Positions 1 to 64,000 of a stretch of 64,000 nt of DNA are shown piece by piece. The notes below the pieces were generated by a model. That model was not told the origin of the DNA and did no database searches. It saw nothing but the letters and a program-made list of their open reading frames with translations. The position numbers and the translations under genes are program-made. The stretch is taken from contig CAWJZV010000030.1 of assembly GCA_963847445.1 (NCBI GenBank), positions 480,001-544,000 on the forward strand, in the 5' to 3' direction. Numbering within the stretch: the first letter of the stretch is position 1; each line of letters opens with the position of its first letter. The stretch is from an uncultured delta proteobacterium (GTDB lineage: Bacteria > Desulfobacterota > Binatia > UBA9968).

Positions 1-111
1 TATCAATGGGTCTCGATAATCCGGAATAATCTTGATTTTCAAGATCGGTTCGGGGATCTGCTGCTCGACGAGATTTTTCGCTTGGTTGATGAGCGTCCAA
101 TCAATATCCAT
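1..111 (-). CDS. N-terminus of a hypothetical protein running off the window edge (MDIDWTLINQAKNLVEQQIPEPILK...)
   Basis: Manual translation of an open frame from ATG at 111 to the window edge; co-oriented with the operon; no recognisable motif. Confidence 0.4.
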   Translation of the reverse strand, partial: MDIDWTLINQAKNLVEQQIPEPILKIKIIPDYRDPLI

Positions 112-241
112 CCGCACCAACTCTCTTTGAGACTGATCTGTTGATCTCGAATATTTACGGTTCGCCACAGACCGGCGCAAAACCATCTCCCATTATGATT
201 CGCGCATCACAGGGGCGCATGAGGCGTCAATTAAACCGCGA

Positions 242-1171
242 CTATACCCAACTATCATCTTGCGCGTAGCCGAATTCAATTAAAAGATCTCCGGCTTCTT
301 GAGCAAAGACACGTCGATCTTCGGCGCTCAACTTGTTGCGCCAGGCGTCCTTGCGTCCACTGGTGACGACCATCGTCGAAACAATATTATCCTCTAATTC
401 AAAAAATCGCAGCGCTTGCCGCAACATTCGTTGAGAATTCTCAACGACATCTTCATAGCGAATCTCCTGATAATCGATAGCAGATGCACGAGCTGCTTTT
501 CTGCCGTCCATGATAAGCCTTTTCCACCTGCGGGCAGCTGCTCGGACCGTCTTCGGACCCCACGATAGCGATAAATTTGAAACCGCGACGTCTCGACCGT
601 CTCTAACGATATGTATGCACTTGCTGTGCGGGAAAAGCTTTGGCAGAGTGTCTAGATAGGTCAGCAGCCCGGGAGTCTTGTTTATCCAATTGGGCTTATT
701 CATGCGGGCGCAATGGATTGCGAAAAGCCGATCAACGTACAGTCGTGCAGAACTATAGACCTCTTCGGGTTCTACACGCCCCATGCGCAATGGAGCTAAC
801 CAATCTTCGGTTTCCTTGACCAGCTCATCCAAGCGGTAATGAATGCAATAACTTTCACCGAATGGAAATGACTCGTAACGTTGCTTAAGGCCATTTCCCT
901 CGTCTGGAACAATGCTATAGCGAACTGCCTTCCGTTCATAGGTATTGCAGGTTCTTTGAAAAGACGCACGCACTAGCGGTTCGCAGGCGAGCCGGGCCAT
1001 TCGCCGAGAGATCCCATCGCCATAATACCAAGAAGCCGACCGACACAGCACCAACAAGTTTCTTAAAAACCGTGTTTCATAGAGCGGTGCGATCAATGGA
1101 TGCTGCCCCAAGAGATTAATCAGCAACGTGGTTCCCGATCTTGGAACCCCGACTATGAACCCGGGTTTCAT
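242..1171 (-). CDS. Sulfotransferase (PAPS-dependent, Sulfotransfer_3-like)
   Basis: 5'-PSB motif FIVGVPRSGTTLL, NKTP, 3'-PB motif IHIVRDGRDVAVS, IRYED. Confidence 0.9.
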   Translation of the reverse strand: MKPGFIVGVPRSGTTLLINLLGQHPLIAPLYETRFLRNLLVLCRSASWYYGDGISRRMARLACEPLVRASFQRTCNTYERKAVRYSIVPDEGNGLKQRYESFPFGESYCIHYRLDELVKETEDWLAPLRMGRVEPEEVYSSARLYVDRLFAIHCARMNKPNWINKTPGLLTYLDTLPKLFPHSKCIHIVRDGRDVAVSNLSLSWGPKTVRAAARRWKRLIMDGRKAARASAIDYQEIRYEDVVENSQRMLRQALRFFELEDNIVSTMVVTSGRKDAWRNKLSAEDRRVFAQEAGDLLIEFGYAQDDSWV

Positions 1172-1323
1172 TTCCTCGTAGTCCTGTGGCGTCAGTTAAA
1201 ATAATCACTGCCGCAGCGCCGCTCAAGAAACCCGACAGCTCTGGCGAATTCGCGCCGTTACGGAACGGTCGCTCGTGAGATGCAAAGGAGATACCGCGAT
1301 ACACCAACCAAAGTTAATTACCG

Positions 1324-2100
1324 CTAAGAGTCTCGTAAGCCATTGCGATTCGGGTATGGCAGGGCTCGAGCGACAAACTGATATGCAAGTAAAGTTTTCC
1401 AAAGTCTAACCATAGCGAAATGTATTTCGTGAATTGGCGCAACATGGGGACTCCGCGTCCACGGCAGAACCAGTTGCACTGGCAACGGCGTTGGCACAAC
1501 GTCGACAACGCGACAAGCAGCGTTTTGTAACAGTGCCTTGAAACTCGACAACGTATAAAAGCGCAGATGGGTTCGATCCAAGATCCCTCGATCTTGGTAA
1601 TCAAATTTACCGAACAGCAACATGATCCGAATCAATAAATTTGCAATGTTCGGAACCGAAATAATAACCTGGCCTGTCGAATTTAGGCAGGTTAGAGAGC
1701 GTCCTAAGACCACCTCCGGCTCGCGCAAATGTTCTAAGACATCGGCAAAAATAATAAAATCGAATTCCGCCTCGAACGGGAAGTCAAAGGTTTCGAGATT
1801 GGCAAGATAAAACCTAGCATAATACGGCTGGGCGCCCTTTGCCAAGAATTCGTCTTTTTCAACCCCAACCACGTAATGCCCTCGTTGCCTGAGGACCGCC
1901 CCCAAGTATCCATCTGCGGTTCCCACGTCCAAAATTCTTAGCGGGCGTTGTAAATCATCTAAAAATTTCAATATCCAGTAGTGACTACTGTACTTAAAAC
2001 TTTTTAACCGGTAGTTGAATTCTTGGGCTTTTGCCTCGTCCCTCACTCCGCCCTCCGGTATCGGGCGGGAAAACATTCGAATTGTTTCTGCGCGATCCAA
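1324..2100 (-). CDS. Class I SAM-dependent methyltransferase (glycan-associated); start uncertain
   Basis: ILDVGTADG motif I, FDFIIFADVLEHL, ISVPN, GILDRTHLRFYT. Confidence 0.85.
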   Translation of the reverse strand: MDRAETIRMFSRPIPEGGVRDEAKAQEFNYRLKSFKYSSHYWILKFLDDLQRPLRILDVGTADGYLGAVLRQRGHYVVGVEKDEFLAKGAQPYYARFYLANLETFDFPFEAEFDFIIFADVLEHLREPEVVLGRSLTCLNSTGQVIISVPNIANLLIRIMLLFGKFDYQDRGILDRTHLRFYTLSSFKALLQNAACRVVDVVPTPLPVQLVLPWTRSPHVAPIHEIHFAMVRLWKTLLAYQFVARALPYPNRNGLRDS

Positions 2101-2819
2101 GAGGAGCGATGCAGTATATACCGTAAAAGCACGACCAGAATGCTCACACCGTAGACCACGCTGGCGCTAAAACTAGCACTCGAAGCTTCGGCAAAATAGC
2201 GCGTCGGCACGGGCACCTCTTTGATGCGAAATCCCAGGTGAACCGCTTGGACTAACATTTCCTGGTCGAAAACAAAGTTATCCGAATTCAACAGGAACGG
2301 CACTTCTTCCAAAACCCGCCGGGAGAAAGCCCGATATCCAGTGTGATACTCGGCAAGCGTCTGATGGAGCACTTGGTTCTGAATACCGGTCAGGAAGCGA
2401 TTGCCGAGGAATTTCCACCAAGGCATTCCTTGTTTAACCACGTCGCCGCCGAGCAGGCGCGAACCAAGGACCACGTCGGCGTCACCGTTCTTGATCGGCG
2501 CAATCAGATTGGGCAACAATGACGGATCGTATTGATAGTCGGGATGAAGCATGACGACGATATCCGCGCCGGCCTTCACGGCCTCGGTATAGCAGGTTTT
2601 CTGGTTGCCGCCGTAGCCAAAATTGCGCGTGTGAACGAACACCTCCAAATGGAGTTCTTTAGCAATCGTGAGGGTCTCGTCCCGGCTGCCGTCGTCGACT
2701 AGGATCACTTGATACACGTCCTCCATGGGAATGGCGTCGTAGGTGATTCGTAATGTCTTGGCGGCATTGTAGGCCGGCATGACTACGATCACTTTCGGCT
2801 TGTCCGGAGCAACTGCCAT
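2043..2819 (-). CDS. Glycosyltransferase family 2 (DPM1-like)
   Basis: VVMPAYNA, LVDDGSRD, NFGYGGNQK, HPDYQYDP, GYRAF. Confidence 0.9.
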   Translation of the reverse strand: MAVAPDKPKVIVVMPAYNAAKTLRITYDAIPMEDVYQVILVDDGSRDETLTIAKELHLEVFVHTRNFGYGGNQKTCYTEAVKAGADIVVMLHPDYQYDPSLLPNLIAPIKNGDADVVLGSRLLGGDVVKQGMPWWKFLGNRFLTGIQNQVLHQTLAEYHTGYRAFSRRVLEEVPFLLNSDNFVFDQEMLVQAVHLGFRIKEVPVPTRYFAEASSASFSASVVYGVSILVVLLRYILHRSSWIAQKQFECFPARYRRAE

Positions 2820-2833
2820 GGAGTTTCAGATAA

Positions 2834-3718
2834 CTAATTGCGTAGTAACGCTGGGGCGCAAACTCGTTGCCGCGACTTGACGGCGTCCAAGCGATTCGAC
2901 TCTCGGACCACCTTTTCGATGATCCTGCGCCGCAACTGAGGGCTGGCGTAATCTCGACCTAGATAGCTCCGTAGGACGAACATTTTCTGAACGTCGCTTA
3001 AATACCTGCCGAGAGTACGATTCAGTTGAACCAAATTCTTGATCCGGCGGTTTTCGGATAAGACGCGAAACTGGCGCACACCCTCGAGATCGAGCAAATA
3101 CAAGGCGATCCTCTCGCTACCGATTGACATTGCCGCGAGAATATTAGCGTCCTTCAGGTCGTTATGGTAGACGCCCTGACTGTGCAGCGCGTGAAACAGC
3201 GATCCCAGGGTAGTCAGAAATGCGCGGCGGCACCTGACTCCCGCCTGAGTCGGCTGGCAACTCAGGGTTTCCCGCCATAGGGAGTCCACGGTCACGCCTC
3301 CTCGGATCTCTTCGGAAAGAAAGAAACTCCGGGTGACCGCGCCCCATATCCGTTCTTCGACGGCAGCGATCGGTTTTGCCGTTGCGATGCCATTACGTTT
3401 CAAAATAGCTGCACCGCGCAGTGATTTTATCCCACCCGAAGGGCTAAATATCGATGCTAAACGATGACGCAGCGAAAATGTATTGTAACGTTTGACATAA
3501 ATACACCGCCGCGCGCCGCCAAGGTCGAGCGTCACTCTCGCCACCTTGATCTTGCGTTGATCTTTGATGACTTCACAGCCGGGATGATCGAAAAGCTCAT
3601 CGGGATTTTTTAACAGCGCCACCACGGCAGGATCGGCATAATTAGGATCGAGCCAGATCTGACATCCCCGAGAGCGATGTAAAACAAATTCAGGATACAC
3701 GGATGGCGGCCGGCCCAT
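2834..3718 (-). CDS. Lipopolysaccharide kinase, Kdo/WaaP/InaA family
   Basis: YVKRY, catalytic loop YHNDLKDANIL, LLDLEG, KNLVQLNR; start moved to ATG at 3718. Confidence 0.85.
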   Translation of the reverse strand: MGRPPSVYPEFVLHRSRGCQIWLDPNYADPAVVALLKNPDELFDHPGCEVIKDQRKIKVARVTLDLGGARRCIYVKRYNTFSLRHRLASIFSPSGGIKSLRGAAILKRNGIATAKPIAAVEERIWGAVTRSFFLSEEIRGGVTVDSLWRETLSCQPTQAGVRCRRAFLTTLGSLFHALHSQGVYHNDLKDANILAAMSIGSERIALYLLDLEGVRQFRVLSENRRIKNLVQLNRTLGRYLSDVQKMFVLRSYLGRDYASPQLRRRIIEKVVRESNRLDAVKSRQRVCAPALLRN

Positions 3719-4845
3719 GACAAACTTCGTTGAGGACGGCTTCAAGCCGTTGGAAATGGCTATTCCACGAGTACTGTTCTCCGAGCTGTCGTGCCGCATT
3801 GCGAAATTCCGGCTTCGACGCACTGTTCGAGCATGCTCGACAGCCGCGTTTCGAGTTGCATAGAATCGCCGGCATCTTCGACGACTCCTTGCCTCAAGCA
3901 GCCGGTCAATAAGGCGCCGGCGCCAACCTCCCGGCTGACCACTACCGGCACACCGGAAGCGAGAGACTCGAGCACGACATTGCCGAACGCCTCCTGTAAC
4001 GCCGGCAAGGCAACCAGATCCGCCATGGCGTAATAATTCTCGATGTCATCCTGGCGGCCGACAAAAAGAATACGATCTCCTGCGACCGACTTAGCCCAAT
4101 TTTGGTAGTGGCCCATGCGCCCATCGTCCCCGACAACCATCAAGTAGGCCTGGCTCAAGGGTGGGCGATGCCAAATCGCGATGAGACGGTCCAATCCCTT
4201 GCGCGAAAATCCGCTGCCGACGAACAAAACCAATCGCGCCTGGTTGGGAACTTTCCAGCGCGCGCGCAGGTTGGCGCCGACCTTCGCGCGCCGAGACGGA
4301 TGAAAGCGCTGCTGGTCGACGCCATTGTAGAGAACGGCAATTTTGTCCTTCTTGACCCGGTAATTCGACGCGATGTCGCACTTGACCTCGTCGGACACTG
4401 CGATCACCTTCTTGAAGTGCCCGTCGGAAAACTGTTTTTTCTCTATCCGCAAGAGACTTTGGTGATAGAAACTCAGACGTTGCCAGAGCCGCCGCCATAC
4501 CCCCCGTTGTTGCTCCATTCGCAGCAGGAAGCCACGATGGGTACCGCCGCCGCTGCGGAGGATATCCTGGGACAAAAGGCGCCCGAAGCTGACAACGAGA
4601 TCGCATCGGTGATTCTTGATAATTCTCGGAGCGAGCAGGGCAAAGCTCCACAATCGCCACGTTCGTCCCAATCGAAGCACTGGAATAGTATGGCCGATTG
4701 TGCCGCGCGGCGCCGCCACGCCATACTCACTGCAAAATAAATGCACCTGATGGCCGAGATCACGCAACCCCTCAGCAGTCTGATAGAGATCCCTTTCGGT
4801 GCCGCCGTTGAGATCAAGCCGTTTATGCACAAGTGCGATTTTCAA
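3690..4845 (-). CDS. Glycosyltransferase family 4 (WaaG/RfaG-like); one indel near the C-terminus
   Basis: GGTER, FVGSGFSRKG, EAFGNVVLESLASG; C-terminus AARQLGEQYSWNSHF lies in ORF 3690..3875. Confidence 0.85.
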
Positions 4846-5570
4846 ACTTGAGTTTTCCTGGCTTTAACGACGATATTGTCCGACAACAAAAGCGCAGGAT
4901 GAAAAAGGAAGGATAGGATTTGCCAATTGTAGCGCCGCTGCACAGGGTCTTTCTCGGCGCGAATCACCGTGATGAAACTAAAGAGCCACATGAACGGCCA
5001 AAACAATATCGTAAAAAGCCGCGCGGCAAATTTTACCCGCGTTTTGGAAAGCCCGGCAACTTCGAACCCATAATGAAACAGCAGGTAATAGAGCTCGTAG
5101 AAATGCAACAAATAGATATTCGGAGCTTGACCCGGCTTGCTCGAATAGTGCGCCGGTCGAACCCGGCCGCGCAAAAACCCGGTGAACAAAAACCGCACTC
5201 GCGACATCAGATTAAGCACGTTGGGCGTGCTGATGAGCACTACCCCGCCCGGCTTGAGGACCCTGGCCAGTTCGCGAATCAGTTGGGGCTGATTTTCGAT
5301 ATGCTCTATCACTTCGACCAAATCTACGGCGTCAAAACTTGCCGTGCGAAACGGCAAGAACGCATTGAGGTCGACCCCAGCGACACGCTCGATTCCCGGC
5401 GTCATTGCGGGGGGCGGAGAATAATCGGTGGCAACTACATCATAGCCAAGCCGAGCCAACATTTCAGCGCTATCGCCGCCACCGCAGCTCAAATCCAACA
5501 TTCTCTTTCCAACCGGGTCCTCCGTAGACCACGCCGAAGATATTGCGTCGAAAATAGCGTTGTTAGGCAT
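4842..5570 (-). CDS. SAM-dependent methyltransferase (type 11)
   Basis: LDLSCGGG, LPFRTASFDAV, EVIEHIEN, RVLKPGG, STPN. Confidence 0.85.
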   Translation of the reverse strand: MPNNAIFDAISSAWSTEDPVGKRMLDLSCGGGDSAEMLARLGYDVVATDYSPPPAMTPGIERVAGVDLNAFLPFRTASFDAVDLVEVIEHIENQPQLIRELARVLKPGGVVLISTPNVLNLMSRVRFLFTGFLRGRVRPAHYSSKPGQAPNIYLLHFYELYYLLFHYGFEVAGLSKTRVKFAARLFTILFWPFMWLFSFITVIRAEKDPVQRRYNWQILSFLFHPALLLSDNIVVKARKTQV

Positions 5571-5675
5571 TTTCCAGCTGCTCGGGTCCTTGCTATCAGG
5601 ACAGAGGTAAAGTTACTTTCTCATTCTCCATGGTAGTCCGTAGTTCGATGATCGTTCAGCCCTGGGGAACGATAT

Positions 5676-6554
5676 CTAGCCGTTTCGCGCGCTAGTCCTG
5701 TCCGGAACCCAGCACATCAGCTTGCGGAAACTTCCGTTCGGATCTATGCCATCACATTCGTTACGGCGCTGACGTGTGCGCGCCTCAAGCCAGCGGGCGA
5801 ACCGACAATCTTGTGTCGTCAACTTCACCACGCCGAGATAGGCGTGTAAGAAACGCAGGCGATCTTGCAGGGTGATATGCGCCAAGGGCAATCGGTTGAG
5901 CTGCACCAAGTTGCGCTTCCTTAACTTACCGGTCAGCCATGGCGGATAGAGCCGGGTGCGGTCGTTATCCATGAGGTAGAAATTCGGGAAATCTGCACTC
6001 CACCCCGAAATGAATATATTCGTCGCTACCAGATCGCCATGCACGAAACCCAGGTCGTGGAAACGGCGCACCATCTGCCCGAGTTGCACCAGAGCGCTGC
6101 GTTTTCTTTTGACCTGAGCACAATTATCACGGGAATAAGTCAAGCCGGACAAGAAAACTGGCGCTGGCTGACCGTCGATTTTTTCTGTCAGCACGAGGGA
6201 CGACTCAGCCAAGCCCCAATGACGCCTTTCGCCAAACAGGACGGTGAGCGGCACAGCAAATCCGGCGGCATTGAGTGCCAAACCCTGTTGCCAGAACCGG
6301 CGCGCCTTGGTTGGGCGCAGCAGATCTTTAACCATCGTCAGGCCAGGGCGGCGATGAAAAACTTTCAAGAAATAATGACTCTTGTTGGTATCCGGCGGCC
6401 AAGTGAATGGCAGAGTTTGCGGATGTTTGGAATATGGCTGGCGGTCGACGATGGCGGCGAGCCTCTCTAACATCTGGGCGTCTGCTATGTCCCTCAACAC
6501 CCAGAAGTCCCAGTTACCGGACCGGAGGGCTCCGTAGTCAGCCACACTCGGCAT
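5676..6554 (-). CDS. Lipopolysaccharide kinase, Kdo/WaaP/InaA family
   Basis: YFLKVF, FVHGDLVATNI, LMDNDR, RNLVQLNR. Confidence 0.85.
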   Translation of the reverse strand: MPSVADYGALRSGNWDFWVLRDIADAQMLERLAAIVDRQPYSKHPQTLPFTWPPDTNKSHYFLKVFHRRPGLTMVKDLLRPTKARRFWQQGLALNAAGFAVPLTVLFGERRHWGLAESSLVLTEKIDGQPAPVFLSGLTYSRDNCAQVKRKRSALVQLGQMVRRFHDLGFVHGDLVATNIFISGWSADFPNFYLMDNDRTRLYPPWLTGKLRKRNLVQLNRLPLAHITLQDRLRFLHAYLGVVKLTTQDCRFARWLEARTRQRRNECDGIDPNGSFRKLMCWVPDRTSARNG

Positions 6555-7596
6555 GTTTTACTACTTCCGCAATACCGCCGTTAAAAACTCGCTTAAGCTT
6601 CGCGGCGATTTCATCCGTGCCAATCGACCGCATACACTGCCGGCCAATTCGGCAGTGTTTGCGATAACATGGGCTGCAAGGGGCCTCGCCTTTGATCGCC
6701 AAGCTGGCGAAACCGTAAGGCCCAGTTCTCGCCGGATCGGTTGCTCCCCATAACGAGATCACCGGGACAGTCAGCGCCGCGGCGATATGCATCAGCCCGG
6801 TGTCGGGTCCCACCGCCACTTTTGCCCTGGCGATGATCCCGATCGCCTCACGTAACGAAGTGCTACCGGCCAAATTGACTACGCCCGGCTCGCTCAATGC
6901 TAAAGACTGCTCGGCTAACTGCCGGTCATTGACACCACCAAGCAAGACCACCCCAAGCCGGTGGTCGCGCCGCAGCAGATTGGCGCAAGCGGCGATTTGA
7001 TCGGCGAACCAATTTTTGCTCTCCCAACGAGTGCCGACAAACAAAACCGCGAATGGCGATTCGATGTCTTTGAGATGGCCATCAACCGCATGTCGTTCGG
7101 CCTCAGTCAAGGCGAAATCCCAGCGCAGTGGCGTGAGCGCCAGCCCAAGAAATGCGGCGAACTTGAGGTAATGATCGAGCTTGGCGATGTTATTGCCGCA
7201 GGGTTCAATGAACAAATTATTGAACAGCCAATTACACTCCTTGGCGTCAGTGCGGTGAAATCCCAAGCGGTGCGGCGCACCACTGAAGCGGCTGATGACA
7301 CCGCTCTTAAGATGGCGCTGCAAGTCCAGCACCAGATCGAAGTTGTGGCGGCGAATTTGTTTGAGAAAAGCGCCAAAGCTCTTCCACCAGCGGCGCCGGT
7401 CGAACAGGATCACTGCGTCGATCGCCGAGTTGCCTTCAAGCAGCGGCGCCGCCGCCGGTTCCACCGACCAGGCAATAAACGCCTTGGGATAACCGGCGCG
7501 CAGCAACCCGGCTAGGGGCAAGGCGCGGGTCACGTCGCCGATCGAGCCATGCAAGACCAGCAGGATACGCTGGGCATCGATTTTAGCTGGAGGCAT
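6538..7596 (-). CDS. ADP-heptose:LPS heptosyltransferase (GT9, WaaC/WaaF family)
   Basis: GSIGDV, LDLQRHLKS, DTGLMHIAAA, WGATDP. Confidence 0.9.
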   Translation of the reverse strand: MPPAKIDAQRILLVLHGSIGDVTRALPLAGLLRAGYPKAFIAWSVEPAAAPLLEGNSAIDAVILFDRRRWWKSFGAFLKQIRRHNFDLVLDLQRHLKSGVISRFSGAPHRLGFHRTDAKECNWLFNNLFIEPCGNNIAKLDHYLKFAAFLGLALTPLRWDFALTEAERHAVDGHLKDIESPFAVLFVGTRWESKNWFADQIAACANLLRRDHRLGVVLLGGVNDRQLAEQSLALSEPGVVNLAGSTSLREAIGIIARAKVAVGPDTGLMHIAAALTVPVISLWGATDPARTGPYGFASLAIKGEAPCSPCYRKHCRIGRQCMRSIGTDEIAAKLKRVFNGGIAEVVKHAECG

Positions 7597-8352
7597 TGTA
7601 ATACTCTAGGAAACCGTCCCAGGCTCCTCGCGGGAAGTATTGCCGTTGCGGATCGAGTTTGCCGATCGATCTCGACAAGCGCTGGAGATTATTTTGGGCC
7701 AGCGGCACGGGTAGTTGCCCCAAGAACAAAATCGCTTTATCGAAATCGATGACATGACTCTCCACGCCCGCGGCGGTCGAACGGACCAGAATATTTTTGA
7801 GGTTGAGATCGTGATGATACACACCCTCGCGATGCATCCGGCGAATCGCCGCCGCAACCGCCTTCAAGACCGCCTCGATGCCGACGCTTTGGCAGAATCC
7901 GCTGTGCAGCGCAGCCCAAAGATCATGGGCGCCTTCCAATTGCCGCGTCACCAACCAGCCGCGGTAGAATCGGTCCGGCGATTTTTCCGACACAAGCGGC
8001 ATAAACCTCCACCGTCGGGAAACCTCTGCGGCGCAGCTCCTCGGTAACAGTCAGCTCGCGAAACGGCCGGGGCGGCCAGGAAAAAAACCATTTGCCGGTA
8101 ATCGAGCGCAACATCCCGCCATGACGATAGCGCCGGAACAATGCCGTGGTGCCATCGGCCAGTTGCACCGAGCGCATGTCGCCGCGCCCATAATAGCCCG
8201 CCACGCGTACCGTATCGCTCGATCTCCAAGCAGGTAGAAAACAAAATTTCCCGCTGTCGATCTGCCCTGACCACCAAGCGATTGCCCTGCGGGTCGGTCA
8301 ACTTTTGAAAACCTTCAGGTATCGCGCCCCAGATCATATTGTCGGAAAACAT
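7583..8352 (-). CDS. kdkA: Kdo kinase, split by two indels
   Basis: Fragments join as GRG...RRYRHGGML...RPFRELT...YRGWLVTR...VYHHDLNLKNIL..IDFDK..NLQRLSRS, all KdkA motifs. Confidence 0.8.
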
Positions 8353-8410
8353 ACCGGCGGGAACAGTTTAGCCTGGAGTGTTCATGCTACCTGGAAACTG
8401 CCACAGACTG

Positions 8411-8635
8411 GCGATCGAGGTGGAACCCTATAGGAGTGAAGGCATCGGCGCCAAATGTTTCATCGTCGTGATCAGCGCGCGGCAAGCGGTTTGACCCTTT
8501 AACGGGTGGTTTCACAGCAGATTCCCTCGTCGCTTCATCAAGGCAGAGCCGCTTTGCCTTCGCTCCTGAAAGGTTTCGTCTCGATCGCGCCTACACCACG
8601 AATAATCCAGGCTAGCAGATGTTACCCTGGCGGTG
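8411..8635 (+). repeat. ~210-nt long-hairpin element, copy 1 (ncRNA or MITE-like)
   Basis: Homologous to 19585-19802; nested inverted repeats GCGATCGAGGTGGAACC/GGTTTCGTCTCGATCGC and GGAGTGAAGGCA/TGCCTTCGCTCC. Confidence 0.75.
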
Positions 8636-8644
8636 ACGGTATAT

Positions 8645-9736
8645 TTAAGCGGCGAGAAATTCCGGTAGAAAGCGTTCGCGATCGCCGCTTGCCTGGCCGG
8701 CTAGGAGTTTTTCCACCGCGGCTAAAACCGTTTGAGCGCGAATCTGGCGAATGCAATTCTCATGGACCAACGGACACCTTCGGCCGCCATGGGAAGTACA
8801 GGGACGGCAACCGAGCTGTTTCTGAATAACGATGGCATTGCCGCTGTACGGATAGAACCCCAGATCTGGCGTGGTCGCACAGAATAGCGCCACCGTCGGC
8901 ACCTTGCGCGCCACGGCGATATGCATCGGACCGCTGTCGTTGGTGACGAAAACCTGGCAGCGCCCGATGGCGGCGGGTAGCTCGCGCAAGCTAAACTTGC
9001 CGGCAAGATCGAGCGCCGCGCCGCCGCAGCGCTCGAACAATCGCTTGACCACCTCGGCATCTTCCGGGGCGCCGAAAAGCAAAACCTGACAATCGAGCTT
9101 TGCCTTGACCAGCCCAATGAACTCGGCGAACCCTTCCAGCCACCAGCGCTTGGTCGGCCATACCGAGCCGGAATTTACGCCGATGGCCGGTTTGCCATCA
9201 ACGACGCCGAATTGCCGAAGTTTATCGGCGACGGCATCGTCGATTTGCCGGCGCGGCGGCAGATCGAGCTCCCTGGCACAATCTTGCACACGCACCCCGA
9301 GGGGCTGCAAAATCGATAAGTTCCGCTCGACATCATGACGAGCGGGATCGCGCTCGGCGCAATGATGAAAGAAAAACCAACCTTTGCTCTGGCGAAAGCC
9401 GATGCGTTGCGGAATGTTCGCTCGATAGAGCATGAAAGCGCTGCGCGCCGACTTATGCGGCGTCAGGGCCACGGTATACCGTTGCTGCCGCAGCATCGCC
9501 GCTTGCGTGGTCAAACCGCGCCAGCCGCGATGCGCTCTTTGCTTGTCATCGACGAGGATCTCGTCGATCGCCGGATGATCCTGCAAGAGTTCTCGACCGA
9601 GCGGGGTGCACATCAGCGACAGTTTTCTGACCGGAAATCTGCTCCTGATTTCGGCGATCAAGGGCAACGTCAGCACCAGGTCGCCGAGAAAGCTCGTCTG
9701 CAACACCAGCGCATTGTCCCAATTCACCGCGAGCAT
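8645..9736 (-). CDS. waaF: LPS heptosyltransferase II (GT9)
   Basis: QTSFLGDLVLT, GSVWPTKRW, NDSGPMHIA, CRPC..HG..CP..H..C. Confidence 0.8.
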   Translation of the reverse strand: MLAVNWDNALVLQTSFLGDLVLTLPLIAEIRSRFPVRKLSLMCTPLGRELLQDHPAIDEILVDDKQRAHRGWRGLTTQAAMLRQQRYTVALTPHKSARSAFMLYRANIPQRIGFRQSKGWFFFHHCAERDPARHDVERNLSILQPLGVRVQDCARELDLPPRRQIDDAVADKLRQFGVVDGKPAIGVNSGSVWPTKRWWLEGFAEFIGLVKAKLDCQVLLFGAPEDAEVVKRLFERCGGAALDLAGKFSLRELPAAIGRCQVFVTNDSGPMHIAVARKVPTVALFCATTPDLGFYPYSGNAIVIQKQLGCRPCTSHGGRRCPLVHENCIRQIRAQTVLAAVEKLLAGQASGDRERFLPEFLAA

Positions 9737-9739
9737 TTT

Positions 9740-9907
9740 TTACATCGGCACCGCCTCGTCGATCAACATCACCGGGATGTCGTCCTTGATCGCGTACATC
9801 AGCCGGCAGGACTGACAAACCAGCCCGTCGCCTTGGTCATTGAGATGGATGTCCCCTTTGCACTTGGGACAGGCGAGAATGTCGAGCAGATCTTTACTGA
9901 TTGCCAT
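9740..9907 (-). CDS. Trm112/YcaR family protein
   Basis: LLDILACPKCKG...C..C...Y.IKDDIPVML. Confidence 0.9.
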   Translation of the reverse strand: MAISKDLLDILACPKCKGDIHLNDQGDGLVCQSCRLMYAIKDDIPVMLIDEAVPM

Positions 9908-9957
9908 GGTTACAGCCTCCAATTTCGCTTGCAAACGCAGATTCGAATGAGCCTAGC

Positions 9958-10821
9958 CTAGCGCAGATACGGCGTGTAGGCGTCCCAGCCGCGCCGGTAA
10001 GCGCGCTGGCTTTGACTGACATCGCGATTGACGAAGAAGCGGTTATACATCGGATGGCGCAGCGATCGCACTTCATGCTCCAGAGAGAACTTGGCACTGC
10101 CATCGACAGGGTCGACGATATTTTTGAAGCGAAATTGATGGTTACGCACATCTTCCGAGATCCCGCCGCGGCTTTGCAAAAATCCGTAGGGAGTGGAAAA
10201 ATTCGCCACATAGATCGCGATATGATGACCGTCGTAGGGTCTGATGGGCCGGTCGGTTTCGCGGAACAACAGCGACTGATGGCGGCCGATCTTGACCCGG
10301 CCGAACTCGCCCTGGCCGTCTGACTCGACGACGGTCGGCGCGCCAAATGCCGTTTGGTAGAAGCGCAAGATCCCCGCCATGGCGCCGCGCGGCACGGCAA
10401 ACTCAACATAAGGCATCCCCGCCGCCATGTCGCCGAACGCCGCCGGTTGGCTGGCGTGGCAGCGGAAGCGATTGCCCCAGGGACAGGTAACGATCATGCA
10501 ATCCCCGTCTGGTTGAAAAGCGAACTGGGTGTCCTTGAGCCCATCGGCGACCGCTTCCAAGCGCTGCGCCAAACCTTCCAAATGCGGCACCACCAGGCCG
10601 ATGTAGCCATCGATCACCTGAGGGCTGCGCGTCGGCAAGTGAAATTGTTGCTCGCCGATGTTGGCCCACATGTTGTTGAGGCCGACGTTGAGATACGGAT
10701 CGCGGGTGCAACCCAAGCCGACGACATAGAATAACGTCGCCAAGCTCTGATCGGGAATCTGCACGTTGACATGTTCGAGGGAAATGATATTGCCGACATC
10801 CTCTTCGCTATAGTCGCCCAT
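9958..10821 (-). CDS. VOC/glyoxalase-like protein
   Basis: LEHVNVQIPD..LATLFY..GLG, QFHLP, YDGHHIAIY; two beta-alpha-beta-beta-beta type repeats. Confidence 0.6.
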   Translation of the reverse strand: MGDYSEEDVGNIISLEHVNVQIPDQSLATLFYVVGLGCTRDPYLNVGLNNMWANIGEQQFHLPTRSPQVIDGYIGLVVPHLEGLAQRLEAVADGLKDTQFAFQPDGDCMIVTCPWGNRFRCHASQPAAFGDMAAGMPYVEFAVPRGAMAGILRFYQTAFGAPTVVESDGQGEFGRVKIGRHQSLLFRETDRPIRPYDGHHIAIYVANFSTPYGFLQSRGGISEDVRNHQFRFKNIVDPVDGSAKFSLEHEVRSLRHPMYNRFFVNRDVSQSQRAYRRGWDAYTPYLR

Positions 10822-10824
10822 GGT

Positions 10825-11769
<945 letters not shown>

Positions 11770-12351
11770 TCAATATCCTCGATCGGCGCCTGAGCGGCGC
11801 GCCAATATCCACTCGGCGGCTAATTTTAGATTGTCGAAAACCGGTTGAATGAGAAACATCGTCGACGAGAACCTGTTCGCCGTTGCTGCGCACTAAGACA
11901 GGCGTGGCCCCCACCCGCAGGGCGAGCTCACGATCGACATTCTGATCGCCCACCACGTAGGATCGCTTGGGCGCCAAGGCCAGATCGTTGGCGGCGCGGT
12001 GAATCATCCCTGGATTCGGTTTACGGCAATCGCAGGCCAGCCGATAGCCGTCGATGCCCTCGCTCGGATGATGCGGGCAATAATAGATCGCGTCCAACAG
12101 CGCTCCCTGCTGCGCCAGCCGTCTAGTAGCAGCCGATGAATTTGCTTTAACCCCGCTTCGCTGAGCCAGCCGCGCGCCACTGCCGACTGATTGGTCACCA
12201 CCACGGTCTTGAAACCGCCATCACGCAAGGCGCGGATCGCCGCCGGTACGCCGTCCAGCAGTTCGATCTGATCGGGACGGCAAAGATAGCCGACTTCACG
12301 AATCAACGTGCCGTCACGGTCGAGAAATATCGCCGGTTGGAGTTTCGCCAA
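11770..12351 (-). CDS. gmhB: D-glycero-D-manno-heptose-1,7-bisphosphate phosphatase, split by indels
   Basis: FLDRDGTL, VTNQSAVARG, YYCPHHP...CDCRKP.PGM, VGD. Confidence 0.9.
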
Positions 12352-12352
12352 G

Positions 12353-13455
12353 TCATGATTCCCGGCAATGCGCTTGACGAATCCTGGCGGCCAGCGCCGA
12401 CACCAGTCGATCGCCGCCGGCGACATCCATGCCAACCCTGAGCGCCAGCAGTTTATCGCGCGCGAAGGGAAAGCGAATCAACTTGAGAATATCTTTCTCG
12501 GTGGTCACGATCAAATCGACCAACCGCGCCATCCGGCTAATCTCCTGCCAGTCCTTGGCGCTGTAAACATGGTGATCGGGAAACTCCAAGGTATGGACGA
12601 TTTGCCCTTCCCACTCATGGATCGTCTGGTAAAAATTATCTGGATTGGCGATCCCGGTGACCGTCAGGATCTTGCTATGATGCAGCACGGTCAGCGGATA
12701 GTGCTTCCAGCGGCGGGCATCGTAAGTGATCAGATCCAAGGGTTGCAACGTACCGGTAAAAACCGCGCTGGAACGATCAGGCGGCAAGTAACGGCGCCAT
12801 TGCGCCTCCGCCCCGGTGACCAGCCAAAAATCGCCACGCTGCAAGTTGCGCCGCGGTTCACGAAACGGACCGGCCGGCAGCACGACACCGGAACAGTCGC
12901 TGCCGAGAAGCACTAGATCGACATCGCGTTTGACATGACGATGCTGGAAGCCATCGTCGAGGATAAACGCATCGATCATCTCGTCGCGGCGCAACAATTC
13001 CTCGCGCCGATTGCACGCGGTCCGCGCCGACACCCACGGTCTGGTCGTAGAGACGCGCCATCATCAAAGGTTCGTCGCCAGCCTGCGCCAGCTCGTGCCT
13101 CGTTTTGCGCCATATCGCCGCTCAGTTTGCACGGTTGCAAGATCACCGGCTGAGTTTCCTTGCGCCGGTAGCCCCGGCTCAGGATCGCCACTTTCAGGCC
13201 TTGACGGCGCAATTCACCGGCGAGCCAAAGACAGGTCGGCGTCTTGCCGGTGCCGCCGACCGTCAGGTTGCCGATGCTGATCACCGGCCTGGGCAGGCGA
13301 ACCGACTTAATCCATCCCCGAGTGAAAAAGCACATTGCGCAGTTGAACAACCACGGAATAACCGATCGACGCCGGCCATAATAGGATTCCCAGCAGCTTG
13401 CCAGCGAAACCCCTCCGCTCCCACACCCCGCGCACCGTCCGACTAGCCATAGCAC
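12353..13455 (-). CDS. lpxK: Tetraacyldisaccharide 4'-kinase, split by indels
   Basis: [46 protein letters not shown]. Confidence 0.92.
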
Positions 13456-13482
13456 GCTAAATCGAGTGCTCCATTTATCTTG

Positions 13483-14788
13483 CTATATTATCCAACCGGC
13501 GCCGCGCGCCACTAGCGAGTCTGACAAATAACGCGCCGCCAGGGCGTAGTTATTCGTTGAACCGCGCCATCGCCATTGGCCGAAGCCGCCAGCGGCTAGC
13601 CGTCCCATGGCGATGCGCTTGGCATCGTCCGATAACAAATTCGCCAAAGCGGCGGACAAGGCATCGCCATCGGCGACTTCGACGGCGGCGCCTTGAGCTT
13701 TGAACTGCTCGGCAACCGCCTGCATATTGGCCATGTAGGGTCCGAAGAGTATCGCTTTGCCGGACCGCGCCGGTTCGAGGATATTGTGGCCGCCGACATC
13801 GACCAGACTGCCGCCGACAAACGCGACATCGCCCACATGCAAAAAAATCACTGAGCTCGCCGACCGTATCGAGAAGCAAAATGTCCGTTGCAAATAACCG
13901 ATCATCCGCGGCGACACTGCGGCGGCACCAGCTAAAGCCGCTACCTCGCAAGAGCGCCTCAACTTCGGCAAACCGCTCGGGATGGCGCGGTGCCAAGACC
14001 ATCGACAGCTCGGGAAAGCGTGGCCGTAGCGCGGCGAAACTTGCCAGCAGCATCTGCTCTTCGCCCGCATGGGTGCTGCCGGCGATCAGAAGTTTCTTGC
14101 CGTGCCGCGGCACGTCGGTGAATCGCGACGACTGGGGCGCCGCTCCGGCCCATTTGAGACTGCCGACCACCGACACCTTATTGGCATCGGCGCCAAGTCT
14201 AACGATCCGCGCCGCGTCTTCGCCGGTCTGCATGCCAATGGCGGCGAACCGCCGCACCACCTGGCGAAAAAAACCGCGGAATCTTTCGTAACGAGGCAAG
14301 GACCGTGCCGACAAGCGGCCGCTCACTAGAACCGTCGGGATGCCGCGGCGAAAGCATTCTCTCAACAAGTTGGGCCAGATCTCGGTCTCGACGAAAAGCA
14401 TCAATGACGGGTTCCACTGGGTCAAGGCACGCCTGACGGTCCAGCAAAAATCCAAGGGTAAATAAATCACCGCATCGACCCCGGCAAACTTCTGCGCGGT
14501 TTCATTACCGGTGGCGGTGAACGTCGAGAGCACGATGCGCCGCTGGGGATGGCGATTTTTCAACTCGCGCACCAGGGCGGTGACCGAACCCACTTCGCCC
14601 ACCGACGAGGCATGGATCCACACCGGCCTGGCTGCCGCCACGGCGCGCAGCTGGGCATGCGGGAAATAACCCAAGCGCTGGGCCAGTCCCGCGCTGAATC
14701 GCTTACCGATTAATTGCAGCAATGGCGTAAACGGCAAGATCAGCAAAAACACCATGGTGAGAAGGATATTATAGCCGAGAAACCACAT
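13483..14788 (-). CDS. waaA: Kdo transferase, split by indel(s)
   Basis: WIHASSVGE, ETEIWPN, GSTHAGEE, APRHPERF, FVGGSL..GGHNILEP. Confidence 0.95.
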
Positions 14789-14803
14789 GAACCCGCCGGC
14801 TTC

Positions 14804-16586
14804 CTAGTGCACCAATTCGACTTCGTTCACTGGGCGATTTTCGAGTAATTGCAGCGAGTACAGCCGGCTGTATTCGCTATCCCGCGCCATCAACTCGTCA
14901 TGGGTGCCCTGTTCGGCGATCGCGCCGTCGACCATGACGACGATTCGGTCGGCCTTGCGAATCGTCGACAACCGATGGGCGATGACGATCGTCGTCCGCG
15001 TGCTCATCAGAGTCTCCAACGCTTCCTGAACCGAACGTTCGGAATCGGCATCCAAGGACGAAGTCGCTTCGTCGAGGATCAGGATCGGCGCATCCTTCAA
15101 TAGCGCCCGCGCGATCGCGATGCGTTGGCGCTGTCCGCCGGAGAGCTGCAAGCCCATTTCGCCGATCTCCGAATCATAACCGTTGGGCATCGCGGCGATG
15201 AACTCGTGGGCATGAGCCGCCTTGGCGGCGGCGATGATCGCCGTCCATATCGCGCTCGGGATCGCCGTAGGCGATATTGTTACGAATGCTATCGTTGAAC
15301 AAGAAAGTGTGCTGGGTGACGATGCCGATTTGCCCGCGCAGTGATTGCACGGTGAGCTCGCGAACATCCACGCCGTCGAGCAGAATGCGGCCGGAGTTGA
15401 CGTCGTAGAAGCGCGGGATCAAGTCGACCAGGGTGCTTTTACCGACGCCGCTCATGCCCACCAGGGCGACCATTTGGCCGGCTTCGACGGTCAGATCGAT
15501 ATTTTTCAGCACCGGCGTTTCGCCATAGGCGAAGCTGACATGTTGCAGATCGATTTTGCCCGAGAACGGTTTGGCGGGCTGGGCTCCCGGCTTGTCGCTA
15601 ATCTCCGGTCTCTCGTCGAGTATTTCGAAGACCCGTTCGGCGCCCGCAAGTCCCTGATGAACCGCCGTGTAAGTGCGGCTCAGCCCTTTGAAAGGCGCGT
15701 ACATCAAAAACATCGCCGCCATGAAAGCAAAGAATTCGCCTTGCGTGCGCCCGCCGCCGATGACGCTCCAACCGCCGTACCAAACCACGCCGCCGATGCC
15801 GAACGAGGCTAACAGCTCCATCGACGGCGCAACGATTGACTTGATCCGGCTGGCGCGCAGCGACTCTTTGAACAGCCGCCAGTTCTCCGCCATGAAGCGC
15901 CGGTCTTCGTAATCTTCCATGCCGAAAGCTTTGACGATGCGGTTGCCCTGAATGCTCTCTTGCAACAGCACGGTGAGCCTGCCGGTGCTCACTTGCCCGC
16001 GCTTGGTAAATTTTTTGATGTTCCGGCTCAGTCGGATGATCGGCAGCACGGAGGCGGGAAATACGAAAAAGGCGATGGACGCGAGCACCCAATCCTTGAG
16101 GAACGCGACCGTGACCAGAGCGATCAGCGACGTGGTATCTTTTAGAAACGATGCCAACGCATCGGTGATCGCGAAGCGCAGCAAGACGACGTCGCTGTTG
16201 ACCCGGGCGATCAGCGTTCCGGTGGGATGGCGGTAGAAAAACGACAGCGACAGCGATTGGAAGTGGCGATTGAGCGCATTGCGCACATCGTTGATGATGC
16301 GCAGGCCGACATAGTCGGTAAGATAGCTTTGACCAAAGTTCATCAAGCCGCGAAACGCGAACAGACCGATCACCAGAAAAGGAATTAAGTTCAGCATGGC
16401 TTGATCGCGCTTGCCGAACACATCGTCCATGATCGGCTGGACCAGAAATGGAATCGAACCATCGGTGGCGCCGAACGCCACCATACAAATCATCGCCAAA
16501 ACGAAATAGGGCCAGATATACGGCTTTAAGAACTGCAACAAACGGCGGTAGGTTTTCATTGAATTGGATCGTTCGGTTTTTTTCAT
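14804..16586 (-). CDS. msbA: Lipid A export ABC transporter, one indel
   Basis: TM domain, Walker [34 protein letters not shown]; lies between lpxB and waaA. Confidence 0.92.
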
Positions 16587-17716
16587 GCCATCATACCGAT
16601 TGCTATCGCCGCCACGCGGTCGGCGGCGCCCGGCGCGCCCAAGCGCTCGCGCAGGCGGGTAAGTTCTTCGACGATGCCGGCGCGCAATTTGTCGTCGGTT
16701 AACAACCGGCGGCTTTCGGCGATGAGCCGCTGCGGATTGACGTCGCCCTGGATCAGCTCCGGCACCAAACGCTTGCCGGCAATCAGATTGACCATGCCGA
16801 TATGCTCAACCCGGACCAGGAGCCGGGCAATCCAATAAGTGAGCCAGGACATGCGGTAGATGATCACCATGGGCCGAGTCAGGAGCGCGGTTTCGAGAGT
16901 CGCCGTGCCCGACGCCGTCCAAACCAGGTCAGCCGCCCGCACCGCGTCATAGCGATCCTGTTCGACGACGGGAATTTTGCTGTCGCCAATCATCGCCGTC
17001 AAATCGCCGGCATCGATGGTGCTCGCGCGCAGACAAAAGAATTGAACATTGTCGCGGGCGCGCATCTGTGCCGCGGCCGCCAGCATCACCGGCAGATGAC
17101 GGCTGACCTCGCCATGGCGGCTGCCGGGCAACAGGGCGACGGTTTTTTGAGTTGGATCGAGGCCGTGATGCGCCAGGACCGTATCCCGGCTTTGACTCGT
17201 GGTGACCGTCTCTAACAACGGATGGCCGACAAACTCCACGTCAACGCCATGGCGCCGGTAAAAATCCACTTCAAAGGGAAACACCACCGCCATCCGGTCG
17301 ACCGATTTGGCGATCTGGCGCACCCGCCCGCGGCGCCAAGCCCAAATTTGCGGACTGATGTAATAGAGCACGGGAATTCGCAGAGCTTTCGCGACTCGCG
17401 CCAGCCGCAGGTTAAAGTCGGGAAAATCGATGAGGATCAGTAGGTCGGGCCGTCGCTGTTTGAGCGCGCCGCGCAGCAGTTGGTAGGCCCGCCAAATATT
17501 TTTCACGTTGCCGGCGAGCTCCACTAGCCCCATACCGGTCAGTTTCGCTACGTTAAAAAGCGCCTCGAAATCGGTTTTCTGCAGTTGTTCGCCGGCGACG
17601 CCGAATATCTTGAGCTGGGCATCCCGGCGATGCAAGGCATTCACCAGATTAGCTCCATGAACATCGCCGGATGCTTCGCCAACCACCAGCATGACCTGCT
17701 TCGTTTGCTTAGCCAC
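16583..17716 (-). CDS. lpxB: Lipid-A-disaccharide synthase
   Basis: GEASGD, IDFPDFN, YISPQIWAWR, FVGHPL, LLPGSR, SGTATLE. Confidence 0.97.
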   Translation of the reverse strand: MAKQTKQVMLVVGEASGDVHGANLVNALHRRDAQLKIFGVAGEQLQKTDFEALFNVAKLTGMGLVELAGNVKNIWRAYQLLRGALKQRRPDLLILIDFPDFNLRLARVAKALRIPVLYYISPQIWAWRRGRVRQIAKSVDRMAVVFPFEVDFYRRHGVDVEFVGHPLLETVTTSQSRDTVLAHHGLDPTQKTVALLPGSRHGEVSRHLPVMLAAAAQMRARDNVQFFCLRASTIDAGDLTAMIGDSKIPVVEQDRYDAVRAADLVWTASGTATLETALLTRPMVIIYRMSWLTYWIARLLVRVEHIGMVNLIAGKRLVPELIQGDVNPQRLIAESRRLLTDDKLRAGIVEELTRLRERLGAPGAADRVAAIAIGMMA

Positions 17717-18669
17717 GCGCAGGTTGAGTCGAAAGATTGGCCAGCTGAGCGCTGATCGTCGAGGCGATTTCCAAAGCCCGCAGCCCTTCCGTGCCACCGA
17801 CCAAGGGCGGCGTTCGCGTGCGCACACAATCGAGAAAGGAATCGATCTCGTCGGCTAGGGCGTCGCCATCCTTGATCTCGATATTCTCAGCGCGGATGTC
17901 GAGCCAGCCGGCGCCCGGCTTGGGCTTATGATAAATCTGCGCGCGCCGTTGATCGTAGTCGATGGAGATATAGGCGTCGGGTTGGAAAAAGCGCACCTTG
18001 CGTTCGCGCTTGATCGACACCCGGCTGGCGGTGACATTGGCGATGCAACCGTTCTCAAAGGTGATGCGGGCATTGGCGATGTCGGGCATTTCGGTCAACA
18101 CTGGCACCCCCACCGACTCGACCCGCACGAATCGGCGAGCGCACCAAACTAGTGATGACGTCGATGTCGTGGATCATCAGATCCAAAACCACGTCGACAT
18201 CGGTGCCGCGCTCGATGAACGGCGCCAAGCGGTGACATTCGACAAACTTCGGATCCTTGATGATGCCTTCGAGGCGGCGAATCGCCGGATTGAACCGTTC
18301 CAAATGGCCGACTTGCAGTAACGCTCCCTTGGCCGCCGCCAACGCGACCAGCTCCTTGGCCTGGGCCAAATCCGCCGTCAAAGGTTTTTCCACCAGCACA
18401 TCGATGCCAGCATCGAGAAAATCACGGGCAACCTGGTGATGATAGCGCGTCGGCACGGCGATACTGGCACAGCGAATCCGGCCAAACAGTTCGCGATAGT
18501 CGGTAAACGCTGGCGCGCCCACCGACTGGCCGATCTCCCGCGCGCGATCGCCGTCGACATCGACTACGCCGATAAGCTGCGCCTTTTCCGACGACGCATA
18601 CTTTTCGGCGTGGAACTTGCCGAGATAGCCGACGCCGACCACCGCTACGGGTAATATTTCTGACGACAT
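17709..18669 (-). CDS. Gfo/Idh/MocA oxidoreductase, GnnA-like (UDP-GlcNAc 3-dehydrogenase), one indel
   Basis: VGVGYLGKFH, LVEKP, GHLERFNPA, DVVLDLMIHDID, ANVTASRVS; located between lpxA/lpxI and lpxB. Confidence 0.8.
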
Positions 18670-18682
18670 TTTTCAGTGTTAC

Positions 18683-19498
18683 TTAGGCGGCGACCGCGAC
18701 GACGGCGATGCCCGAGGCGTCCGCTTCGCGCAGCAATTCATCCTTTTCGATCAAGATCGCCTTGCCCGCCTCGATGGCGAGCACGGCGCCGCCGACCTGG
18801 CGAAGCGCCCTGATCGTTTCGACACCGACGGCCGGCACATCGAAGCGCAAATCCTGCGTTGGCTTACTGACCTTGACGACGACACAGCCGGACTTGGCCA
18901 ATTGGCCGCCGCGCTGAATCGCCGCGTCGGTGCCTTCCACCGCTTCCACCGCGACGATCACCTGATTCTTGACCACCACCGTCTGGCCGATTCCCAAGCG
19001 GCCGATTTCCTTCGCCATACGAATGCCCATGGCAATATCTTGCCATTGCGCGGCGTTGGGCGCCCGGCGCGTCAGAACCCCTTCCTGCGGGATGATACTG
19101 GACAAACAGAAAGTCGAGTCGATGATCCTTATGCCGTCGCTGGCCAGTTCATCGGCGATACCGCGCAAGAGCGCGTCGTCGTCGCGGCTTTTGATCTTGG
19201 TAAGAAATCGCGCGCCGCGCAGATCCGGGCGAAAGTTGCCCAGCAGTCTGACCTTGCGAATGCCGCCGGCCATCACCGCCTCGGTCACGCCGGCTTTCTG
19301 AAAAGTCCGGATAATCTTGCCCAACTGGCCGACATAGATCCAAGTGAACTCGTCGACGCGTTTTTCCAGCGCCGCGTCGGTCTCCTCCCGGTGCGCCAGT
19401 GCCACCACCGAGTAGCCCTGACGCTTCGCTTCCTCGGCAAAGATCAATGGCAACTTGCCGTTACCGGCAATTAAACCGATCTTGCCGATCTTGTTCAT
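18683..19498 (-). CDS. lpxI: UDP-2,3-diacylglucosamine pyrophosphatase
   Basis: GLIAGNGKLP, IGQTVVV, AVEAVEGTD, KP.QDLRFDVP. Confidence 0.95.
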   Translation of the reverse strand: MNKIGKIGLIAGNGKLPLIFAEEAKRQGYSVVALAHREETDAALEKRVDEFTWIYVGQLGKIIRTFQKAGVTEAVMAGGIRKVRLLGNFRPDLRGARFLTKIKSRDDDALLRGIADELASDGIRIIDSTFCLSSIIPQEGVLTRRAPNAAQWQDIAMGIRMAKEIGRLGIGQTVVVKNQVIVAVEAVEGTDAAIQRGGQLAKSGCVVVKVSKPTQDLRFDVPAVGVETIRALRQVGGAVLAIEAGKAILIEKDELLREADASGIAVVAVAA

Positions 19499-19584
19499 CG
19501 CTGTGGATTGGTAAGAAGCTGCGGCACGGTTGAAAAAGCAAGTTTGGGTTATTCATGCTCGCAAGAACCAAAGACAGAGTGTCT

Positions 19585-19802
19585 ATCGAGGTGGAACCCC
19601 AGCTGAAAAGTCGAGCGAAGGCATCGGCGCCAAATGTTTCACCGTCATGCTCGGCGCTGGGCAAGAGGTATGACCTTTTCACAGGTGGTTTCACAGCAGA
19701 TCGCTTCACTTGCCTCATCAAGGCAAAGCTGCGCAGAGCTGCTTTGCCTTCGCGCCGGAAGAGTTTCGCCTCGATCGCCGCTGCACCACGAATAATCCTG
19801 GC
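19585..19802 (+). repeat. ~210-nt long-hairpin element, copy 2
   Basis: Shares GAAGGCATCGGCGCCAAATGTTTCA, GGTGGTTTCACAGCAGAT, GCTTTGCCTTCGC and CACCACGAATAATCC with 8411-8635. Confidence 0.75.
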
Positions 19803-19813
19803 GGGCGAGCGCG

Positions 19814-20590
19814 CTAACGGCACACGCCGCGTTCGGAAGCGGCGATAAAAGTTGCAAACTGCTCGATCTCCGGTAGCGCCGGCAACTCACTGCGGATTTT
19901 CTCCAAGGCCGCGGGAATCTTGAGTTTGGAACGAAACACAATGCGGTAGGCTTTGTGGATCGCGTCGATCTTCGCTTTGTCAAAACCGCGCCGCTTCATC
20001 CCTTCGATGTTGAGGCCATGCAATCTGGCGCGGTCGCCGGTGGCATTGCAAAATGGCGGCACATCTTTGGAAACCATCGAGCCCGCGCCGAGAATCGCCC
20101 CGCTGCCGATGCGAACAAACTGATGGATTCCGACCAAACCGCCGACGATGACATTATCCTCGATCGTCACATGGCCGCCGAGAGTGGCGCCATTGGCGAT
20201 GACATTACGATTGCCGACAATGCAATCATGGGCGATATGGCAATACATCATGAGCAGGTTATGATTCCCCACCCGGGTGATCATGCCGCCGCCGACCGTG
20301 CCGGGATTGAGCGACGCGAACTCGCGAATCTGGTTGTCGTTGCCAATCACCAGCTCGCTCGGTTCGCCTTGGTACTTTAAATCCTGAGGAATCGTCCCGA
20401 CGGTGGCGAATGGGAAAATAACGTTACCCCGCCCAATCGTCGTTAACCCGTCGATCACAGCATGGGATTGAATCTTCGTTCCCTCGGCGATTTTGACCTG
20501 AGCGCCGACCACGACATAGGGACCGATCTCAACGTCACTCGCCAGCTCGGCATGCGGATCGACGACCGCGGTGGAATGAATCTTAGCCAA
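19814..20590 (-). CDS. lpxA: Acyl-ACP--UDP-GlcNAc O-acyltransferase
   Basis: IHSTAVVDP, hexapeptide repeats, PQDLKY.GE, HIAHDC, HQFVRIG, GLNIEG. Confidence 0.97.
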
Positions 20591-20604
20591 TTGCGCCGAC
20601 CGCC

Positions 20605-21049
20605 CTACGCCATTGCAACTTCCATGGCTGAGATCAGCGCTTGCGCCGCCACCTTGCCATCCACGCTGGCGACACCTTGCATTTTCCAATAGGCGCCACG
20701 GCGCTTTTCGACAGGTCAGCTCGATGCGCAACTGATCGCCGGGTACCACCGGGCGCTTGAACTTGACTTGATCGAGGCCGGTCAGCATAAAAATCCGCTT
20801 ATCATTCATGCCGCCGCGGGTATTATGAGCGAAGATCGCGCCGACCTGCGCCATCGCCTCACAAATCAACACCCCCGGCATGACCGGATGATCCGGGAAA
20901 TGGCCCTGAAAAAATGGTTCGTTGAATGAAACGTTTTTGATGCCGACGATGCGCTCCGCGCCCTCGATTTCAACGATCCGGTCGACCAAGAGAAACGGAT
21001 ATCGATGCGGCAAATAGTTGAGGATTTCCTTAGCATCCAATGTAAGCAA
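20605..21049 (-). CDS. fabZ: 3-hydroxyacyl-ACP dehydratase, one indel near 20705
   Basis: [43 protein letters not shown]; the true C-terminus (..[27 protein letters not shown]) is in the shifted frame. Confidence 0.95.
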
Positions 21050-21058
21050 TGGCGTTCC

Positions 21059-22069
21059 CTACCTTTTTAGCAGTTGGGAAATTTGCCGCTCCATGGCGCG
21101 AACCGAAGCCCAGAGCTTGGGCAGTTGCGGCAACAGGGTCATGACTTTGAGCCACTCATGGTGCGGCGCCGCGGCGATACCGCCGGACAAAATCACCCCA
21201 GGCGGCACCGACTTTGGAATGCCTGACTGCGGACCGATCATCGCACCGTCGCCGATTTCCACATGATTGACGATGCCCACCTGGCCGGCGATCGTCACAT
21301 TCTTGCCAACCTTCGTACTGCCGGCGATACCGGCCTGCGCTGCGACGACGGAATGTTCGCCGATAATTACGTTGTGGGCGATCTGCACGAGATTATCGAT
21401 CTTAGCACCGCGCCGAATCACGGTCTGACCCAAAGTTGCACGATCGACCGTGGTGTTAGCGCCAATCTCGACATCGTCCTCGATCACGACAATGCCCACT
21501 TGCGGAATCTTGACCCGACTCTCGCCCCGGCCGGCATAGCCAAAGCCGTCACTGCCAATCACCACCCCGGCGTGAAGTATCACCCGGTCGCCGATGCGGC
21601 AACCGTCTCTGACCGCGACATTGGGATGAAGCATGCAGTCCCTACCGATCTCGACATCGGCACCGACAAAAACTCCCGGATAGAGCACGGAATTGTCACC
21701 GACTTTGGCGCGTGCGCCGACAAACGCATGGGGGAAAACCGTGACTCCGGCACCGATGACCGACGATGGATCGATGCTCGATTGCGGACTACAAGTTTGC
21801 GCCAGCGCAAGCGCCGGCGCAAACAGCTGAAGAATCTTGGCGAAGGCGATGTAGGGATCCGCGGCTTCGAGAAACGACATCGGCGACCGTCCGGCAAGCG
21901 CCGCGGCGCTACCGTTGCCGACGATCACCGCGCTGGCGCGGCAGCGATCCAAGTATTTGGCGTAACGGGGGTTAGTTAGAAATGTGATCTCACCGTCCGT
22001 CGCTTCGTCTATCGGTGCCACTCGGCGAATGGCCACGTCACCATCGCCGATCACCTTACCGCCGACCAA
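21059..22069 (-). CDS. lpxD: UDP-3-O-acylglucosamine N-acyltransferase
   Basis: [36 protein letters not shown]. Confidence 0.97.
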
Positions 22070-22106
22070 CGGCTGCCAATGCCGTTAAAGTTCTCTCCAG
22101 GGACAC

Positions 22107-22616
22107 TTATTTTTTTGCCCGGCTATTGAAGGTCTCGATCACTTTGGTGGTGATATCGACGCCTTGATCGGCGAAAAGAATCTGCGAACGATCGAGAATC
22201 AGGGTAAACTTTTCGGCTTTGCCAAATTCGTTGACCACCCCTTCGAGTTCTTTGAGAATATCCTGCATCATCTCGCGTTCTTTCAACTGAATTTCCTGCT
22301 GTAGATCGGTCATGGTGCGCTGCAACATGACCGATCGTTTCTGGAAATCGCTTTCGAGGTTGCGCCGCTCCTCCTCTTTGAGCAACGGCCCTTTCTTATC
22401 GAGATCGTTACGTATGCGCTCAAGCTCCTGACGCTCTCTAAGCGTATCCGCCTCGGCTTTCTTGACCTGTGTCTGCAAGCGATCACCGGCACGTTTTCCG
22501 GCGGCGGACTCTGAGACCACGCGTCGCACGTCGATAAAACCGATTTTCATCCGATCCTGCGCCCAACCCGGCACCCAAGATAGAGCTAGTAGTAACAGCA
22601 CGAGCCAATATTTCAC
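22107..22616 (-). CDS. skp: Periplasmic chaperone OmpH/Skp
   Basis: Signal peptide, KIGFID, coiled coil, DITTKVI; between bamA and lpxD. Confidence 0.9.
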   Translation of the reverse strand: MKYWLVLLLLALSWVPGWAQDRMKIGFIDVRRVVSESAAGKRAGDRLQTQVKKAEADTLRERQELERIRNDLDKKGPLLKEEERRNLESDFQKRSVMLQRTMTDLQQEIQLKEREMMQDILKELEGVVNEFGKAEKFTLILDRSQILFADQGVDITTKVIETFNSRAKK

Positions 22617-22659
22617 TCAAAACCTCCAGTCAATTTTGTGATGGCAAAGAAGCAAACGG

Positions 22660-25061
22660 TTACGGCTGTGCGCCGACGGAGAAGCCGAGCACTGCGGTCT
22701 CGTCAACAGATTTCTTGATGATGGCAAAACCGAGATCAACGCGCAAAGGACCAAAAGGAGACATCCAGCGGCCACCGACGCCAACCGAACTTCGCAGATC
22801 GCTGAAGTTAAACGAGTTGAAAGAATTGCCCGCATCAAAAAACGCCACACCCCGCAACCCGTATTGCTCCATGACTGGGAATGCGATCTCGGCGTTGAAC
22901 ACCGCTGCTCGGTCGCCGCCGACCACCTCAGTACCGGTACATTTGGTTACGCCATTCGTGGTCGTGCAACCGGAAGGCTCACGCGGCCCCATACTTCTAT
23001 CCTCGAACCCACGCACCGAATTGATGCCGCCGAGGAAATAACGCTCAAACAAAGGCAAATCATTGCCGCCGCTGTTGCCAGCAAAGCCGACACCGTAACC
23101 GAGCTGTCCGCCAAGTCCTAAGACGTAGGAGCCGCCCCAGTTCGGATCCTTAAACAACTGGTAATACCAACGGGCAGTCAAATCGGTTTTCAGAAAGCGA
23201 CTATCCCCACCCAGGCCTGCCATCGTCTGCGATAAACCTACTTTAGCGCCCGATGACGGTGCAAAAAAATGATCGCGGCTATCATAGGTTAGCCCCGGCG
23301 TTACGCTACTGGTCAGAGTGACTCCCCTGTTCATCCTTAATCGATGAAGACGCGGTCGCCGACACCTGCGTAATATCATCTCGGGTGAAGGCATAAGACA
23401 AGCCACCGCGCATGAAATCCCAAAAGGTAACTTGCTGGGTTGGACTAGCGTCGGATCCCAACGCCGCGGCATTAGCTGAGCTTTTGAAGAATGGCCAGGA
23501 AAAATCCTTGAGTGGGTAACTGCTATTGACGCCGAAACCCATCTTCTTTTCGTCGAAATCGTCATACTCGCGAGTAGTGTTAAACGCGTCCAGCCCCAGC
23601 GATACTTTAGAATCCAGGAAATAGGGGTCAGTCACGTTGAGGATGTAATCTTGCCGGCTCGTGCCAAGGCTAAAATTGCCGCTCATCGATTGGCCCCGCC
23701 CCATGAAGTTCTTTTCCGAAACATTGGCATTGAAAAGAAACCCATCACCGCTGCTGTACCCGGCGCCGACCTGGAAGGTCCCCGTCGGCCCTTCCTTGAC
23801 ATCGACCACGAGATCCAGCGCATCCGGCTGGTCGGTCTTTTTCGTGTTTAGCTGGACATCTTCAAAATAGCCGGTGCGCTGCAGGGCATTGCGGCTTTGG
23901 GTCACTTTGACGCCGGAATAAAGCTCTTGTTCGTTGACCAGCAATTCGCGGCGCACGACTTTGTCGCGTGTCTTGGTGTTTCCCGCGACCAGCACCCGGT
24001 TGAAATATACCGGCGGCCCCTTGGCGATCACCAGGGCGACATCGACGACCTTCTTCGCTTGGTTGACCTGGGTTATCGGATCGACCTGCACGAACGCGAA
24101 TCCCTTGTTCGCATAGCGTCTCGTTTAGCGCGGTGATATCTTCACGCAAGCGGCTGCCGCGAAAGATTTGTCCGGTGGTAAGCTTAACCGACTTGAGCAT
24201 TTTCTGACCGTCGTCGATCAAGTCCCCACCGATCTCCACTTTGCCGACGCGATATTGCGCGCCTTCATTGACCCGGAAGATCACTTCGAGACCGTCGCGC
24301 GCCCTAACGATGACCGGTTCGTCTATTTTGTTATCAACGTAACCATTGTCGTTGAAATGATTCGACAGAATCGCCACGTCATTGGCTAACATATCGCGAT
24401 CGAGCACGCCGCGGTTGGTGAAATAAGAAAAAATCCACTCCTCTTTCGTACCCAGCAAATCCTTGAGTTCACCTTCGGAGAACGCTCGATTGCCTTCAAA
24501 CGAAATGCGCTTGATCAGCAACCGATTCCCTTCGTTGATATCGAGCACCACCGAGACTTGATTGTTCGCTTCCGCCGACACCGCGAAGTCCACCGCGGCA
24601 TTCACATAGCCCTGATCGGTGTAGAGCTTACGGACTTTGTCGACACCTTCCGATACTTTATTGCGGTCCAAGATCGTTCTCGGGGCCACCCCCAGAGCGG
24701 TCTCGATTTTGTCGCGCGACACCTGCGACTGGCCTTGGATGCGGACTTCCCGGATATAGGGTTTTTCTTTAACCGCGTAAGTCAGGACATTGTCCGGCGA
24801 CAACTCGGCCTGCACATCGTCGAAGAAACCCATGCGAAAAATCGCTTTGACGTCTTGTTCGATGGCGGCAGCGTTGAATGAATCGCCCGGCCGGCTCTTG
24901 ACGTGCAAACGGATGCCGTCCTCCTCGACCCGGACATTGCCACCGATGCGCACGTCTTTGAGCCGAGTCCCCTCTTGAGCGAAACCGGCACTGACGCCCA
25001 ATCCAGCGACGGCGACCGATAGAAAAATAAAAAAGCTGCTGAGAAATTTGCTGGGCTTCAT
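22660..25061 (-). CDS. bamA: Outer membrane protein assembly factor, split by two indels
   Basis: POTRA repeats, GNTKTRDKVVRRE, VKEGPTG, ERYFLGG..SVRGF, W.SPFGPLR. Confidence 0.95.
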
Positions 25062-25154
25062 GGATGGCTTCGGTCAAATCGCTCTCCAAAGTTGCCAACG
25101 ATTCCAATTTATTAGCAAATCGAACCATTTTTGTAAAGGATTCGGGGCCTAAAA

Positions 25155-25833
25155 CTAACCTGCGAACAACTGACCGTCGCGCAGTTCGATGCGCCGGCCG
25201 ATTCTATTGGCGAACTCATGGTTATGGGTGGCGACGATCAGGGCGATTTTCTTTTCCTGATTGAGCTGAAATAACAGCTCTTGCACTTCTTCGCCAATGC
25301 GCAGATCCAACGACCCCGTGGGTTCGTCGGCGAGCACCAAACTGGGCTGCAGAATCACCGCCCTGGCGACCGCGACCCGTTGCTGCTCACCGCCGGAAAG
25401 CTTGCCCGGCCGATGGCTCATGCGGTCTTTTAGTCCGACACTTTCCAGCAAGCGTTCGCCTTCGCTGCGCGCCTGTTGCGCATCCATCCCTTGAATCAGA
25501 GCCGGAAACATGACGTTTTCAATGGCCGAGAAATCCGGCAACAAATAGTGAAATTGAAAAACGAAACCGATCTGGCGATTACGAAACTGGCACAGCGAAG
25601 TCTCATCGTTCAACGGCAGCTCTTTGCCGCGGAAAAGAATCTGCCCCGAGGTCGGCCGGTCGAGAGTACCGAGGATATGCAGCAACGTGCTCTTGCCGAC
25701 CCCCGACTGTCCGACAACCGCGACGCGCTCGCCTTCGGCCAAATGCGAAATTGGCGCCGCGCAAGACATGAATCTCGGTGGCGCCCTCGGTGAACGACTT
25801 GCGCAAATCGCGCACGGCAAGCAGTTCACTCAT
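25155..25833 (-). CDS. lolD: Lipoprotein-releasing ABC transporter ATPase, one indel
   Basis: [42 protein letters not shown]. Confidence 0.9.
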
Positions 25834-27073
25834 AACGAATGATTTCCACGGGGTCGAGCTTGGCCGCCTGGCGCGCTGGATAGAGGCTCGCCAACAAACA
25901 AACGACAAACGACGCCAGAGCCACCAGGAGAAAGTTGCTCCAATAAATTCGTACCGGCACCGTTTGAATCAGGAAGACGCCGTCCGGCAATTGAAATTCA
26001 TACTTGGAAATCAGGATACAGACCAAAAAACCCAAGACCACGCCGAGAATCGTTCCCACCACACCGATCAAACAGCCCTTCAGTAAAAATATCATACGGA
26101 TGCTCTTTTGGGTCGCGCCCATGGAACGGAGGATGGCAATATCCTTGCGCTTCTCCATGACCACCATGACCAGGGTCGAGACGATATTGAAAGCGCCGAT
26201 CAAAACCATCAGCAGCAAGACCAGAAAATAAACGGTCTTTTCCAATTTCAGCGCGGAAAACAGATTGGGCCACAAGCGGGTCCAATCCTCGGCGAAATAG
26301 GGGAATCCCAGCTGCCGCTGAATCCGGTCAGCGATTTCTCGCGAGCGGCTGACGTCTTGAACGCGCATCTCAATATTGGTCACGCTATCGCCCAGTTCAA
26401 AAAACTTCTGGGCATCGGTGAGACTCATAAAAATCAAGGTCGAATCGATCTCGCTCATGCCGCTCTTGAGAATGCCGCTGACGACAAAACGGCGCACTTT
26501 GGGAATAACCCCGATGGCGGTGGGACTGCCCAACGGCGACACCACCTGCACCGCGCTGCCGCGAAAGACACCCAACTGATTGGCGAGCCGTTCGCCGAGA
26601 ATAATCCCCGGCAAACTTACGGTGCGCTCATCGACCTGGATCGGGTGCTGGCGCTTGAGACCGTCAAGGCTGCCCTCGCGCATGAAACTTTGGAGATTCA
26701 CCACGCCATTGACGCGATCGGGATCGACGCCGCGAACCACCACGCCGGTAACGCGCGGCCCCGCGGTCAGCATCACCTGGCCGTAAATCGTCGGTGACGC
26801 CGCCACGACACCCGGCACCTTACTCATTTGCTGCGCCAGTTTATCATAATCCCTCATCGGCTCGCCGGAGCGAACCAAGGCGATATGCGCGTTGATGCCG
26901 AGCAAGCGGTCGCGCAGGGTTTCTTCGAAGCCGGTCATCACCGACATGACGACGTTCAACGTCATGACGCCGATCATGACGCCGCAGATCGAGATCAGGG
27001 TGATCAGCGAGATAAACGTTTCGCGCCGGCGCGCCTGCAAATAACGCAGGCCGATAAAAAATTCGTAGCGCAT
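25826..27073 (-). CDS. lolE: Lipoprotein-releasing ABC transporter permease LolC/E
   Basis: FIGLRYL, VMSVMTGFE, EKRKDIAILRSMGA, YPARQAAKLDP. Confidence 0.9.
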   Translation of the reverse strand: MRYEFFIGLRYLQARRRETFISLITLISICGVMIGVMTLNVVMSVMTGFEETLRDRLLGINAHIALVRSGEPMRDYDKLAQQMSKVPGVVAASPTIYGQVMLTAGPRVTGVVVRGVDPDRVNGVVNLQSFMREGSLDGLKRQHPIQVDERTVSLPGIILGERLANQLGVFRGSAVQVVSPLGSPTAIGVIPKVRRFVVSGILKSGMSEIDSTLIFMSLTDAQKFFELGDSVTNIEMRVQDVSRSREIADRIQRQLGFPYFAEDWTRLWPNLFSALKLEKTVYFLVLLLMVLIGAFNIVSTLVMVVMEKRKDIAILRSMGATQKSIRMIFLLKGCLIGVVGTILGVVLGFLVCILISKYEFQLPDGVFLIQTVPVRIYWSNFLLVALASFVVCLLASLYPARQAAKLDPVEIIRYE

Positions 27074-27093
27074 CGGGTGGATTGACGTGAAGA

Positions 27094-28600
27094 TTAACGG
27101 TGCGGGCGCAATAGCGGGAAAAGGATAACATCTCGGATGGACGGAGAGTCGGTGAAGAACATCACTAAGCGGTCGATGCCGATACCTTCGCCGGCGGCCG
27201 GCGGCATGCCATACTCAAGCGCGCGAACATAATCATCGTCGATGGGATTGGCTTCCTCGTCACCGGCGGCGCGGGCTTGCATCTGTTCGAGGAAGCGTTG
27301 CCGCTGATCGGCAGGGTCGTTAAGTTCCGAGAATGCGTTAGCGAGCTCCCGGCCACCAATGTAAAGCTCGAAACGATCGACCATGGCCGGGTCGTAATCG
27401 TTTTTGCGCGCCAGCGGCGAGACTTCGACGGGGAAGCCGGTCAAAAACGTCGGCTGAATCAATTTCGTTTCGGCGACTTCTTCAAATACCGCCACCAACA
27501 GCTTGCCGTAAGGCACATCGAGATCGATCTTCAAACCGCGCTCTCTGGCGAAGGCTTGCAAACCCGCCAAGCTCGCCACGTCTTTCTCTTCGGCGCCGCC
27601 ATGAAGCAACACCGCTTCGCGGATGGTTAAACGCCGCCAAGGCCGGGTCAGGTCGATGGCGGCGCCGTTATACGCCAGCTGCAAACCGCCGGCGAGATCT
27701 TCAGCGATGGCGACAAACAACTCCTCGGTCAATTGGATAAGATCCTCGAAGGTCGCGTAGGCTTGATAGAACTCAACCATGGTGAATTCCGGATTATGCC
27801 GCACCGAGATCCCTTCGTTGCGAAAATTCCGGTTCAGTTCGAAGACCCGCTCAAAGCCGCCGACCAGCAGCCGCTTGAGAAACAGCTCCGGCGCGACCCG
27901 GAGATACAACTCCAAATCGAGAGCGTTGTGATGGGTCGTAAACGGCTTCGCCGCGGCGCCGCCGGGAATCGACTGCATCATCGGCGTCTCGACTTCGAGA
28001 AAGTCGCGCTCTTCGAAAAACCGCCGCACCAAGCGGACGATGCGCGAGCGTTTTTCGAACACCTCACGGACCTCAGGGTTGACCATGAGATCGACGTAAC
28101 GCTGGCGGTAACGCGCCTCGACATCGGCCAGACCATGCCACTTCTCCGGCAGCGGCCGCAGACACTTGGTGAGCAGCCGCAAGCCAGCGGCCTCGACAGT
28201 CAGCTCATTGGTCTTGGTGCGAAACAGATGGCCCGACACACCGACCAGATCGCCGATATCGAAGCTCTGAAACAAGCCGTAGGCATCATCGCCGAGCTTA
28301 TCTTTACGCGCGTAGACTTGCAGCCGGCCGCGCCGGTCTTGGATATGAAAGAAGGACGCCTTGCCCATGCGCCGGATCGCCATGATCCGGCCGGCCACGA
28401 CGATCTGCGCCGGATTGGCATGCAGCTCTTCGTCGCTCGAACTACCGGCTGCGGCAAAGACAGCGGCCAGCGAATGAGTCGGCTTGAAATCGTTGGGGTA
28501 AACGATTTGGCCGGCATCGCGGAGCTTGGCGAGCTTTTGCTTGCGGACTTCGACCTGCTCGTTTTCTTCTGCGACGACCAGAGGTTGCGTTATCAGACAT
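27094..28600 (-). CDS. lysS: Lysine--tRNA ligase (class II), indels in the 5' part
   Basis: RYRQRYVDL, GGAAAKPFTTHHN, RNEGIS.RHNPEFT, GIGIDRL. Confidence 0.97.
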
Positions 28601-28664
28601 GATGCTTTCGCTGACCGGCGGCGCCGGCGGAAGAATATCTAAAAATTGCCCGCAGGAGAAAAAA

Positions 28665-29528
28665 TTAAAGACCGAGATTGCGATGAATCGCCAGCACCGA
28701 ATAGGACTTATTCAACGTGTAAAAATGCAACCCAGGCACGCCAAACTTAATCAATTCCTCGCACTGCCGGGTGGCATAATCGATGCCCAGTTCAACCGCG
28801 CCGTCGTCATCGTTCTCGACTTTCCCCAGTTCTGTCTCCAGATTCGCTGGGATCTTCGAACCGCAAAGCGCTGTGAAACGGCGCACCTGCGGCGCCGATA
28901 GGAGCGGTAAAACCCCGGGAATGATCGGCGCGGTGACGCCAAGCTTGCGCAGATCGTCGCTGAAGCGGTAAAAATACTGATTATCGAAAAAAAGTTGGGT
29001 GATGATCGCATCGGCACCGGCATCGACTTTCTCTTTTAGGAAACGCAAATCAGCTTCCCGGCTCACCGCCCGGGGATGGACTTCCGGAAAGCCCGCCACC
29101 GCCACAGAAAAAGACCGCATCGCTACCGCCTCGCGAACCAATTCGATGGCGTGATGGAATCCGTCCGGATGCGGCTGCCAGTCGGTCATGCCCTGGGGTG
29201 GATCGCCGCCCAGAGCGAGAATATTTTCAATACCATGTTCTTTGAGTTTTCTCAGCACGGCGCGCGCATCGTCCTTAGACTGTCCGACCACGGTTAGGTG
29301 ACACATGACATCGAAACCGCAACCGGAATGAATCGTCTCCACGATATCGACGGTTTTTTCGCGCGTGCTTCCGCCCGCCCCGTACGTAACAGAACAGAAG
29401 GCGGGGTTTATCCTCTTGATCAGCTCGATTTCGCTGAAGAGGTTTTCCTCGCCTTTTTCTGTCTTTGGAGGAAAGAACTCAACCGATAGGGTCAAGCTAG
29501 GCTGGCTGTAAAGCTCGGCTAATCTCAC
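28665..29528 (-). CDS. metF: Methylenetetrahydrofolate reductase
   Basis: SVEFFPPK, SVTYGAGG, ILALGGDPP, TQLFFD, HFYTLN. Confidence 0.95.
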   Translation of the reverse strand: MRLAELYSQPSLTLSVEFFPPKTEKGEENLFSEIELIKRINPAFCSVTYGAGGSTREKTVDIVETIHSGCGFDVMCHLTVVGQSKDDARAVLRKLKEHGIENILALGGDPPQGMTDWQPHPDGFHHAIELVREAVAMRSFSVAVAGFPEVHPRAVSREADLRFLKEKVDAGADAIITQLFFDNQYFYRFSDDLRKLGVTAPIIPGVLPLLSAPQVRRFTALCGSKIPANLETELGKVENDDDGAVELGIDYATRQCEELIKFGVPGLHFYTLNKSYSVLAIHRNLGL

Positions 29529-29629
29529 ACAAGTCCTAGATGACTACCTGGCGCTCACTACTATTAGTAGCACAATGGTTCTGGCGTCGACAAATGTACA
29601 GCGAGAGAAAATGCAAAAATCTTCCAGGG

Positions 29630-30035
29630 TTACACGGTTTTGACCCGTTCGCGGGCGGCGATTGGGTCGCACCCCGAATCACTTTCCGGAGTGATTAGCC
29701 GACGCAGCGCATCGGTGTGATCGAGCCAAAGTTGCTTGATGTCGTCCGGCAGGCCATGGGCCTCGATGGTCTCCTCGCAAGATCTGCCGCCTTCTGGCGA
29801 AGTGGCCGCCCATGATCGGATGCTTGGCATGGACCTGGTCAAGCGGACGGCCGTGATATTCCACTGGCGCACCGAGAAAACCGGCGGCGAGTTGGTACTC
29901 CATTTCTTTAATGCGCGCCTTGTCGGCGTTGCGAAAGAAAAAACCGATCATGCGATCGGCGAACACGCGGTCGACGAAGGTATCGATGACGGCGCGAAGT
30001 TTGACTTCGCCGCCTAATTGCTCAAATGGCGTCAT
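29630..30035 (-). CDS. Group I truncated haemoglobin, one indel
   Basis: FEQLGG...VIDTFVDRV..D..IGFFF, LG.PVEYHGRPL..VH. Confidence 0.8.
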
Positions 30036-30100
30036 GGTCGTGGAAATCTTGAATTGGCTCCGAAGTCAATTCACAGGCCATCCCGAGCCGCGCGAAAATG

Positions 30101-30421
30101 CTACATCATTCCCAACTGCAGCCGCGCAGCTTCGGACATTTTGCTTTGCTCCCAAGGCGGATCCCAGACCAGATCGATGGAGACATCGCTGACGCCCGAA
30201 ATCGTTCGCACCTTTGCTTCGATTTCCGCCGGCATCGACTGCACCGCCGGACAATGCGGCGAGGTCAGCGTCATGCGAATCGCCACCGCCCCTTCGCCGC
30301 TGACCTCGACCAGGTAGATCAAACCGAGCTCGTAGACATTCACCGGGATCTCCGGGTCGAAGATGGTGCGCAGCGCCTCGATGACTTCAGCTTCGATAAT
30401 CGTTTGATTGATGCTTTCCAT
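30101..30421 (-). CDS. DUF59/MIP18 family Fe-S assembly protein
   Basis: DPEIPVNVYELGLIY, MTLTSPHCP, VWDPPW...MSE.ARL.LG. Confidence 0.9.
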   Translation of the reverse strand: MESINQTIIEAEVIEALRTIFDPEIPVNVYELGLIYLVEVSGEGAVAIRMTLTSPHCPAVQSMPAEIEAKVRTISGVSDVSIDLVWDPPWEQSKMSEAARLQLGMM

Positions 30422-30434
30422 TTTTATCACTTGG

Positions 30435-30983
30435 CTATTCAATACCGAGTTGATGTTTGGCTTCCACAGACATGCGGCTCTGGTTCCACTGCGGCTCCCA
30501 GACCAGTTCGACTGCCGCCTCGCGCACATCCGTCACTTCGAGCAACTTGCGCTTGATATCGGCTTTGAGAAACTCGCCCATGCCACATCCCTGGGCGGTC
30601 AAAGTAAAATGGATCGTGGCTTTGTGGCCGCCGCTGGGCAGCGCCTCGACCTGGCAGTCATAGATCAATCCCAAGTCGACGATATTGACCGGGATTTCCG
30701 GATCGAAACAAGAGCGCAATTGCTCCCAGACGCGATCCTGCACCGAACCCGAAGCTGCCGGCGTTTCAACCCTTGGCGACGGCCCCTCTGACAAGCCCAG
30801 AGCGTCGCCGTCGCGGCCATCGACGCGCACCGTATAACCGTGATCGGTCATCACGGTGTAGCCGCCGCCCAGCGCCTGGGTGAGCCAGACCTTGCCGCCG
30901 GCGCGAAGCGACAGCGGTTCGCCGCTTGGCACCATCACCGCCGCACAGTCCCGTTTAAGAATAATCGGTTGGTCAGTTGTCAT
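30435..30983 (-). CDS. sufT: Fe-S cluster assembly protein SufT
   Basis: TQALGG.YTV...RVDGRDGDALG N-terminal domain plus DUF59 (DPEIPVNIVDLGL, TLTAQGCGMG). Confidence 0.9.
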   Translation of the reverse strand: MTTDQPIILKRDCAAVMVPSGEPLSLRAGGKVWLTQALGGGYTVMTDHGYTVRVDGRDGDALGLSEGPSPRVETPAASGSVQDRVWEQLRSCFDPEIPVNIVDLGLIYDCQVEALPSGGHKATIHFTLTAQGCGMGEFLKADIKRKLLEVTDVREAAVELVWEPQWNQSRMSVEAKHQLGIE

Positions 30984-31014
30984 GATCGCGGTCTCATTTC
31001 GTTATGGGTTCAAT

Positions 31015-31467
31015 TCATTCGGTCTTGGCCGGCTGATTTTCGCCTTTGAGCGCCGAGTGCACGGTGTGCCAGGCCAGACTTGCGCATTTCACCCGCGCGG
31101 GAAATTTGCACACACCGGAGAGCACCGCGAGCTTGCCCAACCGCTCGGCGCCGCTTGCGCCCTCCGGCTCGCCGGTCAACATGTGATGCACATTGTCAAA
31201 AAGTTCGTAGGCCGCGCTTTCGGGTTTACCCTTGAGCTCGGTGGTCATCATCGATGCCGAAGCTTTCGAGATGGCGCAGCCCGAACCTTGAAAGCTGATA
31301 TCTTTGATCACACCCTCTTCCACCTGGAGAAACACCGTGACGTGATCGCCGCACAGCGGATTATAACCCTCTGCTTGGCGATTGGCCGCGGCCATGACGC
31401 GAAAGTTCCGCGGACTCTTGTTATGGTCGAGGATGACTTCTTGATAGAGATCGTCGAGTTCCGACAT
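31015..31467 (-). CDS. sufU: SUF-type NifU-like sulfur transfer protein
   Basis: LYQEVILDH..PRN, NPLCGD, GCAISKAS, RVKCA. Confidence 0.95.
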   Translation of the reverse strand: MSELDDLYQEVILDHNKSPRNFRVMAAANRQAEGYNPLCGDHVTVFLQVEEGVIKDISFQGSGCAISKASASMMTTELKGKPESAAYELFDNVHHMLTGEPEGASGAERLGKLAVLSGVCKFPARVKCASLAWHTVHSALKGENQPAKTE

Positions 31468-32729
31468 TAGCCAAACACCTTCAAGACGCGCTCGATGGCG
31501 CGCACCAGCACGTCAATTTCTTCGATGGTATTGTAGAATGCAAAGGACGCCCGCACCGTCGCCGGCACGCCGAAACGCTGCATCACCGGCATGGCGCAAT
31601 GGTGCCCCGCGCGCACCGCGACGCCTTCCTGATCGAGGATGGTGCCGACGTCATGGGCATGCACCTGGTCGAAAACAAATGACAACACCCCGGCCTTTTC
31701 CTTCGCCGTGCCGATAATGCGCAGCGCGGGGATTTCTCCCAACGCCTCGGTGGCGTAGCGAAGTAATTCGTCCTCATGGGCGACAACCGCCGGCCAATCG
31801 AGGGCGCGCAAATAGTCCACCGCCGCGCCCAATGCGATGCCATCGGCAATATTGGGCGTGCCCGCTTCAAACTTGTACGGCAGGACGTTGTAATGAGTTT
31901 TTTCAAAAGTCACGAGACTGATCATGTCGCCGCCGCCCTGATAGGGCGGCATTTTTTCCAGCAACTCGGCGCGGCCGTACAACACCCCTACCCCCGTCGG
32001 CCCAAACATCTTGTGACCCGAGAAGGCGTAAAAATCGCAGTCGAGTTCCTGCACGTCAATTTTTAAGTGCGGCACCGCCTGGGCGCCGTCGAGCAGCACC
32101 GGCACGCCGCGGCCATGCGCCAGGGCGATAATCTCTCTGACTGGCACCACGGTGCCGAGGGCATTGGAGACATGGGTCACCGAGACGAACTTGGTTCGGT
32201 CATTGAGCAGGCGCTGATATTCTTCCATGACAATCTCGCCGTCATGGTTGATCGGAATCACCCGCAGCTTGGCGCCCACCTGCTCGCACAACATTTGCCA
32301 GGGCACGATGTTGGAGTGATGCTCCATGGCCGAGACGATGATTTCGTCGCCGGCTTTTAAGAACGCCCGGCCGTAACTCTGCGTCACCAGGTTGATCGCC
32401 TCGGTGGTGCCGCGCACGAAGATAATCTCCCGATCCGAACCGGCGTTGATAAAACCGCGCAGCTTGCCGCGCGCCGCTTCATAGGCCGCCGTGGCGCGCT
32501 CGCTCAAGTGGTGCACGCCGCGGTGGATATTGGAATTCTCCGCCCGATAGTAGTGGTCGATGGCGTCGATGACGCACTGCGGCTTTTGACTCGTGGCGCC
32601 GTTGTCGAAATAGACCAGCGGTTTGCCATGGATTTTCTGACTTAGGATCGGAAAGTCCTGGCGCAACCGGGCGACGTCAAACTTCTCTGACGCCAAGATC
32701 CCAGCGGATTTCTGCGACAACGCCTTCAT
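31467..32729 (-). CDS. sufS: Cysteine desulfurase
   Basis: YFDNGATSQKP, FSGHKM.GPTG, FEAGTP, RAGHHCA.P. Confidence 0.97.
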   Translation of the reverse strand: MKALSQKSAGILASEKFDVARLRQDFPILSQKIHGKPLVYFDNGATSQKPQCVIDAIDHYYRAENSNIHRGVHHLSERATAAYEAARGKLRGFINAGSDREIIFVRGTTEAINLVTQSYGRAFLKAGDEIIVSAMEHHSNIVPWQMLCEQVGAKLRVIPINHDGEIVMEEYQRLLNDRTKFVSVTHVSNALGTVVPVREIIALAHGRGVPVLLDGAQAVPHLKIDVQELDCDFYAFSGHKMFGPTGVGVLYGRAELLEKMPPYQGGGDMISLVTFEKTHYNVLPYKFEAGTPNIADGIALGAAVDYLRALDWPAVVAHEDELLRYATEALGEIPALRIIGTAKEKAGVLSFVFDQVHAHDVGTILDQEGVAVRAGHHCAMPVMQRFGVPATVRASFAFYNTIEEIDVLVRAIERVLKVFG

Positions 32730-32736
32730 AAAAATT

Positions 32737-34062
32737 TCACCACGCTCCGAATCGCCCGACCAGGTACTCGTCCAAACGCTGGCGCAAGTGTTCGATACCC
32801 AGCCGCCGCACCACGTCGCTGGCAAAGGCGAAGCTCAACAAACTGCGCGCCGCGGCCACGTCCAGGCCGCGCGAGCGCAGATAAAAAATCGCATCGGCAT
32901 CCAACTGGCCGATGGTCGAACCATGGCTGCATTTGACATCGTCGGCGTGAATCTCCAGCTGCGGTTTGCTGTCGATGACCGCGCTGTCCGACAATAATAA
33001 GTTCTTGTTGGTCTGGCGCGCGTCGGACTTCTGGGCATCTTTGTGGACGATGATCTTGCCGTTGAATACGCCATGGGCGGCGCCGCCGAGCACGCCCTTG
33101 TACAGTTCCAAGCTCGACGCCCGCGGACTGACATGCTCGATCAAAGTGTAGTTGTCGACATGCTGCTTGCCATCGGCGAGATAAAGGCCGTTGAGCACGC
33201 ACGCCGCCCCCGCGCCGTTCAACAGCACGCGGACATTGTTGCGCACCAGCGCGCCGCTCAAGGTCACCGCATGGGCGGTCAGATGACATCCCCGCGCCAA
33301 GCTCGCCGCCAGCGTGCCGACATGAAACCCCTGGTCGCTATCCTGCTGCAAACGGTAGTGCTCGATACTGGCGTCCTCAGCGCCGACCAATTCGGTGACG
33401 GCGTTGCAGAAATAAACCTTGCCGCTTTCGCCTAAATAACTCTCGACGATCTTCGCCTCGCTGCCGGCGCCGAGCAAAAGCAAAATCCGCGGCTGGGAAA
33501 TCACCGGCAGGGCCCCGGAGGTAGAAACGAATAATAAATAAATCGGCCGCTCAAGACGGCACCCCGGCGCCAACGAAACCACCGCGCCATCGCCGAGAAA
33601 AGCGCTGTTGAGCGCGACAAAATGTTGCTGCTCTGCGCGCGCCAGTTGCCCGAGCTGCGCGGCCACGGCCGGGTCACCCTGATCGATGAATTCCGCCAGC
33701 GGCCCAAGCCGCAATCCCTGCGGCAGGCTTGAAATGTTGGACAGCGCCGCGCTGTAAATGCCATTGACGAATGTTAGCCGCGGCGCGTCGGTATCGATCA
33801 GCGCCCGGGAAAATACTTGGGCGCCGACAATCGATTTCGCTTCACCGTTGGCCTGGGCGAAGGACTGCGCCGCGATCGGCTCGACGTTGGTATACTTCCA
33901 GTCTTCGTGCTTGAGCGTCGGAAAGCCCATCGCGTCAAAGCTGGCGATCCCAGCGTGGCGCAGCTGTTCAAGCCACGCCGGTCCGGTTAACGCTCCGCCC
34001 GCGCGCAGCTGCTTGAAGGCGGCGATATAAGGTTCTTTGCTTTCAGCACTGAGCATGTTCAA
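32737..34062 (-). CDS. sufD: Fe-S cluster assembly protein SufD
   Basis: EDWKYT, GVFNGKI.V, PQLEIHADDVKCSHG, FYLRSRG. Confidence 0.95.
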   Translation of the reverse strand: MNMLSAESKEPYIAAFKQLRAGGALTGPAWLEQLRHAGIASFDAMGFPTLKHEDWKYTNVEPIAAQSFAQANGEAKSIVGAQVFSRALIDTDAPRLTFVNGIYSAALSNISSLPQGLRLGPLAEFIDQGDPAVAAQLGQLARAEQQHFVALNSAFLGDGAVVSLAPGCRLERPIYLLFVSTSGALPVISQPRILLLLGAGSEAKIVESYLGESGKVYFCNAVTELVGAEDASIEHYRLQQDSDQGFHVGTLAASLARGCHLTAHAVTLSGALVRNNVRVLLNGAGAACVLNGLYLADGKQHVDNYTLIEHVSPRASSLELYKGVLGGAAHGVFNGKIIVHKDAQKSDARQTNKNLLLSDSAVIDSKPQLEIHADDVKCSHGSTIGQLDADAIFYLRSRGLDVAAARSLLSFAFASDVVRRLGIEHLRQRLDEYLVGRFGAW

Positions 34063-34079
34063 CGTCGCTTTCGCGGATT

Positions 34080-34844
34080 CTAACGAGCCGCGACACCTTC
34101 ACCCTTGAGCCAATCGTAACCTTTACTTTCCAACTCAAACGCCAGTTCTTTGGTGCCCGACTTGACGATCCGGCCGTTGTACAGAACATGAATGAAGTCG
34201 GGAACGATATAATCGAGCAGCCGTTGATAGTGGGTGATCACGATCATGGCGCGGTTGGGGCTGCGCAGCGCATTGACGCCGCCGGCGATGACCCGCAGGG
34301 CGTCGATATCCAATCCCGAGTCGGTTTCGTCGAGCAGCGCGAGCGTCGGATCGAGCACCGCCATTTGTAAAATTTCATTGCGCTTCTTTTCGCCGCCGGA
34401 AAACCCCTCGTTGAGCGGCCGGTTGAGCAGGGTTTGACTCATCTCCACCAGACTCATCTTGTCCTTGATCAAGCTGAGAAACTCCATGGCGTCGAGTTCG
34501 TCCAGGCCACGGTGTTTACGCACGGCGTTGAGCGCCGCCTTGAGAAAATAGGTCGTCGAGACGCCGGGAATTTCGATGGGATATTGAAACGCCAGGAAAA
34601 TCCCTTCGCGCGCCCGGATCTCCGGCGCCATCGCCAACAAATCTTTCCCTTGATAGGTCACGGTGCCGGCGGTGACTTCATAGGCTTCCCGCCCTGCGAG
34701 AACATGGGCTAAAGTGCTCTTGCCCGAAGCGTTGGGCCCCATGATCGCGTGCACCTCGCCGGCGCCGACATGCAGATCGATGCCGCGCAGGATTTCCTTA
34801 TCGCCGACTTTGGCGTGCAAGTTTTTGATATCTAACATTGGCAA
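34080..34844 (-). CDS. sufC: Fe-S cluster assembly ATPase
   Basis: MGPNASGKSTL, FLAFQYPIEIPGV, GFSGGEKKR, DETDSGLDID. Confidence 0.97.
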   Translation of the reverse strand: MPMLDIKNLHAKVGDKEILRGIDLHVGAGEVHAIMGPNASGKSTLAHVLAGREAYEVTAGTVTYQGKDLLAMAPEIRAREGIFLAFQYPIEIPGVSTTYFLKAALNAVRKHRGLDELDAMEFLSLIKDKMSLVEMSQTLLNRPLNEGFSGGEKKRNEILQMAVLDPTLALLDETDSGLDIDALRVIAGGVNALRSPNRAMIVITHYQRLLDYIVPDFIHVLYNGRIVKSGTKELAFELESKGYDWLKGEGVAAR

Positions 34845-34851
34845 TCCTTAT

Positions 34852-35352
34852 CTAAATAACTAAACAGCTCTTCTGCATTGGCGCTTTGAGCATGCGCCCC
34901 TTCAAGCCCTGGCGATCGGCGATGTCGGCGATGGTCACGCCGGCGAGAAAGTTGGCGAGCACCGATTGCGCCTCTTGCCAGATCGACTTTTGCGTGCACA
35001 CCGCGCAGTAGGAACAATAGTTCGCGCCCTGTTCGAGACACTCCATCAACACCAACGGCCGCTCCACCGTCTCGTAAATATCTTTAATGGTAATCGCCGC
35101 GGATGTCTTAGCCAGAGTGAAGCCACCCTTGGAACCGATATGCGACCGCACCAAACCGCCGGCGACCAGATCCTTCATGATCTTGGACAGATAAAAGGAT
35201 GGAATATCCTGGCTCCTCTCGATCTCGGTGCGGCTGACGATCGCCCCGGCCGGCTGCCCAGCCAGAAATGACAACGCCCGCACGGCGTAATCGACCCGCC
35301 GTCCGACGTTCATCAACGAACTGCGTTCGCTTTTGGGCTTGCCGCGTTTCAC
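34852..35352 (-). CDS. Rrf2 family transcriptional regulator (Cys-rich, probably Fe-S binding)
   Basis: DYAVRAL, YLSKIM..L...GLV.S..G..GGF.L, C-terminal CLE....C..C..C. Confidence 0.9.
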   Translation of the reverse strand: MKRGKPKSERSSLMNVGRRVDYAVRALSFLAGQPAGAIVSRTEIERSQDIPSFYLSKIMKDLVAGGLVRSHIGSKGGFTLAKTSAAITIKDIYETVERPLVLMECLEQGANYCSYCAVCTQKSIWQEAQSVLANFLAGVTIADIADRQGLKGRMLKAPMQKSCLVI

Positions 35353-35358
35353 ATTTTA

Positions 35359-35388
35359 AATATAGACTCGTTAGGTCTACTATGTCAA
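35359..35388 (-). promoter_or_regulatory. Sigma70-like promoter overlapped by a palindromic operator (probable Rrf2 site)
   Basis: Minus strand TTGACA-N18-TATATT; palindrome TAGAC-N7-GTCTA at 35363-35379 lies in the spacer. Confidence 0.6.
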
Positions 35389-35862
35389 GGTAGCTTGCGC
35401 GGCGTCGATCGCGCTGGTGATTTCACGGTGAACGCTGAAGCGCGACAGCAACAGCTGGAGAGCAGCAATCGCCGCCCGCGCCGGCGAAAAGGGCGTCGAT
35501 CGGATGATGAAATTGTTGGGCAATTAGTTAGGACGCGCTGCCTGCGGCTGCGAAAGTCATTTAGACGGCAGATACAACGGTTGGCGCGCGAAATCGGTAT
35601 GTCTTAGAGCGTCCGTTTCAGTGCAAAAAACGATCGCTAAGCCTTCAAGCTACGCAATTTCTGCAATCTTCTATCGCTGATTCAATAGCTCGCGCTGGTC
35701 CGACCCCGGGATGACCCTGGTGCGGGAAGCAGCTGATTCAGATCAGGGCCCTCCGGCGGGGATCGATGGGTGAGACGTTTCTGAGGCATTCATTGACGGT
35801 TTGCTCGGGGCTTGCGAGTCATTTCCAAGGCATTGCCGGCCGTCATCGTCCGACGGCGAACT

Positions 35863-36081
35863 TCAGCTTCCTCCTAACGGAATCTCGATGGTTTTTCGGT
35901 CGTGCTTCAAAAAGTTAAAGAATGGCAAATCCGATAACATTCCCTTTTGCTGTCGATGCGCTCGTAAACGTCCGGGACTTATGGTTCGGAACGATCCCTT
36001 GACGTTTAGGAAGGTCGACCTCAAGGAAGTCACCTTCTTCGTCAAACCACACCCTTAACCGCGCTGCTTTTTGGCAAGCCA
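35863..36081 (-). pseudogene. DUF2283-like small protein, frameshifted
   Basis: Joined frames read RLRVWFDEEGDFLEV...KGSFRTI...GNVIGFAI..FLK, the typical DUF2283 pattern. Confidence 0.55.
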
Positions 36082-36293
36082 CTATGCCCTTCGTCTTCGC
36101 GCAATCAACTTCGCTCCGTCCACAACTGGGAGTCGCCGGCAGTGTTTTGAAACTCCCGAACCGCTCCGCCGTCTTCGTCCGTCGAGCGGTCGTGGAATCA
36201 TTATGCAGCCAGCCATGTCCGATCAAATGTGGCGCGAGTCGTTGCCACCTCAAACCGGACGAACCTGTAGACTCCCCGACCCCTTTGCGATGG

Positions 36294-37391
36294 CTAATTG
36301 AGCCTTGCCCCACCATGCAACGCCTGTGCGGCGGCGTATTCCTTGGAAAGGTCGAATCCTATGTCCGTATCCAGGGCGATGGACTTGAACGCTACGTACA
36401 TGAGGCACACTAAGTGGAGCCCGCTGAAATTTCCCGCAAGGCTCTTCAGTTGATATTTTGGCGTGGAATCGTTGGTATCCAGACCGCGTTGTCCCGTTGC
36501 CGCGATTTCGAAACCGATCTGTTGCACCTCCGCGCGCGGCATCTTGGCAAATGTTTCCAATGCGCCAAGGCAATACATCACGGCGTCCGGACGTGGCATT
36601 CCTGGTGTATGCCTTTTGAAGCTCTGTTCGGCCATCTTTCGCAAGGCATCCTGCGCGGCGTCGGCGATTTTGCTGTATTCATCAAGATCGATAACTTTTT
36701 TGTACGCGTCATGAGCGTCTTTGGTGCGTCCTAAAGCGACCAGGACCTCGGCCAGGCCGAACACCGCCGCCTGGTCTCTTGGTGCGAGCATTACCGCCTG
36801 CCGAAGATGTTCTTCCGCCTCCTCTGACCGGCCAGCCTTGAAGAGACAAGCGCCAAGATTCCGCTGTGCCCAGGGATTTTCTGGATCTCTTCGCACCGCC
36901 TCATTGAGAACGGCAATCGCTTCCGTATTGTTCCCCTGCCTTTGCAGCGCAACTCCGAGAGCAATCCTCGCGTTGGTGAAATCGGCAACCAAATTGACGG
37001 CTGTACGCAGATGCTCCTGGGCTTCGGCCAATTGTCCCATGTCGCTGAGCGCCATGCCGAGATTGTACATGATGTTTACGTCTGTCGGTTTATCGCTCAA
37101 GAACAGTCTCAATAGTGTGACGGCTCCCGCGTACTCGCCGCGCTTGAGTTTTTCGACGACTTGCGCCAGAGCATCGGGCGACTGGCGATCAGGTGTCCAA
37201 CTTATCTCGATAGTCTGGTCGCTAACTTCGACCGAATGCCAGCCGCCGATGGCCTGAAAATCCGCGGTCAGATAAGCTTTTACTGAGTCTCGGAAAAGTG
37301 CAGTACCGCGCTGGCGCGCCTCGCTGGGCAAAAGTGAAAGATCGAAGTCCTCCGTTGCCAAGGTAAATTTCACCACATTCGGTTCGGTCAT
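36294..37391 (-). CDS. Tetratricopeptide repeat protein with unannotated N- and C-terminal domains
   Basis: 4-5 TPR motifs (YNLGMAL, IALGVAL, RNLGACL, FGLAEVL). Confidence 0.85.
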   Translation of the reverse strand: MTEPNVVKFTLATEDFDLSLLPSEARQRGTALFRDSVKAYLTADFQAIGGWHSVEVSDQTIEISWTPDRQSPDALAQVVEKLKRGEYAGAVTLLRLFLSDKPTDVNIMYNLGMALSDMGQLAEAQEHLRTAVNLVADFTNARIALGVALQRQGNNTEAIAVLNEAVRRDPENPWAQRNLGACLFKAGRSEEAEEHLRQAVMLAPRDQAAVFGLAEVLVALGRTKDAHDAYKKVIDLDEYSKIADAAQDALRKMAEQSFKRHTPGMPRPDAVMYCLGALETFAKMPRAEVQQIGFEIAATGQRGLDTNDSTPKYQLKSLAGNFSGLHLVCLMYVAFKSIALDTDIGFDLSKEYAAAQALHGGARLN

Positions 37392-37446
37392 AATGAAAGT
37401 TTTATAGCCTGGGTGCTGGAATATAGGAAGAGACCCGTCTGGGTCT

Positions 37447-38248
37447 TCAGGAGTGGCTTGGCGGGTTATAGGGACGCCACTGATACCAACCCGTAAGACC
37501 TAACTGTTTGCTCCAGAGATCGATGAGCTGGCAATCCGCGGAAGCATCATCGGGCACTTCGTCTAGAGCCCGCAGGAGTTCCTCGCCAGCTTTGGCAAAA
37601 CCAGCCGCTTTATAGGGGAGCGAAAGCCTTGGATCGGCAAGATGGCTGGCCCAGAACTCGGCGAACGCAGCGTTCATCGTCAGGTTGGCGTTAAGGACCT
37701 TTGTGGCAGCAATCTTCTTGATCTCCGGACTAAGTACCTGCAAGTTTTCTTGCAATTGCTGCATTGCCGCCTTCTGTTGAAGTTCAGAAAGCTCCGGATA
37801 CTCGCGCATGATCCACGAGTCGACGCGAAAGCCAATCGGAATGGATCTCAGCTGGGTCATGAGTCCGTCGAAAAGTTGATCGCGCAGCGTTGCAATGCTT
37901 TCTGGAGGCAATTTCAATTTTGTTCCCGGCCCGTCAGGCGCGGTAAGAAGCTGGTAAACGATCTGTCTACCCTCAACCGTGCCCGCGAAATCGAACCGGT
38001 CAGCAGCGGCAATGCTAAACAGCCGCAGGATAAAGCCGCACTGAAAGCAGATTAAATAATCCGGCTCGCCAACCGCCGAGGGGTTGAATGAAATCAAGTG
38101 AATTTTGTTCGCGCCGCGCGCGATGCGTGCAGCCGCCAAAGTTTTGAGCGAAGCTGTCCTCGCTGACGACGACCGGACAGCCGCTCGCGTCTTCAACTAG
38201 TTTAATGACGGTGCGGGTTACTTCTCGAAGTGTCATGGAATGTACCAT
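37447..38248 (-). CDS. Hypothetical protein (one indel near the start), partner of the TPR gene
   Basis: ORFs 38015..38248 and 37447..38196 join at VVVSEDS/SLKTLAA; co-oriented, 55 bp upstream of the TPR gene. Confidence 0.7.
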
Positions 38249-38498
38249 ACCATAATCTAAACAAGCGCAAACTGCATCTTGTATGCCTGCGTCTGGATTA
38301 GAAGGTTGGACAATATGTTTAGCCGAAAGCGAATCGACAAAGCAGGCTGGTCGATCAAATCTACGCGTTGGCCGGGGTTTTCAAAAAGTGGAGCTGAGCC
38401 TCGAAAATACGCATTTCTCAGCACTGGGAAAGACGTCAAAAGTTAAGACCTCAATCTCACCCTTCACTGACCCTCAATCTTCCTTTCACTCTGTCTTG

Positions 38499-39423
38499 TC
38501 ATCGCCGGAACACTATTTCGGAATGCCACTCCAGGAACTCGCGGTTTGGTTTGGATTCAGCGTTATTCGGTAACCAGATCGTGTTCCCGCTCATACGAAA
38601 ATATTCTTCACCGTTGTTGAAGTCGTCTTTAAGACGATGACTGGCTCGGAACTTGTAGTCGGGCGTGACCGTTACATAGCCTTTGTCGAATAGCCTGTGG
38701 ATATCGGAGCGAAAAAGGACACCGTTGTCTACACGATGCTTGCCTTCTTCGGTCACGGGCCTAATGTGTGCTGCGTCGAGTGCGGAAGGGCCTTCTCCCC
38801 GGTAATAGCGCAACGACGTTGATAGGCATCGGTCACGAGGATGCGGAAAGCGCCCTGACCGAGCCGTTGTCTGATAGAGATGGGGTCACTCCACATGACA
38901 GTACCGTCGCCGACTTGAAACTGCACGACTGGTTGAGATGCCAACCCCATTTGGATCGCATTCCATAGGTCTTTTCCCGTTCCGGAACCAATATCGTACG
39001 TTTTGCCTTGGACAATGTTCAAAGAAAAGTCTTTCGGAATTGGAATCCACTCGTTACGTAAAAGGAAGAAAGGCTGCTGTAGGAGGATACAACCGATCTC
39101 AAAATCTTCCCTAGCGTCTGCCTTGGAACCACGATACTTCAAAATCTTTGATCGCATTTCGCCGAACGTGCTGGTTCCATTTTTTTCGCCGAACGCCTCC
39201 CACGCCAAACTCACAGGCAGGATTGAAGAGTGAGTAAAGAGACCCGCCGCCCACGATGAAGTTCTGCGGGCTGTGCAATTTGAAAGAAAAAAGCTCCCCA
39301 GGCCCGAGACTTTGGAAGCGTTGTTTCCCGCCCGGCTGCCAGAAATTCACCTCGTCAACATTGACGAGTTTACTTAGAGAAGCGATGCCAGTCGTTGTCT
39401 GTTACGCCGACATAGATTTTCAT
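38499..39423 (-). CDS. HNH endonuclease (putative restriction endonuclease), several indels
   Basis: MKIYVGVTDNDW...EVNFWQPGG N-terminal domain; RLGQGAFR..V..AY..RCAITG, LDAAHIRP, NG.L.RSDIHRLFD.G, FLEWH. Confidence 0.85.
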
Positions 39424-39562
39424 GACATAAATGCTTGTTAGCTAGACACCGCCGTAGCCTAGGCTCGCGCGCCAATTAGGACCGGTTTAGTTGTATGGTA
39501 ATTTTAATTTATAGAACCCTCGCACCGAGATGTGTTGGACATTCGGCGATACCGCTTGCCAC

Positions 39563-42019
39563 TCAAATCGTTTCTGGTAGGAGAGCAACCAACTCTGCAA
39601 TGACTTGTACGGTGCCGCGGGTGTTTGGCTCAAATACTAGTTGCCGAAAACTGGAGTCATCGCTATCTGGCACTAAAATTATTCTCTCGTGTCGCCACTC
39701 TTCCTGCTCTGAGAAAACCTTCTCGCTCTTATAGATCTTTACGGTGTAAGACCCGCCCAGTTCCGGATCGTGAATATCCCGATGCTGGGCCACAACAATC
39801 TTACCCTGCCGCGTCCCTGTTGGATTAGTCCTGAGTAAACACCAGGAGCCGTTGGGAATTCTGCGATTCATCGATTCGCCAATGACTTGAGCGACAAACA
39901 ATCCCGGCCTTGGTCTGAAGAGATCGGGAAGTTCTACCCATTCGACTTCATCGGGATCAATCGATTGCGTTTCACTGAACGTGCCAGCGGCGAACTTGAG
40001 ATCGACGAGTGGCACCGCATTGTCGTAACGTTTCACTTCAGACAAGGGAAGCTTTCGAAACGGAAAATTACGCGAGTTAGAAACAGAAGACTGCTTAGGT
40101 TGCGGCAGGGGTTCCTTCACGACTCGAGGTTGCAACCCTAAACCTTCCGTTCGACTGCGAACGAAGCGCTCCGTGTCCTTATCCATGAAGTGCACATAGC
40201 AGCCCTTGAGGCCGCGCGACAACAGCACACGGTACGTGTTCTTAACTAGGTCGGTGAACTGATCGCCGCCCTTCTTTACGACAGTGTCGTGTGACTTGTC
40301 TTTCTGGCCGCGCCAAGCTCCCCGATCCAGATTGTACACGAGGTCTGGGTCCCCAGATTACGCCGACGTAATCGAATTCAAACCCTTGTGCCGTATATAC
40401 ACACCCCACTTGATCGATACCGCGTGGGTCGTAGGCCCAAAGAACTTCCGGAGGAATGCCGGGTTTGAGACGTTTAGCCTCCGAACGAGCATTCCAAGGG
40501 CGTCTTAAAGTCGCCTATTACAACGTCATTGATGAGCGAACCGTCAGGCGTCGTCTCCGTAGACCAGGGCCAACAGAAACCGGCAACCAATCTTGCGCTG
40601 TGGCCAGTTTCACTGAACGAGCGTATTCGACGGTCGAGTTCTTCGGGAGAGCTGACGATTTGGAACTCAAATGTCTCGTTTCGCTGATCCCATATTGGTG
40701 TGGCCGTCTCTTCAACGCCAAGACTATTGTCTATCCAATTTACGAAACCACTGGAGCCCGCACAACGAAACTGTGCTTCCAGCTTGTGCTCTTCGAGCGA
40801 ACAGCCGTTGCGCCCGGCATAGTCCCGAATTAAATCGCTGGCACCCACTTCTCCAGGTCGCACGATCTGACGGTCATCAATGAAGAGACACCACCGTCTT
40901 TGAAGCGTCGATTAGCTCCTGTATTTGTGTCTTCGAAGACTTCTTCTCTTTCCGTGTAAAGCGATGATTGCTTGATGACCGGATGCGGTGCGACTCATCG
41001 CAAATGAGCGCATCTACTGACGACGGATCTGCGCTACCGTATTGGTTGAAATAGCGAAATTGCTGACCCGCTCTACGACCTACGATTTTCTGTAAGGTCT
41101 TAGTGAATGCGCGCGAACCCGTTACGTACTGAGCATTAAACCCCTTGCCTGAAAGTTCGCTCATCAAATTGATAGCAAGCACGGACTTGCCTGTACCTGG
41201 GCCGCCTTTAATTAAGAGAAACCGCCTTCCTTCTCTGTGCTATACCTTTCTTCACACTCGCCAGGATTCGGCTGTACACGACCTGTTGCTCGTATCGAAT
41301 AGCACGAAGCGAGGTTCACACTTGATGACACCAGAGACGTGGTCGAGCAAACGCTTGCTGGGCCTGAATCGACTTTGCTCCACCCGAGCCAAGACCGGCA
41401 TTCCTTGTCCATTCTCTAGTCTCATCTCCAAATAGGTGACGAGATCGCCCACTGAATCAGCATCGAACAATGGTGTGATGCCGCGGATGTCATCGAACTT
41501 CGGAGACTTGATGGGATCATCAGCAGTAGACACGTAGTTGTGAAGGTACGCACACGCAGCGAGTTGCACTGGCTCTTTCTCGTAGAAAGCCTCGTGCATG
41601 TCCAGAAGATATCGACGATATTGGTTGGCTTGCATCGACGGATGTAGAACGTCGCGCTCAGCGCCCCCTAGGTAAGTGCGCACCAAGCCCTCGCCTTCGG
41701 TAGCTTCGGATTTATCCCATTGCTTCAGTTCCACAATGACGGCAGAGTCCCGACTATAGCTGTCGTGTCCAGTAATCATGCAATCGAGACGTTTGGAAGT
41801 CAGAGGCAGTTGATACTCAAGAATTACGCCGTGGTCATTTAGATCGGCCTCTGTAAACACTTGAGCCAGGGCACGGAGCGATTCCTGCCATGATCGAATT
41901 TCAGACGGAGGTGGATCGTAACGAAACTGACTGCGGAACGCCACCTTCAGCTTGTCAGCAATCTGGTTGTGCGTTGAGTCCCGAACGAAGTCGGGGGACA
42001 TTCCTGCGTAGAGACGCAT
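39563..42019 (-). CDS. DUF2075 (Schlafen group 3 helicase-like) protein with N-terminal PD-(D/E)XK-like domain and C-terminal S24 peptidase; several indels
   Basis: EY...KRLD...IVELKQW; Walker A GGPGTGKS; ICDESHR; LEAQFRCAGS; ARLVAGFCWPW; YTAQGFEFDY; KNTYRVLLSRG; S24 motifs AAG, GESM, TVK. Confidence 0.85.
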
Positions 42020-42020
42020 G

Positions 42021-42372
42021 TCAGAGTTCCTGTGTACTTCTTGTTCGATCCCCGGGCTTTCTCTACGGGGTACTTCTTTGCGTTGTGAACAATTTTGTCT
42101 CGTGCCGCCGCAATCAGATCGACATCGAGCTTGTCAGCCAATCGCACTAGGTAAATTAAAACGTCGGCGATTTCATCTTTGACTTTGGCCTTCTGCTCGT
42201 CGGAAAGGCCCTTGCTTTGCTCTTCCGTGAGCCACTGAAACTGCTCTAGCAACTCGCCAGCTTCCACTGTCAACGCGGATGCGAGGTTTTTCGGCGAGTG
42301 AAACTGATCCCAGTCTCTATCTTCGGCGAATTTGCGGATCGCCAAACGCAGCGCGTCTATTTCATTGTCCAT
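42021..42372 (-). CDS. MazG-like nucleotide pyrophosphohydrolase (DCTPP1/RS21-C6 type)
   Basis: F...RDWDQFHSPKNLA.AL.VEAGELLE.FQW, DEIADV..YL, N.KKYP; probable true end KKYTEL* after a 1-nt correction. Confidence 0.9.
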
Positions 42373-42550
42373 TTTGGTTCACGCTAAGAAATATTGGGTT
42401 GATATTCAGCTTCATTCGGGGTAGAGGCACTGATTCGGCGCGCTGCATTCAAAACATTAGACTGCTAACTGCGCTGGGACAGCTCAGCTTAAATTTTCGT
42501 CACTCTACTGGAATCGCGGGGGAGGTGGCAAGGGTTTCTTAAAACAACCC

Positions 42551-42872
42551 GGTTCCAATAGTTCCAGTCGTTCCAAACGTTCCATCGCTGCGCTTCGTTC
42601 AAAACATTTAAAGATCGATCCGTTCAAATCGTTCAAGCCGTTCAACCGCTTCGCTCCGTTCAAAACGTTATCCGATTAAGATTAAGCTTCGTTCAAAGGT
42701 TCAAAGGTTCAAGGCATTTAAAGATCGGGCCGTTCCAATAGTTCCAATCGTTCCAAACGTTCCATCGCTTTGCTCCGTTCAAGTCGTTAACCGACAAGGA
42801 TTGTTCAAGGTTCAAGGCATTTAAAGATCGGGCGGTTCCAATAGTTCCAGTCGTTCCAGAGGTTCCAGCGGT
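42551..42872 (+). repeat. GTTC(A/C)A mosaic repeat block 1
   Basis: GTTC every 7-9 nt; units GGTTCAAGGCATTTAAAGATCGG (42706, 42809), GTTCCAATAGTTCCAGTCGTTCCA and CCGTTCAACCGCTTCGCTCCGTTCAA...ATTAAGATTAAGCTTCGTTCAA. Confidence 0.9.
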
Positions 42873-43008
42873 TATCGTTTAAAAAGCCTGCCCCTGAGAT
42901 TGCCGAAGGGTTTAACCCATTACTTCGACGCGGTTCCCTGTGCTCGGGGCTGCGTTCCAGGCAAAACGTTAAATCCGAGCTAGCTCAGTGGCTCAGGGAG
43001 GATTTTAG

Positions 43009-43264
43009 TTATCGATAGACTTCTCGGCGGTGCCGAACCCGGAAAATTTTAACCTGTTTGCGCGCGTCATCGATTTCATAAACGACCCGATAGTCGCCGA
43101 TCCGTATTCGCCAGTCGTTCTTGGATCCGGCAAGTTTGTGACATCCAGTTGGCCGTGGATTATCGGCAAGCGCCTTAATGCGAGGCAGGATACGATCAAA
43201 GAGAGCGGTGGGTAGAGATTTGAGGTTCGCGCTCGGCGGTCCGTTCTATAAGAACGTCATACAC
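43009..43264 (-). CDS. relE: RelE/ParE family toxin (one indel near 43226)
   Basis: Manual translation: YDVLIERTAERDLKSL...LADNPRPTGCHKLAGSKNDWRIRIGDYRVVYEIDD...RVRHRREVYR*. Confidence 0.85.
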
Positions 43265-43463
43265 CAGCGGGGTCCTTTAAAAAGTCGTCGAGCTTGCGAA
43301 ACTTCAGCGGTTTTTTCCGCATGGCTTTGAGCGTTTTGAGGTCTTGGGCATCCTCGGCTTGTTCGAGCAGCTTGCGATACTCCTCGATGCCGAGGATGAC
43401 GGCGGTCGGCTTTCCTCCGCGCATCACGATCTCAGGATTTTTTCGCGTTCGTCGTGCTTTCAT
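43257..43463 (-). CDS. Phd/YefM-like antitoxin
   Basis: RGGKPTAVILGIEEYRKLLE..ED..D; overlaps the toxin start. Confidence 0.8.
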   Translation of the reverse strand: MKARRTRKNPEIVMRGGKPTAVILGIEEYRKLLEQAEDAQDLKTLKAMRKKPLKFRKLDDFLKDPAGV

Positions 43464-43562
43464 TGGAACTCACCTCGCTGGCCACCAAAGATTATCATTG
43501 GCCCCTTATCTCTGCAATTGACTCTACGACTAGAAAAATTTGCTCGGCACACCGCGCGACCC

Positions 43563-43752
43563 CGGTTCCAGATGTTCCAGGTCAGGTTTAAAGATCGGAC
43601 CGTTCAAGGGTTCCAGTCGTTCAAACGTTCAAGGTCAGAATGGGCTTCGTTCAAAACATGAACTGACTAGGACGCGTTCTAGGTTCAAGGTTCAAGGGTT
43701 AAACGATCAGGCCCGTTCCAATAGTTCCAGCCGTTCCAAAGGTTCCAGCGGT
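43563..43752 (+). repeat. GTTC(A/C)A mosaic repeat block 2
   Basis: TTTAAAGATCGGACCGTTCAA and CCGTTCCAATAGTTCCAGCCGTTCCAAAGGTTCCAGCGG. Confidence 0.9.
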
Positions 43753-43795
43753 TAATTTCCGCTGATGGTTAATTATTAATAGGTATTAAATCAAC

Positions 43796-44077
43796 TTAGG
43801 CGACGCGAGAGACTTTAATTTTGTCAGCGTATTTTTCTGCCTGGGCGAGGTCATAGGCCGCCTGGAGTCGGAGCCACGTTTCAGCGCCGCCACCGAAAGC
43901 TTTGTCGAGCCGGATCGCCATCTCTGGGGAGATCGCCGCTTTACCGTTGACCAGGTTGTTTAGCGCCTGCCTTGTGACGCCAAGGATTTTCGCTCCCTGG
44001 GTCACCGAAATACCCAGCGCCTCAAGGCAATCGCAGCGAACCGACAATCCAGGGTGCGGCGGATTTTTCATGGACAT
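43796..44077 (-). CDS. higA: HigA family antitoxin
   Basis: [37 protein letters not shown]...E.WL.LQ..YDL. Confidence 0.95.
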
Positions 44078-44089
44078 GTATGTGCTCTC

Positions 44090-44270
44090 CTAATGATAGT
44101 CGACGAGATCTACGTCGTACGCATTGCCGTTACCGAAACGAAAGATGATGCGCCAATTGCCCGACACCGAGACCGCCCAGAAGCCCTTAAGACCGCCCTT
44201 GAGCGGATGCAGTCCAAAGGCGGGCAACGCCATGTGCTTGATATCCGTAGCCTCATCCAGCCGAGCCAGG
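44090..44270 (-). pseudogene. higB: HigB toxin lacking its N-terminal third
   Basis: Manual translation LARLDEATDIKHMALPAFGLHPLKGGLKGFWAVSVSGNWRIIFRF...DVDLVDYH*; an in-frame TGA and repeat block 3 lie immediately upstream. Confidence 0.85.
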
Positions 44271-44442
44271 AAGGTTCAAGGCATTTAAAGATCGGCCCGT
44301 TCAAGGGTTCAACGTTCAAAAGTTCAAGGTCAGATTCGGAAGAATACCGTTCCAACCGTTCCACAGGTTCTAGCGATGACGCTGGTTCGTTCAATATTTC
44401 AAGGTCAGACTCGGGTGCGGACTCCTTCTTTTCCGGAATTCC
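44271..44442 (+). repeat. GTTC(A/C)A mosaic repeat block 3
   Basis: Starts AAGGTTCAAGGCATTTAAAGATCGGCCCGTTCAA; ends TTCAAGGTCAGACTCG...TTTCCGGAATTCC. Confidence 0.9.
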
Positions 44443-44454
44443 TAAAACAAATGA

Positions 44455-44859
44455 TCAGTTCCAGACTGTGGGAACGATTCCGGAATCGTGAATTATTGGA
44501 TCCTTCGTCAACAGCGGGAAACCGAGCAGTTTCGCCTCTGTGACGATCAGACGATCGAAGATATCCGGAATCAGAGTGAATAGACGGCTAGCAATTACGG
44601 TTGCAGGCGTTAAGGACATTAAAGAATAGTTGCTGCTCTGCTCCATCGATTCGAGATGCGGCACAACGCGGTTCAGATCCACCCCGGAAAGCCGCCCTTT
44701 TTGAATAACCATCAACACCTCAGCTACAACCACCGCAGGAACATGAATACAGGCTTGTCCTGTTTCCGCGTCAGAAAAAACCTGCTTCGCTGCTGGCCCT
44801 AAACGCTGTGGCCAGTACAAGTGCCAGAGCAGCGAGTGCGTATCAGTGACGTAATCCAC
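44455..44859 (-). CDS. PIN domain (VapC-like) toxin
   Basis: YVTDTHSLLW, VVAE, DIFDRLI, LLTKD. Confidence 0.9.
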   Translation of the reverse strand: MDYVTDTHSLLWHLYWPQRLGPAAKQVFSDAETGQACIHVPAVVVAEVLMVIQKGRLSGVDLNRVVPHLESMEQSSNYSLMSLTPATVIASRLFTLIPDIFDRLIVTEAKLLGFPLLTKDPIIHDSGIVPTVWN

Positions 44860-44862
44860 GAC

Positions 44863-45153
44863 CTACGGCTCCTCCCGGTCTTGCACCTCTGTGATTAACT
44901 TATCTCCACTTTGGCGGCGTTCCCGGCGCAACTCTGCGAGCGCTTCCGCTATCGGGTCAACGCCTGTCATGGATGGCTCACTGTTCGGCGCAAGAACGCC
45001 GGCAAGCTTAAGGATTTTCAACTGCGCCGATTCTTCGGTGTGAAACACAACTTCAGCCGGGCCAGCCGGAAAATCATCGGGCAATGTGACCGAAACCTGG
45101 TGATTGCTGGGTATTGTGACCTTAAGCTTATGTGTATGCATTTTGTTCTCCAA
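44863..45153 (-). CDS. Putative antitoxin partner of the PIN toxin
   Basis: Small ORF directly upstream of the PIN gene; LPDDFP.GPAEV motif. Confidence 0.65.
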   Translation of the reverse strand: MENKMHTHKLKVTIPSNHQVSVTLPDDFPAGPAEVVFHTEESAQLKILKLAGVLAPNSEPSMTGVDPIAEALAELRRERRQSGDKLITEVQDREEP

Positions 45154-45301
45154 TTCCTATCCACACTGCCCTTGTCGCCGTTCCAAACAACCGCAATCCC
45201 AATATTCCCCGCGTTTGATAAAATATTGTATCCCAGTCGTCCTCGACACCCAAGCAGCATATCAAACCATAAATTTAGCGGCAAATTAGCCATCAACTAT
45301 C

Positions 45302-45765
45302 AGATCGGAACCGTTCCAACAGTTCCAGTCGTTCCACAGGTTCCAGCGGATGGCTTGGATGGTTCAAAGGTTCAAGGCATTCAAAGATCGGCCCGTTCAA
45401 GGTTCAAGAGCCTGCCCTGAGTATGTCGAAGGGTTCAAACGTTCAAGGACGGATTTGGATTGGCTGACGGCGGGGGGAAATACTGTTCAAATGTTCGACC
45501 TTTTCAAAAACCGACACACGGAGTTCAAATAGTTCCCTTCGGCAAGTCTCATGGTTCGACGGGGCTCACCATGACCCTGAGAGTGCCGAATGGGTCAGGG
45601 CCTGAGTTTATCGAAGGCAGGCCGTTCAACCGCTTCGCTCCGTTCAAGACGTTATCCAATTAAGATTAAGCTTCGTTCAAGGTTCAAGGGTTCAACGTAC
45701 ACGGATTCGGACGGGATAAGTTCAACGGCTAAACATATGAACCGTTCCAAATACCAGCAGCGGAT
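45302..45765 (+). repeat. GTTC(A/C)A mosaic repeat block 4 with nested CCTGAG...TCGAAGG REP-like palindromes
   Basis: Units at 45311, 45369 and 45622-45680; nested CCTGCCCTGAGTATGTCGAAGGG (45411) and a compound insert at ~45535-45620. Confidence 0.9.
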
Positions 45766-45792
45766 TAGAGAGATCGAGCGGCTAGTTGAAAG

Positions 45793-46203
45793 CTACCGGG
45801 CCGGTATGATCGCAAAGCGACCGAGCCTAGCAGGCCGATAAACCTGAAAATCGCGACGGTCGAGGGTAAAGATTCGCCGCAACCGCTCGCGCTCGGCAAC
45901 GCGAACCAAGGCACCGTCCGCCAGATCCATCGGCAAATCGCGGTACTTGTGCATCAATTCTCTAATGCGCGGGACGTCGTCGATTCCTAACGGCATGATT
46001 TCTATCGCGCCGCTCGCGATCATTTCCCAAAGCGCATCCTGGGCGCGCCAGGAAAAATTCAAAAGGTGGAGGGCTTCGGTGACTACGGGCCACACTGTGC
46101 CGAGCGGCTCGTCGAGCGCGGCAAAGGCGTCTCGACAACGCTCATGTTGATTGTCGTCTTGGTGTATGAGGGCGATCAGCGGCCCTGCGTCGACAAGGAT
46201 CAT
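45793..46203 (-). CDS. PIN domain (VapC-like) toxin
   Basis: ILVDAGPLIAL, VVTEA, YRDLPMDLAD, IFTLDRRDF. Confidence 0.92.
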   Translation of the reverse strand: MILVDAGPLIALIHQDDNQHERCRDAFAALDEPLGTVWPVVTEALHLLNFSWRAQDALWEMIASGAIEIMPLGIDDVPRIRELMHKYRDLPMDLADGALVRVAERERLRRIFTLDRRDFQVYRPARLGRFAIIPAR

Positions 46204-46466
46204 CGACGCTTGCGGGCTCGCTCGACTAGCATTTCTCGAACCTTCTTGCTCGCATCTACGGAAAGATCCCGAGGTCCGCCTTTGACACAGCCAATCAGAT
46301 GAGCCACCAGATCATAAGGGCGCGTTTTCACGGCGCCCGTCTCTTCCTGTTTGGCGAGCACACCGATCGCGTCCCGGATGACTTCGGATTTGGTCTGTCG
46401 TCTCCTGCGAGCCAACCGTCCGATCAAGGACTCGGTCTTTTGATCTAAGCGAACGCTCAAAGGCAT
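46200..46466 (-). CDS. Ribbon-helix-helix (CopG) antitoxin
   Basis: LSVRLD...L..LARRR..TKSEVIRDAI; 4-bp overlap with the PIN gene. Confidence 0.85.
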   Translation of the reverse strand: MPLSVRLDQKTESLIGRLARRRRQTKSEVIRDAIGVLAKQEETGAVKTRPYDLVAHLIGCVKGGPRDLSVDASKKVREMLVERARKRR

Positions 46467-46482
46467 AAACGCGATTCCCCCA

Positions 46483-46504
46483 TGTAATACAGTAGTGTAC
46501 TACA
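46483..46504. promoter_or_regulatory. Tandem palindromic operator for RHH autoregulation
   Basis: TGTAATACA-N4-TGTACTACA (two TGTA-N-TACA palindromes) just upstream of the RHH start. Confidence 0.6.
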
Positions 46505-46527
46505 AACCAGCTCAAGACCTCAATACA

Positions 46528-46795
46528 GGTTCCGATAACCGTTCAAGCTTCAAGGGTTCAAAGGTTCAAGGCATTTAAAGATCGGCCCGTTCAAATCGCT
46601 CCAATCGTTCAACCGCTTCGCTACGTTCAAAACATTTTAAGATCGATCCGTTCAAATCGTTCAAGCCGTTCAACCGCTGCCCTTCGATTGCCCTCAGGGC
46701 CAGTGAGGATCTCGAACGGCGCTCCGTTCAAGACGTTATCCAATTAAGATTAAGCTTCGTTCAAGGTTCAAGGGTTCAAAAGTTCAAGGTCCGAT
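46528..46795 (+). repeat. GTTC(A/C)A mosaic repeat block 5
   Basis: Unit GGTTCAAGGCATTTAAAGATCGG at 46563; ~46610-46765 closely matches ~42585-42697 apart from a 40-bp insert. Confidence 0.9.
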
Positions 46796-46811
46796 ACGGA
46801 ATGGATGCGGG

Positions 46812-47360
46812 TTATCGTTTGCCATAGCGCGCGGCGCGTTCCTCGACCAGAAAGCCGATCTTGCGCTTCTTGGGCTCCGGCGGTGTCATCAGTTGGCGGA
46901 TGGCGTCGAAGACGACCTTGAATTGCGCGTCATATTTTCGCTCAAGCATTTCGAGCTTGTTGGCCAGATCCTTGTGCGTTGCCAATATCTCCCGCAACCG
47001 AACGAACGCGCGCATGATTTCAATGTTCACGCTGACGGCTCGCTTGCTTCGTAGAACACTTGAAAGCATGGCCACGCCTTGTTCGGTAAATGCGTGGGGA
47101 AGGTACTTCCGATGTCGTCCCCGGCCGCTTTCTAAGGTAACAATTTGTGACCTTAAAGCCGTGAACTCTTCAGCAGTGAGTTGAAACATGAAGTCGGCGG
47201 GGAACCGGTCGTGATTTCGTTTGACGGCCTGGTTTAAAACTTTCGTCGACACTTGGTAGAGTTCTGCCAGATCGGCGTCCAGCATAACTTTATGGCCCCG
47301 GATAAGAAAGATCGACTTCTCGATCCGTTGCGGCGGAATGATTTGATCTTGTGGTGACAT
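46812..47360 (-). CDS. ORF6N domain DNA-binding protein
   Basis: [61 protein letters not shown]. Confidence 0.92.
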
Positions 47361-47545
47361 AACAATGGCGAACCTTATGCGATCTGCCGGCGATAGGGCA
47401 AGAGCTTGCCGAACTCTCACCTGGCTGGCCCTTACAGCAACGCTAGAATTTCCGAGCTTAAGCTTCCGCGATCAATATGTAACCGTGCAACTGTCACCGG
47501 CACAATCATCATTCAACCCAAATTTTCGTCACTCTATTGCCGGGA

Positions 47546-47666
47546 AGGTGCAAGGGTTCAAAAGTTCAACGTCGGTTTCCAAAGGTGTCCAGCCGTTCGA
47601 CAAGGCCCGTTCACGGGTTCAAGGTCAGATTCGCACGGAGACTTCCACGTTTCCGGAATTCCGGAC
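47546..47666 (+). repeat. GTTC(A/C)A mosaic repeat block 6 (degenerate, array end)
   Basis: GGGTTCAAAAGTTCAA; ends TTCAAGGTCAGATTCG...TTTCCGGAATTCC like block 3. Confidence 0.8.
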
Positions 47667-47747
47667 GTGTGGTAATGAGCCGCGCCAGGCGCGGCCACTA
47701 GCCGCCGCTCTTTTTCCCGCTCCGCGGCTATGCTAAGAAAACTCCCC

Positions 47748-48311
47748 ATGGCCATTCTTAAAGTCACTCGCTTGGGGCATCCGGTGCTGCGCAAAGTCAC
47801 CGAGAATATTTCCGTCAAAGAACTCAAGACCGCGGCGATGCAGCGCTTCATCGACGACATGGTCGAGACCATGAAAGAGTACGACGGCGTCGGGCTGGCG
47901 GCGGATCAGGTGTTTACCTCGAAACAGCTCGCGGTGCTCGAAGTCGCCGACAACCCGCGCTACCCCGATAAAGGCAAAGTGCCGCTCACTGTCCTGGTGA
48001 ATCCGAAAATCACGCCGCTGTCGGATGACATGGAAACCGACTGGGAAGGCTGCCTCAGTGTCCCAGACCTGCGCGGCCAGGTGCCGCGTTACCAACGTAT
48101 CCACGTCACCGCGCTCGATCGCGACGGCAATAAACTCGACTTCGTCGCCAAGGGTTTCCACGCTCGGGTGATCCAACATGAATACGATCATTTGAACGGC
48201 AAGGTTTATCTCGACCGCATGGGCGATTTTTCCACCCTGACGTTCCTACAGGAATTCTCGCGATACTGGTTGAACAAGTACGGAGCGAGCATCTGCCACG
48301 GACCACTCTAG
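47748..48311 (+). CDS. def: Peptide deformylase
   Basis: GVGLAA.Q, EGCLS, QHEYDHLNG. Confidence 0.97.
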   Translation: MAILKVTRLGHPVLRKVTENISVKELKTAAMQRFIDDMVETMKEYDGVGLAADQVFTSKQLAVLEVADNPRYPDKGKVPLTVLVNPKITPLSDDMETDWEGCLSVPDLRGQVPRYQRIHVTALDRDGNKLDFVAKGFHARVIQHEYDHLNGKVYLDRMGDFSTLTFLQEFSRYWLNKYGASICHGPL

Positions 48312-48329
48312 AACCGCCCTGCCGCAGAA

Positions 48330-48670
48330 TGAACTACTCCGCAGCAAGCTGCGGGGTATCAAAGCAAACCCACTTCGAGCGCGTCGACAAAGCCTTGAAG
48401 TCGCTGTTCTCCCTCGGCAAGGTGTCAATCACCTATTGGCAATAGTTCAGTGTGCTGTCGGCCTGGCAAGACTGGGCAAGATAGATTTCTCGCTCCGCTC
48501 GAAATGACAAATTGTGACTGTCGGTCATCGCGAACGCCAGACTGTGTGAAAACTCCGTTCATGCTTCGAGTACCTCAGTCGTAGGGTGGGTGGAGGTGCC
48601 ACGCGCCGATACCCACCGTTCGGAATGATGGGTATCGCTAACGCTCCACCCATCCTACGCCAGAGTCACA
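48330..48670. repeat. Stack of several REP/MITE-like palindromes
   Basis: ACTACTCCGCAGCAAGCTGCGGGGTATC; AGATTTCTCGCTCCGCTCGAAATGACA; CCGTTCATGCTTCGA; GTAGGGTGGGTGGAG...CTCCACCCATCCTAC. Confidence 0.7.
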
Positions 48671-48712
48671 GCGCAGTAAGCTGCGCGGAATCACCCCATA
48701 GCGATTGAAGAA

Positions 48713-50744
48713 TTATTCGCGAATTCCCGCTAAATCCAAGAGAAATACATAGCTGAATGCGGTCTCCTGATGGCGCCGGAAACGTCCCGAGGCGCCGCCG
48801 TGGCCGGCCTCCATGTTGGTCTTGAGCAGAACCGGATTGTTATCGCTCTTGAGCTCACGCAGTTTCGCCACCCACTTGGCCGGCTCCCAGTACTGCACTT
48901 GCGAGTCGTGCAAACCGCCGGTGATCAGCATGGCGGGATAGTTTTTTTTCGCGACGTTGTCATAGGGCGAGTAGGACAACATGTAGTCGTAAAACTCTTT
49001 CTTGTGGGGATCGCCCCACTCGTCATATTCGCCGGCGGTCAATGGAATCGACGCGTCGAGCATGGTGGTGACGACGTCGACGAACGGCACCTCGGCGACG
49101 ACACCTTTGAATAAATCCGGGCGTAAGTTGCTCACCGCGCCGATCAATAACCCGCCGGCGCTGCGTCCCATGGCGAAGAGTTTCTCCGAGTTGGTGAACC
49201 GTTCGCTAAGCAAAAACTCGGCGCAAGCGACGAAATCGCTGAAGGTGTTTTGCTTCTTCAGCAGCTTGCCATCGTCGTACCATTGGCGGCCGAGCTCCTG
49301 GCCGCCGCGGATATGGGCGATGGCGAAAACAAAGCCGCGATCGACCAAACTCAAGCGCGGCGACGCGAAGGCGGCATCGATGCTCACGCCGTAGGATCCG
49401 TAGCCGTACAGCAGCGTTGGATTCTGCCCGTCTTTCTTCAGCCCTTTGCGATAGAGCAGCGACAGCGGAATCTCGGTGCCGTCGGCGGCGCGGGCATGGA
49501 GCCGCTCGGTGACATAGTCATCGGCGTTGAAACCGCCGAGCACTTCCTCCTGCTTTAATAATCTGCGCTGGCGCGTGTCCATGTCGTAGTCGTAAATCGA
49601 CTGCGGCGTCTTCATCGAGGTGTAATCGAAACGGACGATCTTGGTGTCGAATTCCATATTGGCGCCGAGGTGCGCCCGGTAGGCCGGCTCGGCAAATTCC
49701 AAATAATGCGCGCCGCTGCCCGACCACGGCACGACGCGGATCTGCGTCAGGCCGCGCGCCCGCTCTTCCAAAACCAGGTAGTCTTTGAACAGATCGAAAT
49801 CGCCCAGGTAAACATCGTCGCGGTGGGCAATGATTTCGCGCCAGTGCTCGCGTCCCGGCTGCGCCACCGGCGTCGCCATCAAGCGAAAGTTCTTCGCCTG
49901 ATCGTTGGTGCGGATGAGGAAGCGGTCGTGCGATATGATCGATCTGATACTCATGGCCGCGCGCTCGCGGCAAAAATATTTTGAATTCGCCAAGAGGCTC
50001 ATCGGCATCGAGATAACGGTACTCGTGGGTGATCGTTTGCGCCGACACCAGCAGCAAGTACCGCTTCGACTTGGTCTTGAAAATGTACACGCTGAAAGTC
50101 TCGTCGTCCTCCTGGTAGACCAGCTGGTCGGCCGCCGGATCGGTGCCGACGATGTGGCGCCAGATCTGATGTTGGCGCAGCGTGGTTTCGTCCTGTTTGC
50201 CGTAGAACAGCGTCCGGTTGTCGTTGCCCCAGGCAAGATTTTCGGTGACGTTGGCGATCACGTCCGGCAGCACAGCGCCGCCGGTCAGGCTCTTGATATA
50301 GGTCGTGTGAATCCGCCGTCCCTGGGTGTCGATGGCGTAAGCGAGCAGATCCTGCCCCGAACTCACCGCCGACCCGCCGATGGAGAAAAACTCATGGCCT
50401 TCGGCCAAGGCGTTGCCGTCGAGCATCACCTGCTCGGGCGCATCGAGTGCAGCCAACTTGCGGCAGTAGATCGGATACTCTTTACCCGCCTCGAAGCGGG
50501 TGTAGTAGAAATAGTCGTCGCGCTTGTACGGCACCGACAAATCGGTCTGCTTGATCCGGCCTTTGATTTCTTCGAAAAGCTTTTTCTCGAACTCCTGAGT
50601 ATGCGCCATCGCCTTGGCGGCAAAGGCGTTCTCATCGTTCAAGTAGCGGATGACTTCGGGATTGTCCCGTTCGCGCAGCCAGTAGTAGTCGTCGACGCGC
50701 ACGTGGCCATGGGTTTCGAGCCGGGTGGGGATCTTCTTGACCAT
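48713..50744 (-). CDS. ptrB: Oligopeptidase B (S9A), one indel
   Basis: HGHVRVDDYYWLR, YGYGSYG, GRSAGG nucleophile motif, HDSQVQYWEPAKWVAKLR, AGHGG. Confidence 0.92.
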
Positions 50745-50841
50745 GGATCTGATGCCTCCGTCGAACCTTCGACTGAGGAAAGAGAATCTTAGGGAATTTC
50801 CCACGGTAAGCGCCAGCCGTCCGGGAATGGTCTGTTATTTC

Positions 50842-50910
50842 CGTCATTCCGGCGCAGGCCGGAATCCAGACCCAACATCCACCTGGATACCGTTCTTCAA
50901 CGGTATGACG
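50842..50910. repeat. GTCATTCC...GGAATCCAG REP doublet
   Basis: CGTCATTCCGGCGCAGGCCGGAATCCAG...CTGGATACCGTTCTTCAACGGTATGACG. Confidence 0.75.
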
Positions 50911-51083
50911 GACCCATCCCTCCGGTTTTCACCGGCATGACGAGGTGAAGATCTGCGAGTTATTATGCGAACTGCCAGGCCGAGGATCCGGTAATCACAG
51001 ATTGGCTTTCGTTTGACAGCGAGCCGCCCGCGGTCTTACAAGTTGTCCAGCAAAGCAACCATCAACCAGGAGGTCCAATCGCC

Positions 51084-52152
51084 ATGGCAATCATCGACGC
51101 CGATGCCCATGTCATCGAAACCGAACAGACCTGGGACTTCATGTTGGAAGAAGAGCGCCGCTTCACGCCGGAAGTCTTGGTCTCGAAAAAGAACGGCATC
51201 CACTTCTGGCGCGTCGACGACCGGGTCATCGCCAACTCCAATCTCGGGTCTGAACGTCCCGGAAGATGCCCGCGACATGACCGATGTCTCCGCCCGCCTG
51301 GCGCATATGGACGCATTGAAGATCGACATCCAGGTGCTCTATCCGACCCTGTTCCTGCGGCCGGTGACGGCGCGCGCCGAGGTCGAGCTGGCGCTCTATC
51401 GCGGCTACAACCGCTGGCTCGCGCATATCTGGCAGCTCGGCAACAATCGCCTGCGCTGGATCGTCCTGCCGCCGCTGCGCTCCATGGACAAAGCCATCGA
51501 GGAAATCAACTTCGCCAAAGCCCACGGCGCCTGCGGCGTCTTCATGCGCGGCCATGAGGGCGAATGGCTGCTCTCCGATCCCGCGCTGTTTCCGATTTAT
51601 CGAGAAGCCGAACGGCTCGACCTGCCGATCTGCGTCCACGCCGGCACCGGCAGTTTCAACTACTACGATCAGTACGGCCAGGATGTTTTCTCGCGCTTCA
51701 AGCTGCCGTCGGTGGGCGCGTTTAATAATTTGATCTATCAGGGCGTGCCGGCGAGGTTTCCCAAGCTGCGCTGGTCGTTTGTCGAAACCACCTCGCAATG
51801 GCTGCCCTACGCGGTCAACGATCTGGTCATCCGCACCCAGGCCGAACGCGAGTTCCAGCGCAAGTATGCCGGCCATGTGCTCACCCAGGCGCGCCCCAAG
51901 GAGCGCACCATCGAAGCCGCCACCGTCCTGCGCGACAACCGCGTCTACGTCGCCTGCCAAACCACCGACGATCTCGCCTACGTGGTCGACTGCGTCGGCG
52001 AAGACCATATCACCGTCGGCACCGACTACGGCCACGCCGACTATTCCAACGACATCGAAGCGATCCAGACCTTGGCCGAGGGCGGCAAGATCGGCGCGTC
52101 GTTCGCGCAAAAAATCTTGGACGACAATCCCAGAAAACTCTACGGGCTTTAG
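51084..52152 (+). CDS. Amidohydrolase family 2 protein, one indel
   Basis: IIDADAHVIE, QVLYPT, LPICVH, VGTDYGH.D, ILDDNPRKLYGL. Confidence 0.9.
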
Positions 52153-52168
52153 TTGAGGGAAAGTTTAC

Positions 52169-52242
52169 TCACCGCGGAGACACAGAGAACACAGAGAATA
52201 GCTCTTTAAACTCTTTGCGATCTCTGCGCCTGTGCGGTGAAT
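52169..52242. repeat. CACCGCGGAGACACAGAG inverted-repeat element between convergent genes
   Basis: TCACCGCGGAGACACAGAGAACACAGAG...CTCTTTGCGATCTCTGCGCCTGTGCGGTGA. Confidence 0.75.
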
Positions 52243-52257
52243 TATCTTTCGACCGAT

Positions 52258-53241
52258 TCACAGCCGCAATTCTCGCACAGCGTTGCCGCCCAGTATCAAA
52301 GCGCGCTCGGCGTCATCGATCTCGAGTTGCATGATTTTACTCACCGCATCGAAGTCGCCCATCGCCATCGGATAGTCGGTGCCGATCACCACCCGGTCGG
52401 CGCCGACGACTCGCACAAGATAGTCCAACGCCGCTACCGAGTGAACGATGGTGTCGAAGTACATTTGTTGTCAAATATTCGCGACGGCTTCCGTGGCAAC
52501 TGCTTCTGCAAATCCGCGCGCAGACCGTAGGAATGATCCAAGCCGCCAGATGTTGAACGCCAACAGGCCGCCGCCATGGGACAGACACAAGCGCAGGTTG
52601 GGATACTTCTCGAACATGCCTTTGAGAATCATGCGCTCGACCATCAGCGTGGTGCGAAAGGTAAACTGCAGAACGTTGCCAAGAATCGGCGACAGCGGAT
52701 CGTCGGCGTCGAGCCCGCCTTCTAATGGGTGGACGAACAGCAGCAGCTCCAACTCCTGCGCGGCTTGAAAGAACGGCTCGAAGCTCGGATCGTCGAGCGG
52801 CTTGTCCCCCACCGCGTTGCCGATCTCCAGCCCCTTGAGCCCCATGCTCTTGGCTTCCTTGGCGATGGCGATGGACTCGGCAACGCTCTGCAGCGGCACA
52901 CTGCCGAAGCCAATGAATCGATCCGGATGCTTCTTGACGACATCTTGAATCGCTTCGTTCTGCCGGCGCGAGAAATGCGCGGCGACAGCGGCATCTTCCC
53001 AGTAAAATAACAGAATCGGCGACGGCGAGATCGCCTGCATGTCGATCTTCATTTCGTCAAGTGCTTTGATCCGCGCCAGCGGATCGTACGCTCCAGCGCC
53101 CAGACCAGGGCGAGAACCGATCTGCGAGGTCACCGACAGCTTGCCGTCATTCAACACCAGCTTCGGCGCGCGGTTTTCGAACTTGCCGGGATTCTGCAGT
53201 GCCTCGACGGGAAAGAAATGCGAATGCAGGTCGATGTTCAT
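52258..53241 (-). CDS. Amidohydrolase family 2 (ACMSD-like decarboxylase), indels near the C-terminus
   Basis: IDLHSH, LFVHP, LSHGGG, YFDTIV, IGTDYP, ILGGNA. Confidence 0.9.
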
Positions 53242-53417
53242 GGTGCGTCCGGTCTCCTCATGACGAACTGTCTATACACCATCCGGTCCGTACTGTACCA
53301 GAGGTTATCGTCGTCAAGCTCGGCACAAAGTGATACGTGAGAGCGGTCCAGACATCTGTTCCGTGTCGATTGGATTCGAGCTGAATGTCAGGTATCTTGA
53401 GTTCACGAGGATGGTTT

Positions 53418-53651
53418 ATGCTCGCTAAGAAGACTGTGAACAACCAAATTACGCTGCCGAAGGCGATCGTCGCGAGACTTCCTAAGACCGATTACTTCGA
53501 AGTTAGTCTGCGAGGCAAAGAAATTGTCCTGAAACCCGTTCTCATCGCAGCCACGAGCACGAAACTGGACAAGGTCCGGATTAAAATGAAGGCCCTTGGA
53601 GTTACGGAAAAAGATGTCGACGCGGCAATCCGCTGGGCCAGGAACCGGTAG
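53418..53651 (+). CDS. AbrB/MazE/SpoVT family antitoxin
   Basis: LAK.T..NQITLPK, YFEV....EIVLKP. Confidence 0.85.
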   Translation: MLAKKTVNNQITLPKAIVARLPKTDYFEVSLRGKEIVLKPVLIAATSTKLDKVRIKMKALGVTEKDVDAAIRWARNR

Positions 53652-54067
53652 TGCGCGTCGTCTTAGACACCAACGTCCTGGTATCGGCGCTTCTTTTCAA
53701 AGGTAAAACATCTGAACTCGTCCCCCTCTGGCAAACCGGTGCTATCACTCCACTGCTTTCTCGCGCGATCTTAGAAGAACATCTGCGCGTCTTCAGCTAC
53801 CCCAAATTCAAACTCTCCGAAACAGAGATCAGGGCTTTGATTCAGGAGGAACTGCTCCCTTTCGTGGAAGTGGTCAATCCCCGAAAACGCCTGCGCGTGG
53901 TCGAGCGTGACTCATCGGATGACAAGTTTGTCGAATGCGCGGTCGCGGGAAAAGCGCGAGTGATCATCTCCGGTGACAAAGATCTACTTTCAATCCGTCG
54001 TTACCGGCAGATCGTGATCCAGTCGCCGGCCCAATTTTTCGCCGCCAATCCCCAGCTTCGCCGATAA
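53651..54067 (+). CDS. PIN family toxin (PIN_3 type)
   Basis: RVVLDTNVLVSALL, DSSDDKFVECA, IISGDKDLL. Confidence 0.92.
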   Translation: MRVVLDTNVLVSALLFKGKTSELVPLWQTGAITPLLSRAILEEHLRVFSYPKFKLSETEIRALIQEELLPFVEVVNPRKRLRVVERDSSDDKFVECAVAGKARVIISGDKDLLSIRRYRQIVIQSPAQFFAANPQLRR

Positions 54068-54316
54068 TCATCGTTGGGAAAAAACTAATTTCGGCGACGG
54101 CGAGATCGCCTGCATGTCGATCTTCATCTCGTCAAGTGCTTTGACCCGCGCCAGCGGATCGTAAGCGCCCGCGCCCAAACCGGGACGGGAACCTATCTGC
54201 GAGGTAACGGAGAGCTTGCCGTCATTCAACACCAGCTTCGGCGCGCGGTTTTCGAACTTGCCGGGATTCTGCAGCGCCTCGACGGGAAAGAAATGAGAGT
54301 GCAGATCGATGTTCAT
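54068..54316 (-). pseudogene. Truncated duplicate of the 5' ~75 codons of the amidohydrolase at 52258..53241
   Basis: Protein identical apart from one I/V change up to QAISPSP, then diverges and stops. Confidence 0.9.
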
Positions 54317-54374
54317 GGTGATTTTAACCCTTCCTCTCACAACCTTTGCGCCTTGTCAGCTGCTATGGCCATGA

Positions 54375-54399
54375 GGGCGGGTTTTAAACCCGCCCCTAC
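54375..54399. repeat. GTAG-family REP palindrome
   Basis: GGGCGGGTTTTAAACCCGCCCCTAC. Confidence 0.85.
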
Positions 54400-54511
54400 G
54401 AATTCGATTACTTCTTGCGAACTTTGCACTGCAATAGCTCAAAGATTGCGTGGCTTGCGCAAATTTTCCGTACCGGTACTCTTAAGTTGCCGTGCCAATG
54501 AAGAAATTTAA

Positions 54512-54805
54512 TCTCACCACGAAGGACACGAAGAGCACGAAGTTCGGAGAAATAATTTTCCGAACCCTTCGTGTCCTTCGTGAGTTCCTTCGAAAATACA
54601 TGTGAGGGGATGATATGCACAACAAAGAGCCTGCGGGGCTCCGTCATACCCGCAAAAGCGGGTATCCAGGCTAATTCGGCGCAGAACAAACCTGGATTCC
54701 CGCGTGCGCGGGAATGACGAATTGAGGGGGATCGTGTTCTGGGAATGCCAACCATTTTCATGCTCTGGAGGCGAGCGCAAGCTCATGAAGTACTTCGTGG
54801 TGAAA
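54512..54805. repeat. Composite nested repeat, copy 1
   Basis: CACGAAG-type outer arms enclosing a ~205-bp element that itself contains a GTCATACCCGC...GCGGGAATGAC doublet; near-identical to 57611-57892. Confidence 0.85.
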
Positions 54806-54861
54806 ACTCTTTCCCATTTGCTTGCGGCTCTGCTGCGCTAAGTTTTTTGCGGCTATTTCTC

Positions 54862-55833
54862 CTATCTCAGGCCCAGTTCCTTCAACGCCTGGCGCAGATA
54901 ACTCTGATCGACATATTTCTCCGGATTGGGGATCGGCCCCTTCAAATTGTTCTGTTCGGCGTAGATGTCGACGACGGTCTTCAAGCCGTCCATCTCGATC
55001 TCCAGTTCAGGATGCCAGGCGGGAGCCTGAAGATAATAATCCAGGCCTTTTTCCGCCAGCGCCGGCGTCAGCTGAAATTCCTTCGCCAAATATTCGATCG
55101 CCGCCTTGCGATCTTGCTCGAACCATTTCTTCGCGCGCACCACCGCCTTGAGAAAGCGCACAACCACCGGGCGATTCTTCTCGGCCCAACTGCGCCGGAC
55201 GGAAAATGCCGAGAGCAAATAATTGGGAAAGACATCGACCATGCGGCCGATCAAGTTGAAGCCAAGATCCTGCGCTTGGAATGAATAGGGCACCGCCATC
55301 ATCGACGCGGCGGTTTGGCCCGCGTTCATTGCCAAAAAAGCCTGGGTCGTGCCGCCGACGTTCAGAAGTTTATAATCGCGCGGATACTCCAAGCCCTTGA
55401 GTTTCAGCGCTCGGCGCAACACGAAGGTCGTGCCGGAAGTTAAGGTGGACGAACCGATGGTCGCGCCGCGCAGGTCTTCGTAGGTTTTGTAATTCTTCGC
55501 GCCCATCAGCATATGGGTGATCTTGCTGCCGCTGGCGACCATGACCAGGTCGGCGCCCTGTTCGACGGCCGTGATCGGCCCGTCATTGGCGAGCAGCGCC
55601 GCTGAGATCGAGTTGCCGATCAACGCCTGCACCGCCGGCGCCGTGCCGCGCATGAGCACGACGTCGACATCGAGCCCTTCGCGCTCGAAATAACCGCGCC
55701 GCCATGCCGCCCATAGAGTCCCGTAACCCAAGACCTTGGACGAAACGCCGACGGGGAATTTAATTCGCTCCTGGCCCGCTGCCGGCGATGGCGGCTGCAA
55801 GATCAGTACAAATGCGAGCAGAATCAGTTTCAT
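54862..55833 (-). CDS. ABC transporter substrate-binding protein (NMT1/SsuA-like)
   Basis: Signal peptide, GYFEREGLDV, DLRGATIG, VVRFLKA. Confidence 0.85.
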   Translation of the reverse strand: MKLILLAFVLILQPPSPAAGQERIKFPVGVSSKVLGYGTLWAAWRRGYFEREGLDVDVVLMRGTAPAVQALIGNSISAALLANDGPITAVEQGADLVMVASGSKITHMLMGAKNYKTYEDLRGATIGSSTLTSGTTFVLRRALKLKGLEYPRDYKLLNVGGTTQAFLAMNAGQTAASMMAVPYSFQAQDLGFNLIGRMVDVFPNYLLSAFSVRRSWAEKNRPVVVRFLKAVVRAKKWFEQDRKAAIEYLAKEFQLTPALAEKGLDYYLQAPAWHPELEIEMDGLKTVVDIYAEQNNLKGPIPNPEKYVDQSYLRQALKELGLR

Positions 55834-55980
55834 ATTCGCTTTCCTCGCGGTTTCCCGCCACATCTATCTCAGTCAAACTCGCCGCCTTGTAACACGGCGT
55901 AGGGCGATTGCCTAGCAAAATGCTAGGCCGTAGCGAGGTCGTGCTTCAGTTTGATTTCTGGCAGGTTGAGACACCTAGAA

Positions 55981-56048
55981 AGATTTCTCGCTACGCTCGA
56001 AATGACAGGTTGTGTTTCGTCGTCATCCCGAACGCAGAGAGGGATCTA
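55981..56048. repeat. AGATTTCTCGCT.CGCTCGAAATGAC REP doublet
   Basis: Matches the copy at 48483; followed by GTCATCCCGAACGCAGAGAGGGATCT. Confidence 0.7.
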
Positions 56049-56145
56049 GCCAAGCTGAACCGTGACCCCGTGGCGGCGCTCGCTTGACACAACCGTGCCA
56101 CAATCTGCTAATACAATCGGTGATCGATTTATCAGGAGCATACGC

Positions 56146-57104
56146 ATGAATATTCTCCGGCAATTTTGGTATCCCGTCCTGTGGTCGAAAGATCTGACCG
56201 ACAAACCCATGTCGGTCAAGCTCCTCGACCAGCCGTTGGTGCTCTGGCGTGTCAATGGCACAGTCTCGGCGTTCTATGATCTCTGCCTCCATCGCGGCGC
56301 AGCGCTGTCTTTGGGGTGGATCGATGGCGATAAGCTCGTCTGTCCCTACCATGGCTGGAATTACGGCGCGGACGGCGCTTGCGTGAAGATTCCCTCGCTG
56401 CCCCCCGACCGTGAAATACCCGCCAAGGCGCGGGCAAAATCCTACCATGTGCAGGAGCGCCATAGTCTGATCTGGGTTTGTCTCGACGAACCGCGACAAG
56501 ACATTCCCCGAGTTTCCGCCGGAGATCGACGATCCGGCTTTCGTCTGGGCGCCGTACAATTCCGACGGCCAGTGGAAAGCCAACGCCGCGCGCATGATCG
56601 AGAACCTCGCCGACTTCTCCCATTTTCCCTGGGTCCACGCCGGCATCCTCGGCGACCCCGAGCAAGCCGAGTCCCCGGTGATTGAACTCCAGGAAGTGAC
56701 CGGCGGTTTTCAATATGAGATCGACACCCCGGTCAATCGCCTGCGCGCCGCAGAGCCCGTCGAAGCAACGCTACACCGTCATCCTGCCGTTCATGGTGAT
56801 CATCCAGCGCAGCCAGCCCGGCGGCGACGAGCGCCATACCAATATTTATTTGTGCACCCCGGTGGCCAACAACGAAACTCGATTTTTCCGTCTCGCCGGG
56901 CGCAATTACCGCGATACCAAACCGGACGAACAATTGAACGCCCAGCATCGCAAGATCTTCGAGCAGGACAAAGCCATCGTCGAGTCCCAGCGTCCCTGGG
57001 AACTGCCCCTCGACCTCGCCGAAGAGCTGCATCTGCGCGGCCCCGACACCCCGGCGGTGGAATACCGCCGGCGGCTGAAGCAAATGGGAGTCGAGTGGAA
57101 TTAA
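56146..57104 (+). CDS. Rieske non-heme iron oxygenase alpha subunit (VanA-like), two indels
   Basis: C.HRG...CPYHGW Rieske motif; ENLADFSHFPWVH; IFEQD...ESQ. Confidence 0.9.
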
Positions 57105-57107
57105 GCA

Positions 57108-57246
57108 CGTTCAAACCGTTCAAGCCGTTCAACCGCTGCGCTCCGTTCAAGCCGACGGAACCTCCGAAAACGTTTTGAACGTTTTGAACGATTTGAACGG
57201 AGCGCAAGCGATTGAACTGAGCGAAGCGATTGAACGGCTTGAACGA
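57108..57246. repeat. GTTCAA-family inverted (REPIN-like) element
   Basis: GTTCAAGCCGTTCAACCGCTGCGCTCCGTTCAA facing TTGAACGGAGCGCAAGCGATTGAAC...TTGAACGGCTTGAAC. Confidence 0.85.
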
Positions 57247-57260
57247 GTTAGGAGTTTGAG

Positions 57261-57420
57261 ATGTCGGAGGTTTACGATGTCATCGTTGCCGGCGGCGGTT
57301 CGGCGGGCTGCGTGATCGCGGCGCGATTGTCCGAGGATCCGCAGCGACAAATTGGTCAAAGAGGAAATCGAAAAATATTCGCGCTTCAGCGCCGACGAGC
57401 TCGGCTGGAAAGCGCAGTGA
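57261..57420 (+). pseudogene. GMC oxidoreductase N-terminal remnant joined to an apparent C-terminal fragment
   Basis: YDVIVAGGGSAGCVIAARLSEDP then abrupt loss of similarity; another frame reads KLVKEEIEKYSRFSADELGWKAQ*. Confidence 0.65.
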
Positions 57421-57527
57421 CTGGGGCTAAACACGTTCAGCACGAAGGGTCCAGCGCGGCGAAGCCGCAACCGAAAAGAAGAGTGGCCGCAAAGAACGCA
57501 AAGGGCGCAAAAAAAGAATCGAGAATC

Positions 57528-57553
57528 GTAGGGGCGGGTTTGAAACCCGCCCT
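57528..57553. repeat. GTAG-family REP palindrome
   Basis: GTAGGGGCGGGTTTGAAACCCGCCC. Confidence 0.85.
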
Positions 57554-57610
57554 CTTGGCTTTGGCGCATCAAGAAATTTGCCCAAGCCGCGCAAACTATC
57601 ACGGATGGTA

Positions 57611-57892
57611 GTACGAAGGACACGAAGGTTGCCGATAATTAATATTCCGAACTTCGTGATCTTCGTGCACTCCTTCGAAAATACATGTGAGGGGATGACA
57701 TCCACAACGAAAAGCCTCCGGGGTTCCGTCATACCCGCGAAAGCGGGTATCCAGGCTAATTGGGCGCAGAACAAACCTGGATTCCCGCGTGCGCGGGAAT
57801 GACGAATCGAGGAGAGAAGCATGTTCTGGGAATGCCAACCATTTTCATGATCTGTAGACGAGCGCAAACTCATGAAACACTTCGTGGTGGAA
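57611..57892. repeat. Composite nested repeat, copy 2
   Basis: Near-identical to 54512-54805 (CCTTCGAAAATACATGTGAGGGGATG...GGGAATGCCAACCATTTTCATG). Confidence 0.85.
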
Positions 57893-57963
57893 AAGTCTTT
57901 CCCACTTGGTTACAGCTATGCCGCACTAGGAACTTCATGGTAAACATACGTATCCGGAGGTAG

Positions 57964-59085
57964 ATGAACATGGCAGGAATCATCGACGCCGACACCCATA
58001 TCGCCGAATCGGAGAGCATGTGGAAGCATTTCGATCCGAGCATGCACCATCGCCGCCCGGTCATGCTGTCGGCGCCGGACGACACGCTCTATCGAGATTT
58101 CAACGTTCTGTGGTTGATCGACGGCAACATCTTTCCTAAAGCGTCGGGCAAAGGCGGCTTTCGTATCATCACCCCGACCGCGTCGAAACGCGAAGCCAAT
58201 CGAACCGACATCGCGCTCGGTTGCCGCGAGATCACCGACGTGGCCGCGCGGTTGGCCGACATGGACCATGCCGGCGTCGACACCCAAGTCATCTACCCCA
58301 CCCTGTTTCTCATCGACGTGACCGATGACACCAATCTTCAAATCGCCCTCTGTGGCGCCTATAATAAATTCCTCGGCGAGGTTTATGGCAAATCCAACAA
58401 CCGGCTGCGCTGGGTCACGGTGCTGCCGCTAAAATCAGTCGACGCATCGATCCAGCAGATGCACGAAGCCAAACAAAACGGCGCCGTCGGCATCTTCTTT
58501 AGCGGCATCATCGGTTCGCTGACGTTGAACAATCCCCACTTCATGCCGATCTACGCCGAGGCGGAAAAGCTTGGCCTGCCGATCTGCGTGCACACCGGCC
58601 AGAGCAGCCGCCACCTGCTCGACTTTTTCGATCTCGAATTGAACGGCACCTTCGCCACTTCCCATGTGCCGCCCATCGTCGGCTTCCGCGATTTGGTCGC
58701 CAGCGCGATCCCCGAGAAATTTCCCGACGTTGAAGTTCGGCTTCCTCGAAGTCTCGGCGAGCTGGGTGCCGTTTCTCTATCACCACTTGAAGCGCTCAGC
58801 GCGGCCGCGCCCGAGTTTTCCCAACGCGCGCTGGAAGTTTTCATCGTGCAAGGAACTCTTCCGCGACTACCGCATCTACGTCGCCTGCGAAGCCGACGAG
58901 GACATCCCCTACCTGGCGGAATTTATCGGCGAAGATAATTTACTGATCGGCTCCGACTACGGCCACAACGATCCGGCGGAAGAAAAAGCCTTGGTGCAGA
59001 CCATGAGATCGCGCGAAGATCTGTCGCAGATTTAGTTGAGAAGATTTTCTCGGATAATCCAAGGCGCTTCTATGGATTGACATAG
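57964..59085 (+). CDS. Amidohydrolase family 2 protein, two indels
   Basis: IIDADTHIAE, QVIYPT, LPICVH, IGSDYGH.D, KIFSDNPRRFYGLT*. Confidence 0.9.
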
Positions 59086-59106
59086 AGCCGGCGAATAAAT
59101 TAGAGA

Positions 59107-59183
59107 ATGCTCGACCAGCTCAGCATGAACGGATTTTTTATTCACTCAAATCTTGCTCCGTTCGTGCTGAGCTCGTCGAAGGC
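59107..59183. repeat. CCGTTCGTGCTGAG..GTCGAAG REP doublet
   Basis: TCGACCAGCTCAGCATGAACGG...CCGTTCGTGCTGAGCTCGTCGA inverted pair. Confidence 0.7.
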
Positions 59184-59212
59184 ACCATACCGGTAGAAAC
59201 CACGGAACGATA

Positions 59213-60238
59213 ATGATCATCATACTACTCATCGCACTATTTCTCGGCACGCGCGCGGAGCTCCATGCCCAGACCCCGTTCTATCAGGGCAAAACCATCA
59301 CCGTCATCGCCGCCGCCAGCGCCGGCAGCGCCTACGATCTCTACGCCCGCTTGATGGCGCAATTCATGGGCAAGCATATTCCCGGCAATCCCAATTTCAT
59401 CGTGCAAAATATGACCGGCGCGGGCTCGATCATCGGCGCCAATTACCTCTACAACGTTTCCAAGCCCGACGGCCTGACCATCGGCGCGATTCAACCGTCG
59501 ATCTACTTCAACCAACTGATGCAGCAGAAAGAAGTGAAATACGATTGGGCGAAGTTCGCCTGGATCGGCAGCTCGGACAAATCCGACTATCTGCTCTACA
59601 TGCGCGCCGATCTGCCCTATAAGACGCTCGCCGATGTGCGCAAGGCCAAGGAACCGCCCAAATGCGGCTCCACCGGCGCCGGCACCTCCGGTAGCTACAT
59701 GCCCAAACTACTGGAAGAAGTCCTCGGCACGAAATTCACCATCGTCGCCGGCTACCAGGGCGGCGGTGAAATCGATCTCGCCGTCGAACGCGGCGAACTG
59801 CACTGCCGCTCGTTTACCATCCAGGCCTACCATTCGCGCGAGCCGTACCACACCTGGAGGAAGAAAAGCTTTGCCCGAATCCTCATGCAGACCGGACAGA
59901 CGAGAGATCCGCGCATCGCCGATACACCGACGCTGCGCGAGCTCATGGACGAATATAAAACCCCCGAAAGCGATCGACGCCTGGTTCTCATGATCTTGGC
60001 CGCCAATGATTTCGGCCGCCCCATCGTCGCCCCACCGGGCCTGGCGGCCGACCGGCTTAAAGTGCTTCGTGAAGCGTTCCTAAACACCATGAAAGATCCC
60101 GACCTGCTGGCCGAAGCGAAACGTAAGAATTTCGACATTCAGCCCACGAGTGGCGACGATCTCGCCAGCCTTGCCAAGCAAGTGATGACCCAGACACCGG
60201 AACTCATCGCCCGAGCCAAACGGTTGATGGAGCAGTGA
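59213..60238 (+). CDS. Tripartite tricarboxylate transporter substrate-binding protein (Bug/TctC)
   Basis: FYQGKTI, GSAYD.YAR, HIPGNP, NM.GAGS, GY.GG.E..LA.ERGE. Confidence 0.9.
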   Translation: MIIILLIALFLGTRAELHAQTPFYQGKTITVIAAASAGSAYDLYARLMAQFMGKHIPGNPNFIVQNMTGAGSIIGANYLYNVSKPDGLTIGAIQPSIYFNQLMQQKEVKYDWAKFAWIGSSDKSDYLLYMRADLPYKTLADVRKAKEPPKCGSTGAGTSGSYMPKLLEEVLGTKFTIVAGYQGGGEIDLAVERGELHCRSFTIQAYHSREPYHTWRKKSFARILMQTGQTRDPRIADTPTLRELMDEYKTPESDRRLVLMILAANDFGRPIVAPPGLAADRLKVLREAFLNTMKDPDLLAEAKRKNFDIQPTSGDDLASLAKQVMTQTPELIARAKRLMEQ

Positions 60239-60335
60239 CGGCAAGTTTGAACCATGGGCCCAAGTTAGCGCCGAGGCGATCCACGCAGGTAAAAACAAAA
60301 AGCTACGGATGGAATTGATCTGAAAGAGAGGCTTT

Positions 60336-61358
60336 ATGAAAAGAACTCTGCTATTAGTAACGATCGTTCTCTGGAGCGCGGAACTCTGGGCGCAGGAGCC
60401 ATTCTACCAGGGCAAGACCATCACGGTCATCAGCACCTCGAGCACCGGCAGCGCTTACGATATATACGCCCGGCTTGTGGCTCAGTTCATGGGCAGGCAT
60501 ATTCCCGGCAACCCCAACTTCATCGTCCAAAACATGGCCGGCGCCGGATCGCTCATCGGCACCAACTATCTTTACGGCCTGGCCAAAGGCGACGGCACGG
60601 TGATCGGCGGCTTGCAACCGTCGATGTATTTCAACCAGCTGTACAAGCAGCCCGAGGCCAAGTACGACTGGGCAAAGTTCAACTGGCTCGGCAGCTCGGA
60701 CCAGTCCGAAAGCCTGCTCTATATGCGCGCCGACCTGCCGTACAAAACTCTGGCGGATGTGCGCAGGGCCAAGGAGCCGCCCAAATGTGGTTCCACCGGC
60801 CCCGGTACTTCCGGAACTTATATGCCCAAACTATTGGAAGAACTGCTCGGCACGAAATTCACCATCATTTCCGGCTACAAGGGCGGCGCCGAAATTGATC
60901 TGGCGGTGGAACGGGGGGAGATCCAGTGCCGCGCCCTGACGATTCAGGCGTACCATACCCGCGAGCCCTACCACACCTGGCGTAAAACCGGCTTCGCGCG
61001 CATCTTGATGCAGACCGGCAAGACCCGCGACCCGCGCATCGCTGACGCGCCGACCATCTACGAGCTGATGAACGAACATAAAACCGCCGAGTCCGAACGG
61101 CGCTTGCTGCCGTTGATCCTCGCCGCCAGCGATTTCGGCCGCCCCATGGTCGCTCCCCCAGCCGTGCCGCCGGCCAGAGTCAAAATCCTCCGCGACGCAT
61201 ACCTCAAGACTCTGGCCGATTCCGACTTGCTGGCCGAAGCGAAACGAAAGAACCTCGACATCACGCCCACCCCAGGCGAAGAACTCCAAGAGTTAGCCAA
61301 ACAGGTGATGGTGCAGACCCCTGAAGTAGTGGCGCGCGTGAAGACGCTCATGGAGTAG
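60336..61358 (+). CDS. Bug/TctC substrate-binding protein, tandem paralog
   Basis: Same motifs, highly similar to 59213..60238. Confidence 0.9.
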   Translation: MKRTLLLVTIVLWSAELWAQEPFYQGKTITVISTSSTGSAYDIYARLVAQFMGRHIPGNPNFIVQNMAGAGSLIGTNYLYGLAKGDGTVIGGLQPSMYFNQLYKQPEAKYDWAKFNWLGSSDQSESLLYMRADLPYKTLADVRRAKEPPKCGSTGPGTSGTYMPKLLEELLGTKFTIISGYKGGAEIDLAVERGEIQCRALTIQAYHTREPYHTWRKTGFARILMQTGKTRDPRIADAPTIYELMNEHKTAESERRLLPLILAASDFGRPMVAPPAVPPARVKILRDAYLKTLADSDLLAEAKRKNLDITPTPGEELQELAKQVMVQTPEVVARVKTLME

Positions 61359-61392
61359 TAATAGAAATACTGAACCCATGCCGTGCGTCTGT

Positions 61393-61472
61393 GTAGGGGC
61401 GGGTTTTAAACCCGCCCGTGGCGCGGTGGTTGATGACGCTCCGATCAGGGCAGGTTTAAAACCTGCCCCTAC
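61393..61472. repeat. GTAG REP doublet (REPIN) downstream of the RAYT
   Basis: GTAGGGGCGGGTTTTAAACCCGCCC...GGGCAGGTTTAAAACCTGCCCCTAC. Confidence 0.9.
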
Positions 61473-61484
61473 ATTTCATTTTAA

Positions 61485-62106
61485 TCATACTTCCCACGAT
61501 TCGCGCTTTCCGATCGATTTCACCGCGGTGCGATTTGGATTTTCTCGATCCATTTCCCACTGCGGGGGATTATTCGCGATGTATTCACGGATACGCATCA
61601 GTTCGTCGTCGCTGCGAATGATGTGTTCGTAATAGTTGCGTTGCCACAGGGGCACGCCGGGGGTATTGCGCATTCCGTTAGTCCGGCGCGCAGAAAATGT
61701 TTTGAACGCCCGAATGATCTCTGCCAACGTAGGGGCGGGTTTTAAACCCGCCCTGAGCGAATTCGGACCAGCCACCACGCCCCGGGCAGGTTTCAAACCT
61801 GCCCCTACGTCGGATATGCCGACCATCTGCGCCACCATGCGCCAGTTCGATGATTCCATGAACATGATTTGGCATGACCACGAAGGAATCACATTCAACA
61901 GCGGGATAATGATCCGGCAAATCGTTCCAGTCGATTGAACGATCGCGACCGAATTGATTTGGCAGCATCTCTCGATCGACGATCTCGCCGAACAAACACA
62001 TACGATCCTTCGTCACGATCGTGACGAAATACGCGCCGGCCTGCGCATAATCATAACCGGGCAGACGGATCGAACGGCGCTGCTGTTTGTCCGCATCGTG
62101 CTTCAT
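61485..62106 (-). mobile_element. REP-associated tyrosine transposase (RAYT, Y1 HUH family), with indels
   Basis: RRSIRL.GYDY...GAYFVTI, VMPNHVHGII (HUH), FKTFS, WQRNYYEHIIR, YI.NNP..W. Confidence 0.92.
61729..61808. repeat. GTAG REP doublet inside the RAYT coding sequence
   Basis: Reads as VGAGLKPARG...RAGLKPAPT in the C-terminal frame. Confidence 0.9.
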
Positions 62107-62160
62107 CGCTGCTGTTACCTAGCCGCAATGTTTTCATTCTGCAACCACATCCCTGCGAAC

Positions 62161-62239
62161 GTAGGGGCGAGTTTAAACCCGCCCGTGGGGTAGCGGTGCG
62201 GAGTGTTCCGGACCGGACAGGTTTGAAACCTGCCCCTAC
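62161..62239. repeat. GTAG REP doublet upstream of the RAYT
   Basis: GTAGGGGCGAGTTTAAACCCGCCC...GGACAGGTTTGAAACCTGCCCCTAC. Confidence 0.9.
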
Positions 62240-62390
62240 GTGACACCGCATCAGGTGACGTTATCTTCGTAGGTAACCGGCTGGCCGCCCTCTGTCGGTT
62301 GAGCGCTTTCATCATCGATAACTGTCCTTCACCTGCGCTTGTCAGGCTAACCCATATCGCTTAGTATTCTGGCCAGGGGAGAACGCGACC

Positions 62391-62681
62391 ATGAACGTCA
62401 GCAAAACCTTATCGAACAAGCGCGACGAAATATTGCGAATCGCTGGCGCCCATGGGGCGAGGGATCTCCGGCTCTTCGGCTCGGTTTCCCGCGGCGAAGC
62501 AACCGCGAGAAGCGACATCGATCTCTTAATCAATCTAGACCCCGGTAGAACCCTCCTCGACATCGTCGCGATCAAGCAGGACCTTGAAGATTTGCTTGGC
62601 TGTAAAGTGGATGTAGTCACTGAAGATGCGGTCAGTCCGTATATCCGCGAACAAATCCTCAAGGATGCTATCAGCCTGTGA
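62391..62681 (+). CDS. Minimal nucleotidyltransferase (MNT) antitoxin
   Basis: LFGSVSRGE....SDIDLL, LEDLLG.KVDVV. Confidence 0.92.
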   Translation: MNVSKTLSNKRDEILRIAGAHGARDLRLFGSVSRGEATARSDIDLLINLDPGRTLLDIVAIKQDLEDLLGCKVDVVTEDAVSPYIREQILKDAISL

Positions 62682-63019
62682 AAGGCGATAGGCTTTATCT
62701 CCAACACATACTAGACGCCATCGAAAAGGTGGAGGAATACGTCTTCGTAGGCTACCAAACTTTCATGTCCTCGTCTCACTGGCAGGACGCAGTCATCCGG
62801 CAACTTGAAATTATCGGTGAGGCAACCAAGAGATTATCGACGCAACTTTGTTCACAGCACGCCGATATCCCATGGCGCCGCATAGCTGGACTAAGAGACG
62901 TTTTGATCCACGATTACATGGGAGTCGACATCAAGGCGGTTTGGGAGATAACGCAACAGAACTTGCCGGTTCTCAAAACCCGCATCGAAACGATCCTGAC
63001 CGATCTAGACAACATATAA
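62678..63019 (+). CDS. DUF86/HepT-like HEPN RNase toxin
   Basis: DAVIRQLEIIGEA, IPW..IAGLRDVLIHDY (R-X4-H), VW. Confidence 0.92.
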   Translation: MKGDRLYLQHILDAIEKVEEYVFVGYQTFMSSSHWQDAVIRQLEIIGEATKRLSTQLCSQHADIPWRRIAGLRDVLIHDYMGVDIKAVWEITQQNLPVLKTRIETILTDLDNI

Positions 63020-63057
63020 AAACGCGAACTCGCCTTCTGGAGATGACCACCCTTGCC

Positions 63058-63142
63058 ATCATTCCCGCGCCTGCGGGAATCCAGGTTAATTTGATCGGCA
63101 ACAAAAACTGCGAACCTAGATTCCCGTTTTCACGGGAATGAC
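63058..63142. repeat. ATTCCCGC...GCGGGAAT REP doublet
   Basis: ATCATTCCCGCGCCTGCGGGAATCCAGG...CCTAGATTCCCGTTTTCACGGGAATGAC. Confidence 0.8.
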
Positions 63143-63248
63143 GGAATGCGCGGAAGCCGGACCGCGCTCACGCTCCATTCGAGCACCGAGAGCTTGACAA
63201 CCCGCGTTACACGGCAATACCTTGAATCCATCAATCAGGAGGTCTCCC

Positions 63249-63644
63249 ATGTTCGAAATCAAAAGCATCCGCACCTTCGCCATGAGCGCGAAGAATCTCG
63301 ACAAGGCGGTGGAGTTCTATACCAAGACGATCGGCGGGAAAGTCGTCAAAACCGTCGATCCGACGGACGAGCAACTCAAAGCCGGCCAAGTGAAAGAGGT
63401 CGACGTCCGCCTCGGCAACTTCGAGGTGCATATCTTCGACGCGTCGAAGGGCCCGCGCGCCGCCGACCCGCACCATACGCTGAATATTCCGTGGCAGGAA
63501 AAAGACCAGGCGCTCAAAATGCTCCAAGACTCCGGCGCCATGGTGGAAAAAATCCGGCCCCACCGCGGCACCGACAATTATTCGATCAACGTCTTCGACC
63601 CCGACGGCAACCGCTGGGAACTGTCGTTCGCCAAAGAGAATTAG
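63249..63644 (+). CDS. VOC/glyoxalase family protein
   Basis: NLDKAVEFY..TIG, VFDPDGNRWEL; AGGAGG RBS. Confidence 0.85.
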   Translation: MFEIKSIRTFAMSAKNLDKAVEFYTKTIGGKVVKTVDPTDEQLKAGQVKEVDVRLGNFEVHIFDASKGPRAADPHHTLNIPWQEKDQALKMLQDSGAMVEKIRPHRGTDNYSINVFDPDGNRWELSFAKEN

Positions 63645-63650
63645 GAAAGA

Positions 63651-63850
63651 TTAGCCGCAAAGAACGCAAAAGACGCATAAAGGATGTAGGGGCGACCGGC
63701 CGGTCGCCCTCCGATCGGCTGCGCAAAAACTTTGCGCGGCGCGCGCAAACTTCGCGATCACGCGATTGCCGCACCGCCACCCCAGGGCGTATTCAATACG
63801 CCCCTACACGAAATCCGAACTTTGTGACCTTTGCGTTCTTTGCGGCCAAA
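63651..63850. repeat. GCCGCAAAGAACGCAAA inverted element enclosing a GTAG REP doublet
   Basis: TTAGCCGCAAAGAACGCAAA...[GTAGGGGCG...CGCCCCTAC 63686-63807]...TTTGCGTTCTTTGCGGCCAA. Confidence 0.8.
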
Positions 63851-63855
63851 ACTTC

Positions 63856-64000
63856 CTAATTATATTTTCTTAGCACTTCCCGGGCGATGACCATGCGCAT
63901 GACTTCGGAGGCGCCTTCGGTGATCATCCGGCTGCGCTGGTCGACGAACCATTTCGCCAGCGGCAGATCCAGGGTCAAGCCGATGCCGCCGTGGATTTGC
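63856..64000 (-). CDS. Acyl-CoA dehydrogenase, C-terminal end (partial)
   Basis: Manual translation QIHGGIG...R..MITEGASEVMRMVIAR. Confidence 0.85.
   Translation of the reverse strand, partial: QIHGGIGLTLDLPLAKWFVDQRSRMITEGASEVMRMVIAREVLRKYN

Follow-up and report, generated by a model that had tools for sequence, protein, structure and literature searches.

The core of integron attC sites reads GTTRRRY. Y1 HUH enzymes act on hairpins, as is established for IS200/IS605 and RAYT, and inverted REPs flanking a RAYT gene are the hallmark of REP-RAYT systems. In passages of the literature devoted to them, RAYTs are described as mobilising REPINs and as being vertically inherited. Sedentary chromosomal integrons are presented in two reports (PMC13108822; 10.1101/2024.07.02.601686) as carrying small co-oriented cassettes rich in toxin-antitoxin and defence genes. 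Another study (PMC3184786) reports that convergent gene pairs are preferred sites of REP elements, that BIME clusters are tied to recombination, that a decaying ccd toxin-antitoxin locus of Escherichia coli adjoins REPs, and that pilin cassettes of Neisseria are surrounded by NIME arrays.

At 42551-47666 of the 64-kb window (the whole stretch of DNA that was analysed, belonging to a genome referred to here as G000), five cassettes on the minus strand (Phd-RelE, HigBA, X-PIN, RHH-PIN and ORF6N) are interleaved with six blocks of the hexamer GTTC(A/C)A, all of them on the plus strand. Direct reading of the sequence bore out the block starts given in the first-pass annotation (42551, 43563, 44271, 45302, 46528 and 47546), as well as the strict alternation and the opposite strands of genes and hexamers. 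The blocks are mosaics of 120-460 bp, with a GC content of 46-51% versus 57% for the genome. Shuffled sequence would be expected to yield 0.02 matches to GTTCMANNNGTTCMA; the window contains 27. Of these, 22 fall within 42552-46673, every one on the plus strand, and the remaining five form a single hairpin element at 57109-57244. The reused modules proposed for these blocks are likewise present, namely the 23-mer of module A (42706, 42809, 44273, 45369 with one mismatch, and 46563; none expected), module B, module C and the end module (repeat families D1-D5 and D16), except that the module C copy at 46666 is split by approximately 40 bp of another small repeat and is thus only partly as described. 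Block 1 (42551-42916) is the largest hexamer cluster of the genome, with 23 hexamers, and contains an internal tandem duplication of modules A and B (103 bp). Block 2 occupies 43563-43795, block 3 (44271-44454) carries the terminal module TTTCCGGAATTCC, and block 4 (45302-45752) also holds a second small GC-rich repeat, CCCTGAG..CGAAGGG (family D17). A tandem duplication of 61 bp lies inside block 5 (46528-46811), while block 6 (47546-47666), which adjoins the conserved upstream region of def, comprises the end module (D16, I6) and the 14-bp palindrome TCCGGAATTCCGGA. The repeat-rich intervals around the blocks have exact tracts of 17-60 bp in common (60 bp between blocks 5 and 4, 40 bp between blocks 5 and 1); for blocks 2 and 6, the tracts in common with the remaining focal blocks reach only 13-20 bp, and those in common with array blocks at other loci only 9-20 bp.

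The cassette genes, all on the minus strand, were identified through Pfam profile searches. The Phd-RelE cassette (43011-43463) consists of a Phd antitoxin gene (43257-43463; PhdYeFM) and of relE (43011-43262), the latter frameshifted: compared with the copy in the related genome G004, which is intact and encodes 84 aa, it carries one extra base pair. In the next cassette (43796-44270), an HTH antitoxin gene, higA (43796-44077; HTH_3), accompanies a 5'-truncated higB fragment (44093-44269) devoid of its first approximately 34 codons (profile positions 35-91 of 91). Block 3 begins exactly at the higB break, and the stretch that matches the higBA of G023 and G007, where the gene pair is intact, extends from the stop codon of higA to 44271, the start of this block. 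Two of the four toxin genes of the array, relE and higB, are broken, and both lesions had been missed in the first-pass annotation. The X-PIN cassette (44455-45153) combines a PIN toxin gene (44455-44859; Pfam PIN, 2.5e-6) with an upstream 96-aa ORF, for which Pfam, NCBIfam and PADLOC returned no match and which is presumed to be the antitoxin. Next come an RHH-PIN cassette resembling VapBC (45753-46523; PIN 45793-46203, RHH 46200-46466) and an ORF6N-domain gene (46812-47420; Pfam ORF6N, 3.1e-35; PADLOC PDC-S05, 1.4e-59), a candidate single-gene phage-defence protein with 580 confirmed relatives in many phyla (80 kept, at 61-74% identity) and with fragments elsewhere in G000 (C24:2700-2900 and C2:54510-54641). 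The claimed richness in toxin-antitoxin cargo was supported, about half of the cargo being of this kind; PIN genes in general are not found near blocks (3 of 24, versus approximately 2 at random).

A conserved unit of approximately 55 bp, the F element, occurs in two minus-strand copies. The first (42484-42540) reads into a MazG-like gene and displays a sigma-70-like TTGCCA-N18-TAGAGT on the minus strand (consensus-scan match at 42531-42502); the second (47513-47560; repeat family D18) is more diverged and lies upstream of the ORF6N gene. Both hexamers are conserved and the spacer is variable in an alignment of 20 copies; the F element is probably a promoter. Plus-strand blocks start 50-77 bp from F in 12 of the 19 distinct F loci, and every cassette, F-bearing ones included, has a block on its upstream side.

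The array forms the end of a recent 12.3-kb insertion (35391-47700) that is not present in the nearest relatives. On its left stands a conserved Rrf2-family regulator gene (34852-35352, minus strand; Pfam Rrf2, 6.5e-33), which heads the suf cluster and is 76-93% identical in relatives; on its right lies the conserved peptide deformylase gene, def (47730-48311, plus strand; named as in the first-pass annotation). The suf-def interval is strain-variable, as had been anticipated: Rrf2 and def matches are 49-140 bp apart in seven relatives (G003, G021, G002, G010, G013, G015 and G005), and in G003 homology stops at approximately 35390 and resumes at approximately 47676-47705. No target duplication was seen in the junction sequences of the insertion. 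From left to right, the insertion contains a TPR gene, two genes without a family, a fragmented (four-piece) gene for a Schlafen-like helicase, the MazG-like gene and the cassette array. The helicase gene (39563-42019, minus strand; Schlafen group 3/DUF2075-like) is broken up into four ORFs and has a tail resembling S24 peptidase, and PF09848 matches three consecutive ORFs (profile positions 17-120, 128-249 and 314-354 of 354); with a weak PADLOC match (PDC-S41, 3.2e-5), it is likely a dead defence gene. The MazG-like gene (41947-42372, minus strand; PF12643, 1.5e-17) is the first one downstream of the left F element.

The hexamer is by no means restricted to this locus. In G000, same-strand hexamers are spaced by 9, 8 or 7 bp on 640, 295 and 163 occasions, respectively, versus approximately 5 expected for any one spacing; the nonamer consensus of the repeat is GTTCMA-R-N-C. 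We counted 272 clusters of at least four hexamers each, among which 106 have two opposed arms (78 in ‘+-’ and 28 in ‘-+’ order). Based on a crude home-made codon-usage gene caller covering 77% of the genome, 213 of the 272 clusters are intergenic, against 52 for random placement, and they lie more often between convergent than between divergent gene pairs (47 versus 14; baseline 1133 versus 1118). The repeat pattern is found in 80 of the 87 genomes of the family (f1), in none of the 28 genomes of its sister family (f3), and in two of the five f2 genomes with one match each, and the hexamer is conserved across approximately 25 genera; a reversed-pattern control gave 0 matches in all genomes but one, which had a single match. 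Dispersed copies, located mainly downstream of genes, fold strongly (10 of 10 tested, z of -2.4 to -10.7 against mononucleotide shuffles). The element at 57109-57244, with four plus-strand hexamers, a loop and six minus-strand hexamers, is an ordinary example, which G003 and G004 have retained at the orthologous position; it is thus conserved in three species. By the same measure, blocks 1 to 6 do not fold (z of +4.6, +0.6, +1.7, +0.6, +2.0 and +0.9). The dispersed GTTCMA repeat thus resembles REP elements as an intergenic hairpin downstream of genes, and the array blocks are one-armed concatenations of this genome- and family-wide repeat. The suggestion that the blocks are a dedicated cassette signal was therefore not upheld, most copies of the repeat being unrelated to cassettes.

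Cassette reshuffling, on the other hand, was supported, as the RHH-PIN, Phd-RelE, ORF6N, ligase and TctC cassettes recur in similar arrays of G003, G004, G014 and G022, in different orders and at other loci. The Phd-RelE region (42917-43639) is 89.8% identical to its G004 counterpart on contig C6, and the RHH-PIN cassette is 93.8, 92.9 and 89.8% identical to those of G004, G014 and G003, respectively. In G004 and G014, the boundaries of RHH-PIN homology are 45753-45754 on one side and 46523-46528 on the other; in G003, homology continues into block 5, to 46670. Different cassettes stand between the conserved TctC and ligase genes on G000 C2 and G004 C6, with both breakpoints in blocks, and an array lies beside TsaE in G003 and G004 where G000 has none. 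Breakpoints were expected in the blocks, and they are enriched there, with 13 of 29 homology ends falling in blocks (±10 bp) that make up 13% of that DNA; the other 16, some at stop codons or within genes, fall outside, which argues against a single fixed crossover site. A PIN cassette fused to a truncated neighbouring gene, with no block between them, is common to G004 and G014. Co-orientation was verified here and in G004 (11 of 11 blocks on the plus strand and, by our own reading of the matches, seven of eight cassettes on the minus strand). These genomes are kin, so that shared array segments and polarity are not independent events.

Several explanations of this locus were weighed. The least credible is that of a true integron remnant, i.e. 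a CALIN (an attC cluster without integrase) whose attC sites escaped recognition, although its small co-oriented cassettes rich in toxin-antitoxin and defence genes and its variable location recall sedentary chromosomal integrons. Indeed, profile searches of the G000 genome detected no IntI and no serine recombinase, the best IntI score (144.7 bits versus a cut-off of 265) belonging to a protein that passes the XerD model; array hexamers are all on one strand, blocks fold worse than shuffled sequence, GTTCAA and GTTCCA mismatch the attC core, and the mosaics are built from a repeat mostly dispersed singly across the genome. With no IntI and non-folding blocks, the array is very probably not an integron, and ‘integron-like’ applies to its layout only. 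In agreement with the first-pass annotation, no tyrosine or serine recombinase was found in the 64-kb window, the nearest Phage_integrase match being XerD, 140 kb away. Highly improbable too is an artefact in which repeats led the assembler to chain unrelated cassettes. Such a scenario could draw on the metagenome-type assembly (48 contigs, 6.9% contamination), on two further arrays at contig starts (C24:1-2900 and C14:59-1621), on frameshifts in the window, and on our search for read support of the array order in public runs, none of which contained more than 0.34 of the sampled words of the array. Against it, both insertion flanks are syntenic with G003 and G004, the contig of the array measures 630 kb, and similarly built arrays are found in G003, in G014 and, within a contig of 1.0 Mb, in the 10-contig assembly of G004. 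Functional cis-elements, i.e. binding-site arrays for a family-specific DNA- or RNA-binding protein, with shuffling being incidental, appear quite unlikely. Acting as insulators, silencers of foreign genes or RNA-processing sites, they would be selected upstream of self-promoted foreign cassettes. The strict 7-9-bp spacing, the invariant hexamer with a variable spacer, as in a protein-read motif, its conservation across genera, the dispersed copy retained in three species, the blocks upstream of every cassette and close to F, and the AT-richness of the blocks would all fit, but no candidate protein was identified, dispersed copies are mostly downstream of genes rather than upstream, and blocks truncate genes (higB, and a RAYT-like gene in G004), which looks more like damage than regulation.

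An unlikely explanation, yet a better one than those above, is a dedicated trans-acting enzyme that recognises GTTCMA nonamer units, cuts and joins there, and so builds and shuffles arrays; its best candidate would be a RAYT-like transposase (HUH, Y1) whose DNA-binding tail resembles DnaA-C, failing which an unrecognised recombinase. A gene at C2:49258-50181 of G000 passes the NCBIfam model REP_Tyr_transpos (88.3 bits, cut-off 80), with a weak DnaA C-terminal match, and is flanked by two ‘-’ compound blocks (47456-47797) on one side and by three ‘+’ blocks (51377-54468) on the other, an arrangement of inverted repeats around a RAYT gene that typifies REP-RAYT systems. Its 56%-identical paralogue on G004 C6 has five ‘-’ blocks to one side and, to the other, the cassette array with its eleven ‘+’ blocks; another such gene, on G019 C13, has five ‘-’ blocks on one side. 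Replication direction does not account for this mirror polarity; moreover, family f1 has 1-19 copies of this gene type, the hexamer is conserved family-wide, and the cassette edges 45753 and 46523 are identical to the base from one genome to another. Yet only three of the 16 distinct RAYT-like loci examined lie inside mirror-image arrays, 12 having no GTTCMA cluster within 1.5-6 kb and one a single hairpin. Nor do the arrays of G000 C2 and G004 C6 count as two independent cases, for they are in part orthologous (88-97% across their ‘-’ blocks). The gene type also occurs in families without the repeat (24 of 28 f3 genomes, and all five f2 genomes, two of them with the single match mentioned above), and searches at E<=1e-10 detected none in G006 (99% complete, 110 repeat matches), G081 (395 matches) and G013, all of them rich in the repeat. 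Y1 HUH enzymes act on hairpins, which array blocks do not form, breakpoints are variable and mostly outside blocks, and RAYT-like genes may be just more junk; one Y1-like gene of G004 has a block inserted in frame. A recombinase acting in trans on the blocks, as initially proposed, was not found.

The interpretation we favour, with chances only slightly better than even, is that of a junkyard of toxin-antitoxin and defence genes holding a mosaic repeat array akin to BIMEs or NIMEs, whose blocks serve as portable homology for cassette exchange thanks to the exact tracts (17-60 bp) that they have in common. The tandem duplications inside blocks 1 and 5 speak for the same reading. The array would be the youngest end of the accessory insertion, where small self-promoted cassettes, several of them already decaying, have accumulated, and between them would lie compound copies, all in one direction, of a REP-like repeat peculiar to this lineage. 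The ordinary form of this repeat is the intergenic hairpin of four units and their inverted copies downstream of genes; a handful of arrays contain a single arm type, with arms of 40-60 bp placed head to tail in the 120-460-bp mosaics. Cassettes could then be swapped, duplicated, deleted and truncated through homologous recombination (ectopic or after DNA uptake), unequal crossing-over and the occasional illegitimate join within a block or at its edge. Blocks and cassettes would thereby keep a common orientation with no need for a dedicated recombinase, the joins being probably made by ordinary recombination rather than by a special enzyme. The higB cut at the edge of block 3, the PIN fusion of G004 and G014 and the ORF6N fragments would represent imprecise joins. 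Capture and shuffling of cassettes at the blocks, the central proposal of the first-pass annotation, is partly supported, as regards layout, variability and exchange, but not as regards a dedicated signal, a fixed site or a recombinase.

Homologous recombination alone leaves unexplained the strictly one-armed arrays in a genome where many clusters are two-armed, as well as the flip of block polarity around the RAYT-like genes of G000 C2 and G004 C6. The short exact tracts of blocks 2 and 6 are a poor substrate for RecA, and the 16 homology ends outside blocks also count against the block-homology reading. Constancy of the hexamer across the whole family, which recombination alone does not explain, suggests a conserved factor reading it. 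Should a dedicated enzyme prove to be at work, the system would be a functional analogue of the integron or of REPIN-RAYT mobilisation.

Six blocks rich in GTTCAA/GTTCCA (GTTCMA) begin at window positions 42551, 43563, 44271, 45302, 46528 and 47546, and the five cassettes between them are all on the minus strand (5/5), so that the alternating, co-oriented layout described in the first-pass annotation is borne out. Matches to GTTCMANNNGTTCMA number 27 in the window versus 0.02 expected, 22 of them lying in the array, all on the plus strand, and the remaining five making up one hairpin at 57109–57244. Module A, one of the block subunits previously said to be reused, is present in five copies (0 expected), and the other modules were recovered as repeat families D1–D5 and D16. 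Blocks 1 and 5 hold tandem duplications, and exact tracts of 17–60 bp are common to the repeat-rich intervals around the blocks.

These blocks are single arms of a genome-wide repeat, strung head-to-tail. In G000, the genome that contains the window (7.19 Mb, 48 contigs), we counted 272 clusters of at least four hexamers, the commonest ordered form being four plus-strand hexamers, a loop and four minus-strand hexamers. Two-armed clusters comprise 78 of the ‘+−’ and 28 of the ‘−+’ type, while 158 of the 272 are one-directional, 113 of these with just four hexamers; by hexamer count, the focal blocks rank first, third, fourth and joint fifth (the fifth tied with two others at 12 hexamers). Same-strand hexamers are spaced by 9, 8 and 7 bp in 640, 295 and 163 cases, respectively, versus about 5 expected per spacing, and the nonamer consensus is GTTCMA-R-N-C. 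According to our own crude gene caller, on which the genome-wide statistics are based, 213 of the 272 clusters are intergenic (52 at random), with a preference for convergent over divergent gene pairs (47 versus 14; baseline 1133 versus 1118). All ten dispersed copies tested are strong hairpins (z from −2.4 to −10.7), and the copy at 57109–57244 is kept at the orthologous place in the related genomes G003 and G004; the six array blocks, by contrast, fold worse than their shuffles (z from +0.6 to +4.6), mononucleotide shuffles being the control for these scores.

Within the family, the 9-bp-periodic pattern was detected in 80 of 87 sampled genomes, among them all 29 of the genus. The pattern was found in 0 of 28 genomes of one sister family and in 2 of 5 of another (a single match each), and the reversed-pattern control was essentially zero. 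These counts include the unpublished genomes G005, G088, G091 and G102, none of which carries a claim alone. The GTTCMA element is REP-like, but the nonamer periodicity of its arm is unusual, and so is the breadth of its conservation. Nothing relevant to GTTC(A/C)A as an intergenic repeat was among the literature matches listed, and for toxin-antitoxin genes with mosaic repeats the matches listed yielded a general review alone (PMC3184786). Elsewhere in the genome, at 577600–596100 of contig C30 (extracted loci L005 and L006), nine hairpin copies stand among plus-strand genes, mostly between successive genes of about 330 aa, and look like the punctuation of a tandem gene family.

No terminal inverted repeats were found around the blocks, and no short inverted repeat recurs at the unit boundaries (7 weak inverted pairs in 6.2 kb, none on both sides of block edges). 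An Rfam search of 41500–48500 at E ≤ 1 gave no match. Terminator function was considered and rejected, with 0 terminator-like sites in the blocks and 11 in the region versus 9.1 expected. A second small repeat, GC-rich and partly palindromic (GCCTGCCCTGAG..TCGAAGGGC), lies within blocks 1, 4 and 5 (42885–42920, 45408–45440, 45568–45622 and 46677–46715) and has few further copies in the genome (7 copies at ≤2 mismatches). Among public sequencing runs, no RNA run was listed as matching the array's sampled words, and the best-matching DNA runs held 0.22–0.34 of them. In the short Logan contigs of four runs (X1, X4, X5 and X6), every joint is block-to-block and loose ends concentrate at unit edges, which only shows that the units are multi-copy.

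The array ends an insertion between an Rrf2 gene (34852–35352) and def (47730–48311). These genes are 49–140 bp apart in G003, G021, G002, G010, G013, G015 and the unpublished G005 (no claim resting on the last alone), and about 0.8 kb apart in G004, G019 and G009. Since they are so close together in relatives, window 35391–47700 is a 12.3-kb insertion; no target duplication was seen at its junctions. It contains a TPR gene, two family-less genes, a Schlafen-like helicase gene in four pieces and a MazG-like gene, then the array. The idea of the same hot spot in distant relatives was discarded, as the Rrf2–def intervals of G018 (4 kb) and G012 (12 kb) hold ordinary-looking genes and no cassette arrays. 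Further presence/absence differences from G003 and G004 occur in the flank at 52293–54864: for example, G003 has about 4.1 kb of DNA between the points that match 52293 and 52324, and the window contains two copies of a 240-bp segment, near 53000 and at 54080–54320.

By Pfam, the cassettes encode Phd, HTH/HigA, a HigB fragment, two PIN toxins, an RHH antitoxin and ORF6N. Three type II toxin-antitoxin pairs emerge (Phd and RelE-like, HTH and HigB, RHH and PIN), the relE fragment itself, which has no Pfam match, being identified from its translation and from the intact ORF of G004; in the fourth pair, the partner of the PIN toxin is unclassified. Of the four toxin genes, two are damaged: relE bears a 1-bp insertion relative to the intact G004 copy and higB is devoid of its first ~34 codons (G023 and G007 have intact copies), two lesions that had gone unnoticed in the first-pass annotation. 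The start of block 3 coincides exactly with the higB break. The relE frameshift could conceivably be an assembly error, because the window has other frameshifts. On the minus strand at 48713–50804, overlapping ORFs of 507 and 428 aa look, by translation, like one frameshift-split gene of prolyl-oligopeptidase/protease II type, the DNA of which is 74–92% identical to a single stretch in most relatives listed; this frameshift is possibly an indel introduced by assembly, a point that affects how far those of relE and the helicase gene deserve trust. Each cassette has 60–150 bp of its own upstream DNA, conserved alongside it in relatives. The ORF6N protein matches the PADLOC defence candidate PDC-S05; as a factor of the array it was rejected, since its relatives, encoded by 580 of 600 matched stretches, are spread over many phyla and only 2 of the 80 loci kept have a GTTCMA cluster.

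Three more one-armed arrays exist in G000: at C24:1500–2700 (a DUF2283 pair and an ORF6N fragment, adjoining BrnTA), at C28:65100–66400 (a Gp49/HTH pair) and at C2:47400–54500 (a RAYT-like gene, TctC, a PIN fragment, an ATP-dependent ligase and an ORF6N fragment). An array of 11 blocks, all on the plus strand, adjoins TsaE in G004 and carries, in order, ORF6N, TctC, an ORF6N fragment, Phd-RelE, ligase, zeta-like, hydrolase and RHH-PIN cassettes, 7 of 8 on the minus strand by our reading. The array beside TsaE in G003 has RHH-PIN next to Gp49/HTH, and G000 is without an array at that place. The proposed enrichment of the cargo in toxin-antitoxin genes holds within arrays, where they form about half of all cassettes seen, but does not extend to the clusters at large: PIN genes are generally not near them (3 of 24 within 1 kb versus a random mean of 2.0), and a general toxin-antitoxin link was rejected. 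In a different genus, locus L108 (G116:C11:245025–247040) has an exact 24-base F motif (see the F element below) followed by two ‘+’ blocks, the stretch between which is 75% identical to the PIN-fragment cassette of the C2 array; the similarity suggests that array segments may have been transferred between genera. At L152:3594–4454 (G004, contig C6, minus strand), a second Y1-transposase-like ORF includes an in-frame four-hexamer block that leaves the reading frame unbroken and translates as a V-Q-x repeat.

Cassette homology between genomes is 77–96%. That of RHH-PIN starts at 45753–45754 in three genomes and ends at 46523–46528, at block edges, in G004 and G014, and within block 5 in G003. 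The TctC–ligase interval holds different cassettes in G000 and G004, with both breakpoints within blocks. The prediction that breakpoints would fall in blocks was thus partly upheld: among segments of at least 300 bp, 13 of 29 homology ends lie inside blocks ±10 bp, blocks being 13% of the DNA, whereas the other ends lie elsewhere, at the higA stop codon, inside higB, ORF6N and a RAYT-like gene, and at a block-free fusion of two cassettes common to G004 and G014. As the genomes are kin, these exchange events are few and not independent.

The F element, a promoter-like unit of about 55 bp, lies at 42484–42540 upstream of the MazG-like gene, and a more diverged copy lies at 47513–47560 upstream of ORF6N. 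It was found in 11 of 90 family genomes, namely 10 of 31 of the genus (G000 counted) and one of another genus, in a scan set that includes the unpublished G005, G088, G091 and G102, with no claim depending on these alone. Its alignment has two conserved hexamers on the minus strand (TTGCCA or TTGTCA, N18, TAGAGT) and a variable spacer. On translation reading, the genes facing F resemble defence-island genes (HsdM-, HsdR-, Fic-, RhuM- and DUF1016-like, ORF6N, MazG), with Pfam confirmation for MazG and ORF6N only, and in 12 of 19 distinct loci ‘+’ blocks begin 50–77 bp on the other side of F. We infer that F is a portable promoter of one cassette class.

The reported absence of an integrase was confirmed: the seven Phage_integrase matches in G000 include none in the window, and the nearest, 140 kb off, scores 354.5 bits with the XerD model, above its cut-off of 329.6, but 144.7 bits with the IntI model, for which 265 are required. 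Neither a serine recombinase nor IntI was found in G000, and its three full tyrosine recombinases, Xer-like or in an IS91-type unit, are all far from the array. That unit (C30:196860–198655) has a tyrosine-recombinase gene directly followed by an IS91-family Y2 transposase gene; the genome has no other full copy of it. IS91-type elements have a GTTC target; a link to the transposase and integrase at C30:196.8–198.7 kb was rejected, their surroundings being unrelated to the modules.

A protein recognized by the NCBIfam RAYT model, with a weak DnaA-C-like tail, is encoded at C2:49258–50181, between the ‘−’ and ‘+’ blocks of the C2 array. A 56% paralogue in G004 likewise stands between oppositely oriented blocks, the two loci being partly orthologous, and a third gene, in G019, has ‘−’ blocks on one side. 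Replication-strand polarity was rejected, block strand being unrelated to GC skew and no skew switch occurring at C2:49 kb. Mirror-oriented blocks lie 1.2–4 kb from the RAYT-like gene at 2 of 16 loci and one-sidedly at a third, and 12 of the 16 have no repeat nearby. The gene ranges from 1 to at least 19 copies per genome in the family (unpublished G005, G088, G091 and G102 included, though not as sole basis of any claim), occurs in genomes that lack the repeat, and is missing from some that are rich in it. This multi-copy protein may be a still-mobile relative of RAYTs.

BIME units alternate in orientation, and each NIME unit is flanked by dRS3, a conserved short inverted repeat that serves as target for a recombinase or a phage. 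BIMEs and the NIMEs of Neisseria come closest among known systems, both being clusters in which units of a repeat found throughout the genome form mosaics at plastic loci (PMC3184786). Like the BIMEs of REP units in Enterobacteriaceae and Pseudomonas, the repeat is, in its dispersed form, a short intergenic hairpin in hundreds of copies; one review (PMC3184786) extends the likeness to a bias to gene 3′ ends and convergent pairs, mosaics of few unit types, and a tie to recombination and variable loci, a decaying toxin-antitoxin locus included. Unlike in BIMEs, the arm is made up of four nonamers in tandem and not of a single GC-rich palindrome, the motif is common to a whole family of many genera, and the array units are all direct-oriented, non-folding and delimit gene cassettes. 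With the NIMEs (RS units bounded by dRS3) at silent pilS cassettes, the array shares mosaic blocks alternating with short cassettes and no integrase; in the same review, NIMEs are described as alternating with gene cassettes in Neisseria, and their repeats as thought to promote cassette recombination (PMC3184786, citing Parkhill 2000). In contrast to NIMEs, no dRS3-like inverted repeats bound the units, the cargo is unrelated selfish/defence genes instead of variants of one antigen gene, and hundreds of further copies of the repeat are dispersed as hairpins.

The resemblance to integrons, sedentary chromosomal integrons and CALINs lies in small co-oriented cassettes, repeat-separated, rich in toxin-antitoxin and defence genes and variable in content between relatives. 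Integron cassettes are co-oriented, mostly promoterless and expressed from a common Pc promoter, and attC sites are imperfect palindromes of 57–141 nt that fold single-stranded and have RYYYAAC/GTTRRRY cores; a CALIN does not require IntI. The term ‘integron-like’ is apt for the layout but not for the defining parts of an integron, which were tested: IntI, foldable attC sites and the GTTRRRY core are all lacking, GTTCAA/GTTCCA having C where the core needs R, and attC sites were not found in the blocks (22 motif pairs all on one strand, fold z-scores, core mismatch). Moreover, every cassette has upstream DNA of its own, breakpoints vary in position, and the separators belong to a genome-wide repeat family. 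MITEs have terminal inverted repeats and a target-site duplication as hallmarks; no such repeats were seen around the blocks, and no duplication at the island junctions. RAYT genes are directly flanked by their own REPs. As in REPIN–RAYT systems, dispersed copies have two inverted arms, like a REPIN doublet, persist vertically in the lineage, and a RAYT-model protein lies between oppositely oriented blocks in two genomes. However, RAYTs are typically single-copy, according to PMC5581495, whereas this gene type has 1 to at least 19 copies, mostly without a nearby repeat, and repeat-rich genomes without the gene were seen.

We lean slightly towards a passive reading, in which selfish cassettes, gathered in a junkyard, are shuffled through homology; it does not account for the strictly one-armed state of the arrays, for the switch of polarity at RAYT-like genes or for a hexamer that is constant throughout the family. 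This constancy, across about 25 genera, points to a putative conserved reader, and an enzyme reading the nonamers is the main rival to passive shuffling, albeit an unlikely one. As a candidate for the recombinase or HUH gene to be sought alongside the motif, a RAYT-like gene sits inside arrays, but its distribution across families mismatches that of the repeat. A cis-regulatory role of the blocks, ranked third, seems improbable. We likewise give little credence to an integrase-free cassette system peculiar to the family, in which one-armed GTTCMA arrays would be recombination sites where a trans-acting enzyme captures and reorders promoter-bearing toxin-antitoxin/defence cassettes, the dispersed hairpins being the resting form of the same element; its enzyme might be the RAYT-like HUH protein with the DnaA-C-like tail, which lies at the polarity switch of two arrays.

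Were such an integrase-free system real, it would be a new gene-capture mechanism, an integron-like platform that had arisen independently for a second time. The repeat is unusual by itself, as a nonamer-periodic hairpin whose hexamer is constant over about 25 genera. If passive shuffling is the true reading, an integron layout and cassette turnover would occur without integron enzymes, which calls for caution in annotating integrons and defence islands, and this uncultured lineage would clearly exemplify how a family-specific REP-like repeat can organise a toxin-antitoxin/defence junkyard.
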